Positions 1-64,000 of a stretch of 64,000 nucleotides of DNA are shown in pieces. The notes under the pieces are model-generated. The model was not told where the DNA came from. It saw only the letters and a program-made list of their open reading frames with translations, and ran no database searches. Source of the DNA: Marsupella aquatica (lineage: Eukaryota; Plantae; Marchantiophyta); the NCBI GenBank assembly GCA_973895155.1, contig OZ316899.1, forward strand, positions 14,883,934 through 14,947,933, given 5' to 3'. The position numbers and the translations under genes are program-made. Each line of letters starts with the position of its first letter. Within the stretch, counting starts at the first letter, position 1.

Positions 1-1110
1 TAGTATGGGTTGTGCCGTTGTCGACAATGCAGAAATCTGGATCTTCAATATTTAATGATGAATCCAGCATATGGATTTCTGGTATAATCTATGGTGACTA
101 TAAATAAGCCCATGTGCTTCGAATTGCGATTCATCCAAGCTCTTCTTATAAAGTAGAACTAGGTGGCTAGGTGCATGGCATACCTTTTTGGTGTGCCCTT
201 TAGTTTCGCACCTGATGCATGTAATGGGATTCTCTTGTTTATAATTTGAGGTAGGTCGTTGTCGCTCCCGATTTTGTTGTTGATGATCCGCTCTGCCACT
301 CTTCCAGTTGCTTTGATTCGCATTGTTCATTCTTCCACGACCTCATCCTCTGTAGTTGGAACTGTTTCCACCTCTTTGGGAGAAATTACCTCTCCCTCTC
401 ATGGTTCCTCGGCCACGGTATGAACCTCTCCCCCTCGATGTGTATCCATTTGTATTTGTCATATTTGTTTCTGCTGTCATATCCTATGTAACTAAGTTGG
501 TTTCAGTTTTGGTTGTCACAGGAAGTGTTCCCGGAGGTCTCTCCTTTGCATTATTCATAAGGAGGATGGAATTTTGCTCTGCTAAAAGCATATGAGCAAC
601 GAGTGCCGAGTATGTTGTAAATGCCATGTTCCTGTACTGATTTGAAATCACCAAGTTAGTTGGGTGAAATGTGGCTAATGTCTTCTCGATTTGCTGTTTA
701 TCACTGACTGGTTCTCCACACATTTGGAGTTCATTTGAGATTCTAAACATCTCACTATTGTATAAATCTACTGATTTGAATTCTTGTACTCGTAGAGTTA
801 CCCAAGCCTGTAGAGCATTCGACAGATTTATTGTAGTGATATGCTCGAATCTCAATTTCAATGCATCCTAGAGTAATCTAGGATTGTATACAGTCTTATA
901 CTGGCATTTGAGAGGATCGACTAAGTGATGTCTCAGTAGTACCAAGGCTTGTGCCTTTGTGTATTGATCCACACCGACATCTGTGTGTATGGCCTCTTCA
1001 ATTCGTTTTGCCATGAGATGGACCTCCACATCTATATACCAATCATTGTAATTCTTGCCATCAATTTGCAAAGCTGGAAATAGAAGTTTTTCAATGGAGT
1101 TTGATGTCAT
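1..1110 (-). pseudogene. copia gag with RGG-rich linker and CCHC zinc knuckle, in-frame stops
   Basis: ORFs 868-1110, 484-861 and 52-330 are collinear. The stop at 868-870 replaces W (NPRLL*DALK vs NPQLLWDKLK in the 27959 ORF). Knuckle CIRCETKGHTKKVC. Confidence 0.85.
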
Positions 1111-1358
1111 TCTAGTATCAAGAATGTATAATTGTTTTTCAAATGGATGTTTGGGGAGCGGTCATGAATGTGTATCAACCTGATGTATGTTATCAAATCT
1201 GTTTTTTTAATCATCCCCGTTATCATTCCCATAAGGGTACGACGTTTTTCTAAAAGAAAAAGCCTGCATACGTTGCCCAAATGTTGACAAATTTGCATAA
1301 TTGCCAAGTATAACTGCCTTGACATTGAACGACCCCTAAAAAACAATTAAGAGCACAC

Positions 1359-1372
1359 TCGTGCTGATAACA
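1359..1372 (-). promoter_or_regulatory. Primer binding site complementary to tRNA-Ile anticodon arm (half-tRNA type)
   Basis: Minus strand TGTTATCAGCACGA immediately after LTR end ...TATAACA. Confidence 0.75.
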
Positions 1373-1509
1373 TGTTATAAACCAAATACACCAACAATGA
1401 TATGACCTTCTATTCCAAGGAGAGAATATATACATATGGTAACTCTGGTTGGAGTTAACCATGGGTTCTAACTATAGTTAGTATACCCAATCATAGTTAG
1501 GGTATAATA
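1373..1509 (-). repeat. 5' LTR (~137 bp) of Bianca-type element
   Basis: TGTTATAA terminus at 1373 next to the PBS. Other terminus degenerate (TATAATA). Layout similar to the 147-bp LTRs at 27266/32860. Confidence 0.65.
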
Positions 1510-1975
1510 GCTATGTAGATTCTGACTATGGACAAGATCTGGACTGAAGGAGATCAACAACAGGGTACATGTTCACACTTGGCAGTGGATGCATAAGTTG
1601 GAGGTCTACTTTGTATAAGTGTATTGTTCAGTCTACTACATAAGCGGAGTATGTTGCAGCAAGGAAGTAGCAAAGGAAGCTATTTGGTTGGATAGACTTA
1701 TCACTGAAATGAGATTGTCACAGGGGAATGTGAAGCTCCATTGTGATAGTCAGAGTGCGCTCCACCTTGTTGTGAACCAGGTGATGGACAGTAGAGTGAA
1801 GCACATAGACGTCAGGTACCATTTTATCAAACAGGCTGTGTCTGATAATTTGTTTGAGCTAGTCAAGATAGACGGTAAACTCAACTCAACTGACGCATTT
1901 ACCAAAGTGATTCCTTCGGAAAGTTTCTCTAGAGATCGTGATGTGCTACAGGTTTTGCAATTGCGTCACAAGTAA
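1510..1975 (+). pseudogene. Ty1/copia RNase H fragment
   Basis: YVDSDYGQDLD*RRSTTGYMFTLGSGCISWRS ... KEAIWL ... LHCDSQSALHL ... RVKHIDVRYHFI ... DAFTK. Confidence 0.9.
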
Positions 1976-1999
1976 GGGTTTTGCTTAACATTTACTGTA

Positions 2000-4900
2000 A
2001 TTACTGATATATGCCTTTGCCCAGACAAAGCATACACACAACACCAGTTACTCGCGGTAAAATCAGAGGGGAAAGACTACATTTACTCAACGAAGAATCA
2101 GTTTACATAGTTGACTCGATTTCTAAGGGGGTCAACGGGCCTAAGGCAGTCGATGCCCAGTGTCTACAAGGTCCCGCCCCGCAATTGCCCAGCAAGCTCG
2201 ACTCTGGCTCTCACTCCTTAGCGCACTCTGACCCTGCTCAGGCCGGGACTCCCCATGCCTCGCCTTTTCTTGCGCTGAGATAACTAAGCCTTCTCCCCCT
2301 CCCATAGCGGAAGGGGAAGCCTAAATACTACATTCCGGAACGGAGCCGGAAGATACTACCTCCCTAGGGTAATGCCTACTGACTAACTACCTTCTGACTA
2401 ACCAGCCGCACTACCTCTGACCGGCTGACCGTCTGACCGGCTGACCGTCAGTGGTAAGGGGCGCTGACCGGGGTGGCAGTGGCTAAGTCTACTGACCAAA
2501 ATCTAGTCCGTCGATGGACTCTATCCTACGTCGGCTAATCCTAACTGATCCTGTCCTAATTCTTCTTACTACACCGCTAATTGGCGTCTAATGATAGCTA
2601 TTCTGTCGTTAAGCCTAATCAAAAAGATGTTGCTGACTCAACTACCTGGCGCGGCGCCAGCTCACACCCTTTGCTAACCACCCCTTACGTGCGTGCTATG
2701 GTCGGGCCAGGGTTTGTCCCCTTGTCGGGGCGAGACCTCCAGCCGCCTTGATCAGAGGTGGGCCCAGGTCTTGCCCGCTGGAGGACGAGCAGGGTAATGC
2801 GGTCCTGCAAGGCCTTGTTATCCTATACTGCCTCCTCTACCTTGTTCGTAGCTTCATCAGCCTCGGTCTGGAGCCGTGCTACCTCTAGGCTGAGCTGGCC
2901 GATGGAGTCACGATGGGTCTGGTTCTGTGCCAGCAATTTATCCCGCTTGGCAGAGAGACAAGCCACTTGTTGAGCTGACTACAAGAGTTGGTTATTGAGG
3001 TCGGTCAGGCTGGTAACCCGAGCCGAGGATTCTGAGCGCAACTGAAGTACGGTGTCGTCCAGCTTCTTGAGATCTGCTTGCCCCCCGCTCAACTCCTGGT
3101 TTAGTCCATCCCGCTGTTCAACGGTGCGGACTAACTTTTCACGGCAGGTAGTGGCCTCCTCTTCAAGGTGTTCTACTAGCATTTGGAGGCGCCCAATCTT
3201 GTTCCCCTTTGCCATGAGTTCCTCCTCCAAGCGGCTTACGATCCGTGGTTGGTGCTCTAACATGAAGAAGGTTGGTTGAAAGTACGCCGAGACCTGTTGC
3301 CCGATGTACGTCGCCAGCTCCCCTGACATAGTCTGGCTAAACTTCTGGACCAGGTCGTAGGCCATGGTCCCTGGGGCTACTTGGTAGTCCTCCATCCTCT
3401 TGGGCACCGATGGTTCCTCGGGCGGGGCGACGAGATCCTCCGTGGTCTGCAATGGGGAGGGGAAGGTTTCTTCAGGGGGTGGAGGGATTGGGGGTAGTTG
3501 TACCAGGGGCAGCGGAGGCTTGACGGAAGGGGGTGGTGGAGTATTAATCGGGGCCATGGGCTTAGAGTTTGCCCGAGGTGCGGTTGTTTGCTCGCTCGTG
3601 GTCGCCTCCTCCAGAGCGGGGGTGACATTAGTCGGGGCTGAGGTGGCCATGTTCTTTCCCCTGGCCTCTCGCCGCGCTTTGTACCAGGCGAGGATGATGG
3701 CAATGTGACTTCCCAGGTAGGTCCTTCCCCTGATAGCCATACCTCCTTGAGCCCGCTTAAGCTCCCCCGAGATAGTCCGCGTGGTCGGGTTTCTTGATCG
3801 CCGTCTAGACTACCTCGGGGATGCGGATTACCTGTAATAAGTTAGGTTGTTGATTATCCAAGGGCCGTTGGGTCTGGTTGGTCCGGGGGTTGGTCGGGGC
3901 AGGTGCAGGGGCGGTGTTGGTTTGCGTTGTCGGCTTGGGGGCCGGCGTCGTCCTTGCCCTTTTGAGAACGCTGCTCAAGCTATGGACTAACACACTCGGA
4001 ACCCGAGGAACACTTGGTGTTGTTCACGGGACGGACTTGGGACCGGTTCGGCGGTAGGTCGGTGGTCATCGGCTGAGGGGCTGGGGGTGGTGTCGGGGTA
4101 GCCATATCCCAGTTGAAGGCATTGGAGCTTTCCCCGAGGAACGTAAGATTGTGCGCCGCTTCCCGTTGTCTGCTGATGTCTTCTTCACGCTTCTTGGCTG
4201 CAATCTGCTGGTCGATGTATCCCGGGATTTTGTCAAACTCCATTGGAGTCAGCCTCTAGCTGCCCCTCAGCCTAAGGAACTTTGCGGGGACTTCAAGAAT
4301 CGCCTCTGCTACCGATCTAAACCCCTCCTTGCTGATATATAACTCGGTGATGTAGTCCCACAGCTTGTTGTAGCTGGAATCCTTGGTGATGGCTGTCTTC
4401 TCACAGTTAACTTGTGCTACCTTAGCCACCAACTTTGCGTACCTTTGTTCGTAAGCGGCTTTCTCGGGGCAAGAATACCAGTAAGTCTTGGAAGACTTAC
4501 CCGTTCCCGCCCGACAATTTCTCTTGCTGGTGGCGGCCTTACTTGCCCTGACTAAATCCCGCCACAATCCGCTCTTGCCCTTTGATAATTTCCTTGTAAA
4601 AGTTAGCTCAATTCGAGCAAAAGGTGAGAGGGAATGGCAGCGTCCACGAATTCTGAAAGGTATGATCGAGAAAATGGGCCGCAGCGCCATCGACTCAGCT
4701 TTTATGGGGGGTGCCAGGGTGAGCTTGAGCGTGAGAAGGTGAGGCCGTTTTGGTCATTGATAGTGGCCCAAAGTTGGGTGTCTCGGTCCAAGCGTGATCT
4801 CCTAACAGATTTTTACTCTGCCGCCGCCACTGTACCTTGGTCAATCGTAATAATCCCCTTTCCTTAATTCATAATCATTTAGTCAACTAACCTACTCCTA

Positions 4901-5023
4901 ATCTATTCATAATGGTAAAGATGGCTATTCGTGCTACTCTACACTATGGCTACGGTCCTAATGACCGTATAAGTCCTAATCTAGGACCCGCGTTTGGTTA
5001 AGTAACACGTTATCCGTGTCACA
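2000..5023 (-). repeat. 3' LTR of gypsy element (>3 kb, distal end truncated), containing an ORF
   Basis: Starts TGTGACAC at 5023 (minus), 3 nt after a purine tract. Distal part repeated upstream of gag/PR. Homologous in content to TSD-bounded units 9519-13518 and 48223-51927. Confidence 0.7.
2700..4690 (-). pseudogene. LTR-borne accessory ORF (coiled-coil C-terminus), degenerate, central domain deleted near 3780
   Basis: GRTYLGSHIAIILAWY ~ GKAYFASHIEIILEWY; VAPGTMAYDLVQKFSQ ~ FVPGTFLNELLGDFSH; EAILEVPAKFLRLRGS ~ EALLRLPDEVFNIPGT of the 824-aa ORF. Confidence 0.8.
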
Positions 5024-8000
5024 TAGCTCCCCACTCAAGTGTGAAGCGTCCTCGTGAACATCATTACGCTTGTCCTCCTGGTGAAAGTACTTCTTCACAC
5101 GATCGTAACTAACTCGATTGAGAAAGAGGTCATCGGCGTACGTTGATAGCTGTAGGGATCCGTTCGGGTAAATCTGCTGGACAATAAAAGGCCCCAGCCA
5201 GTGTGTGTGCAACTTTCTTGGAAAGTACATGTACCTGCTATTGTACAACAGGATGAGATCTCCCTTAGCGACGTCCACCTGGCGCAGTCCTTTGTCATGC
5301 TATTTCTTTGTTGCTTCCTACTTTGCAGCCACGCGTCGCGACGCCCACAGCCTCTTTTCTTCTAGATTGTCAATTTGATATGCTCGATTGGACAAACTAG
5401 CATCCTCTGGTAACCTATGGCGGATGCTCACCCGCGGAGTCTCAACTTTGAACTCGACGGGTACGAGCGCATGTTGTCCGAAGACTAAGAAATACGGACT
5501 ATGATTTGTAGTAGTCTTAAATGCCAAATTGTATGAATAGACCGCCGCAAAAATCTTGTCATCCCAGTCCGTTTTGTGGGCGGCTACGGTTTTGTTGAGG
5601 ATTTTTCCCACAATGCCATTAGCCCGCTCCGCTAGTCCGTTACATTTGGGGTGATATGGAGTAGTCTTCCTGTGTTTGACGAGGTAATGGTTAGTCAGTT
5701 TTTCGACCATTTCGTTCAAAAAATGAGTCCTGCGGTCGCTGACTAACTCCAAGGGGGGTCCAAAATGGGTGAAGATCTGTTTGTACAAGAACTTGGCGGT
5801 GGTGGCCGCGTCATCTTTGACCGTTGCCCGGGCCTCTACCCACTTAGTTGAATAGTCGATAGCAAGAAGAATGTACCGGCAATGCCGACCTCGGGTTACA
5901 GGAGTGAATGGCCCAATATAATCAATGCCCCATTTCTCAAACGGGGCAAGAGGAAAGATTGGGGTAAGAGGGTGATTACCCGATCTGCGGGGTTTGCCCG
6001 CGTGTTGACACAAGTCGCAACCTTGGATGAAATGGGCTACGTCATGATGAAGCGTAGGCCACCAGTAACCTGCGTCCAAGATCTTGTGAGCCGTGGTTAC
6101 TGGGGTGAAGTGTCCCCCTGCTTCCTCCTCGTGCATAGCTCGCATGACAATTATCATTTCATTATACTCTAGACATCTGCAAATCTTCCCATCAACGCCT
6201 TCCTTATGTAGATGTGCGCGTATCATCATGTACGATGCCACCTTATGCAGGAAGACTGATGCGGCCTCCTGGTTAATGTTACTTGGAATGCGGGCAGTTA
6301 AGAGAAAGGTGATTAGGTCCTCGTACCACGTTGGTTGGTCCGTTTCCACGCGGAATAACTCTTCATTAGGAAATGCATCATCCACAGGTGCTTTGTCCGA
6401 TTCCCCCTCAATTCTTGAGAAGAAGTCCGCATTCACGTGTGCCTTCCCAGGTCGTACCCTGACTTTGTAGTCAAATTCTTGGAGTAGTAGGACCCAAGAA
6501 GCTATTCTCCCCGTCAAGTTGGCTTTGTTTACCATGTACTTCAGGCTGTCATGGTCAGTATGGAAAACTACCTTATATCCCAATAGATAATGGCAAAAAC
6601 TTTTACACGAGTAGATGATCCCCAAGGCCTCCCGATTGGTGGGCAAATAGTTTTTCTCTGTTGCAAACAGTTGTCGGCTTGCATAGTAAATGGGGGGTGG
6701 TGGCGTTTCTCGTCGTCCATTTGGCTCAGGACTGACCCGATGCAAAACCCAGATACGTCGACATACACATGGAACTCCTTGTTCCAATCGGGGGTAGTCA
6801 AGATCGGAGCCATAGTTAGCCATTTTTTTAGTTCGTCAAAGGCTGCTACTCGTTGGGGAGTCATTTTGATGACTGCGTCTTGCTTCATCATTTTTGTGAG
6901 GGGTAGGGCTATTTTGGCAAAATCCTGAATGAATTGCCGGTAGTACCCTACGCAGCCTAAGAAGGATCGCACCGCCTTCTGGTCTGTTGGGTAAGGGACA
7001 TTCATCCATGCGGCCACCTTTTCTTGGTCCACCTCGATCCCTCGGTTGGATACTCAGTGTCCTAGCAGCACTCCTTCTGTTACCCCAAAGAAGCTTTTAC
7101 CTGGGTGTAACTTCAAACCTACTTCTTGGCATCGCTCAAAAGTCCGCCTCAGGTGTTCTAGGTGTTGAGCGATTGTTTCGAAGATGGCAAAATTGTCTAT
7201 GAACACCTCCAAAAATTCTCGTAAGAAATCATGAAAAATATTCATAATGATTTGCTGGAACATAGCCGGGGCATTGCATAAGCCAAAGGGCATCCGTCTG
7301 AACGCGTAGGTTCCCCACTCCGTTATGAACGTGGTTTTGAGCTGGTCCGATAGTCTGATCCAAATCTGGTTATAACCCGAATATCCATCCAGGAAGGTGT
7401 ATACCTCATTTCGGGCTACCATGTCAAGAACCATATCCGTGTAAGGAAGTGGGTAATGGTCTTTCTGAGTGGCATCGTTGAGCTTCCGGTAATCCTGGCA
7501 TATTCGAATCTTAGGTTTACCATCGGGCCCTACCTTCTTAGGAACCACCACAATGGGGGACACCCATTTGCTAGATAAGACGGGGTCCGCCATGATCAGT
7601 TGATCTAACTCCTCCTTTACCAAGATGGAATGTCTTGGATTTAGTCTTCATTGTCTCTCTTGGACGGCATGAGCACCCAAGTTCAGATCAATGACGTGTT
7701 TGCCGTAGGCCGGTGAAATTCCGGTTAGGTCTCGGTGACTCCATGCAAAGACGTCCTCATACTCTGATAGGAGTTCTTGGATAGCCTTTTCCTTCGGGGC
7801 TCGTAGGCCATAACCCACGTTGAATGTCCTCTCCCTCCTTGTGGTGTACTTGCTATAGTGCTCCTTGCGGATTACATCCACGTGGTCTCTGGTGGCCCGG
7901 TCAAGATGGTGTTTCAATTCCTCGAGTCGGGTGCCATCGTAGACCACGGGTTCCCAGACCGTCGGTTGCTTTTTGGGGAGCTCCCTGGGTTCTTCCTCCA

Positions 8001-9390
8001 TTACGGACGGCACCTCGGGGCTCCATGTAACTTTCTTTCTTTTGAGTGGAGTGGTAGCCATGGTAGCGCTCTCCTTGAGTATACCCGACACGGTGCCCTG
8101 GCCAACGACCTCCGTAGGGCTCGGTAGTACGGGGGATTCTTGACCCGCTACTTGCTTATCACTTAATGGCATCCCTGGCGCCTCGGTCGGGGCTACTGGT
8201 CTGGGCTGGTTTAGAATATGGGCCTCTCGAGTGGCATTTACCCCAAAGACTTCCTCTTCGTCAAGCCAAGAGATTAGCTCCACCATATTTACCTCTTCTT
8301 CTGAGATTTCCTCCTCCAAGTCATATTCTTTGGGACCCTAGGGTGTTTCGCCCTGATAGTCCTCTTCCTTCCATGATACCGTCGTAGTTGGGTTACCGAA
8401 TTGTAACTCCTTCTTTCCCCAGTCAGTAATGACTCGGGCACCGTATAATCAGGGTCTGCCCAACACTACTGGGTAAGTCGACAGACGGACTGGTCGCATT
8501 ACCAGGTAATTTAGAAAAAACTTGAGGCCTCCAATCCACGTGGATATCTTGGTCAACGTTCCCAACGGCATGATTCGGGCACCGTTTGCTAATCGAATGG
8601 CGCGGGCCGTAGGTTGATATGAGGTATATCCCAACCTCACGGAAGTGTCTTCTGTCGTGATATTTACTCCGGACCCGCCATCTACCGGTACAAACTGAAC
8701 AGTACAGCTTGCTATCTCAATAGAAACCTCAGGCGCCCCTAAGTCCTGGTAAATCATCATACAATCGGCTAAGGTGCTTACCCAAGGGAGCCGTCTCCGT
8801 CTCTTTCCTATTAACATCTCCTTGAGTTGTTGCCGATACTTTGGGTTATCCTACAACAGTTGTCTGACAGTGGCCGTGGTTGCACAATTTTGAACGTCCT
8901 TTTTGATGTCGTATTGGTTAGTCGGTGGGGTCGCAGATTTTAACGCTTCTGCTGCCTTGACTTGAGCTTCCAAGGCAGTCTTAGCTTCCTCAGCTTTTTC
9001 TGCCGCCTTAGCATCGGCAATATCCTTTTTAGTGGATTTTTTGTGCTCTTGGGCCTCATAGGCTTCCAATTGCTTTTTGACCAGCTCCTCTACTCGCGGA
9101 TAAAACAACTTTGGGTGATCCCGCTGGTAGTCCTCCTGCTCTTCCAATTCTATCAGACTATGCTTATCCGCGACTACGTCTCTTTGCTTGTCATCTTTCC
9201 AAGCCCGTCCTTCTGCGTACTTGTCCTTCTTACGGGATGATCGGGTAGAAACGGGGTAACATTCATCGTCCGCGTGCGCTCCCGGTTGCTCGATTGCTTC
9301 TATTAGATCGATCCACTCGATGGCATTGTCCTGCCATTCCATCATTACCATCTGCACCACCGCATCCGTAGTCGGTGGTGTTGCGGGTAG
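4976..9390 (-). pseudogene. gypsy gag C-terminus, protease, reverse transcriptase, RNase H, integrase (stops and frameshifts)
   Basis: PR VPVDGGSGVN; RT ICQDYRKLN, FLDGYSGYNQI, MPFGLCNAP, VFIDNF; RH FHVYVDVS, HTDHDSL; INT H..GGH..C..C, GIDYIGP, VSDRRTHF, GLAERAN, WLGPF. Confidence 0.93.
5027..5036 (-). promoter_or_regulatory. Polypurine tract of gypsy element
   Basis: GAGTGGGGAG on minus strand just before TGTGACAC, after the integrase GPF region. Confidence 0.6.
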
Positions 9391-9518
9391 AGTAGACTCG
9401 ACTTCTAAGGGGGTCAGCGGGCCTAAGGCAGTCGATGCCCAGTCTCTACAAGGTCCCGCCCTGCACTTGCCCAGCAAGCTCGACTCTGGCTCTCACTCCT
9501 TAGTGCATTCTGACCCTG
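9391..9518 (-). repeat. Remnant of gypsy 5' LTR (part 1; part 2 at 13519-13676)
   Basis: Near-identical to 2110-2236; fused directly to late gag by a deletion. Confidence 0.85.
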
Positions 9519-10576
9519 TGTCACGTCATCGGCTGCGGCCTTAACTCAGACTTCAGCTTAGACGGGCACATCCCTCGTAAATCTGAGGGTTCGGGCAGGA
9601 AGGGAAGCACGTAATGCACCTTATTCTTGTAAACTAGCGCTAAGTGCGCATACTGCTAAATACGGACACCTCCTAGGTATGGTATGTGTTCCGCCGCCGG
9701 AACGTACCTTAGTCGATAGCAGGATCGACCCCGGCTTAAGGGCTTCTAAGCCTTCGTGCTGTCCGCCTTCGATCCGGATTCGATGATACAGGTCCTCAAC
9801 CTGTGCTCGCAACCACTTACCCGTAGGCTGCACCCTGTGCACGTCTCGGGTAGTGCGTTCGGCCTGGCGTTGCCACCCATATACGAGAAACCCACACACA
9901 TACACGCGCACATGCATACAATCTCGATTTACACGAAGGAAAATGATGGGAAAGGATTTTACTACAAAGGGAACATATGCGTACACTTAGTTGACCCGAC
10001 AGCCCCGGAATGAACAGGTTCAAGGCCGAGGGTGCACATTACAACGGAGCCCGGCTCCGCACTCGCCCGACGAGCTTAGTCCTACCCCCTCCCCTTGGTA
10101 CTCTTTCATTCCCAGAGGTCGAGACTCCCCGCACATACCGCGGACACCCAACTCTGCAACTAAAAACCCCCCTTGCCTCTACCGAGGGGTGCACTAAATA
10201 CTAAGGGACGGGGTGTCCTCTCGCCGAAGATTTGCTGACTAAGGTCCTAACTAAGCTGACAGTCAGGCTGGAAAATGGCTGTGTCTTATTAGAAGATCCT
10301 AATCTACGCAAGCTGGACAGCACGGCAGCGCTGCTGTACCTAAGGCAGGTGCCTGTCCCAAGAGCCTGACTAAGCCAGTCCTAATCCTAATCTATTCCTA
10401 CTCCGCTGCTAATGTCTGGCACGCTTGCCAGAGCCGCCCGAATGGGAGCGGCCATCCCGCTACCTTCGAAGCCTGTCATTGTCCGCCTTGAGGAGCTGGA
10501 CCTGGTCTAGCAGAGATTCGTTCTCTCGCCTCGCCGCGTCCGTCTCCTCTGCTGCCTCTTGACAAGCCTCCTCCAG

Positions 10577-13051
10577 CTACTGGGCGTCATTTGTCAGTTT
10601 ACCCGCGAGCTGGTCCTGCTTCTCGGCCTCGGTTTGGAGCCGCGCCACCTCGGCCTGTAGCGTGGCTATCTCCGCCGTGTCCCGTTGGGCCCGTTCCTCG
10701 GCCTCCTCCAGGTCTTTCTGCCAGGTGACAGTTTGATTCTTCAAACTGTCAATCTGGTTCCAGAGTCGTGTAATCTCGGCCTCGTTCCCAGCTTTGGTCT
10801 GTTCGGCTAGGACGGTAAGAGCGTGCGCCTTTGCTAACAACTCATCGGCGGCTGCAACCTTGGGTCGTAGTTGTAGAAGCTCAGCCTCTTGAGCCGCAAC
10901 TTCGTTCTTTAGGTGCACGGACTCCACCCGGTACCGCTCTATCCTCTGAAGGGCCTCTGACTGGGCCCGACCTGCCTTTACTGCGGCAACCAACTCCTGA
11001 TTGAAGAAACAGGCTACCTTCCGGGCCATGAACTCCCCGGTATCCCGGGCAATTTGATGAGAGAAATCTCCCAGAAGCTCGTTCAGAAATGTACCCGGTA
11101 CGAAGAGTTCCGGGTGGTCCAGGTTGTGCCTGTCCGGAGTTGGGCACGGGCAGACATCAACACGCGCGGGGGCCGGGGCAATGACGTCCAGCCCTGGGGA
11201 CGTAACGTTGGAAGGGGCTAGAGTGTCCTCCTGCAGCAATGTCCGGTTCTCCGGAATAGCCACCGGTGGGTCTTTGGGAGACCCTGGCTCGGGTAAGACC
11301 TCCGTCGTACCGACTTCTGTACTTAGCCCGGCTTGTTGGGTCGCATCAACGGTTGCGACGACCGACCCATCCGGTACCTCTTCGGTTATGACTACAACTA
11401 CTTGTGGAGGTGGGGTGGGTGAAGCTGGCGTGTCCGCTGGACTTCGGGCCTCGGGCTGGGGCCGTCTCTCCAATGCCGGGAAAACCCACCTAGCTGGGAC
11501 CAGCTTTGTAACGTTGACACGGGGAAGGGTTTGTCGATCAAACCGGGCATACCACTCAAGAATGATCTCGATGTGGCTAGCAAAATACGCCTTCCCGCCA
11601 ATGTACAGCGTCTTCCTTCGCCGCTCCATCTCTTCATGGAATTTCTTAGCGAAGTACGACGCCCACCTCCTAGGTCGATAGTTCTCGACCTGGATAACCT
11701 GGGCGGCGGAGATCTCCCCCCGGGGTTCCATCATGTGGAGGGCGTACCTCTGGAACTCCAGTCGCTCAGCTATCTCGGGGATGAGGCAGGTCTTCATCAC
11801 GAACCCGTTGTCCACTGCTCCCTCTGAGGGAAAACTTGAAGATTGGTACTTGGCTCCCTTGCCCCCGGGAGCCCGTGATTCGACTCGATGGTCACCTTCG
11901 GGTAACCCGAAGATCATCCTGAGCCGTTCTTCCGTGAGGGGCATACTCCTTCCCCGCAGCCGAGTATGTTGACGCGCGTCATCATAATTCCTAACGAACT
12001 CCGTCATGTCCTCCCCGTAGTACCTGCAAGTGTTCCAGGGGAGGGAGGCAAGGTGCTCGAATCCCTGAGTCTTCAGGTACACCGCATGCTTGGGATGGAG
12101 GATGTTTTTGTGAACGTTTTCCCCCATGCGGTGCATCGTCACCTTGGCCACGGCTACCGTGGCCAACGGTAACCCGGATGTAGTGGCGGATTCCTTCCTC
12201 TTCTTCCCCCGTGACTGGCTCGGGGAAGGTGACACCTCCCCATCCTCCCGATCGGGCCTGGGTAGTGCCACTGCCGTTAGTAACGGGCCCGGGTCGGCCA
12301 CGGTCACCATGTTGTCTGCCGGGGCCGCTCCTGGGGTCAGAGCAGGGGGTGGGGACGATATAGTGTCGGCCCCCTGAGCGCTTGTTCCTCTGGGCCGCTT
12401 GGTCAAGGGTAGGGTAGCCTCGTCGTCATCGCTAAGATCCACAGCGTTGATGACGGAGCGTACTTGTGCTGGCCGGGCGATCGGTGGTGGGGTTTGGCTA
12501 GGCTGCGGCTGAGGCTGAAGCTGAAGCTGAGCCTGAGGTTGTATGGGTACGGGTACGGGTACGGGTACGACTGAGTTGGTCATGTTGGTTGCTGGCCGAG
12601 TTCCTATGAAGCTCTGTAGGTGCTGGTAGAAGTTCTCCAAAGCGAGTGCAGACGACCTTGTCGAACGGGTAGTGCTGGACTCGCTGTTGATGATAGCCCG
12701 AACCTGAGCAGGGATGTGGTCAAAGTGATGTTGTTGCAAGTCGATCGTACCCGGGATATTGAAGACCTCGTCCGGAAGCCGAAGCAATGCTTCCCAGAAC
12801 CCGATATATTTGTCTCCATTGAAGAAGTACTCGGATACCTCTGCTGGTCGATAAAGCTCGCTCTGAGACGGGTAGTCAAAGTTAAGGATGTAGTGGTGTC
12901 GTCCTGCTAGGCGGATGGCTCTCTCGTACTCGCGTTCGATTTCGTATCGACGCGGGTTGGCGTGTTTCAATGAGTCGGCCAAGTGCCTTCCGGTAGATAG
13001 GAACTGCGTCCAGAATTGAATGGCCAAGCTGGAGAGGATCGTGTGCGACAT
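10577..13051 (-). CDS. 824-aa LTR-encoded protein: N-terminal domain, Pro-rich linkers, conserved globular domain, C-terminal coiled coil (ancestral stop probably 10460-10462)
   Basis: Uninterrupted ORF with homologs in other units of the window. The frame continues 38 sense codons past TAG 10577, and the paralog near 49290 has CAG at this position. Confidence 0.8.
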   Translation of the reverse strand: MSHTILSSLAIQFWTQFLSTGRHLADSLKHANPRRYEIEREYERAIRLAGRHHYILNFDYPSQSELYRPAEVSEYFFNGDKYIGFWEALLRLPDEVFNIPGTIDLQQHHFDHIPAQVRAIINSESSTTRSTRSSALALENFYQHLQSFIGTRPATNMTNSVVPVPVPVPIQPQAQLQLQPQPQPSQTPPPIARPAQVRSVINAVDLSDDDEATLPLTKRPRGTSAQGADTISSPPPALTPGAAPADNMVTVADPGPLLTAVALPRPDREDGEVSPSPSQSRGKKRKESATTSGLPLATVAVAKVTMHRMGENVHKNILHPKHAVYLKTQGFEHLASLPWNTCRYYGEDMTEFVRNYDDARQHTRLRGRSMPLTEERLRMIFGLPEGDHRVESRAPGGKGAKYQSSSFPSEGAVDNGFVMKTCLIPEIAERLEFQRYALHMMEPRGEISAAQVIQVENYRPRRWASYFAKKFHEEMERRRKTLYIGGKAYFASHIEIILEWYARFDRQTLPRVNVTKLVPARWVFPALERRPQPEARSPADTPASPTPPPQVVVVITEEVPDGSVVATVDATQQAGLSTEVGTTEVLPEPGSPKDPPVAIPENRTLLQEDTLAPSNVTSPGLDVIAPAPARVDVCPCPTPDRHNLDHPELFVPGTFLNELLGDFSHQIARDTGEFMARKVACFFNQELVAAVKAGRAQSEALQRIERYRVESVHLKNEVAAQEAELLQLRPKVAAADELLAKAHALTVLAEQTKAGNEAEITRLWNQIDSLKNQTVTWQKDLEEAEERAQRDTAEIATLQAEVARLQTEAEKQDQLAGKLTNDAQ

Positions 13052-13152
13052 TCAGAGGAGATAGTAGTGGCGACTTAGAGCGAACGAGAGAGCTAGGGTC
13101 GAAGCTGGCGCGTGGACTGATGGACTGGTGCACTACAAAGGGTTGGCTCCCC

Positions 13153-13159
13153 TTTTATA
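13153..13159 (-). promoter_or_regulatory. Candidate TATA box of LTR/ORF
   Basis: TATAAAA ~100 bp upstream of the ORF ATG. Same motif at the same 359-bp offset from the 5' terminus in unit 48223-51927 (51562-51568). Confidence 0.6.
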
Positions 13160-13518
13160 CCTTGAGGGCTTGTTGATCCCCCGACGTCCCCTCGATGCCC
13201 ATAGGCTGAACCGCTCACGCTTGTGGTGTGCCGGCCACTCCGCCGGTCTGAGTCAGCGCGTGTCAGTGGCCGCTTCCTTAAGTTTGTTATACGGACCCGG
13301 GGGAGGGGCCCCTCCACGCTCGTAACCCGAGTGTGCAAATAGCGACCAGCCGCCAGTCCGAACCTGAATTCCCCCTTATTGCCTAATGATATCCTACCCA
13401 TAATGATTACCTAAATACTGTCGTTATGCTAATAATAGCGGCCTAAGACACTCCTAACGCGCGTGCCGAGCGCAGTTAGACCGAATCACTCATTAACCGC
13501 CGTACCGGTGGCATCACA

Positions 13519-13676
13519 CCCTGCTCAGGCCGGGACTCCCAGTGCCTTGCCTTTTCTTGCGCTAAGATAACTAAGCCTTCTCCCCCTCCCATAGCGGAAG
13601 GGGAAGCCTAAATACTACATTCCGGAAAGGAGCTGGAAGATACTACCTCCCAGGGTAATGCCTACTGACTAACTAC
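13519..13676 (-). repeat. Remnant of gypsy 5' LTR (part 2)
   Basis: Near-identical to 2232-2390. Confidence 0.85.
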
Positions 13677-13784
13677 TGTAAGTAGTGGGTAATTCCAAAA
13701 GTAGGAAGAAACTGAAAATTTTTGAATTTTCTATGGTGTTTAAACTATAATTATTGCTAACATAGTGGAGATAGCATTCTGTCT

Positions 13785-13950
13785 ACAAGTTACGGGTTCC
13801 CAAGTCTAAGTTACGAGTAAACTCCTGTTTACGAGTTTACAAGTTTACTAGTTACTAGTTAATAGTATCCCAGTTTACGAGTTTACAAGTTCACGACTGT
13901 TTACTAGTTACGAGTTTACTAGTTAGGGCTTTCCGAGTTTTGCCTTACGA
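13785..13950 (+). repeat. Array of GTTTACGAG/GTTTACTAG short repeats (second array ~16770-16850)
   Basis: Multiple tandem AGTTTAC(G/T)AG units visible. Confidence 0.7.
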
Positions 13951-14138
13951 GTTGGCGACCGGGGATCGCGATGTCTTACGGATACATTCAACGAGACTTA
14001 GAAATGGAATGGCGAGCATGCATTGAAGCAAAGGCAAGGTAGACCTCGGGCGCTCACTCCTGACTAAATCCCTGCCTCCTCCATTGATCCTTTTGGCCTC
14101 CCCATTTCTTTGCGCTACTACAAGAAACAATTTGAGCT

Positions 14139-16562
14139 ATGGATGGCCTGGCAGCTGATGAGCAGTACCAAGTTGACGCATTGGCAATTCCTAAGAGCGT
14201 AGTTGCTTGAATTCCACAAGCGCCCAATAGTTATGCAAATTTACAGACTTCATTACAACAGCTAGGTTTGGGGCATCTACTTGTCGTTCCTTGGGACGTA
14301 GAACTTGACGCATACTTGCAGGATTTTGTGAAGGGGTCGCTGCTTGCTCCTGAATTTTGATAGATCATTCGAGCTTGGCCAAGTCTGTGGACTGTGGAGC
14401 AAATTGCTCGTGCCTTCCGCTGCCCTTCAGAAGGAAAAGGATTGTATTCAAAGAAGAAAGATTTGTCTACTCCCTACTTCTCTGGGATTTGCAATCTCAC
14501 AAATGACTGGAATCTAACACAGTGTACTTATCCAGATTTGAGAGTGCTTCTGGAATTTCTAGTGCCAATTTTACACCCAAAAAAGCCAACCATTTGCCCA
14601 GTGGCTTTGGTGAACACAATTGTAGTTGCACACAGTGGAGCCATCGAAGTGAATTGGGCCTTGTTAATTTTCAATGTGATGAAGGATCAAGTGAGGAGCA
14701 TGAAGGCAGGTAGACCTACCTATCTGCAGGTATATCTGACTCAACTCTATTAGGCTTATGATTGTTTACATCCAGAGGAGAGAATAGAAAGAGGATTACT
14801 CCTGATCGAACTAGGCATTGAAGAAGAAATTGGTGTGGAAGAACCAGTGGATGCTATTCCCCTGGATTCTAATGATCAGAATGTGGTTGTTGATATGGAT
14901 TTGGAAGATGCCTCAGTGGGTGAACTTGAAGTTTCATCTGCTCACGATATGGAGTTGGTTCGACATCCTCTGGTTAACTTGGTGTATTCAAGAGAAGTCA
15001 ACGTGGAAAATCAACCTGGAGCTGGAAAAGCTGAGGACGTCCGAGCAACACGAAGCTGTTGCTGACCCGACCACTGCTGTCATCTTGAGGGTTGATCCGA
15101 CTACTTCTTCAAAGGCAGAGTTCAACCAGCAACTTATTGATAAGTTAATTGCTCTTTTCGGTTGTGATGATGTGGAACTCTATGATGTTGTCTATAATTT
15201 AAGATCAGAGGTAGTTAGCTTATCATCCCCATTTCCAGATCAATTAACTCCTGTCAGGACCACCTCTCCTATTGTGGGATCAGCCTTAGAAGAATTCGTT
15301 GCTCTCAGTCCTGTTGCACCACCAAACCTGCCTGTAGAGCCAAGTGAACCTGTTCCTGTGACAGAGGATGTAAATTATGCTGCCATTATAACCGACTTAT
15401 TGGACATGCTACAATGTGAGCCACAGGAGATAATGTCAATTGTTAGCAACTTAACTTAGAAATCCCCAGTTGCAGAAATTCCTCATAATCCAAATCCTTA
15501 CTCATACAGTCCTGATTCCAACTATGAACCCACTGATGGACCCATCTTCACTCGGGGTCGCTCTGAAGATCCTTATGTTAGACGGGATCTCTCTGATGAC
15601 TCTGACCCGCCTTTGGATAATGACACTTATAGATCTTATGACAATTCCCTTGAGTCATCACTAAGGCAAGGGTTTGAAGATGTTGATACAGCTTTGAGGT
15701 CAAACCCAAACCTAGTAGCAGTGGTTACGTCCTCTACTCAAACTCCCGGGAATGCTACTATTGAGAAGAAGTATCCCAGGCTTCCCAGGCTCAAGTACAG
15801 AAGTATGTAGACATCTGTAAGGTTATGCATGCCAACATGCCACCAGTTGGAGAATTCTGGAGATACTATTACTTAAGGAAAACTGAGGCGAGCTACATTT
15901 TTGACCTAAAGTATCATGGGATATCTTGATTGGAAATGGCCCAGTTTGATGAGCACTGGACTGACTCTGTCTACTTCCGACCTATTCTGGCACTGATGTT
16001 GCTGCAAGGTGATGTAGAAGTGGAGGATCCTGACCTACTCCTGGCCTACTTTGGGAATTTTGCAGCTTATGTTCTGGACTTTGTGCTTACTTTTCTCATG
16101 CAGAGTAAGAAATCAACTTCTTGGCAGAACAACTACATCCCTAAGGAACCTAAGGTTATGCTGGTTTCAACCAGCACATTGGCTGATAAGCAGAGAATTT
16201 GGGATAATGTCACCACTCACACTCTGGGCAAGTTCAACCGGTACTTTAAGGATGTTTGCTGGAGACTTCGACCTTTCTACTCAAAGATGATGAGAACTGA
16301 GGATTTCATGGCCTATTATCCCCAGGTTCATGCTGCTACCTGCAATCACTATGATGTGATTGGAATTTATAGGGAGGCACTCCGAATAGACTCTTGTTAT
16401 TTGATGAGGAGAATGCCTGTGATGTATCCAGATAGGCAACTGAGATGTTTGCCCTATTCTCGAGGTTCACCACGACAGACTGAGCTCATGGAGGTTGTCC
16501 AATCAGGCACTGTTGCTTTTGTGGAGCTTCTCGAAATCAAAGACAGTCGACACCGAGACTAA
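14139..16562 (+). pseudogene. Accessory ORF with the shared domain (LGLGHLLVVPW...LLEFLVPILHPKKP...VNWAL) and a different C-terminal domain
   Basis: Frame from ATG 14139 runs through ORF 14394-14753 with in-frame stops, then fragments to 16562. Confidence 0.65.
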
Positions 16563-17329
16563 GGCAGAAGTCCTAAGTGTTTTTAGTTAGTTTAGAGTAG
16601 TGCATCTTGTCCGATTTTTAGAAATGTGTTCTAGAGCCTTAAAAGATGTCATACTTCTTTAAAATGTAGTCTGTACTTAGGAAAGCCTTCTGGAAAAATT
16701 TAAGGCTTTTCTGAGCTACGAGTAGGAAGTTAAAAATAGTTGAATTTGCCAAGTTTTTACTTCTCTTGCAATTACGAGTTACGACTTGTTAGACTTTTAC
16801 GAGTTTAAGAGTTTACTAGTTCACAGCTTTTACTAGTTTACGAGTTTACACTTAGCCAGATTTCAGGCTTTTCACTTACTGAATCATCATTTTAACTTTT
16901 TTAGGAGTATGAAGAGGCATGTCTCTTCGACCCTATGACCTCTCACTCTATAGATTTTTACTATAAGACCCCTCTACCACTAGTGTAGTTGATGGTTAAG
17001 TTATGCATTTTTGCCTTTTCCTTGTGTTAAACTAGTTGATCATGAATCTATGAGTTCGAGATCAGGTTTAACATTTGGAAAGACTTACCTCCTTGTGTTT
17101 TTTACCCCTGATTTTAAACACAGGAAGTAAAATTCCTTTTGTGCAAATCTTTGGATGTTGTGATGATAGATTCATTTTTGGTGATTCATTGCAATCTCCT
17201 GAGTTCTTAGAGTTAACTCATTGAGTTTAAGCCTTATTGAAATCGATGGATTTTCTTTCATGTTGCTTAGTACCATCTAAATGTTGAAGTAGTCACTCGT
17301 TTAGATCTTGTCTAAGTACCACTTAGAAA

Positions 17330-20300
17330 TGTGGTGCGTCCCTTGCCTCCCCAAACCCAAGAAACCCCCTTGGGCAAGCCGATTCCCGCAGGTTTCGTCC
17401 TTGGCGAGGCCGTTTCCGCGGTTTAGCGGCATGGGACGCTGCTAATCTATTATTAATATTTTACACACATATAATGGACAGATCCTTCATCGGGTCATGA
17501 GATACTTAGCCGGCCTATTCTAGTCCCTCCCTTGTATTCCTCTCCTGGTCCTCCATTAGGTATGTTTGGATTCCGCTGCCGGAATGATCCCCAATTGGCT
17601 TGGTTAAGCCGCTAAGATCTCTCTCAGCTCGACACATCCAACTCTCACTCCCCTGCTTACTTCTATTCCTCTATTAGTTGATGTGGGCACTCTTCACACA
17701 AGTTAATGCGACACACAAATAGCAAAATGACTCCTTCTGACTGAGTTATACCATGCACTTGCCATACAAACAGTAATCTCATACATAAGCTCTGCGAACT
17801 AAGCCGTGAGGCCAACTCTATTCAGTTCTTAAGTATGAGGAAACATGAATATATACAAGGGTCACTGTATAACTAACCGAGAGCTTCTCTTACTACTTGA
17901 TCCCAGCCCTGTTGGTGCAACTAAAAACTTGCTAAAGAAGAGGCCCTGAACTCCCCGTAGCCCAGGTACTTATCCTGGTTGTGGATCCGCCCGATTCCTT
18001 GCAGCGTAAGCCTAAACTACCTATTGTAATCTACCTAACTGTAATCTACCTAAGTACAGTGAGGCAGGAGCACAAGTGTCGTCCACACCAGTGGATCCGA
18101 AATCCCACTAATCTAAGTGTCAGGGCCGTCTCCTGATCCTGATCCTAAGTCTAAACTTGGAGATCAGCGCCCGCCCTGCCCACTCACGCCTCCTACCTCC
18201 ACGTCCGCCCTCCCTAAAAGGGACGGCGCCCTTACACCGTCACGACACCGGTGGCTGGTCCTCAATGGACGCCCCCAACGCTTCCTCCGCAACCACTACC
18301 GTTGGTCCGTCCTCTGACAAATTACTTGCCCCTGACCGAGTCAACTCTTCATCGGCCTGACTGGGTCCACCCTCGGCTTCGGCCTCAGCATCGGTCACGG
18401 CCTCTGCTACGGCTACGGCCTCTACGGCATGTTCTAGTGGAGGACCTAGTACCTCGGCAGCATTACTGGTTCTCCCATCTTTGGCCTTGCCATCTTCACT
18501 TCCTAGGACTGGTGGATCCACTACCGTGCCGATGCCGGAGGATGGTGCCGGGTTTATCTTCTCGGTCACAATCGCTTGAGAAGCCGTATAACTCCCAGAC
18601 CTAGAAGGTTTTCGCTTCTTCTTCTTCCCTATTTCGACAGCCGGTTCCTTCCCCTTGCCACTTACCTCCAACACCGGGGTGAGTGTTACGGCTTGTCCTT
18701 TGGCCAATACTACCCCTGGTAACTGGGTTCCACCAATTGGAGTTGGACCTGATGAAGCCAAGCATTTAAATACTGCGGCTTGTGTCTTCAACCGCTCCGT
18801 TTGGTTGTCGGCCCGCCGCTGTAGGTTCTCCATCTTCCTCGTGATTTCCTCCAACTCCTCATGGGTCTCATCCAGGTCCTTGCGCGCCTCCTCCAGCTCC
18901 TTATTGGCTTCCTCCAATTCTCTTTTCAAGGTAGCCCTCTCCTCCTGGGTTGCTCTTAGCTCCCTGTCGAGCTCTACGACGACCACAGACTCCATCTTAT
19001 TCATCTTGGCATAAGTCTGGTCGAGCTGGTCGTCCTTTTCACGCAGGTCGGCCTTGAAGCTGGCCGTCAGGGACGCAAGCTCCTGCTGCAGCGCAATAAT
19101 CCCTTGATAGGATTTCCCTAACTCTGCTTCCTTCTGCTCAAGGGCTCCGTGGATATCTTCAAGCTCTCCTTTCAATGCCCTCTCCCTTCTCTGGTTCTCC
19201 GCCATGGCCCGATTGTTGGTTGCTAAGTGGGCTTCCTCTGCATCCCTTAGCTCCCGCTTCCATTTCTCTCTTTCTTTGACTGCGCCGGCCAACTCTCCTT
19301 GGGTCCGAGTCAGTTTATCTTTGATAATCTGATTATCAGATTGAGTGGTATCCAACTGCCCCTGCATGATGTTTAGCTCATGCCGCTTAATCCGCAATTC
19401 ATCTTGGGCTTTCTTGGCCGCCTGCAGGTCTTCCACCTTGGCTTCCTTCTCCCTAAGCCGCCGGATGACCTCGTCCTTCTTGCTTCTCTCCAAAGCCACC
19501 GCTTCTTCTAATTGGTGCTTTTCCAACATCTCCCTCTGGAAAAAGGGTCCCTGCTCCAACTCCTCCCCAAAGATGCTGAGCGCCAGGTCCCCACACATCT
19601 CCCCGTACTCCATGGCTCTATCCTTAGCATAGGTGGAGTAACTAGAAGTCATCGGCATCAACCACCGCGGCCTCTGCTCCCAAGCCGTCTTGCGGATTTC
19701 TTCTACGGTGGCAAGAGGGTTGCTTCTTTTCTTGGCAAGCCGCTTGATGTCCTCCGGCCAATCTCCTCCTGGTAAATCCTTCTCCCTAGCCAAGGCTGCT
19801 CTCTCTTCCTCCCTAAGTCGCTCCTGAAATTCTTGTGCCGTCTGCTTTATGCCGTCAAAGCTCGGGGGAGCAACCTCTGGTGGGGGAGACTCGGGGTTAC
19901 TCTGCTGGGTGGGGTCCCCTCGAACTACTCTTGGAAGTGTGGGGATGAATCGGCCACAGGTCCTTACTCCTGGAACATGATGATCCGACCCATAGCCGGA
20001 GTTATCATTGCTGTAGTCTTCCATTGCCTCCTCCACTACTTGGACTCCCGGCTTGTGTCCTCTGCCTCTGATTCGGGGCTTGAGGCTCCCACGTACATTC
20101 GCACTCCCGGCTTGTGTTCCGGCCTTAATCTCTCCTTGGTTCCGGTAAAGGGGTCTTCCCTTCTGAGTCGGCTTAGGTCGACTTCTGGGGCAGCGTCTTG
20201 TATCGGTGCCGTTGCCGTTGCCGTTGCCGGAACCGTTCTCTTTTCCTTCTCCAGTAATTTCAGCAGATTTTGCATGCCTGGTTGCTGCATCGGCAAGTCT

Positions 20301-20365
20301 TCTTTCCTTGGCCTAAACACCTGCTCGATCGTCGGACTGTCGGGCTCGTTGGGCTTCTCTGGTGC
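17330..20365 (-). mobile_element. Truncated copy of the ORF-bearing LTR family of 53659-58726
   Basis: Terminus TGTGGTGCGTCCC at 17330 is the reverse complement of the 58726 terminus; collinear homology with ~55230-58726. Confidence 0.85.
18240..20320 (-). pseudogene. C-terminal part of LTR-encoded coiled-coil protein (598-aa open segment 18240-20036)
   Basis: Long E/K/R/L-rich heptad region; homologous to 55271-57826 fragments. Confidence 0.8.
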
Positions 20366-20500
20366 CAGGGGTTGCTGGTGGTGCTAAGGACATCAGGTTG
20401 CTTGCTCAAGGCATTTTTCAAAGGCGTTCAAACACCAAGGGCACTTAGGCATGGGTGTTGGGATTGGTGAGGGCGCTGAGTAGCAAGGTCCACCACTTGC
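20366..20500 (+). repeat. Partial copy of dispersed repeat (also 35172-35860 and 59108-59797)
   Basis: CTTGCTCAAGG...GGCACTTAGGC.TGGGTG...GAGGGCGCT...CAAGGTCCAC shared. Confidence 0.65.
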
Positions 20501-23018
20501 ACCCCCAACATGTAGAGCGCCTCCGCAATGAATGGTAACCAGCCCCTCAACTTTGATATCCACCATAGCCAGAGCTTGAGCTAGTCTGAAAAATTGTGAT
20601 CAACAATTACTTGGCCAATCCTTGTCCAAAAATTAATCTTCCTAGAGTAGAATTCAATTGGCCACCATAGCTATATCTCCACAAGAAATCAGCTACGACC
20701 AAGGTCCATACTTTGAGCTAGAAATTGGACAACATTTTGGCCCCTATACTTCCAAAATTATGAAATCAGACAACGCTTTTGCTGAGAATGTATGAGCCAC
20801 AATTTGGATTGCGCTTCCGCCCCACTGATCACACAACATAGATCTGCACCAAGACCATCCAGATCTAATACAAATGCACTGAAGTCCGACAGCGTTTCCG
20901 CAGAGATTGTCTACACAAAAATCTACAAATCTGCAAGAATCCTTCTCAAAGATGACAATTTGCTCCACACACCAAAGCTAGCAGATCCTCACAATCAAAT
21001 ATAGATTGCACATCATAGTAGAAGCAACAACAAAAATTTCTCTCGGATCTAGATCAATTGCAATAGAATCATCATAAAACTGTCAAACACAAACCAGATT
21101 CTTGATTTTTTTATTACTTCCAACTTCCTTGACAAAATCAGGTGATCTAAAGTGCATTAGAAAGCTCTCAGCAACACACTTCTTTCCCACCCATCCACGC
21201 ACCAGATCCACACCTCAAACAGGGCCACGTAACACAAAAGCTCACGGTTGAGAATATAAACAGCCCACCAGATCCTACTGATCCACAATCAAAGCTACGA
21301 TTGATCTATAGTAGTTTTTTAAGTGAAATCCGTGCAAGAAATACTGTCATAAAACACAGATAAAACACAAATAGTTGAGCCAAACCCACTCCCCTATGGC
21401 GAATCCAGGTTGAAGCTAACGGGACACCATAGCCAAGGAGCTCCACTCACTACCCAGGCTCTCCCAACACCAAAGGCTCAACTCAAAGAACTAACTGTTC
21501 TTTGAGCACATTCCACACTATATCCTCCAACCCAAGGGCGGGTCCTACCAGAGGAGTCACCCTCAACAAGGCACCCCTCCAACCCTATGGATGGAACTAA
21601 TCCCTATCTAGGCACTACGGCCCTACATAAGGCATGGCTTCCACTAACACACTAAGTACTACAACGACACACACATATATATATGGTCATGGCAAGTTGA
21701 TGTTGCTGTCCCCTGCAATTCTGATTCCACCGTGCCTATTGTGCCTATGTCGGCAGTATTATGCTCAGTAGCTTGTGGTTGAGTGTCGTCTATATTTTGT
21801 TGGTCCCCTCTATTTGCATTACTAACACCTTCCTGATTACTGTGTCTCTTTAGTCTGCAGCTTTTGTAATGAAAAAATGTTCATAGGATTAGCACCCCAG
21901 TCAAAACATGAGCATCCTTTGTAAGAGAGGACTTTCCTTCAACAAATATGCACTCACAAATATGTGCGGCCAAACAAATGCAAAACAATGATAGAGGTGA
22001 TACTTCATAGAATTACCCCAGAATTGATTCGGAGTGCCCTAGTTTTCTGCCCCAACATCATCATATTGCTCTTCATCCTCATCACCAACATCAACAGGAT
22101 CATAAATCTTTGCTTGGCCTGCTATACCGGAAGCAACCAGGACAGAGGTGCCACATTTGGCCTTTCCCCTACTACGTGCCTATTTTGACTTATCTAAAAG
22201 AATTGAAACAATCATTATAAAGAGTTATGTGAGGAGACATTTTAATTTGACTAGTTTATGAAAAACAAATATTGAAAGAATAATTATAAGAAATTTAATG
22301 AAAAAACTGCACACCTTTTTAAAAGTGAAAAAAACACAATGCTTTAAGACAAGTGCATTAATTTCAAGGTACTAGTCAATGTACTTGTATAGGTGCAACA
22401 CTTTATGATTCAAAGAGAAGAGAGTGAACTTTTTTACTTTTTTGTTCTATTTGAGACTCTCTATTTAGTGACACTTGTTGATCAATAAATTATGAACAAT
22501 ATAAATTTTATAACCAATGGCATATAAGGTGCACTCATCAATAAATAGAATACTAGTTGCTTGGTTGAAGGGTCTAACCTTCTCATACAAGGTTTCATGT
22601 GTGGTTAACCTGGAGACGGGTCTTAAACCAAAGCCCTGGCCGGTTAAGCCCGTTTTATGTATGTTAACCAGGAGATGGGTCTTTGTGACCCGTTTTAAAC
22701 CAAAGCCCTGGCTGGTTACATCTGACCGAAAAGGGCCTTTCTGATGTGACCGAGTAAACTTTTTGCCTTCGCGGGTGCCCGAAAATTTGCGGGTGTGTAA
22801 GTTTGAGACAAGACACCCTAATTATTTCCCTGTGTGTGGTTCCTCTGCGGGTCGGATGCCTCTAGTTTTCTTGGCCTGAAGTTTCTCTACGCTTCGACAG
22901 CAGACGGTGTGGTAGCATTGTTACTGAACTGGGTTTAGATATCCTGTTCAAACCTCAGCTGAGTTTTCTTTACGAACGGTCTTCTTCAGCTTGTTCAAGT
23001 TGCTGACGGTGGGCTAGG

Positions 23019-26000
23019 ATGAGGCGCCGGAGCCCAAGTTTTAGTCCTCCGCTGAGGAGAGGAAGGGAGGGCAGGGATTATGGTGGACGGAGCAGGAGGA
23101 GTCCCAGTGCTTCAAGGGATCGTTATGGACGCCGTGGGGATCCTCCAACTAGTCTCTTGGTTCGCAACATCCCTCGAGACTGCCGGTAAGCGCTCTATGG
23201 AAGTGGTAGCCTGGTAGATATGAATATTCTGACTCTTCCTGTGTTTGCTTGTTTCGAAGATTGTGTCAGCTTTCCCGTAAATTTTCTCTTGGGAGTATCT
23301 TCCCTACTTCTCCTATCAGATTTTCTAGTAAATGCATGCGAGCCACCGTTGAGATCGGAAAATTGGGAATTGAAGGTGATGCCTGATGTACCGCGTCGAG
23401 CGGAGGGCCCTGAAGGCGGAGTCGGCTGAAGCCAATCTTGTTTTATGCTTTAGCGGTGACCCGTATTACACCTATCCCTATTTGTCACCCATTTCTGTTC
23501 GGTATTTGACACCTTTTGTTGCTCTTGCTACTTTTTCGTCCTCTGTTAGCAGGTCCGAGGATCTGCGCTTACCATTCGAACGCTATGGGGTTGTGAAGGA
23601 TATTTACTTGCCGAAGGACTACTACACGGGGTAAGGAAAATGTTTTATTTACACCGGGTCCAAAGGTACGAGTCGTCTCGTACCCTGGCGTTGTGGTCAG
23701 TTGCCTTGCTGCCTCTAGTCACGCCTGGCGCTAATGGTTTCTTTTGTACTGTTCGGTAGTGAACTGGGACGTTCGTAATATTTGTCACTCTATTTCCATT
23801 CAAATTCGGTATTGTCGTCAACGTTGCCCATAGATCTCTCTGTGCTCCTTTGCTGTTCGTGGATCTGTGTAGGCATTTTTGTTCCGGAGGTTAGTTTAGA
23901 ATCCATGTTATGCTCACATACAGGACCGTGATTGACGTTTAAGGTCTCAGCTACGGACCGTGTTGGCCGTCATCGTTGCCGAGAATTTACTTGATGTCAT
24001 GTCAAACCTAAGGTTATCCAGTTCTCGTACAATTCTGGTGATTAGTTGTGAGTCCGAAAGCCAGTGTAAGCTTTAGGGCTATGGACAGAATATACTGGCT
24101 CGTTCTCTTCACGGGCCAGTCGTGTCCTACTGTTCTCCACGTCCATGGAAGGTGTCTTTGAATCGCAATTCTCGTCGTTGTAGCCGGGTCCTCCTTCTCT
24201 CTCTGGCCAGATGAGAATGTTGACGACTTGCCAGGTGTGCCCAAATAGGTGAAATATCGGAGGCTTATAGTGTCAGATCAGATCGTTCCTCCCTGTTCGC
24301 CAACCATGGCTTCATTACATTTGGCTCTTTGATCTCCAACTACACGTCAGGTCTTCTGAATGAGAGCAGAAGGGTAAGTCGTTGACGAGGTGATGACTGC
24401 CTAGACACTTAGGCGTGTCCCCGAAATTGATCAGGATTTCAAGCCGTGTGGTGGGCAGCGCGTGGTCTAGCAACATAGCCAGTTGTTTTTCAAGACACTG
24501 GGACCTGCTAATCTGTAGTCCGTTAAAGCACCTTAGTAATTGGTGTCTTTCCAGTAACCCTCTAGTACTTACAGCTAAATTTCTCAGCAGGGGAATTTGC
24601 TGCTTCTTGTACTTTTGTGCATCACGAATGTGGTTTGGAGTCCTTCTTAAAGGACTACACACCCACATCCCCGTGGCATTGAGACTTTTGAGAACCTAGG
24701 TGTAATAACTGCCCTAACAGGTGGCGTTTAAAGGCAGTAGAGCTGGCGTCGAAGGGAACTCTCACAGACTCTTTGTGGTTCAAGGGAGGGTAAGACATGA
24801 AGATAGTTCAATTGGACCCATGTGAAGAGAAGTGGTGGAGTGTTGAAGGAGGATGTCCAGGGGTTCATGCTTGCAAATCAAGTGACGAAATGTGAAGAGA
24901 GGAACAAGTTTGAAGTCACAACTCAATCAGTTCATACTGGCGATCGATAGGGCCCTTTTTTCAGCAAGGTCAGCAGCAAGAGCCCTGTGTGGTGCAATGG
25001 TTTGATATTTCTTATGGAGATTACCGGTAAATGCCGTAATCTATTATGGTATGTATTATGTAATGTAGTAAATGGAAGGAGATGTCCAACCATAGGGCTT
25101 TGTCTTCTGTGTCATGGTAATCTCTGCAGCTCCTGGCTTGGTTATTCTACTCAGGTGCTATAATGTTGCTTTCGCTAAGTGGTGGTGGTGTTGGCAGGGA
25201 ACCTCGAGGTTTTGGGTTTGTCCAGTACATGGATCCAGGTGATGCGGCAGAGGCCCAGTATCATATGGATCACCAAATCATTAATGGTCGAGAGATCACT
25301 GTGGTCTTTGCCGAGGAGAATCGCAAGAAGCCTCAGGAAATGAGGTCCAAAGAGCGTACAAGGTAAGCATATTAAGGAAATACCGGTCCACCAGCTGTAC
25401 ATCGAGAATTTCCACGAAGGATGACATTTACGCTAAATTTATGCTCCTCGTTAATGCATTTGATGATGCCGTGTTTAATCTTGTTTGAATCTTATACGTC
25501 TCATTCGGTTGGGAAAAACTTTAAACAGGAATTTTGGAATGAAATAATTGTGTAGGGGAAGGACAGGGTATGGTGGATCTGTGCGCCGCAAGTCCCCTTA
25601 TTATGGTATGGAACGTAACCACGGCCTATTACCGAAGGGATTTATACGTGCTTCATTTCGTCGATTCAGTCTAAAATACAGGGGGCATTTGTGAAGAGTT
25701 CTTGATTTGTACCAGCCGGGCAGTAGTGAAATAGCTGAGGGAGAAGAGTTTATGTACAATTAGCGCACTCTAATTTGATGCTGGTGTTGTCAGTACGATC
25801 CTTCTCACGGTCTCCGAGGCAGTCAAGATCTCCAAGGAGAGAACGACTTTCAAGGCAATCTCGGTATACGATCATGTCCCTGCTGGCTCTGCGTGTGTAA
25901 ATTTCGGCTGAATGCTGGTACCAAGATCAAACATTTTTAGTCATTTCGATCATGCCACATTACTGGCGTGATTTATACCTGAAAAGTAATCACAGAGAAA

Positions 26001-26266
26001 ATGTCCTATGCTGCCGTGATTCTCTTAGCTGGAGCCTTATTGTTCGTTCTGTGGATGTGTCTGTTGTGAGCAGGTCGTATTCACCACCAGAGAGGGCACG
26101 CGACCGATCCAGCTCACCTGCTCCCGGTTCAAGTCAACATCGAGGTCGGAAATATTCGCACTCTCCTTCCCCTCCGCTCTCGTGGAAGGGTCCAGCTCGC
26201 AATGATACACCGGGGACAAAATTATCTAGTTCTCCTTCCTTTTACAAAGATGTACACCCTTCATGA
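23019..26266 (+). CDS. SC35-like (SCL subfamily) serine/arginine-rich splicing factor, ~240 aa; exons 23019-23185, 23553-23630, 25198-25362, 25556-25605, 25794-25863, 26074-26266
   Basis: N-terminal RS/SP extension, RRM (TSLLVRNIPRDCR-SEDLRLPFERYGVVKDIYLPKDYYTG-EPRGFGFVQY...EITVVFAEENRKKP), RS tail. All introns GT-AG and phases join to 723 nt. Confidence 0.92.
24351..24373 (+). other. Candidate 23-nt poison cassette exon in the long RRM intron
   Basis: ...ACGTCAG|GTCTTCTGAATGAGAGCAGAAGG|GTAAGT; in-frame TGA when joined to exon 2. Confidence 0.5.
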
Positions 26267-27265
26267 GGGACAAAAAATGAGGTACAGTGTCGGCTCAACA
26301 CCCGCGTTGCAAGGGAAGGAGTATTAATTTGTAGAAGGATATTGCATGTATTTCATAGGTGGGAGTGAAGAGTTTTATGCCTAGTACAGATTAGTACAGA
26401 TGCATCGAGTTGATAGGCTGTCAATCATTGCTCGTCCGGTACACATAGCCAGGGTGACCTCCCGGTAGGGGGGGACTGCTCCCAGGGGGGGACCCGCAAG
26501 AAACCCCCTGCCCACCCGCAAGAAACCTAGCAAATAGTTACTATTTGCGCTTCGCAGATGACTTTCTCATTGGAGTCATTGGTCCAAGAGCTCTGGCGGA
26601 AAGGATAGGCAGCTTGGTTATACAATTTATTGAAGTGCTGCTCAAGGTCAGCCTGGATAAGACTTGTGAAAGTGAAGCCTTATTTCTTGTAACGTTTTGT
26701 TTATGGCACATGACAATATAGTACTGGGAATTTGAATTTCAATAATTTCTCAAGTGAGTCGTCATTTCCTGTGAGATCTTGTTTAGGGTGTTAGGGGGCT
26801 AATTATCAAATTATCACATGATTCTCTGGCATTCAGCTACTTCTGCTATATTGGATGATAATGAATTATTAATTTGGATGGAAATTGTGTCGTCAATAGT
26901 GAACTTATGTACGAGAGTTTTAGTTGAATAGAAATAAGAGAAGTGTCTATAAACTGGCTGACTTGTGGAATGGTAGAGAACCATGGATAAGTCCTAATTA
27001 TCCAGACTAGAGAACTTTTCTGGCCCCTATAATAGGCACTTCATTGCTAATATGTCAAAACCTACACTCTTTACAGTTTTTAATGTCACGAAACAGATAG
27101 TGTCACACACACCAATTAGGGGTAACTCTTGATTTTCAGACAAGTGACACTAATTATATCACCCTTAATTTTGGAAATTAAATTAATATATTGAAAAATA
27201 TCTTTAATTAGAGGTGACAATGTTATTACCCTAAATTGCTCTCACTCCAAAGTTATTCAAATTAC

Positions 27266-27412
27266 TGTTATAACCCATAATATGACTTAACCCTAGTATA
27301 GGATAGGTTAACATTAACCCAACCATGTTAACCCTTCTGGACTATATAAGTCCTTGGCATAATGGAAGTGAGTGGGGATTATTGACTACTATCATCTTGT
27401 GTATTCATAACA
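27266..27412 (+). repeat. 5' LTR
   Basis: TGTTATAACC...TTCATAACA, identical to 32860-33006 by eye. Confidence 0.97.
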
Positions 27413-27427
27413 CGTTATCAGCGCGAC
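27413..27427 (+). promoter_or_regulatory. PBS complementary to tRNA-Ile anticodon arm
   Basis: CGTTATCAGCGCGAC directly after the LTR. Confidence 0.75.
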
Positions 27428-27958
27428 TTGCTCAATTACATTTTTTTTACATGTGCTCCCTCCCCAAAATCTGACAACTCAATAGATCGAGGTCCACACA
27501 AAGAAAACAACACAATGTTGTGTGTTTTTTGCTCTAATGGCGAGAATAACCGCCTAACTACCTCCCGAGAATAGAGAAAACAAGCTTATGATCGAAGAAC
27601 AAAGAACTGGCCATAGAGCGTCGAGCCTAATCATGAGCGAAGATTCTCAACCTTGAACGAAGGAGACAACGCGACGAGACGCGAAAAACAAAATAAAAGA
27701 CATTGGCGAAAACTGAAAACTTTGAGGACCGCACACAAGGACATACGAACGAACTCCATCGGGGACAATTTGGATGCGATTCAAGGGGCAGATGAGTCCC
27801 GTGCCTTGAGCGAAAGGATCGCTATCGTTTCTCTTTCTTTTGGTTAACTTGATCCATCACAACAGCCGATCGATCGGGCGGGACAAGGCGAAAGTCATAG
27901 GCATTTGATACAAAGGAACACCATATATTTATAAGGCCCAAAATCAGGCGAAATAGAC

Positions 27959-30900
27959 ATGGCGACATTGGAGAAGTTACATTTCCCAGCCCTACTAGTA
28001 GACGGCAGCAACTACTTGACATGGGCCGTAGATGCGGAAACATACTTCGCATCGTTGGAGCTTGAAGATACATTAATCACAGACCAAAATCTGACTCTAC
28101 AACAGAAGGCCAAGGCCGTGTTCCTTTTGCGCCAGCACTTGGTTCCCTCACTAAAATCCCAATACATGAACGAAGTCAATCCACAACTCCTGTGGGACAA
28201 GTTAAAGGCCCGATTCGACCATATGCGCGAAATATGGCTTCCTGAGGCTCGCCGCGATTGGTACAACCTACGAGTGATGGATCATACTTCCATTGCTAAC
28301 TACAACAGCGCTCTATTTAAAATTACCTCTCAACTAGAACTCTGCGGCCATCCAGTCCCAGACGCAGATAAGATCGACAAGACACTGAGTACATTCCCCG
28401 AATCAAACATTGCACTCGGTACACAGTACCGAAATATGCAATTCACCACATATTCAGATCTTATCGCACATTTACTTGTAGAAGAGAAGCAACAGGTGGT
28501 CGCCATGCAAAACGCCCGAAAAAGACCTGCGGGAACAGAACCACCACCACACAAACCAGAGATAAATTACTATCAGCGAGATAACATGGGACGAGGCCGA
28601 CCAAGAGGCAGAGGCGGATACCAAGGCAGAGGTAGAAACCAATCCTACAGAGGTCGAGGATATCGACAATCATACAACACAAGAGGCAGGGGAGTAGGCG
28701 GCAGAGGCAGGATGAGTGATAATGCATCGGACAACACCAAAGATGACAGGATGTGCTACCGATGCGGAAAAATAGGACACCTGAAGAAAAATTGTTGGGC
28801 ATCGGACCAAACAGCCAGGAAACATACAGAATCAAGAGCTAGACTCAAACAAAACCCAGCAGGGAACTACATGGAGCTAGAAGAAGCAATAGCCACCTAC
28901 AAAGACCCCGAACAACCTCATGAAGTGGAGACCCACATAGTAACTCCAGCAAGAGGACCCTACACACTACAAGACCCCAATCTGGGCATAATTGACAGCG
29001 GTACGTCTCATACAATACTAAAGGACAAGAAATATTTCCACTCAATTACCCCATCAGCCCGGCATATGACCACCATTTCAGGCACAAACCAGATTGAGGA
29101 GGGTAAAGGCACAGCCACGGTAATATTCCCAGGAGGCACTGCACTCGCCATCGAAGCAGCGATATTCGCCCCGCGAGCTACAAGGAACCTCATCAGCTTC
29201 CGAGACATAGTCGCAAATAAATATCAACTGCGCACAGTGAAAACAGACGAGGAAGATACCCTCCAAATCGTGGAGGTTACCGAACAAGGTATACATATTA
29301 AAGAAACCTTACCCCTTATACCACCAGGCCTCTACGCAACTCAAATTCAAGCTCACTATGTCACTGCAGACTTACCTGATATCACATACTTATGGCACTG
29401 TCGACTGGGACACCCCGGAGTAAATATGTACCGCAGAATTATTCATGACTCCCGTGGAATCCCCCAAGGAGTCAACCCATCAACAAAACAAAGGCAATGC
29501 CTGGCGTGCTCTCAGGGGAAGCTGATTACACGCCCACAAATACAGAAGACAATCTATGCCATCCCGAACTTCCTGGAACACCTGAACGCAGATGTATGCG
29601 GCCCGATCCACCCACCAAGTGGACCGTTTAAGTATTTCCTGGCCATCATCGACTCTTCGACCAAATGGCTGCAAGTATCTCTACTCTCTACACGCAACTT
29701 GGTCTTCGCTAGGATACTGGCCAACATTCTAAAGCTTAAAGCACAATTCCCAGAACATCCAATTCGGAAACTGAGAGTGGATGGTGCAGGGGAATTCACC
29801 TCAAAAGCATTCGATGAGTTTTGCTGGGCAGCGGGCATTGACACTGAATACTCAGTCCCATATGTCCATTTCCAAAACGGAATGGCAGAATCCGTTATCA
29901 AGCGTATACAGATGATAACCAGACCCCTGTTAATGAATTCAAAGTTACCCCTATCCACATGGGGACACGCAGTCCTCCATGCTGCCACACTGCTTCAATA
30001 CAGACCATCGGCGTTCAACACAAAGACTCCACACCACTTAGCGTTCGGACTACCTCCAGACCTGTCACACCTGCGGGTATTTGGATGCAAAGTCATGGTC
30101 CCAATACTGGGACCCAAGCGTACAAAAATCGGACCTCAAAGACAAGAAGGAATCTACATCGGAAATGACTCATCCTCGATCATTCGCTACCTAGAACCGA
30201 CAACAGCCGATGTGTTTAAGGCCAGACATACAGATTGTCATTTTTACGAAGACACTTTTCCCACCCTAAGCATAGACAAACAAATGACAGGGGACTTGCA
30301 CCCACACAAGATCAACTGGAACAGCAGAAACTTACTCAACCAGGACCCGAGGACGAAACAAACGGATGCAGAAGTTAGACGATTACTCCACCTCCACGGG
30401 ATGCTGGATAAGATCCCAGATGCATTTAATGATGCAGCAAATGTTACAAAATCCCACAACGAGGCAACCAATGTACCAGCCAGAGTACAAATGAATACTC
30501 CTCCAGCAACAGTAGCTGCCCCTAAGGCGAAAAGAGGTAGGCCACCAGGATCACATGATACCCGACCCCGCCAAAGACGCCCCCATCAGGTAATTCCTGA
30601 AACTACTTTTCACTTCATTAATAATGAATCCGAGACACCAGACATATCGGGTAATGAGGAGATGTCAATTCAGTATAAGCATACAGGACAAATTTACACG
30701 AGACAAAACACTACTGTCGACGAACAATTTGCTTACCATATAGCTCAAGAAATAACCAATGATACTTCGGACCCTTTAACAATCAAAGAAGCACAAACAA
30801 GGTCAGATTGGCCACACTGGAAAGAGGCCATTGACACAGAAATGGATGCACTAATCCGTCGACAAGTCTTCGGACCAGTCAAACAAGTTGATCCTAACAA

Positions 30901-32520
30901 TGACTATACAGACAGCCGATTTACGTTCATTAAAAAGCGAAATGCAAAAGGTGATGTTATCAGATACAGAGCGCGGTTAGTAGCAAAAGGATACACCCAG
31001 ATCCCAGGCAGGGACTATGATCTAACATATTCACCAGTAATGGACGTGACGACATTCAGGTATTTAATTGCTTTCTCTCGCAAACACCAGTTATGCAATA
31101 TCCTTATGGACGTAGTAACGGCATACCTATATGGAGTCTTAGACTCCGAAATTCATATGAAAGCACCAAAGGAATTACTCGAAAGAGTGGCAGAACACAT
31201 TCAGGGGAAGCAATACCCGAACCTGAGCAAGGATATGAAGTCGGGAATTGACCAGATTATCCCTAATGATGATTGTAAAGGCCTTGTGTTGAGCAGTGGC
31301 AACACACAGAAAGCACCACTCCAGTACCCCGGAAAACGAAGGACTGGACAGCAGGCATTTGCTGTGCAAGTATTGAAATCCATAAACGGCCTGAAACAAA
31401 GCGGCCGTATATGGTACCAGAAATTTAAAACCGAAATACAAGCACTCGGATTTATTACAGAAGACATAGCGCCCTGTATATTCATCAAAAGAGTAGACAC
31501 AGAGTTCATCGTGTTAGCGCTATATGTCGATGACATTAATCTCTTCGGTACACAACGACTATTACGACAAACAATCAACACAATGAAGGGCATTTTCGAG
31601 ATGAAAGAACTGGGAGAACCGACTTACTGCCTCGGCCTTCAGTTCGATCACCTACAGACAGGCACATTCATTAGCCAGTCTACCTATACAAACAAAATCC
31701 TCCAACAATTCAATATGCAAAAGGCATACCCGGTATCAACACCAATGGAGCTGAGATCCTTAGACACTGCGAAGGACATGTTCAGGCAAAGACAGGACAA
31801 CGAACCAATACTAGATTCAGATAAGCCATACTTATCGGCTATCGGAGCCCTCCTTTACCTGGCCAACAACACCCGACAATACGCCACTGGAACGGCATAA
31901 AACGAGTATTCCGATACCTCCAAGGAACAATTGACATGGGACTATTCTTCCCCAACGAAAGCGAGGATGAACTTACAGGATACACGGACGCTGGATACCT
32001 CTCAGACCCCCAAGATTCAAAGTCGCAGACAGGATACGTCTTCTTGCAGGGTAAAACCGCCATATCTTGGAGAAGCACGAAGCAGAGCCTAACCACAACG
32101 TCATCGAATCACGCCGAAGTAATTGCCCTCTATGAGGCATGCCGCGAAGCGATTTGGCTCCGTAGTATAATCACACATATACTCAAACAGACAGGAAAAA
32201 CCTTACTCACAAATCCAACCACCATCTACGAGGACAATAGGGCATGCGTCGACCAGATAGTTACAGGCTACATGAAGACCGATCGAACCAAGCACATAGA
32301 CCCGAAATTTTTCTTTACGCACGAACACAGCGGAAAGCAAATACAAGTAAAGTGGATAAGCTCACAAGACAATTGCGCCGACCTCTTCACCAAGCCGCTA
32401 CCAGCGACTACACATCGAAAGCACGTCAGCGCCATTGGAATGCATCGTCTCTCCTCCCTAACCTCCTCGACTAACGACAACTCCCGACACGAACACACAG
32501 CCAACGCAAAATCGAAGTAG
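27959..32520 (+). pseudogene. gag-pol polyprotein; open for 1313 aa, single frameshifting deletion at ~31875, RNase H in 31873-32520
   Basis: Knuckle CYRCGKIGHLKKNC; PR IIDSGTSH; INT LWHCRLGHPG, ADVCGP, RVDGAGEF, QNGMAE; RT RARLVAKGY, GLKQSG, LYVDD; RH GYTDAGY, YEDN, ADLFTK. Confidence 0.93.
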
Positions 32521-32850
32521 AACCTCGACAAACTACTAAATCATAGTATCTAACGAACAGTTTACAGAGAGACACATGTTCCCCCGTCATGAATACAATA
32601 CTACCCCGACTAGAGTAACAAATAAACGCTTACTTACTCTTAGCCCACTGGCTTAGACAGTAATAGGCTACTTTTAGACTTAGAGCATACACATTAGAGA
32701 CTTTCTGAATTAGGGACCACAAATTGTAATGATGGTAGTACTCTTCCTTGAGAGGAAAGCAGCAAGGTTTGATGAGGCTACATCATAAGTGACTCCCACT
32801 TTTAAACTAGGGTTAAATGTGTGGTTCCTTGACACCCCGTCCAAGTAACC

Positions 32851-32859
32851 AAGGGGAAG
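32851..32859 (+). promoter_or_regulatory. Polypurine tract
   Basis: AAGGGGAAG abutting the 3' LTR. Confidence 0.85.
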
Positions 32860-33006
32860 TGTTATAACCCATAATATGACTTAACCCTAGTATAGGATAG
32901 GTTAACATTAACCCAACCATGTTAACCCTTCTGGACTATATAAGTCCTTGGCATAATGGAAGTGAGTGGGGATTATTGACTACTATCATCTTGTGTATTC
33001 ATAACA
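32860..33006 (+). repeat. 3' LTR
   Basis: Identical to 27266-27412. Confidence 0.97.
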
Positions 33007-34037
33007 ATTACCAAGGACATCTCTTTTTGTGTATGTTCTTAAAAAGTTACTCTGTGTTTTATTTTGTGAGTCTTTGTGAAAGGAGGTTGATAGATTTATA
33101 ACATGGTGGGAATGGATTGACCCCCATAGTTGAATTTGCTAACATAAGGGAAAGAGAATCAAAACTATGTCAAAATGTCACTTGTAATTAATCTACATCT
33201 CATGTGGCTTATCCTCCTACATTTCAAAAACCAATAAATGAAGACCCAAAAAATATGGGGACTGGGCCATGGGGCACATCTGGGAAATTGATAAATCCAG
33301 GCAAACACAAGGGCAAACATTTATTTTTGACATTGGCAAGGGACTTTGTAGCTAAGGTGAACAGTTCTGTTGACAGAAGTGACATGTCTTATGCACAAAA
33401 TTCAATGATAAATATAGATTTGTCTCTAAATGTCAATGGTTTATAGTTTGAAAATCAACTTACACCTGAGCTTTAGAATATCATAGTAAAGTATCGAGTG
33501 AATTTTTAAGGGAGTCGAGTTGACCTTGACATTGATGCTACTGTTGAAGTGGCTCCTAATATTGGTGAACCAGGTGAGGAGCCAGCTCAACCCTCTCCTC
33601 TTCGGGTTGTACGCCGTCTTGCAAGGATGAGACACAGGGGACAAATTGGAGGAGATTGAAAATAATGTTAGTTTATAGCTTATGTGAGACAACGTGCTAT
33701 TCATAGTTGATCGAAGTGAATCAAACAGATCTTGTTTGTTCAATGTGGTTCAAGAGTACTCCAAATTACAAATGTGAGCAGGAGTTATAAATTTCTGAAG
33801 TTTGCTCAATATTTGAGTAGTATATGGAAGGAATTATAAGTTTCTGAAGTTTTCTCAATGTTTGAGTAGTAAAATTTGTAAACTGTAATCAAACATTGTG
33901 CGCATTTTTTAATTTCTTATAAGCAACTTTTAACTATTGTCCATTCTTTGTTTTTAACTTTAAATGTGTGTGACACTATTTAACTTGTGACCACAATTAG
34001 TGTCATACTATATTAGTGTCACACACCTTAATTATCG

Positions 34038-34143
34038 TCACTTACCTCAAATATAACCTCACACTAATTATAGTGTGTGAGACTAAATACTCACTTACCT
34101 CAAATATAACCTCACACTAATTATAGTGTGTGAGACTAAATAC
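34038..34143. repeat. Perfect 53-bp tandem duplication
   Basis: TCACTTACCTC...GACTAAATAC x2. Confidence 0.9.
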
Positions 34144-35171
34144 TGTAAAGAGTGTAGTTAAATGACAACTCCCTGTACTTTAATTTAACTTGGAGGAATG
34201 TTCGGCCATAATTCCATAATTGCTCAGCACGACAGACTACAATAATTACTAAGTTTTGAAATGGATAAAATGTAAGCCAAAGATTTCATTGGAGATCTGA
34301 CTTTTTGTGCCATATATTTGAAATGGATTCAAGCCAAGCCAAAGATCTCATTGAGATATGACTTTTCTACCATATAGACAAATGATGTGGACACTTCTGA
34401 TAAAACATTTAGAGGCCGATTGATAAAAATTTAGAGCCCATAAACAATGGATGGGAATCACTCAATTCACAAGGAAAACTTGGTTTTGTTTGATTTTTCA
34501 ATGAAAACCCATCTATAGATTTCATTGATACTTAAGGGCCCTATGGAGAAAGTTTCTTACAAAACATTTGGAGCTCACTTTGAGTGATTTCACATTAACA
34601 TGGAGAGATACACATAGTGTACCTCCCACTACAATTTTTTTATTTAACAGTCGTAGATTTCAATTACCTTAACATTTAAATCTGGTGTCGTTTACTTCCA
34701 CGCCGAGCTCCCCTATGATCCAGGTCTGGAACAACAATCCAAGAAGTATTTAACATGGGGAAACTTGTGGGCAATGAGGAGTGGCATTGGCAAAGGCAAG
34801 GCGTTAAGCTGATAACCCACTAAGGACTTAGACTAGCTAAGGACTGGTAGGGTCAAAGGGAAAGGGCCAGGCTCAAGGTCAACCGTCCAGATCTCCGAAT
34901 GAATTTTGAGTTGGAGGGCTTGAGCGAGGGCTCCTCTTCGACCCAAGGCAAATGGATTTTACTCCATGGGCAACGGACCCTTGGGGCACAAATTACAACT
35001 CGATCCAGGTTTGGCCAGTCGAGGGTCCTGAGCGACAATAGGACCTGAAGGCTTAGGCACTGGGTTGGCCCGATCACAACGGGCTAAGGCATTCCGTGTG
35101 CGGACGCCTAACTAGAAAGTTATGGGCATTGCCAGTTGAAACGCGCCCACCCTCTTAATCTCATCTGGGTC

Positions 35172-35860
35172 TAGGGATGCCATGGGTTCTCAGGATTTGC
35201 GGAGGCCATCTCGCCCGCTTGCCAAATCTTGTCGAAACAACAGCCAAGCCGTGTTTAGTCTCCCAAGGGAGCTTGCATTGGGGAGGCAAGGCCAAGTGAG
35301 CATGGAGGTTGAGTTCCATGGGCAATTGGCCCCTAGACCATCAGGGGAGCAAGAACCGGGAGTTGGTTGCTAGAGTGGGGTCATTCCGGTCCCGATGTCT
35401 TGGGACAAGCTTTAGGACAAGCTACACTATTTGGGCCATGACCGTCCGGGGGGCAGGGCGGTCAGTTGTTGATAGATAGGGACAAGGGGAAACCCGGGCT
35501 ACGCCCAAGGAAGGAGCTGTTCTAGACGAACAGTGTGCATCGGTTCTAGTTCCGGCTTATGGCATCAGGAGGACCTATCGCTGACCTACTTACCAATGTC
35601 TGTTGAGCTTGAGTTATGATGTTAGACTTGGGAGATCTAGATTCTTATGGGTTACTTACCAAACTGCTTGGTTGCTTGTGCAAATAGTGAAGACCGTTGA
35701 GGGACTGTCGTGCTAGAGAGCAAGTGCAATTTTGTATGGGAGGGGTTGTAGGTGGTGTTGAGGGCACCAAGTCACTTGCTCAAGGAGTTCCATGGAGGCA
35801 TTGGGCATCAAGGGCACATAGGCGTGGGTGCTGAGGGCGCTAGGTGGCAAGGTCCACCAC
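35172..35860 (+). repeat. Dispersed non-coding repeat, probable LTR remnant
   Basis: Collinear with 59108-59797 over ~690 bp (e.g. TGGGACAAGCTTTAGGACAAGCTAC shared). Confidence 0.75.
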
Positions 35861-38499
35861 TTTAACAAACCAAAAGTTACACACTCTTTCCCAGTGGACT
35901 CAAACTTTTAGGTTCCCTCCCAATGGACCTCTGGGCCCATCTCCTAACAAGTATACCACACAGTTCTGGTTCACTGCGTATCTTGTGGACACCATGGTTG
36001 GTCATGTTTTGTAGGCCATCAATAATGTCAAAGTTCACAAGCGTCATAGCCCTTGGCCGCAATTGAGGGTCGTAGTGCCGCAACACCATGGCTTCCTAGT
36101 TTTGTTGAATACAATATGACTATTGTATTCAAAACTACAATTAAACAAGTTTGCGGTAGCATTTGCGTGCCTTTGTGCCCCGACCTCAAAGTATTTCAAA
36201 ATACATTCTCTCTTTAGTATTCAAGATACAAAGGGAAATAGTTTACAAATGCATTGGAGCTTGCAAGGGCCGTACCTCCCCCAACCTCCTTGCTTTTATG
36301 AAGACATGTCATCATGTTACAATATGTATACAATGACATCAATGTTTATGTGCGGAAGATTGGACTTTAGCTTGGACTCTCAAATCACATTTGGACTTAA
36401 CGCATTTTATGAGAAAAAGAAATGTCCAAACAGTCTAATGGCACCTTCTTCAGCAGTTCTACCATCCAATATCCTAGGGGGCTTGAAAGAATAGGGTACT
36501 TTGACTTCACAAACATCACCTCTAGGTCCACAAATGCATTGAGTCATTGTCCTCCATGCTTGACACTTCCCTCTAAGCGTATTGTACACGTTAGGGGAGT
36601 GGAAACACTCATGACCCTACCATGCGAGCTCACGCGCAGAGCATGTGCATAAAAAACAGTTGTGTAGAATGAAAGGAACGTGCAAAAGTTCTGTAACATG
36701 TCAGTGATTTGGCAAGTCCTCTTAATACATTGTCTATAATGTATTATGTTCAAGAAAGTTAAATATGCTTATATCTTGAACTGAATACATTATGGACAAT
36801 GTATTAAGAGGAGGACTTGCCAAATCCTAAGTTGTTTAAGTATATATAATCTGATACATGTTTTATACATTGATGTAATGTGTACACTGGTTTATATATG
36901 TTGTGGTCGCACTATGCCTTGTTCATCCAACATTGTGGTCCTTGTGTACAATGATGTCAATGTATACATGATCTAACTGTGAGGCTCTATGTTGTTGTGC
37001 AGCCTCACGGGGTATGCTTTGTTTGACATTACGGTTGATGTTTGTATTCATTGTGGTCAATGTATACATTGATTCACTATAAACTATGATTGTAGTCAAC
37101 CGCATTCGGCGATGCGGTCAAACATTGAAGAACAGTAGAACATGTTGTGTTTTATAGTGACAATCTCCCGTTATAAAATCTGCATAGTGCGTTAGAAGAG
37201 CATCTCACACAAAATGGAGGTCCATTAGGAGAGTGTGCAACTTTTGGTCTGTTAAGTAAAAACTTTGCATTTGGAGGTCCATGAAGTATAGCTCTCCATT
37301 ACCATGCTTGATTACAAACTGAAAGAATTATATTTTCAATAAAAATAATGTAATTGTTCCTGTTTGTCCCTGCCCATCCCCGTGGACTGCATAAAGCCAT
37401 TGTTGCTTTTGCACCAAAAGAAAAAAGTATTATCTTGGAGAGAAAGTAATCAAGACCTCATGGTGATCAGAGTAATGACATGTCAAATTCAATAATTGAT
37501 TCAATAAGAGAAAAGTACTCGCAAGACTGAGAGGGGACGCGGAGGCGCTGACTTGTGCTCTCTCTCGAGAGAGCTTGGAATCCTCCACACTTGGATCAAG
37601 TGTGGTCTTTGCTTCCCAAGGGGGAAGATTTTGATACGCATGAGACATCGCTTGCGAATGAACCCAATCTTGCTCACTCTCGACATTTCCACATTTGGGA
37701 TGGCTCGGGAGATTTTTTGAAGATTTTAGGGTAGTTTTGTGTGCAGGAGAAGGGCGTCGAGCTTTGTATACACAGCCACGAGTGGTGTGGGATCGGAGGT
37801 GGTTACTCGCTGGTGAACTTTTACCTTTGTGATGGATGCTGGCAAAGGAGAGTTTTAACTGTTACACATTGGTGGTTTATCTGTGTGAGTCGGTGAGATT
37901 CGGTTCTGGGCTCGGATATAACCGAGAGTGGCGGAAAGTGAGGAGTGAATGGGCCAGGAGAGGAGATAGATGTGTAAGCGGACGGATGGTAGAGGGGATA
38001 GAGAGGACCAATCTCCCTGTTTTGGCTGAGCAGGCGGATTGAAGTGGCCAAAATGGTCTCTTCCGGAGGGACTGAGCCCGGAAATTCAAGGGAAGGTAAT
38101 TGCATACGGAGGGTGAGGGGAGGCCTATGAGCTGAACGGGGATTGTAAGTGGCTCGGACACAGTGGGGCGTCCTTGACAATCAAGGCTTTGTCACGGACG
38201 GAGGGGAGACCTTTTGATGCCACCCACCGGCTTTGATTATCTGGGCTGGAGCGGCGAGATGATTCTGGATGAATGAGTGGCAGCAAGAGGAGGGAGATTT
38301 GGGACGAGCTGTGAACTGTTTTAACGCTGCTACCTGCGAAAATAAGGGTGGGCGGGCATACACATTGGAGAAAAGGAGGACTGACCTTGGTGCGCTTTGG
38401 AGGTGGGGATGGCTGGAGAGCCTGCGGGATTTCGCGCAATTGTCTGATCTTTAGGTGAGTATAAGAAGACCTTGACTCCTTTCTTCCTTATTGGTTGCT

Positions 38500-40692
38500 A
38501 TGGTTGTAGAGTCAACGAAGGCCGATTGTATCATGGAGGAACAGGGGATCGACTATTATGGACCCTCGAGCCGCAGGAGCGCGCGGGGGGGACGTCTGGC
38601 TGGTGGACAGGTTGATCAGAGAACGTAGGGGGAGACGGATGCTAGGATTGAGGCAAGGGGGGTGCCCGGTGAAGCTGTGGGGAGATCACCTGCGCAGGGT
38701 GTTATGGCCGGTGGAGCTGCATTGGGGTTCTTTGCACAAGATGCGCGCTCTGGAAGGAACAACCTGAATTTGGATGCGACAAATGTAGCCCGATCTCAGA
38801 TGTACTCTTTGGGTGGGAATGCGCGCCCGGCAATGGGACCTGGACCTGCGTTTCCGTCGGCAAGGGGAATGGAATTGCCTCGGACCATGCTGGAGAAGGA
38901 GGGAGCTGAGGTGAATGATGGCGACTCGTTGCCCTGGGGGCGTGACGCACCTGGAAGAAGGGCGAATGCTGTTAACCAGGAGGCAACGGTGGGGAGCGAG
39001 GTGCCACAAGAAAATGTGGAGATGCAGGACGCGTCAGTGGAGGTTGAAGAATCGGAAGAGTGTATCAGGACCCTGCAAGAGATTGCAATCAGGTCCAAAG
39101 GCGATCTTGACAAGCGGCTCTTTGCAGAAGTGGAATGGAATCTACCAGAAGCAGCTCAAAATGTGAGGCAACTGTATAATTGCGCTCTTATTTGCTACTT
39201 CATGGGAAGAACGCCGCTCCTCACGGATTTTAGAGAATGGGTCGACGAAGTGATGACAAACCAGGAGGGATGGCCTGTACTTCAGGTTAAATTTGTAGGG
39301 AAGAACTTTTACATGATTGTTTTTGAGGATCCTAATCATAGAGATTTGGCACTCAACTACACACCCTGGTTTATGGAGAGACGATTTATATACACGTTTC
39401 CATGGGATCCATCCTTTGACGTTAAATGTGAGAACTTCACTAAACTCCCTATTTGGATCGAGATCCCGTTTAGGGACCTGGTGCTAGAAGGCTGCAGAAG
39501 AAAGATCGCTTGCTCTTTAGGGACTCTGCTGTACTACATACAGGGGAACAAATTCAGTTCTTATCCCCACGGTTGAGCTTGCATTCTTTGGGACACGGAT
39601 AGGGAAGTCCCTGCCAGTGTCAAGATCCAAATTCGTGATGACATTATAATATGGCAACCTGTGACGTTTAAAAATATCCCCTACCATTGCTTTCGATGCA
39701 ACAAAAGAGGTCACCTGGCCCGGGAATGTAAAGAAATCTTAGAGACGGCTGGTGCTCTAAGGACGGGACCAGACCCGCCGGACGAGAAAGACGATGAGAG
39801 ACACTCTGAGGCTGATCAGGAGGAGGTGCTGAGAGCCAAAGCTAATGCTGAAGCACGTGCTCTTTTTCGGGGAGCCACAATGTCTCCCGTGCGGGTGATA
39901 CCCTTTTCAGTGGAGGAGGATATTGCTCAGGTGGAGTCGCTATTAGTTAATCCGGAACCTGGGGTGCTGGCGGTGCGGAGCTCTATTCCGCAACTGATGG
40001 TGAGCCCGGAATTGAGGGTGGAGGATTTTGCGTCGGGAGCCGGGGTGAGTAGGGGGGAGTTGCTCCGGTCTCCTGGGCTGGTTGGCTGCATTGGGGACTC
40101 ACAAGATTTAGCGGTGGCTAGGATTCCACTGTTGGCTGAGGTTGTCCCATCACTTGGGAGACGGATCACTATGAGAAATTCAGCAGACAACGGAATAGAT
40201 AGCCTTACTACTCCCAATTCGCGCGATGGAAATGATGAGACCTTCTCTTTTCACGAGGAATCGGATGCTGAGATGTCTGAATATGAAGCTTATATTTCAC
40301 ACAGCAAATTCAAAGCGAGGGCCCGCAAGCAAGAACTTCGCACACCACCTTCTGAAAAGACTGAGAAGGCCAAAGGAGAGGCCAAGAAGCAAAGATCAAT
40401 TAGATTCTCACGTGGTGCTTTGTCTGATGCAGGCAGTGCGGAGGGTATTGCGCTGGACAAGAGACTGCTATGCACCCTTCCTAGCAGGAGTGATAGTGAT
40501 GCGCTGGTCCAGGGGATTGCTCCGTTAGGTGGTGGAGTGGTGAATCTGGCCTCCCCCATGCGTGTCTCTCCTGCAGGCTCTATAAATGGATATATGAGTG
40601 GACCTATGGGCCGGGATGTGATGGGGATGTCCCCTGGGGGACGTCATAGATTAGGAGACGCAAGGAAGGGAGGTGGTTGTGCCAGGACTTAA
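38500..40692 (+). pseudogene. LINE ORF1 (DUF4283/RRM-like region plus CCHC knuckle), two in-frame stops
   Basis: Single frame from ATG 38500; VKFVGKNFYMIVF, PWFM, FPWDPSF, LPIWIEIP, CFRCNKRGHLAREC. Confidence 0.85.
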
Positions 40693-40716
40693 ATTTATCT
40701 TTGGCATAGCAGGAGG

Positions 40717-41982
40717 ATGGACGGAAGGCTCAGAGTAGCATCTTGGAACGTTTGTGGAGTTTGCGAGCCCAACCGTAAGCATATTGTTAAGAATTGGGTA
40801 AGATCTCTGAAGGTACCTCTTGGGATTCTGGCCCTTCAAGAAGTTAAAACTGATCAATTTAGACTTGATATGGCTCTGCGGGCTATTCTCCCTTCATATC
40901 AGCACTTTTCTTCTGAGCCAGACGGAGGAAGGGGAGGAACGGCTCTTCTAGTACACCCAGAACTGAGGGTGGTGGGCTCGGGAACACTGGATATGGGGAG
41001 GGCAGTATGGGCGGTGGTCGAGAAGGGAACGGTGACATTTGGAATTGCATGTATATATGCTCCCAATTCAGCGAGACTAAGGGCGCTGCTAAGGAATGAT
41101 CTTAAGGTGATGTTGCCACACAACGACTGGGTGTTGTGTGGCGACTTCAATATGACAAAACGCAGAACGGACTCAACAAGTACATCGTCGCTGATCCGAG
41201 GTAGAGAGGCTGAGTTTTGGATATTTTTGAAGATGAGATTCAATTTGACAGACGCGTGGGACATTAGGGGAGGTGCTACAGGCCCACGCTTCACATGGAG
41301 GAGGAATAGGATTGGAGCGATGTCACAATCGTGACTTGACAGGATTTACGTTAGTGAAAGGGGAGAATGGCTTTGAGAGGTGGAACTCTTACATGACGGG
41401 GGCTCGGCCCTCTCGGATCATGATCCAGTAATACTGAATGTGCGGCTCTCTGGACTGACAGAGACGGTGGAGAGAGGCAAAGTGAGATTGTTCATGGCCA
41501 ACCCGGCGTTTCTAAGAAGAAGGGAGGACATTCTGCGGTTGGAAGCTGCTTGGAGGGTGGGACGGGGAGATTTTGTGGACCCGTGGCTGCGCTTTGCTAA
41601 GGGCAGCTGGAAAATGCGTCAAACACTAAAGGAGATACAACCCAACCAAGGATGACTGAGATGGAGATGGCTGCGCAGCGAGCTCAGCTGCGTGTACTTA
41701 AGATGGCCATTATAGAGCACCATTCAGAGGGTGACATTGCAGAATTCATGGACGTGGAGGACACTCTACATGCCTCTGAGCTAGAGGAAGCGCACAGAGG
41801 AAGACGGCTAGCCAGAATTAAGTGGCTAAGTGAAGGAGACGAATCAACGAAGTTTTTCTTTGCCACAGTGAAGGCTAAACGATCTCGTGAGTCTATGCCT
41901 TCATTGAGTAGGGAGGACGGGAGTACAGTATCTGACCCTGGGGGAATCCTGAAGGAGGTGGAAAGGTTCTGCCAAGCACTAT
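40717..41982 (+). pseudogene. LINE ORF2 N-terminal AP endonuclease and linker
   Basis: SWNVCG, LALQEVK, CIYAPN, LCGDFN, S*LDRIY, LSDHDPV, WLSEGDESTKFFF. Confidence 0.9.
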
Positions 41983-44421
41983 TGTGACGCCAATGACATG
42001 CTCCTTATTCTATAATCTGAGTAAGTAGGTTGCTGTATGCAAGGAGTAGCTATTGATATTGCATAACAATTAGCAAGATGGCAAGAATAAGGGCAATCAT
42101 GGCGTTGAGTAGGGAAATAAAAGCTATGTCGCGGGTGGTTGCCGACCATATCTCTTTCAATATGTCACCAAATCCGGATCTATAAAGAGCATTGGAAATA
42201 TCTGGTCAAGGCGAGTAAAATCGATATAAAACACTCTCAAAACGGAGGTGTATTAGGAAAGATATGATCTTATTAGTGTGACGGGTTAGTGTGTAACCCT
42301 GGATAGCGGATACGGATAGAGGTTAGCGGACACGGATAGCGGATACGGATAGAGGTTAGCGGACACGGATAGCGGATACGGATAGAGGTTAGCGGACACA
42401 AATAGCGGATATGGATAGAGGTTAGCGGATACAGATACCAGATAGTGGCTAATGGCTAGCGGATTTAGATTGGGGTTAGACTAAACCCGGGACAACGGAT
42501 AGCGGACAACGGACACGGACAACGGATACGGACAACTGACACGGACAACGGACACGGATAGCGGACACGGACACGGATAGTGGCTTAGCCCGAGGCCACG
42601 GGTTAACTCTTCTAAGGTTAGATAGGATAGCTAGGCTAGCCAAACTCGGGTTAGCTATGTAACTCGGGTTAGCGTAGCAATGAGTACCCCCTCTCGGTTG
42701 CGGGGGCATAACTTTCTGTGTATTTTTCCAAATCGGCTATAATTGACCTCGTTGGAAAGAGGAGCTCAAGCCGCTTCCAATGCTGCTATCCACGCAGCAA
42801 ATGGTTGAATAGAGAAATTGGGAGAGGAGGCGCAAGCTCGCAAAAACCATGGAGGAGGGCCAAATCCGAAGTACATAGCCAATTCGAGATAGAAATAAAG
42901 TTACGAGTTAGGGTTCAGTAGCTGGAGATTGTGGCGGCTGTGTTAGGGCTGGGATGGGGCTCCAGGAGCGTAGTATCCACCCATTTGGGCTCAGTATGAG
43001 AGTATATAGAGCATCCCCCCGGTAGAGGCAAGGAGGGGGGGGACTTCAGTTGTGTGATCTCACTTAGACTGAGCAGCAGGGAGGAGCTCTGTGCAATCAA
43101 GGCTGGACTTGGACGCTGTGTGTTGGGGAGAGCTTGGTTGTGCTATTACTCAGGGAGTAATCAGCCAAGCTTCACAGCTGCAACGGGTTGTTAGGTTTGC
43201 GAGCTGGATTGTGGCTCTTTCTAGTGGGCAGCACAACTGGGTTCTTTTCCCCCGATACAGAGCCTTGGTGATAGGTGATGTATTGGTGATTGTAAACTGT
43301 GGGGAGGATGTCAATTTGATTTGTGGTGAGCACATTAGGGAGGCTGAGATACTGATTGAGGGGCAGCAGAAGGAGCATTTACAGTTTGGTCTGGCAAGGC
43401 TACGTGATCCATGGGGAGTCCCGGCCTTTGTCTGGTGGAGAGCACTAAGGGATTTATGGCCAGGGCTGAGCTTGCAAGGCAATCATGAGGCCGGGCCTCA
43501 TTGCAGTCTGGGGTAGATCGCCGTTAGGCCTGGTACCAGCTTTGAAGTCGAGTCAACTATGCATGCGTAACTGGACGTTCTGAATTGGAGGTGTGAGATC
43601 TGTATGTGCCCCCAAGATTGAAGTGCAGTGAAGGAGGTTGGGTTCAGGATTGAGTTTGCAAGGCAAGTACGGGATTGGTTTGAGTCCAATCTGCCGTCGC
43701 AATCTGGAGTGAGTCGGGCTCAGGTTCAGGATTGAGTTTGCATGGCAAGCATGGGGCTTGCGGGGCAAGCACATCACAATCTGGAGGAGACAGCCTTCGG
43801 CCCTAGTGTTCGGATAAAGTGTTCTCAGTGAACTATTGTGCACATCTTTGAATCTAATTGAGTTTTCCTCTCAGGCCTCATTTCTCTCATGGATGTGTGT
43901 GTGTGAGGCAATCTGAGTGTATGATGGGACTAGCAGCGCCACTGAGAGGTGTACAGGGTGCATTGAAGCGGGCTGGGTGAGGACTATCATAGCTCTGATT
44001 GCTGAGAGTGGAATGGCAGAGTGGTGGGGCAATGGCTTAGAAGTCCCTAAGCCGGGAATCAGTCAGGAGCCACTGGTTTATGGGTACATTCCGGCGGCGG
44101 AATAGAAACATACCTATGACAGTAAGCATATGTATAGACCTATGCGCACCGTAGTGCTAGGCCCTGTGTGTATGGGCCCGATATGAAGACCCCTTCTCAC
44201 CAGAACTATCATGAGCGCAGATCTGATCCCCAACCTTGGTTCCTTGGGATTGAGCTTGGGTGATGTGTGATAGAGTCTTGCTATGATAGTCTGGTGTTAA
44301 GGGCATAAATTGGTGTTTACCGGCCTTCACAACATCCCTTCGTGATCCTCAGGTACAAGGAGATGGTTTTGGCACCCATAGTGACGTTTTTGGTGTTAAG
44401 ACCCATGTCAATCGCGTGACA
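41983..44421 (+). mobile_element. 2439-bp solo LTR (gypsy-type) inserted in LINE ORF2
   Basis: TGTGACGC...CGTGACA; TSD ACTAT/ATTAT; removal restores the frame (ERFCQA-LYLPELQSEAE). Confidence 0.88.
42301..42580 (+). repeat. 33-bp tandem repeat (~4 copies) followed by CGGACA/CGGATA array inside the solo LTR
   Basis: GGATAGCGGATACGGATAGAGGTTAGCGGACAC repeated. Confidence 0.9.
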
Positions 44422-44426
44422 ATTAT

Positions 44427-47080
44427 ACTTGCCTGAGCTGCAATCGGAGGCGGAGTTGGCAGAGGTACGTGTGGCCAGAGACAAACTGCTTGGCAACACG
44501 CGGTTTGCGCTCTCGGGAGCGGTGATTCTGAGGATGGAGAGTCTCCCGTCATACCAAGAGGTGAAGGAGGTGCTGTGGCTCCTGCCTTGCGACAAAACTC
44601 CAGGACCTGATGGCATGACGACTGAGGTCTATAGAGCATGCTGGGAGTTTCTCGGGCAAGATCTGGTGGATATGATACAGGAGTTCTGGCTTACAGGTGC
44701 TCTGGACGCTGGCATTTGTGAAGAGATTGTGAAGTTCATACCCAAGAAACCTGACAAAAGATTCTTAAGGGACTGGCGCCCCTTGACAATGTTAAATACG
44801 ATTTACAAGCTCATTGCCAAGATCCTCCCTATTTGGCTCAAACCGATTCTACACATGATTATCAGCCCACAACAGACTGGATTTATACCTGGAAGACACA
44901 TCCTTGAAAATATTTCCCTAGCCTGGCTTACCTGCGACTGGGTCCATAACAAAAAGAGAGAGACATTGTTCCTTACACTGGATTTTGAGAAGGCTTTTGA
45001 CCGTGTTTCACATGACTACTTATGGGAATGCATGCACCTCCTGGGTATCAACGGACGCTTCACTATGCTGGTCAGGGCACTGCTGGCACAGGCGTCTTCC
45101 AGAGCCTTGGTGAACGGATTACTATCTAACACATTTGAGCTTAAACGAGGAGTAAGACAAGGCTGCCCACTGTCACCATTGTTGTTTGTCATCTCCACGC
45201 AACCTCTTATGGACTTTCTTGAAACTGAGATGGCGGAGGGCAGACTTAGAGGCTTATAGATCACCCCGGGATTCACTATCTGCTATAGACTGTTTGCGGA
45301 TGATGTTGGAATGTTTGTCCCAGCCACAGAGTGCGCCTTTGAGGAAGCAACCACTGCTCTCAAATGCTATGAGAAGGCGAGTGGGGCCTGACTGAATCTG
45401 AAGAAATCCGTGGTGATTCCATTGTCAATGGAACGGATCCTTGAGTGGCTGAATAACACGGGCTGCCTTATCAGTCAAAGCGGTGAGATGCAGAAATACC
45501 TGGGGGCACCATTGGGTGAGAACTTGAGCACGGAACAACTGCACAAATTCTGCCTTGATAAGAGTTGTGCCAGGCTTTCAGTTTGGTCCAACAAACTCCT
45601 TTCCTTTACTGGCCGTTCACTACTGGTCAAACAGGTACTACTTGCTATTCCGATCTACCGTGTCATGTATTGCAAGGTGTCCGTTGGCCTGGCGAAGAAG
45701 ATAATTGCTTTGAGCAGAGAATTTTTATGGGGATACAATGCCACAAGTGGACGGAAGGTCCCCCTGGTGGCCTGGGATCGGATGGCTTTGCCACGTGTGG
45801 AGGGGGGGCTGGGATTCCGGGACTTCCGCTGTCACTCTGATGCATTGCTCTCTCAGTGGTTTACTAAGGCACTTAACACGCCTGAGACGGAATGGTCTAG
45901 GATGCTGGCAGCCAACCTGACCTTGATGGGTTGGATGAACTACAAGATTATTAGGCGCAATGGATACTCCTTTCAGGACCGGCTTCTGTTGTGCATGCCT
46001 CGTTCATTTAGTGGGCTGCCATACACGACTGGTCTCTGGAGAAGCTGGGAGCTAGTGAGAGCCCACTTATCCTTTGATCCTAGCCTGACGTGGCTGCCTT
46101 CCCGGTGGAGCATCATGGATACCCTCAGATGTATGGTTGGCTTTAATTCTCTTCCGAATAAGGCAATCATAGAGATTGCTGCAATTTGTGGCAGGTTGGG
46201 ATTGAGGTCTATTGGTGATGGATGGTCGATGGAGGATGGATGTTGGAAGGACCTCCCGTTACGTTGGCACAACATGCATGGCTTCTCTGAGGAGCATCGA
46301 ACAATGGCACGCTCGTTCTTGGATTGCCTTTGGCGTGCTAATAACTACCGATCTGAGTACTACTTGTATGCCAAGCAATGGAGATGGACAGATCAATCTG
46401 AGCCACTGAAGGACTTCAGAATCAAGAATTGTAGAGTGTATGACTTCTTAAGGCCTAAGAGTTCTTCCCATGACTGCCTCAATAGGATCTGGTCGTTGTC
46501 CTGGCCTGAGATGCGCTGGAATGTGTGCTGGGCCAAGCTTTGGGGGTCTGATCTTCCAATTAGAGGCAAGACCTTTTTTTGGAGGATCATTGTAGGGGGC
46601 CTGTTCACTGGGGCTCGTGCGCTCAGAATGGAGGTTAGTAATGGTGATTGCAAGCTTTGTAATGGCTGGCTTGAAACGATCCCCCACCTGTTTTTCCATT
46701 GTACACATGCTGTCCGCTGCTGGTGCCTCTGTCAGGCTGCGTTGAGGAGTCTGGGTTTGCCAATTGGACAAGGATTGATGGCTCTTTTAGAGGCGGCCTG
46801 CGGGAAGGAGCATGTTCAAGTGGCTCGGATCTTTGTCTTGCATCAAATTCTGTGGCGACTCTGGTTGGGAAGGAACACCCACATGTTTCAGCCAGGGGGG
46901 AGACGTGTGTTTGACTTAGGGCTGGTTCTGAATGAGGCAGCGGAGAATGCGTTTGCTGTTAGTTGGCGCTGCCCCCCGGGCAGGAAGTGCACCCGCCTGA
47001 TTCGGGCCAAGGCATGGATTGATGACCTGCGTAGGGAATGGCTGGGCAGTGGCAGCACTGCTGTCAACTCTTTTGCTTGA
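44427..47080 (+). pseudogene. LINE ORF2 reverse transcriptase and C-terminal zinc finger
   Basis: KTPGPDG, DWRPLTMLN, QTGFIPGR, LDFEKAFD, GVRQGCPLSP, LFADD, KYLGAPL, CKLC...ETIPHLFFHC. Confidence 0.92.
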
Positions 47081-47705
47081 GCATGGTGACCGCGGCTCCG
47101 GGCTGATCTGAATGAACGAGGCCCTCTTATGATGCGCTTTGGCTTGTGTTGGAGACTGGTGTTCCCTTTCCCGCTGTTTTGTGGGCGGGGGGTTGCGTTT
47201 TTTGCGCTGGTTGCGTGTGCCTGTGCGCGGTGTTTTCGGTTTTGTTTTGGTCGCTTGGTCTGGCCTTTTGGTCTGTCTGTTTGCCCTCCCCGTGGGGCTT
47301 TTTGCGGGGGAACCAATAATTATAAAAATGGTCCCATTCCAAGGAATAATTGATTCAATAATGTAATTGACATCGGCTGCAAACATTGCAAGTACATTTC
47401 AATCAAAAATGTAAACAATATTATCTGAGTCAATTTAAATGTTCTAGGAAAATCCATCCAAGCTTTGCCGGTCTATCGGGCCTTCATAGACAAAGTGGAA
47501 GTCCATCTAGCCTTAGTTTTGCAAAACACAAAAAAATCATTTCTTCCAAAAAAAATTAAGGCCCACGTTATCAAAGCAAGAAAAAGTAAAAAAGAGTTTC
47601 TCCCAAAATTCTGAAAGGTCACTTTGAGTGGTCTTCACATTATGTTTAGTTACAAACAGCCACATTGATATTTTTAATTAAAAATAACACAGTTGTTCAT
47701 GTTTC

Positions 47706-47829
47706 ATACAAAAGCAAGAAAAAGGAAGTTAAAACCTGGATTGATTTGCATGTTGTGAAGTTGCTATATACAAAAGCAAGAAAAAGGAAGTTAAAACCTG
47801 GATTGATTTGCATGTTGTGAAGTTGCTAT
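47706..47829. repeat. Perfect 62-bp tandem duplication
   Basis: ATACAAAAGCAAG...GTTGCTAT x2. Confidence 0.9.
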
Positions 47830-48222
47830 ATGGTGAATCCACTTTCATATTTTTTCTTATTCAGATTTTGTGTCCACTATTTTGATTTTAATGTGCCTTG
47901 ACAAGGTGAATCATTTGTATTAATTTGATTTTGAATTCACTTTTGAACCCCTTTTGATTTTAGTGAACTTAGAGTATTTTGAATGTATTTGACTCCCTTC
48001 ATAAATGTTTAATCTTTTCTTTTCAATAATTCCTTAATGAATTCTCTTTTTTCTCATGAGAGTGAGAGAAATGAATTTGAACAATGTGCACATCTGGTGT
48101 ACTAAGTTCCCCTTGTGGTTTCCTTTACAAAATTTATGGTTTTAATTGAGTTGACTGTCATTACCTACAAGCAAGTGTACTCTATGTGCACAACTCTTTA
48201 GTACCTTTGTACTTTCTTGGTC

Positions 48223-51200
48223 TGTCACACCCAAATGATCCGTCCTTACATGGATTTTGGCTTAGGCTGGCATAAACTTTGTGAATATTGAGGGTTTGGG
48301 CAAGGAGGGATGTGAAAACTGTACTTTATTCTAGTAATATAGCGCTAAGTGTGCCCGACTCTACCTATACACGTATCATAGGTATGCTTTGTATTTTGCT
48401 GTCGGAACGTACCTTAAGTTGATAGCTCAATTGACCCCGGCTTAAGGACTTCTAAGCCTTTGTGCTGTCCGCCTGTGATCCAGATCTGATGATACGGGTG
48501 GTCAACCCGGGCTCAGAACCACTATCCACAACTAACACCCCGTGCACTCGCATAATGCATTTGGCCAGGCGATGCTTACCCGTATACAAGATTGACAACT
48601 ACGACTAGACTTCACAACACAAAATCTTGATTTACATGAAGGAAATGATGGGGAAAAGACTTTACTTCAGAATCCGTCATACACATACACACGATTGACT
48701 TGACTTTCTTCTGAACTAGCAGGCCCAACGGCAACAACTTGTACACTACAACGGAGCCCGGCTCCGCACTCGCCCGACAAGATTAGTCATACACTCACCC
48801 CTTGGTGCTCTCTATTCATGAAGGCCAGGACTCCCCGCAGATCCTATGGATACCCGGTTTTGAACCTAAAATCCCCCCCTTGCCTCTACCGGGGGGTGCA
48901 CTAAATATTGTCTAAGGGCTGCGGCCCGGAATGGCCACGATGCCAAATCTAATTTATCCTAAGTTCATCTAATTGTCAGGCCAAAAAATGGCGCGTCCTA
49001 TACTTAGATTCTGCTCTAATTGGGTTGGCCGGACAAGACAATGTTGCTAGCTAGTTTTGGCGTTTGTCTCCAGCGTCCGTCCTTCCAATCTAATCCTGTC
49101 TCTACTCTAAACCTACTACCCCACCGCTAATGTCTGGCACGCTTGCCAGACCCACCCAAATTGGACCTGGAACAGCCGTCCCGCTATCTTCTCAAACGGT
49201 CCATGTCTTGCTTGAGTAGTTGGACTTGATCCAAGAGAGGCTTGTTCCCTCATTTTGTTGCTTCCGTCTCCTTTGTGGCCTAACATGCCTCTTCCAACTG
49301 TTGGGCGTTGCTCGTCAATTGCGCCACTAGTTGGTCTTCCTTAGTGGCTTCTTGTAGAAGCCATGCCACCTCTACCTTCAGGGCGTCAACCTCCGCCGCA
49401 TCTCTCTAGGCCCAAGCTTCGGCTTCCTCCAAGTCCTTTTGCTAGATGACAACTTGTCCTTTCAAGCTATCAATTTGTGTCCAAAGCCACGCAATCTCTA
49501 CATCCTTTACAGCTCTGGCTTTTGCGGCCAAGGCCGGCTTGGCTTTGGGTTTGGTGATCTAGGCCAAGGTGGTTGCAAGCTGGGGCCGAAGAAGTTGAAG
49601 CTCAGTCTCTCGGGCTGAGGCTTCATTTAATAGTTGGGTTGCCTCACCTCAATACTGCTTTATTCTTCTTGTGGCTTTGGATTGTGCATGCCCTACCCTC
49701 ATTGCTGCAACCAGTACTTGGCTGAAGAAGTACGCCACCTTCCGGGCCATAAACACCCCCACGTCTTGACCAACTTCTACAGAGAAGTTGCCAAGAAACC
49801 CATTTAAAAATGTACCCGGAGCAAAGAATTGTGGGTTCATAGGTTGTGGCCGCTGGCTCTTGGGCACTGGCCTTCCTCCATCCAATCAGGGGTGGGGTCA
49901 GGCAAATCCACCTCTGGGATGGGGGCAGACAAATCCAGCTCTGGGGTGATTAGAATAGGGACAGGTGGATCTGCTAAGGAGGGGGGTTCCATTGGTGTTG
50001 GCGTGGGGGATGGAGGTGCTTCCTTTGTGACCAAGGCCTCCGGCTCCGGGCCGGCTTCCTCTTGGTTGGGCGTAATGGTTGCCCGCTCTTGAATCTGGGC
50101 GTCCAAGGCCGTGATGATTATTGTGTTTGGCAAGGAAGATGAAGCCCCCCCAGCTGACTTTGGGATCGGGGCGGGGCTAGGGGCCACGGGCGCCAGGGCC
50201 CAGGCCTTGGGTTGGGCTCACCTCGCTTGAGATGGGAATACCCACCTGGCCGGGGCAAGTTTGGGCTTGTTGCACCAGGGAAGGGTGCGGCAATCAAATG
50301 GGCATACCACTCCATGATGATTTCTATGGGACTTGCTAGGTACGCCTTTCCCCCAAGGTACAAAGTCTTCCTTCATCGCTCCATCTCCTTGTGGAACTTC
50401 TTGACAAAGAATGAAGCCCACTTCCTAGGCCGGTAATTATTGACCTTAATCACTTGGGTGGCGGATTTCTCTCCTCGTGGATCCATCATTTGGAGCGCAT
50501 ACCGTTGGAACTCAAGCTGCTCCGCTACCTCTGGGATGATGCAAGTCCGCATTAGGAAACCATTGTCCATGGACCCCTTGGGCAAGAAGCTAGCTCAGGA
50601 ATGGTACTTGGCTCCCTTGCCCCTTGGTGCCCGCAACCCCACCCAATCCTTTCCTTTGGGTAAGCCAAAGATGAGCTTTAACCGTGCTTTGTTCAAGGAC
50701 ATTACTCGTCCGTGCGCACGGGTCTATTGATAGGCTTCGTCAAAGTTTTGAATATCTGTCATATCCTGCCCGTAGTACCTGCAAGTGTTCCAAGGGAGAG
50801 TGGAGAGGTGCTCAAACCCTCGGGTCGTTAGGTAACATGCATGCTTTGGGTGGAGAATGTTTTTGTGGACATTCTCCCCCATCCAATGCATGGTCAATTT
50901 GGCCACCGCGACGGTGGCTACAGGTAAGCCGGATACCAAGGTTGGCTCCTTCCGCTTCTTACCCCGAGAATAGTTCCCGGGGTGACTTGTTGAGGGGGAC
51001 ATCTCCCCGTCTTCCTTCTCTGGTGGAGACCGTATTGCTACTGCCGTACATTAGTACTGGTGCCGGGGCTGCAACCTTCACCGTGTTGTCTACCAGGGCT
51101 GCCTCTCGGGTTTGGGCTTGCTGGGATGGTGGCGCGGTACCCACCATGCATTGATGGGTACCCGGTGGATTGCGGACAAGGGGAGGGGGCTCCTCATCCT

Positions 51201-51927
51201 TCAAGCTCAGGTTGACCGCTTTCACCACGGATTGCACCCAAGCTGGTGGTGCAACCAGTGGTGGAGAACGGCTCGAGGGTGCTTGAGGTGGCATCTGTGC
51301 CTGGCTTGGCTCTAGGGAGTTGGTCGCATATGCTGCTGGAGGAGGTGCCATGGGTACTGAAGCTGAAGCCGTGTTAGGTCTTGGCTGGGCCAGTGTCCGC
51401 GCCTCCGTGAATACGGTGTCAAAGTGATGCCATTGCAAGTCTATGGTCCCCAAAATTTGGAAGACTTTGTATGCAATGTATGTTGGATCACTAAGGAGGG
51501 GCTGGGCTCAAAGCTGATGCGAGGAGTGAACTGGTGAAGCAGAGGCACGAAAGAGCTTGCCTTTTATACCCCTGCCGTGCGTTGATTGATCGGCCCCTCC
51601 TGCTCATGATAGGCCAAGCTTATCATGCCCGAGGCGTACCGGCCACTCGTTGGGTCCGGGTCAAAGCGTGCCAGAGGCTGCTACCAGTTCAGTTATACGG
51701 ACCCAAGGTTGACTGCCATAATGCGATGATCCTAATCCGGCAGTACGTTAGGTGCCGCCCCGCCAGCCTGAGCGTGAACACCCATTATTACTAAACCTGT
51801 CCTAAACATCATGACTAGCTAATTTGGTGTCGTTATGCTAATAACTACAGATTCCTACATCTACTTCGTACGTGCTTAATATGGATTAGTCGTATTACTG
51901 ATTACCTGTTGTGCTAGCAGCGTCACA
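48223..51927 (-). mobile_element. 3705-bp ORF-bearing solo LTR, older relative of 9519-13518
   Basis: Termini TGTGACGC...GTGTGACA (sense); TSD TGGTC at 48218-48222 and 51928-51932; collinear homology to 9519-13518. Confidence 0.88.
49184..51453 (-). pseudogene. Degenerate homolog of the 824-aa LTR protein
   Basis: GENVHKNILHPKHA, LPWNTCRYYG, DNGFLMRTCIIPEVAEQLEFQRYAL, FAPGTFLN fragments across frameshifts. Confidence 0.88.
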
Positions 51928-52772
51928 TGGTCATAATGTGCTTTTCATGTGTACTTATGGTTTTGTGTGTTATGTGACTCACTCTTAATTAAGAGATATT
52001 AGTTTCTTGGCATATACTTTACATGTAACTACTTCTTTTATCATAAATTAAATGAATTACATATCACTACAAGACAAAAAAGAGGCATGTTCCAGGATGA
52101 ACATGTTATATGTCCATGAAGCTCTGATGAAACCAAATATGGGGAGTGGATTAAAATAAGATATGTTTAGATATAATTATAAGCTTGGATATTGTTATTT
52201 ACATTTCTATTCAGAAAATACACTATTAGTAACCAAATTATCACTTTTGTCCAAATATTTTTCTTGCCATTAACTGTCACCACTTTTGTTCTAAATATAT
52301 TTTGTAAGTCGTTAGAGCACTTTTAATTGAAATCTTTGTTCCATTCTCTCAATGCTCTTCCCCCCAACATAATTACTCTAACCATTTTTACTTTAATAAA
52401 AACTTAAATTGTGAATTACATTTAGGTCTTTGTATACCTCCTTAGTTAGTCATCATGGTAGATTTGAGTAGATTGAGTGTTTTACATTTTACTCATACCA
52501 CCTCAAATAGTTTTCTCAATAGTAAAAAATAAAATGAATTTAATTTCCTCAAAAATATTTTTTGTGTTTATAAACCCTTTGAAAGAGGAACATCAAGCAG
52601 CGCAATGACTCGTGAACAAAGAAAACAATTTCCACCTGGGAGGCTAGGGGGGAAATTTAAAGCCCAAATAAACTCAATTTTTTAAATGAATTATAATTTT
52701 TCTTCACACTTTATTGAGATTCAAGGGCATTGATACTTTGTGACACGACTATACAACTTTCAAAAATGTTGT

Positions 52773-53658
52773 TGTCACACCAGAAATTTGCTCTAAGATA
52801 TATACAACTCTTAAGACACAAACTTCATTAGTATTGAGATTTTGGGCAAAGAGGGGCGTGTTGTCACGCCTTATACTATGCTTAGGCACACATATCTATA
52901 AGTGTATACTTATCTCAGGTATAGTTTGTGTTCCGTCACTGAAATCTACCCTTAATCGTTGGCATTGATTGACCCTGGCCTAAGGACAGATCATTGAACA
53001 ATGCTCGTTTGATTCTTAGATCCAATGATGTGGCTCCCAACCCAGGCTTGCAACCACAATCTGCAACGTGTATCCTCTATGTGTTCAAAGAGTGCCCTCA
53101 GCCAAGCGTCATTGGGATATGATCTAGACCAAATAAGACAACATCAACATGTGTGAACATTCATCCATAGACTCCAACACTGAAAGTATGTGGTTCACCT
53201 TGTTTGGGCTATGTCCATGGCTGTGAAAGAAATCCAGTAATGCAAAATGATTACACCCACCATAGCCAATGTGTTAGAGCTATCCTCAAGAGTGAACCTT
53301 CAAGTGTGAGCACAAGTGTTTGTTCCTCTTGTGTATACCCCCTCTCATGGTCTATGGAAACTTGGAACTCAAACTAGTGCTATCCTAGTCTACTAAAGTC
53401 TCGCTAGTACTATAGAAGTATATAGGTTATACTAGAGGCATAACCTAACAAATCCCCCTTGACTCTAGTCCTCGGCTAACTATTTGGTAGTGTTGTTTCT
53501 AACTATTTGTTTGAATCACTTTGGGAAGTTGTAGAACGTAAAATAGGGAGTTTTCCCCCTACCTAAGAGCTAACTAGAACTAAGCCGTAGCTGACAAAGT
53601 GTCAAATAGACCAGACATACATAGAAATAAACTACCTATCTAGTACTAACTCTTCTAC
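52773..53658 (-). repeat. Degenerate LTR remnant of a related gypsy family; host of the 53659 insertion
   Basis: TGTCACAC terminus and motifs collinear with 48223-48560; other end not found. Confidence 0.55.
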
Positions 53659-54049
53659 TGTGATGCCTAGCCAGGAATCACTAGGCCAGTTAAAATGGTA
53701 AAACCGGGAGTGTACCCTGAAAACACATTAGTATAGTAACAAAACAAGAAAAATATAAACAATTAAGGATGACTATGGAACCCAAGCCGAGGCCGGAAGT
53801 AAGGATGCCACGGCAGGGAACACGATTAGGGTTAGGGTGCGCTAAGTGCCGGCGGCTAAGGGTAACCAACGGGAAGGAAGACCAGGCAAGGGGGGGTAAG
53901 GACCGATCACAAGGAATGGCGGCTCATTTGCGAAGCACAAACTAAGCAGACGATTACGAGAAGCCAACTACTGTCAACTACTTAGGCAAGCACTCTAGGT
54001 GGGAGCAGATACCGACTATCAACTCAAGGAGGGTATGAGCAACGTCAAT

Positions 54050-57000
54050 CAAGGTGCTCATTTCTGGGGATGCCTGTTTGAACGGGCAACTGAGTACAAT
54101 GGGACCTACAAGGACGAAGAATCAGAAAGGGCAGCTCAAGAATGGCAGGAGCTCGCTTGACTATGGGAACTGCAGAAGTTTGTCTTCCTAGGAGGAGAAC
54201 TTATCAAGGCCGAGTTCTTGTGGAATCCTACTACCAATCAGCTCAACACCTTCTGTTTTGTGAGAACAGAATCGTCGGCATCCGGGAAGCCATCAACCGC
54301 TGCAACGACATACACTGGGAGTTGAAGGGTAGCACGGAGGTGTGGACAAAGGCAACCGTGCTTGGAGAAACATCCACAACAGCCGCTATGAAGAGGAAAG
54401 GGTCCAACAACAAAGAGGCCACCCCTGCAAAGAGAACAAGGTTGGCGGCACCAAGGAAGCCAGCCGAGCAGGGGAGGAGGAGGCAGGGAGAAGCTGAAGA
54501 AGAGGAGGTCGACCCAATCAATGTCGTTCCAATGAGGGATGACACCTAGAGGGGCTGGGCGTTGACCCTCCCCAAGGAAGTGCAATTATACTTTGCACGA
54601 GAGGAGGATGCATGCTTTACAGCTATGCAGACTCAGAAGTACCAGGGCTCCATGGCCGGATCTGGCTTGGAAGCCTTCATGAAATTACCGTGGCTAAAGC
54701 CGGAGGTGCCGGATTTTGACTTATTAGAATTCATGGAATCATGGGGTCCCGAGACAAATTCCACAAGGGTGTATGGGAAGGATTTCTATCTCACTCCCCA
54801 GGTGATTGCCGATGGGCAATAAGACCAAAGTAGATACTAAGAAGACCTTGCCAGACAAGGAGTTCCGATTGTTCCCAGGGCCATCAACGAAGAATGGCTT
54901 CTTCCAGAACACCTACACCAACCCGCACATTGGGGAGATGATCGCTTTCTTGCGGGTAACCATGCACTGCAACCTGCCAAGGCCAGAGATCGGCAAGGCA
55001 TAGGTCTACCTAGCGGAGAGGCCAGACCCAAGCCGGGACTACAATGGGTACCTCCTCACCCAACTAAAGAAGATCTTGAAGGAGGAACAGCGTGATAGGC
55101 CAGGGAAGCGTATCCCGCTTGGTTATCACATGCCGTTGTTGTGCCGGTATGCTCGGAGTTAGATCTTTGCCCCAGTACTTCCCCTATAGGGAAGGGCACT
55201 AGAGGAGGTTCCAAAATAGAGGCCGGTAGTAGAGAAACCCAACCAGCTTGGCAGTCCTACGGTCGAGCAAGTGTTTAGGCCGAGGACGGAAAACTTGCCG
55301 ATGCAGCAACCAGGCAGGCAGAATCTTCTAAAATTGCTGGAAAAGGAAAAGAAGGTTGCAATGGCAACGGCACCAGTACAGGACATTGCTCAAGAGGTGG
55401 GCCTAAGCCAACTCACAAGAGAAAACCCCTTTACCGGAGCCAAGGAAAGAAGGAGGTCGGAACACGAGCTGGGGGTTCGGATGTATGTGGGAGCCGCAAG
55501 TCCAGAAGCCAAGGGAGAGCAGCCCAAAGCTCCTGGTCACAATAAAGAGAAGGAGAGGACAGTCTGGAAGCCGGAGGAGGAACCAGGACCCGTGAGTTGT
55601 GTTCGGCAGGAGGCCGCATTTGCAGGGGTATGGCATGCGTGACAGTAAACAGGAAACAGGTTTACTGGTACCAGTAAAATTTTTCCTGTTACCAGCAAAA
55701 ATTTACTGTTACCAGGAAAAATAACAATGTCAAAATATTTTCTAAAACGTCAAATTTTCCAAAAAAATTTAAATTATAACATTTTTTGGCTAGCTTTGGG
55801 CGCTAGCATTACCAGCGCCGGGCGCCATAAAAATTAGAAAAAATTCGAAGAAAAAAAAAAAAAAAAATTCCCAAAACAAAATTTCAAAAAAAAATTTCAA
55901 AAAAATTTTCAAAAAAATTTCCAAAAAAATTACCACTCATTTCCTGTTACCAGTTTTTGTTTCCTGTTACTGTTTGCTGTTTCCTGTCGTTTGTAAATAC
56001 CCCATTTGCAGCAAGATCAGGAGAGGAACGGGGGGAGCCGGTAGTCCAAGCCGGGGAGGAGGTGGTGGAGGACTACGGCAATCACGACTCCGGCTACAGG
56101 TTGGACCATCATGTCCCAAGAGTGAGGACATGTGGCCGTTTCATCCCCATGCTTCCTACAATAGTTTGAGGGGACCCCAACCAGCAGAGCAGCCCCGAGT
56201 CTCCCCCACCAGATGTCGCTCCCCCGAGATTCGATGGGATAAAACAGACGGCACAGGAGTGTTAGGAGCGACTCAGGAAGAAGAGGAGGCAGCCCTGGCC
56301 AAGGAGAAGGATTTACCTGGGGGAGAATGGCTGGAGGATATCTGGCGGCTTGCAGAAAGATGAAGCAGCCCTCCATCCACGATAGAAGAGGTCCAAAAGG
56401 CGGCTTGGGAACAATGGCCGCGGTGGGTGATGCCGAAGACTACTACTCACTCCACCTATGCGCAAGACAGAGCCATGGAGTACGAGGAGATGTGTGGGGA
56501 ACTTGCGCTCTCCATCTTTGGGGAGGAGTTGGAGCATGGACCTTTTTTCTAGAGGGAGATGTTGGAAAAAATCCGATTGGAGGAAGCGGTGGCTTTGGAA
56601 AGGATGAAGAAGGATGAGGTCATCCGACGGCTTAGGGAGAAGGAAGCCAAGGTAGAAGACCTGAAGGCGGCCAAGAAAGTCCAAGATGAGCTACGGATTA
56701 AGCGGCATGAGCTCAACATCATGCAGGGGCAACTGGATACCGCTCAGTCTGATAATCAAATTATCAAGGATAAACTGACTCGGACCCAAGGGGAGTTGGC
56801 CGATGCGGTCAAGGAAAAGGAGAAATGGAAACGGGAGTTGAAGGATGCAGAGCCCACATAGCAACCAACAATCAGGCCATGGCAGAGACACAGAGGAAGG
56901 AGAGGGCGCTGAAGGGGGAGCTCAAGGATCTCCGCGGAGCCCTTGAGCAGAAGGAGGCCGAGTTAGGGAAATCCTATCAAGGGATTATTGTGCTACAGCA

Positions 57001-57826
57001 GGAGCTTGCATCCCTGACGGCCAGCTTCAAGGCCGACCTGCGTAAGAAGGACGACATGCTCGATCAGACTTACGCCAAGATGAACCAGATGGAGTCTGAG
57101 GTTGTCCAAGAGCTCGACAAGGATCTGAGAGCAACCCAGGAAGAGAGGGCTGCCTTGCAGAAGGAATTAGAGGAAGTGCAGAAGGAGCTAGAGAAGGCGC
57201 GCGGGGACCTGGACAAAACGCAAGAGGAGTTGGAGGAAAGCACCTAGAAGCTGGAGAACTTACAACGGCGAGCCGACAACCAAATGGAGCGGCTGAAGAA
57301 ACAAGCCGCAGTATTTAAGTGCTTGGCCTCATCAGTTCAAACTCCAATTATGGCAACAAAGTTGCCAAGGGTAGTACTGGCCGAGGGACAAGCCGCGGCA
57401 CTCGCAATGGTGCTGGAGGTAAGTGGCAAGGGGAAGGGACCAGCTGCCAAACAAGGGAAGAAGAAGAAGCAAAAACCTTCCGGGTTAGGGAGCAACACGG
57501 CTTCTCAAGCCACCCTGACCAAGGAGGAGAATACGGCACCAGCCTCAAGCAAGGTCACGGTAGAGGATTCAACTGTCCTAGAAGGCGGGGATGGCAAGGC
57601 CGAGGCTGGGACGATCATTGATGAAGCCGGGGTAGCGGATTCACCACTAGAGCAAGCCGGGGAGGCCGTAGCCAAAGCTGAGGCCAAAGCCAAGGGTGGA
57701 CCCGATCAGGCCGCAGGAGAGTTGACTCGGTCTGGGGCAGGTAATCTGTTAGAAGACGGACCTACGGCAGTGGTTGCAGAGGAAGCATTGGGGGCGTCCA
57801 TTGAGGATCAGCCACCGCTACCATGA
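54050..57826 (+). pseudogene. Degenerate LTR-encoded protein: shared domain plus long coiled coil
   Basis: SGLEAFMKLPW...LLEFM...TRVYG...FPGPSTKNGF...EMIAFLRVTMH resembles the 824-aa ORF core; C-terminal half matches 18240-20320. Confidence 0.75.
55626..56002. mobile_element. 377-bp MULE-like MITE
   Basis: 9-bp TSD CATTTGCAG at 55617-55625 and 56003-56011; termini GGGTAT...ATACCC with imperfect long TIRs; A-rich core; removal restores EAAFA-ARSGEE frame. Confidence 0.8.
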
Positions 57827-59107
57827 CGGTGGTGGAGGGCCGCTCCTTTTAAGGAGGGCAAACATGGAGGGAGGAGGCGTGAGTGGGCAAGGCGGGTGCA
57901 AATCTCCAAGTTTAGAATTAGGATCAGGACCAAGAGGCGGCCCTGACACTTAGATTAGTGGGATTGCGGATCTGTTGGTAAGAGCAACACTTGTGCTCTT
58001 GCCTCGCTGTACATAGGTAGATTATAGATATGATAGATTAGGCTTACGCTGCAAGGAATTAGGAGGATCCACTGCCAGGATAAGTACCTGGGCAGCGGGG
58101 AGTTCAGGGTCTTCTTCTTTAGCAAGTTTTTAGTGCACCAACAGGGTTGGGATCAAGTAGTAGAAGAAGCTCTCGGTTAGTTATACAGTGACCCTTGTGT
58201 ATATTCATGTTTCCTCATGCCTAGGAGCTGAATAGAGTTGGCCTCATGGCTTAGTTTGCATATCTTGTGTATGAGAAGTAATGTTTGTATGGCAAGTGCA
58301 TGGTATAACTCAGTCAAAAGAAGTCATTTTGCTATTTGTGTGTCGCATTAACTTGTTTGAAGATTGCCCACATCAACCAAGAGAGAAGGGAAGTAAGCAA
58401 AGTAGTAAGAGTTGGATGTGTCAAGCTGAGAGAGGTCTTAGCAGCTAACCCAAGCCAATTGGGGATCATTCCGGTGGCGGAATCCAAACATACCTAAAGG
58501 GAGACCAGGGGAGGAAGACAAGGGAAGGCATAGAATAGGCCGGCTACTTATCTCATGACCCGATGAAGGATCTGTCCAGTATATGTGTGTAAAATGTTAG
58601 TAGAAGAGAGTTAGCAGCGTCCCATGCCGATAAGCCGCGGAACCAGCCTTGCCAAGAGCAAAACCTATAGGAATCGGCTTGTGCAGGGGGGTTTCTTGGA
58701 TTTAGGGAGCCATGGGACGCACCACATCTACCCATATGTATCTCCTTGTAAAATTCTAGACAAAAAACCTATGTTTACCCCTTTTTATGAGGGTTAACTA
58801 GAATTAGATAGTAGTTGATACATACTTTTAGGTATGTACTCTTACGTCTAGGTTACAACATGTAACTATAGTTAGTCTAACCATAGTTAAAATGTGGTTA
58901 GGTTAACTAAGTTGCACACTATATCCTAAGCAGCATTTTCTAGGATGAGTGGAACTAAGGCTCAATGTTACGGAGCCACTTGAGAGATAACAAGAGCTTA
59001 CACTATGGAGACTTGGTATGGCCAACGGGCTTAGAGTTCAATAAAGCTCACTTGTGTATTCCCGTGAATGTAGCCTCAAGGAGGTGAACCCTAAAGGGGT
59101 GCCATGG

Positions 59108-59797
59108 TAGGGGTGCCATGGGTTCTCGGGGTTTGCGGGGGCTATCTTGCCCCCGATCTTGCCCACTTGCTAAATCCTATCAAAATAACAGCCAAGCCGC
59201 GTTAAGGGAGCTTGTGTTGGGGAGGCAAGGCCAAGTAGGCATGGAAGTTGAGTTCCAAGTGCACTTGGCCCCTAGGCTATCAGTGGGGTGAGAACCAAGA
59301 TTTGGTTGCTAGAGTCAGGACTATTCTGGTCCCGACGTGTTGGGACAAGCTTTAGGACAAGCTACTCTATTTGGGCCATGAGCAGGTCTTGGAGGTAGGG
59401 CAGTCAATTGGTTATGGATAGGTACAAGGGAGAACCCTGGCTGCACCCAAAAAAGGGTTGTTTTGGATGAACAGTGGGTGTTGACTCTGGTTCCAAAGAA
59501 CCTATCACTGACCTACTTACTAATGTTTGTTGAGCTTGAGTTAGGATGCTAGACTTGAGAAGATCTATATCCTGTTGGGTTACTTATCAGGGTACTTGGT
59601 TGCTTGTGTAGATAGTAAGGACTGCTGAGCAACGATCATGTTAGGGGGCAAGTGCAGCTTTGTATGGGAGTGATTGTCGGGGGTGCAAAAGGCACCAATT
59701 TGCTTGCTCAGGGAGTTCCATAGAGGCGTTTAGGCACCAAGGGCACTTAGGCGTGGGTGTTGGAATTGGTGAGGGCGCTGGGTGGCAAGGTCCACTA
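59108..59797 (+). repeat. Dispersed non-coding repeat copy
   Basis: Collinear with 35172-35860. Confidence 0.75.
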
Positions 59798-60088
59798 TGT
59801 TAGGAATTGACTCGAGTTCCCGACTATAGTTAGTTTGGCCTGGTTAATTGACCCTTGGTTAGTTTAGGGTAAGGTCCACTTATTTAGACCCACACATCCT
59901 AGTCCCCCTTGGGGGGTATAGGTTGGAGGGAGAGCATTCTCTCCCTCATTCTTCACATGTTCAATCTCATGAGCTATGGATCCTTCAGGAGTTTCTCCAT
60001 GATCGTGGTGTCTTGTTGGTGTAGTGTGAGATTGAGTGCTCTCATGTTCCACATTGCTGTCTAGTCTGGAGCTGACAGTTTTCCTACA
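59798..60088 (+). repeat. 5' LTR (291 bp)
   Basis: TGTTAGGAA...TTCCTACA inverted termini, followed by PBS. Confidence 0.8.
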
Positions 60089-60090
60089 AG

Positions 60091-60101
60091 TGGTATCAGA
60101 G
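60091..60101 (+). promoter_or_regulatory. PBS complementary to 3' end of tRNA-iMet
   Basis: TGGTATCAGAG two nt after the LTR. Confidence 0.9.
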
Positions 60102-61144
60102 TTTCGTGTTTGACGTTCGGTTGCCTGGACAGTGGTGAGAGTGCTCTTTGTGTTGAATTGTGGTGACACATCAGATTGTTTTCAACAATTTGTGTGATTG
60201 TGTCACTGGTCGTTGTGCGCTAGAGGTTTTGTGTTCAGAAGGAGTGACGGTTTCCCAATTGAAACTTCACATCAGAAGTGTCGGATGTGTCTTTGGTTTT
60301 CTGAATGTACTGTCAAGCGGACAATCTTGCGTTTCATTGTGCGCATCGGCGAGCACTTTGTCTCGGTGAAATTTTCACAGCGTTTTATCCGGCAAGTGCG
60401 GAGCAATATCGTTTCACGTTTTGCTGTTTATAGCCTAATCTCTTTGGCTATGGAATCTTTGTGCTTGACTTGATCTCTTACGGGGTCTTGGTTTGATGTT
60501 TTCTAGGGAAAACGTTGATGTTCTTTTTTTTCTTCGTGGTTTTTCTCAATTTTTTCTTCGTTCACCTCTTGGGTCGCGTTGCACAACAATTTGTGGCGAC
60601 ACCGACAATTTGTGTGGTGAAGTACGAGTGGATTACGTAGCCGCCGGGCACTGTAGTGGTGAGGTGTGGTTGTTACTTAGGGCAAACAGAAAATGACAAG
60701 TGAATAGTGATTTTGTCCAGAAATCACGTCGTGTTTAGCGCTTGTTCTGAGTGGTGGTGAGAAATTTCACCCGCAAAACACTATTCCGTTGCAGCTCAGT
60801 GGTGGTGAGACAGTCTTCCGTGGAACACTGTTCCGTCGCGGTTTGTTGGTGGGAAAAAACAGTACCCACGGAACACCGTTCCGCGGCAATTTGGCGGTGG
60901 GAAAAAAATAGTGACCCACGAAACACTGTTTTGCGGGTGCTTTGAGGAGGAGAAAAAAACCTTTTTTCTGGATAACTTTTTTCAGAAACAGTTTTTTGCC
61001 AAATTGTTTTCAGATATTGGTAGTGTACCTTGCAGGCTACGCGGTGGTGCATTACAGTTCCACTTTTGCCAACTTTCATTTTTTGGTGATTGTGTGTAGA
61101 GGTATTTTGGTACTTGTGTTTCCTGTGTGTTTGTGTCAGCATCA

Positions 61145-64000
61145 ATGATTTCAAGAAAGCTTGCGGCGCCAAAGTTTGAGGTGGAAAAGTTTGATGGGAA
61201 GGTCAGCTTTAGCCTCTGGACTCTGAAGGTGACCAACGTGTTGATCCAGCAGGGTCTTGAGAAGACCATCACTGGAGTGAAGCCCTCGACTCTTACAGAT
61301 GAGGAGTGGGAAGACATGTCGGTGTAGGCGTGTAGCACAATTGAGTTGTTCTTGGCAAACAACATTCTCAAGAACGTGTTGGGGATGGATCGTAACGCCA
61401 AGAAAATTTGGGATACGCTTACTCAGCTATACCAAAGTACTTCATTGAGTACTCGCATTTACTAGTTGGAGCGGCTATTCAGGTTGAAGTTGGAGGATGG
61501 TGGAAACATGTGTGATCATCTTAGTCTCTTTGATGAGATTGTGCACGAGGTGACCACGGCAGGAGATAAGTTGACTGATGTGTACCTTGCAATGCATTTG
61601 TTGATGTTGCTTCCGAAGAGCTTTTTGACGTTGGTAATGGTCATCGCGCATGACAAGACTACATTGAAGCTGGATGCGATGAAGGCTACTATTCTTGCAA
61701 AATGGAGCAAGCGACATCTATCTTCCCGTGATGATGACTCTGCTGCCTTAATGGTTAGAGGTAGATTCACTAAGCGTACTACGGATCAATCTAGATCTAG
61801 ATCTCATAACAGATCTAAATCTAAGTCCCATAGTAAGAAGGTTCAGTGTTGGCATTGCCATGAGAAGGACCACACCAAGTGGTCTTGCCCTTCTTTAACC
61901 AAGCAAAAGCGTCCTGCTTTTGATGGTGCATCTTCATCTTCAGCTGGCATTGTCATTGTTGATCATGAGGATGGTGCTAAAGTGCTCTGTACTGGTGCTA
62001 TTAATTCTGTGTATGACAATAAATGGATGTTGGATTTGGGTTCCTTTTATCACGTGTGTCCAACGCAATCTTATTTCTCTACTTACCAACCGTGTACTGG
62101 TAGCGTGGAAATCGGCAACGGGGTTTGATGTGAGATTGTTGGCATGGGGACTATCAAATTCCGGATGTTTGATGGTGTTGTGCGAGCATTGACGGAAGTC
62201 AGGCACATACCAGACATCTCTAAGAACTTGATTTCTCTTGGTGCTTTGGGAGCTGGTGGATATCATTTCACTGCACGTGATGGAGCACTCTTTGTTGTCA
62301 AAGGTGAGGTATCTTTGATTAAGGCGCTCCGACAAAATAATTTGTACATCTTGCAAGGAGATGTCATTGCTCCTAAAATGGAGCATGTGGACTCTGTGGT
62401 GGAACGTTTGGATGCAATGGCATCGTTGGTTGCTTCAATTGAAGCACCATCAACATCTGGTCGCACACAGGCCATAGGTTTATGACATGCACGTTTGGGG
62501 CACTTGAGTGGTAAAGGATTGGCAGCCTTGGCAAATAGAGATTTGCTGCAAGGCGCACAATCTGGAAAACTTTCTTTCTGTGAAGATTGCATCTATGGCA
62601 AGCAGAGGAGAGTGAGTTTCAGTTCTAGTTCCTACCATTCTCATGAGATTCTTGAGTATGTCCATTCGGATGTTTGGGGTCCAACGCCGGAGCCGTCGTT
62701 AGGTGGAGCTAGATATTTTGTGACATTTGTAGATGATTATTCTTGAATGTGTTGGCTGTACTGCCGGAGCCGTCGTTAGGTGGAGCTAGATATTTTGTGA
62801 CGTTTGTAGATGATTATTCTTGAATGTGTTGGCTGTACTACATGAAGGAGAAGTCTCAAGTATTTGAGATCTTCAAGGAGTGGAAAGCCATGGTGGAGCT
62901 ACAAACTGGGAAGTGTGTTTGGTTAGATAACGGTGGCAAGCATAAGTCCAATGAGTTTGACCAATTTGGTCGGGACCTTGGCCTCAAACATCATTACACT
63001 GTACCGGAGACTCCGCAGCAGAATGGAGTGGCAGAATAGTTGAATCGGACATTACTGGAGAAAACACGCAGCATGCTATGTAGGTCCAAGTTGCCCAATA
63101 ATTTTGGGGCTGAAGCTGTCCACCAAGCTGCATACATTTACAACTTGTCATCACACAGTAGTAAGTTGATGCAGACTCCATTTGAGTTGTGGTATAAGAG
63201 ACCTGTTGATTACTCTAGACTCCGAGTTTTTGGGTGTGCTGCCTATGTTCACATTGAGCAGACACACAGGTCTAAGTTGGATCCCAAGTCTAAGAAATGT
63301 ATTTCTCTAGGCTTTAGTCCAGGGCAGAAGGGCTACAAATTGTGGGATCCTATCGATTGCAAGGCAGTTGTGAGCAAAAATGTTGTTTTTGACAAAGAAT
63401 TGTTGTCAAGAACCCGGGATGATCAGGAGGAGCAGGTGGAGGAACCCACTACGATGGAGCTTGATGGTGTTGAGGAAGCTGTTGGTTCCTTTGGTAGAGG
63501 TGCAGTTCCTCAATTAAGGCGATCCAATCTTGGCCAACCCTTGATAGATTTGGTTTTGCAGATCCTCGTGTTCATGTTGTTGAGCACAACGATGATCCCA
63601 GTGTTATATTGCTCACTGAAGATGGAGACCCCTCTAGCTATGAAGAAGCTATGGCCTCTCCAGAGAAGGATAAGTGGATGGAGGCGATGTTGAAGGAGAT
63701 AATTTTTTTGAAGAAGAATTCAACTTGGCGCTTAGTGGACATGCCTCGCGGGAAGACACTGGTTCTGTGTAGATGGTTGTACAAGAAGAAGCAGGATGGC
63801 ACTTACAAGGCACGCCTTGTGGCCAAAGGGTACACCCAGAAGGAGGGCTTGGACTACACGGAGATTTTCTCACCAATTGTCAAACTCGCTACTATTCGTG
63901 TTTTACTTGCAATTGTGGCATTCTATGATCTTGAGTTAGATCAAATGGATGTAATATGGATTGCTTGATGTGGAGATTTATATGGCTCAGCCTCTTGGTT
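61145..64000 (+). pseudogene. copia gag-pol with stops and frameshifts
   Basis: KFEVEKFDGK, CWHCHEKDHTKWSC, WMLDLGSFYH, VHSDVWGP, PQQNGVAE, RSKLDPKS, YKARLVAKGYTQKEGLDY. Confidence 0.92.
62686..62839. repeat. 77-bp tandem duplication within integrase (1 mismatch)
   Basis: GCCGGAGCCG...GGCTGTACT x2. Confidence 0.9.

What the first reader, a model, noticed from the sequence alone, without database searches (positions are those of the whole stretch)
9519..13518. Giant protein-coding solo LTRs: gypsy families that encode a large protein inside the LTR
Seen: three separate units (9519-13518, 48223-51927, 53659-58726) have TG...CA ends and perfect 5-bp TSDs (CCCTG, TGGTC, TCTAC), lack gag/pol, PBS and internal LTR pairs, and each holds one long ORF. 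Here it is an uninterrupted 824 aa. A homologous ORF lies immediately downstream of the PPT of the gypsy pol (5023 down to ~2000), and sequence beyond it is repeated upstream of gag/PR, so it is LTR. Established: extra ORFs of plant non-chromoviral gypsy elements (Athila, Tat, Ogre) normally sit in the internal region, and LTR-encoded genes are best known from retroviruses (MMTV sag, HIV nef overlap). Inference: the accessory gene is part of the LTR, so each solo LTR left by recombination is a self-contained gene cassette.
Basis: partly seen in the sequence, partly recalled or inferred. Interest (0 to 1): 0.9.

Follow-up and report, generated by a model that had tools for sequence, protein, structure and literature searches.

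The report
Giant LTRs carrying their own gene
In what is likely a liverwort genome, 4-kb repeats that are likely the end repeats (LTRs) of gypsy retrotransposons each hold one large gene or its broken remains, predicted to fold like a transposon anti-silencing protein, so a lone LTR left behind would be a self-contained gene cassette.

Summary
The three units are real: TG…CA ends and exact 5-bp duplications. Only U1 (9519-13518) has an open 824-codon frame; U2 and U3 hold broken homologues. Placement in the LTR is well supported, not proven. A collinear homologue (N-terminal domain, end of middle domain, non-coding tail) starts at PPT|TGTGAC right at the end of a gypsy integrase (5023). Three Calypogeia integrases end in the same junction peptide. 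In a related metagenome contig the base after the PPT starts a 9-bp complement of the LTR end before the PBS, with the ORF behind it. No full element with twin 4-kb LTRs was seen: no genome is held and the window has no PBS. The pol is Athila-like, closest to liverworts; other relatives keep the ORF internal. The ORF evolved under purifying selection (dN/dS 0.16 and 0.36). Its middle domain models at pLDDT 93 and best matches VANC21, the anti-silencing DNA-binder of Mutator transposons (Z 7.8, next 2.5; moderate). An ORF-less 2.4-kb relative with motif arrays lies at 41983-44421. Expression and function are untested. Verdict: new variant of a known kind.

The parts
9519..13518 (-). U1: 4000-bp solo-LTR-type unit, TGTGAT...GTGACA, duplication CCCTG, inserted in the 5' LTR remnant of gypsy element G
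10580..13051 (-). U1 ORF, 824 codons: N-terminal helical domain, Pro-rich linker, VANC/PMD-like domain, linker, coiled coil; ends at a stop that most other copies do not share
12662..13051 (-). N-terminal domain (aa 1-130), shared with G3 and liverwort homologues; model pLDDT 81, no clear fold match
11522..12184 (-). Middle domain (aa 290-510); model pLDDT 93; best structural match VANC21
13152..13159 (-). TATA-like box at +360 of U1 (same offset in U2, +318 in G3), ATG at +468; promoter role inferred
48223..51927 (-). U2: 3705-bp unit of U1's family (67-71% DNA identity), duplication TGGTC, ORF broken
53659..58726 (+). U3: 5068-bp unit (about 4.7 kb without a ~0.38-kb insert near 55626-56002), duplication TCTAC, distant family, ORF broken, middle domain found by profile
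17330..20360 (-). U4: 3' part of a second U3-family copy (83% identity), 690-codon open stretch, 5' part lost
1972..5023 (-). G3: unit collinear with U1 in the 3'-LTR position of gypsy G; starts TGTGAC; ORF broken and most of the middle domain missing; end cut off by copia sequence
5024..5036 (-). Polypurine tract overlapping the end of the integrase frame
5037..9390 (-). Gypsy G coding remnant: gag C-terminal part, protease, RT, RNase H, integrase; several stops; no PBS, gag N-terminus missing
9391..13676 (-). 281-nt remnant of G's 5' LTR (13676-13519 plus 9518-9391), 94-96% identical to G3 2390-2109, split by U1
41983..44421 (+). U6: 2439-bp ORF-less relative, TGTGAC...GTGACA, flanks ACTAT/ATTAT (4 of 5 match), inserted in a LINE; tail homologous to U1-U4; CGGATA/CGGACA tandem arrays in its first kb

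Best explanation
U1, U2 and U3 are likely solo LTRs, 3.7-4.7 kb long, of Athila-like gypsy retrotransposons of a liverwort, and each holds one large accessory gene or its broken remains, predicted to encode a VANC/PMD-fold DNA-binding protein that likely helps its own family escape silencing. Shown: termini, duplications, ORF layout, the PPT|TGTGAC junction at the end of integrase, collinearity of G3 with U1, purifying selection. Inferred (about 0.8): in this lineage plus-strand priming takes place at a PPT right behind pol. The stretch that holds the accessory ORF internally in other Athila-like elements is therefore copied into both LTRs, and LTR-LTR recombination leaves a solo unit with promoter, ORF and tail. 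Inferred (about 0.6): the ORF lies in U3 with its own TATA box at +360, and the genomic RNA starts further down, in the last 0.7-1 kb. The alternative is a 3-kb R region. Inferred (about 0.4): the protein binds short motifs in its own family and lifts chromatin silencing, as VANC21 does for VANDAL21.
For: G3 starts at PPT|TGTGAC and matches U1 in the N-terminal domain (profile built without G3: E 2.8e-6; pairwise score 79, reached by 0 of 500 shuffles). It also matches in the end of the middle domain, weakly in the coiled coil, and in 350 nt of non-coding tail (score 93, shuffle maximum 37). A tail piece of G3 recurs at 94-96% upstream of gag/pol. Three Calypogeia integrases end in QLSGELCE, matching the window's HLSGELCD read through PPT|TGTGA. 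In L001 the 5' LTR end GCTCCCACA lies 5 nt before the Asp-type PBS and is the exact complement of TGTGGGAGC, which occurs once in 7.5 kb, 87 nt behind the pol stop and after a PPT; the ORF starts 515 nt further on. The same test finds the true LTR start in twin-LTR L014. L002 and L003 share the layout PPT|TG, TATA, ORF. Contigs of 4 of 4 runs cover U1 end to end, depth falls at both ends, and 3 of 4 runs hold the empty site. dN/dS is 0.16 (0.11-0.22, 535 codons) for U1/U2 and 0.36 (0.28-0.46, 670 codons) for U4/U3. Fold: VANC21 ranks first in Foldseek (prob 0.98, TM 0.56, E 0.03) and among 48,161 chains (Z 7.8, rmsd 4.5, 200 aligned; next Z 2.5). Atlas leads DUF1985, PMD and ATHILA scored 0.81-0.82. 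Related internal ORFs hit Transposase_32 below its cut-off.
Against: No full element with two long LTRs was seen, and no PBS follows any unit. G is damaged at both ends. Heads of U1 and G3 do not align above shuffles (23 against a maximum of 32); U2 and G3 only weakly (46 against 36). L001 ends inside the ORF, so a second PPT downstream is not excluded, and with the usual 3-nt spacer its terminal match is offset by 2 nt. Close relative L004 has two PPTs and keeps the ORF internal, and G's PPT block looks more like L004's terminal block than its central one, so the route of capture is unclear. U1-type tails do not align with L004's 1-kb LTR. Z 7.8 lies in the range the tool calls common, E is 0.03 and identity is 9-10%. 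U1 and U2 show no 7-8-mer enrichment of note; only 6-mers in the U1 and G3 tails exceed simulation. U6 shows that related LTRs can lack the ORF.
Confidence: 0.75

Rival explanations
1. The units are a separate non-autonomous class that moves as one linear piece, either Ginger-like or as an LTR-only cDNA integrated in trans, and never flanks gag-pol twice.
For: No unit is followed by a PBS and no twin pair was seen. TGT..ACA ends and 5-bp duplications fit any gypsy-type integrase (established knowledge).
Against: Terminal complementarity is only a few bases. The ORF has no integrase domain. G3 sits exactly at a PPT behind pol and part of it recurs upstream of gag/pol. The same junction appears in Calypogeia and in L001-L003.
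Confidence: 0.1
2. Full elements have ordinary LTRs of about 1 kb (the tail behind the ORF), the PPT behind pol is only a central PPT as in L004, and the 4-kb units are occasional by-products primed there.
For: L004 and L014 have this layout. The only part of G3 seen upstream of gag is tail. The tails (0.90-0.96 kb) are about as long as L004's LTR (0.99 kb).
Against: No second GGGGAGCTA-type PPT lies between ORF and tail in U1, U2 or G3. Three separate target-flanked units include the ORF, and contigs cover the whole 4 kb without a step at the tail. L004's central PPT is followed by GGATG, not TG.
Confidence: 0.08
3. The ORF is in the LTR, but the protein is not an anti-silencing factor: the PMD-like fold and coiled coil serve particle assembly, nuclear import or target-site choice.
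For: The fold match is moderate. Motif arrays are weak in U1 and U2. The function of plant aORFs is described as unknown (PMC7264820). Athila-domain coiled coils are modelled as oligomers (PMC13547354).
Against: The only clear structural neighbour is a sequence-specific DNA-binding anti-silencing protein, and PMD and DUF1985 are reported as structurally alike. Motif arrays are present in U6 and in the heads of L001-L003.
Confidence: 0.35

Closest known systems
Athila (non-chromovirus OTA Ty3/gypsy) with a 3' extra ORF (Neumann 2019, PMC6317226; Vicient and Casacuberta 2020, PMC7264820)
   Same: PR-RT-RH-INT order, no extra RNase H or chromodomain detected, 5-bp target duplication, Asp-type PBS in relatives, a sense accessory ORF behind pol with a PMD/Transposase_32-like domain and coiled coil.
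   Different: There the ORF is described in the internal region between pol and the 3' LTR. Here it follows PPT|TG and travels with solo units. It also has an extra N-terminal domain found here only in the liverwort-type group.
Long-LTR elements Ogre and Retrosat2/RIRE3/RIRE8 (PMC6317226, PMC3485330)
   Same: LTRs of 3-5 kb, many solo LTRs, an extra ORF (PMD in 57% of Ogre elements).
   Different: The passages read place their extra ORFs upstream of gag-pol or behind pol and do not place them in the LTR. Ogre has an extra RNase H domain.
VANC21 of VANDAL21 and host PMD proteins MAIL1/MAIN (PMC5735166; bioRxiv 2024.09.27.615353; PDB 9lnj/9lnk)
   Same: Predicted fold of the middle domain, plus a coiled coil; transposon-encoded accessory protein.
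   Different: VANC is on Mutator-like DNA transposons of eudicots. Identity here is 9-10%, there is no Pfam DUF1985 hit, and no activity or target motif is shown.
Retroviral U3-encoded genes: MMTV sag, HIV nef overlap (recalled, not checked here)
   Same: A protein-coding gene duplicated in both LTRs and left in solo LTRs.
   Different: Those genes are a few hundred codons (recalled) and unrelated in sequence. This one has more than 820 codons and sits in a plant retrotransposon.

Membership tests
Solo LTR | TG..CA termini with target-site duplication | tested here: met
   (U1-U3); 4 of 5 bases for U6
Solo LTR | No gag-pol, PBS, PPT or inner LTR pair within the unit | tested here: met
Solo LTR | Same sequence occurs as both LTRs of a full element (PBS after the 5' copy, PPT before the 3' copy) | tested here: inconclusive
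   PPT side met for homologue G3; PBS side only in relative L001; no genome held
Athila (OTA) | Ty3/gypsy order PR-RT-RH-INT | tested here: met
Athila (OTA) | No archaeal-type RNase H, no chromodomain | tested here: met
   Pfam finds no family in 7651-8337 and integrase runs into the PPT; Pfam-level test on a degenerate copy
Athila (OTA) | 5-bp target duplication | tested here: met
   lineage value from supplement
Athila (OTA) | tRNA-Asp PBS | tested here: inconclusive
   deleted in G; TGGCGCCGCTGCCGGGG present in relatives L001 and L004; assignment to Asp recalled and from PMC1142308
Athila (OTA) | Falls in the Athila clade of a reference RT/RH/INT tree | tested here: inconclusive
   no reference set held; integrase tree of 51 fetched sequences only
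Athila (OTA) | Extra ORF, where present, internal between pol and the 3' LTR (typical, not obligatory) | tested here: not met
   ORF follows PPT|TGTGAC in G; met in relatives L004 and L014
Phygy | 4-bp NCGN target duplication | tested here: not met
   5-bp duplications against supplement row
Ginger-like DNA transposon | Long terminal inverted repeats (recalled) | tested here: not met
Ginger-like DNA transposon | Integrase-type transposase ORF | tested here: not met
   no rve hit in the ORF; fold is not integrase
VANC anti-silencing protein | DUF1985/VANC fold | tested here: inconclusive
   top structural hit, moderate score; no DUF1985 row among the Pfam families shown; Atlas lead 0.82
VANC anti-silencing protein | Dense arrays of a short target motif in the element's non-coding parts | tested here: inconclusive
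   weak in U1 and U2, clear in U6 and L003
VANC anti-silencing protein | Sequence-specific DNA binding and family-specific demethylation | not testable with these tools
   needs bench work

The most novel reading that the evidence does not exclude
A bryophyte branch of Athila-like gypsy elements moved a VANC-fold anti-silencing gene into the LTR. Every full element then carries it twice, and every solo LTR, the usual product of host removal, remains a trans-acting cassette that can keep its family unsilenced. ORF-less LTRs with motif arrays, such as U6, would be freeloaders on that protein.
Probability: 0.3. Interest if true: 0.85.

Novelty: new variant of a known kind. Interest (0 to 1): 0.64.

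Why it matters
Solo-LTR formation is viewed as a host route to neutralise LTR retrotransposons. If the LTR carries an 820-plus-codon gene with its own promoter, removing gag-pol leaves a coding cassette behind. Annotation pipelines would call these host genes: the named homologues are 'unnamed protein product' entries of Calypogeia fissa. Surveys that look for extra ORFs between the LTRs could miss them; one such paper reports that moss Tat-like elements appear to lack extra ORFs (PMC4408406). The VANC-like fold gives a concrete, testable function for the Athila-type 'env-like' ORFs, whose role is described as unknown, in a lineage where a single 4-kb unit holds promoter, gene and candidate targets.

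Tried and rejected
No genome is held and the metagenome loci lie in no held record, so the solo-to-full count and the twin-LTR test could not be done. What follows U1's 3' end in other copies stays open: the loose ends shown (24 of 1288) included none at 9519 or 13518. No RNA holder was listed, which says nothing on expression. The word-based homologue search for the middle domain found none; HMMER found 43. The domain alignment was too variable for a locus scan. Viral contigs gave nothing for pol. Calypogeia accession test: two near-identical ORF gene pairs (CAM6101869/70 and 6101879/80; 98.8% and 97.6% alike, same truncation; 91-94% to other members) could be twin LTRs or a local duplication. 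The one RT found on that contig (CAM6102046) is not between them, so this gives no support. The N-terminal domain has no clear fold match (best Z 4.8). BFVD gave no match. Rfam gave none. The U1/U2 dN/dS was a script error and is replaced. Of the 40 variant places shown (of 647), 22 lay in the ORF, 11 synonymous and 11 not; the rows are a biased pick and I do not use them. The 'internalORF' labels in the tree were premature for L001, L002, L005 and L013; only L004 and L014 are shown to be internal. The pair 17330-20683 with a 5-bp duplication is taken as chance, because homology to U3 stops near 20360. L054 and L056 domain hits are degenerate and were not resolved. Earlier scan findings: none. 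Literature: searches listed no paper describing a large ORF inside a plant retrotransposon LTR. The library lacks most subscription journals, and the VANC21 structure paper is not held.
Full report
Observation. The three units have the stated ends and exact 5-bp duplications. U1 is a proven insertion: its flanks rejoin into sequence that is uninterrupted at 2215-2255, and 3 of the 4 runs laid hold joints that skip it. Duplications alone are weak here (9 pairs among 6156 candidates, 6.9 expected), but the ends coincide with U1/U2 and U3/U4 homology and with a fall in contig depth at both ends of U1 (the tool warns that depth is no copy number). Only U1 has a long open frame, 824 codons. U2 and U3 carry broken homologues, and U3 has a ~0.38-kb insert. 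U1's stop appears private to this copy. Two more units lie in the window: U4 (17330-20360, U3 family, 5' part lost) and U6 (41983-44421). U6 has the same kind of ends, a tail related to U1-U4, no stop-free stretch above 147 codons, and tandem CGGATA arrays.

Host and lineage. The pol at 5-9 kb has gypsy order with no extra RNase H or chromodomain detected. Its best named relatives are Calypogeia fissa (65%) and Riccia (50%), so the window is likely from a liverwort (inference). The 5-bp duplications and the Asp-type PBS of relatives fit Athila rather than Phygy or Tat (PMC6317226: passages and supplement rows). No reference tree could be run.

Is the ORF inside the LTR? (a) Integrase of element G runs into a PPT followed by TGTGAC at 5023, the only exact GGGGAGCTA in the window. 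The same 9-mer precedes the LTR of the circular relative L004. (b) What follows, G3, is collinear with the target-flanked unit U1: TATA-like box (+318 against +360), N-terminal domain (E 2.8e-6 with a profile built without G3), end of the middle domain, coiled coil (weak) and 350 nt of tail (93 against a shuffle maximum of 37). The heads align weakly or not at all. (c) 281 nt of that tail recur at 94-96% upstream of gag/pol, but the remnant lacks the ORF part and the PBS. (d) Three Calypogeia integrases end QLSGELCE, the peptide read through PPT|TGTGA. (e) In L001, PBS, gag-pol, PPT and ORF lie on one contig. The base after the PPT starts a unique 9-bp complement of the 5' LTR end (0.001 expected in the 200 nt behind pol), and the same test picks the true LTR start in twin-LTR L014. 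L002 and L003 share the layout. L001 ends within the ORF, so a later PPT is not excluded, and the match is offset by 2 nt if the spacer is 3 nt. In an integrase tree of 51 sequences, G groups with Calypogeia (support 0.98) and that clade with L001-L003 (0.94), while L004 and L014, with internal ORFs, fall outside (FastTree, distant root, no formal test). The LTR position therefore looks derived. Missing: any full element with twin long LTRs. I put LTR placement at about 0.8.

How it arose (inferred). L004 has one PPT 48 nt behind pol and a second after the ORF (0.03 exact copies expected by composition). Priming the plus strand at the first would put the ORF into U3 of both LTRs without changing the genomic RNA. 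Against a simple switch, G's PPT block resembles L004's terminal block more than its central one, no relic second PPT was found, and the tails do not align with L004's LTR. Transfer of the ORF into U3 by template switching is as possible.

The protein. It has an N-terminal helical domain, a Pro-rich linker, a 220-aa middle domain and a coiled coil; a 906-aa homologue aligns over the whole length (29%). HMMER found 43 relatives of the middle domain at E<=0.001. Of the 22 whose clusters I looked up, 9 are named Calypogeia fissa proteins and the rest are unnamed or 'hypothetical'. dN/dS is 0.16 for U1/U2 (0.12 in the middle domain; dS near saturation) and 0.36 for U4/U3. This reflects selection while the families were active, not in solo copies. 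The profile also hits the ORFs behind pol in L005, L004, L014, L002 and L001 (5 of 6 tested at E<=0.002), and three of those six ORFs hit Transposase_32 below cut-off, tying it to Athila-type ORFs. The AlphaFold model (pLDDT 93) best matches VANC21 bound to DNA (Foldseek prob 0.98, E 0.03; Z 7.8, rmsd 4.5, 200 residues, next Z 2.5), a moderate but isolated match. VANC21 binds short motifs and lifts methylation from its own family (PMC5735166, passages). PMD and VANC are reported as structurally alike (bioRxiv 2024.09.27.615353, passages; PMC13547354, passages). Candidate target arrays are weak in U1 and U2 and clear in U6 and L003. The anti-silencing role is a lead (about 0.4), not a result.

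Comparison. Accessory ORFs with PMD-like and coiled-coil parts are known in OTA elements and are described as internal (PMC7264820, parts 1-2 of 3 read; PMC6317226; PMC4408406, passages; PMC2533021, passages; PMC1142308, passages). Retrosat2 has LTRs over 3 kb and an ORF0 upstream of gag-pol, not placed in the LTR in the abstract and passages read (PMC3485330). PMC7466625 and bioRxiv 2026.09.17.752431 (passages) held nothing relevant. Nine searches listed no report of a large ORF inside a plant retrotransposon LTR; subscription papers, the VANC21 structure paper and bioRxiv supplements were not seen. Retroviral U3 genes are recalled only.

Verdict. A real feature, and a new variant of a known kind: Athila-like elements whose accessory gene likely sits in the LTR. 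The twin-LTR structure, expression and function remain to be shown. Interest 0.64.

Noticed in passing
window 41983-44421 (+): ORF-less 2.4-kb relative of the units (U6) with 33-bp and 13-bp tandem arrays, inserted in a LINE ORF2; its tail is related to U1-U4.
   Followed up: partly
window 13677-17329 (+): Another element beginning TGTAAG that cuts G's 5' LTR remnant. It has broken ORFs with a weak hit to the middle-domain profile (14391-14705, E 0.0016) and ACTCGTAA arrays near both ends. Its right end was not found.
   Followed up: partly
window 55626-56002: ~0.38-kb insert in U3 with short GGGTAT terminal repeats and a 9-bp duplication; looks like a Mutator-type MITE (label recalled).
   Followed up: no
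window 27266-33006 (+): Copia element with identical 147-bp LTRs and a 1321-codon open frame, so a very recent insertion.
   Followed up: no
window 38629-47077 (+): LINE with zinc-knuckle ORF1 and endonuclease/RT ORF2 remnants, interrupted by U6.
   Followed up: no
window 25121-25366 (+): Frame with an RRM-like stretch (RGFGFVQY...) resembling plant SR splicing factors (label recalled); may be a host exon amid the repeats.
   Followed up: no
window 52815-53109 (-): Old fragment related to the 3' end of the units' tails, ending in GTGACA.
   Followed up: no
L004 3700-6600: Circular full-length relative with two exact GGGGAGCTA tracts, one 48 nt behind pol and one before the 1-kb LTR, a 745-codon ORF between them, and a recurring AGCGCTA motif.
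   Followed up: yes
L001 6148+, L002 2389+, L003 2626+: Metagenome contigs of unknown host with PPT|TG right behind pol, CCGGA/ACGGA-rich arrays, a TATA-like box and the accessory ORF about 500 nt in; the layout may reach beyond liverworts.
   Followed up: partly
proteins P0131/P0171 and P0170/P0172 (CAM6101869-80): Two near-identical, identically truncated copies of the ORF ten accession numbers apart in Calypogeia fissa: possible twin LTRs or a local duplication.
   Followed up: partly
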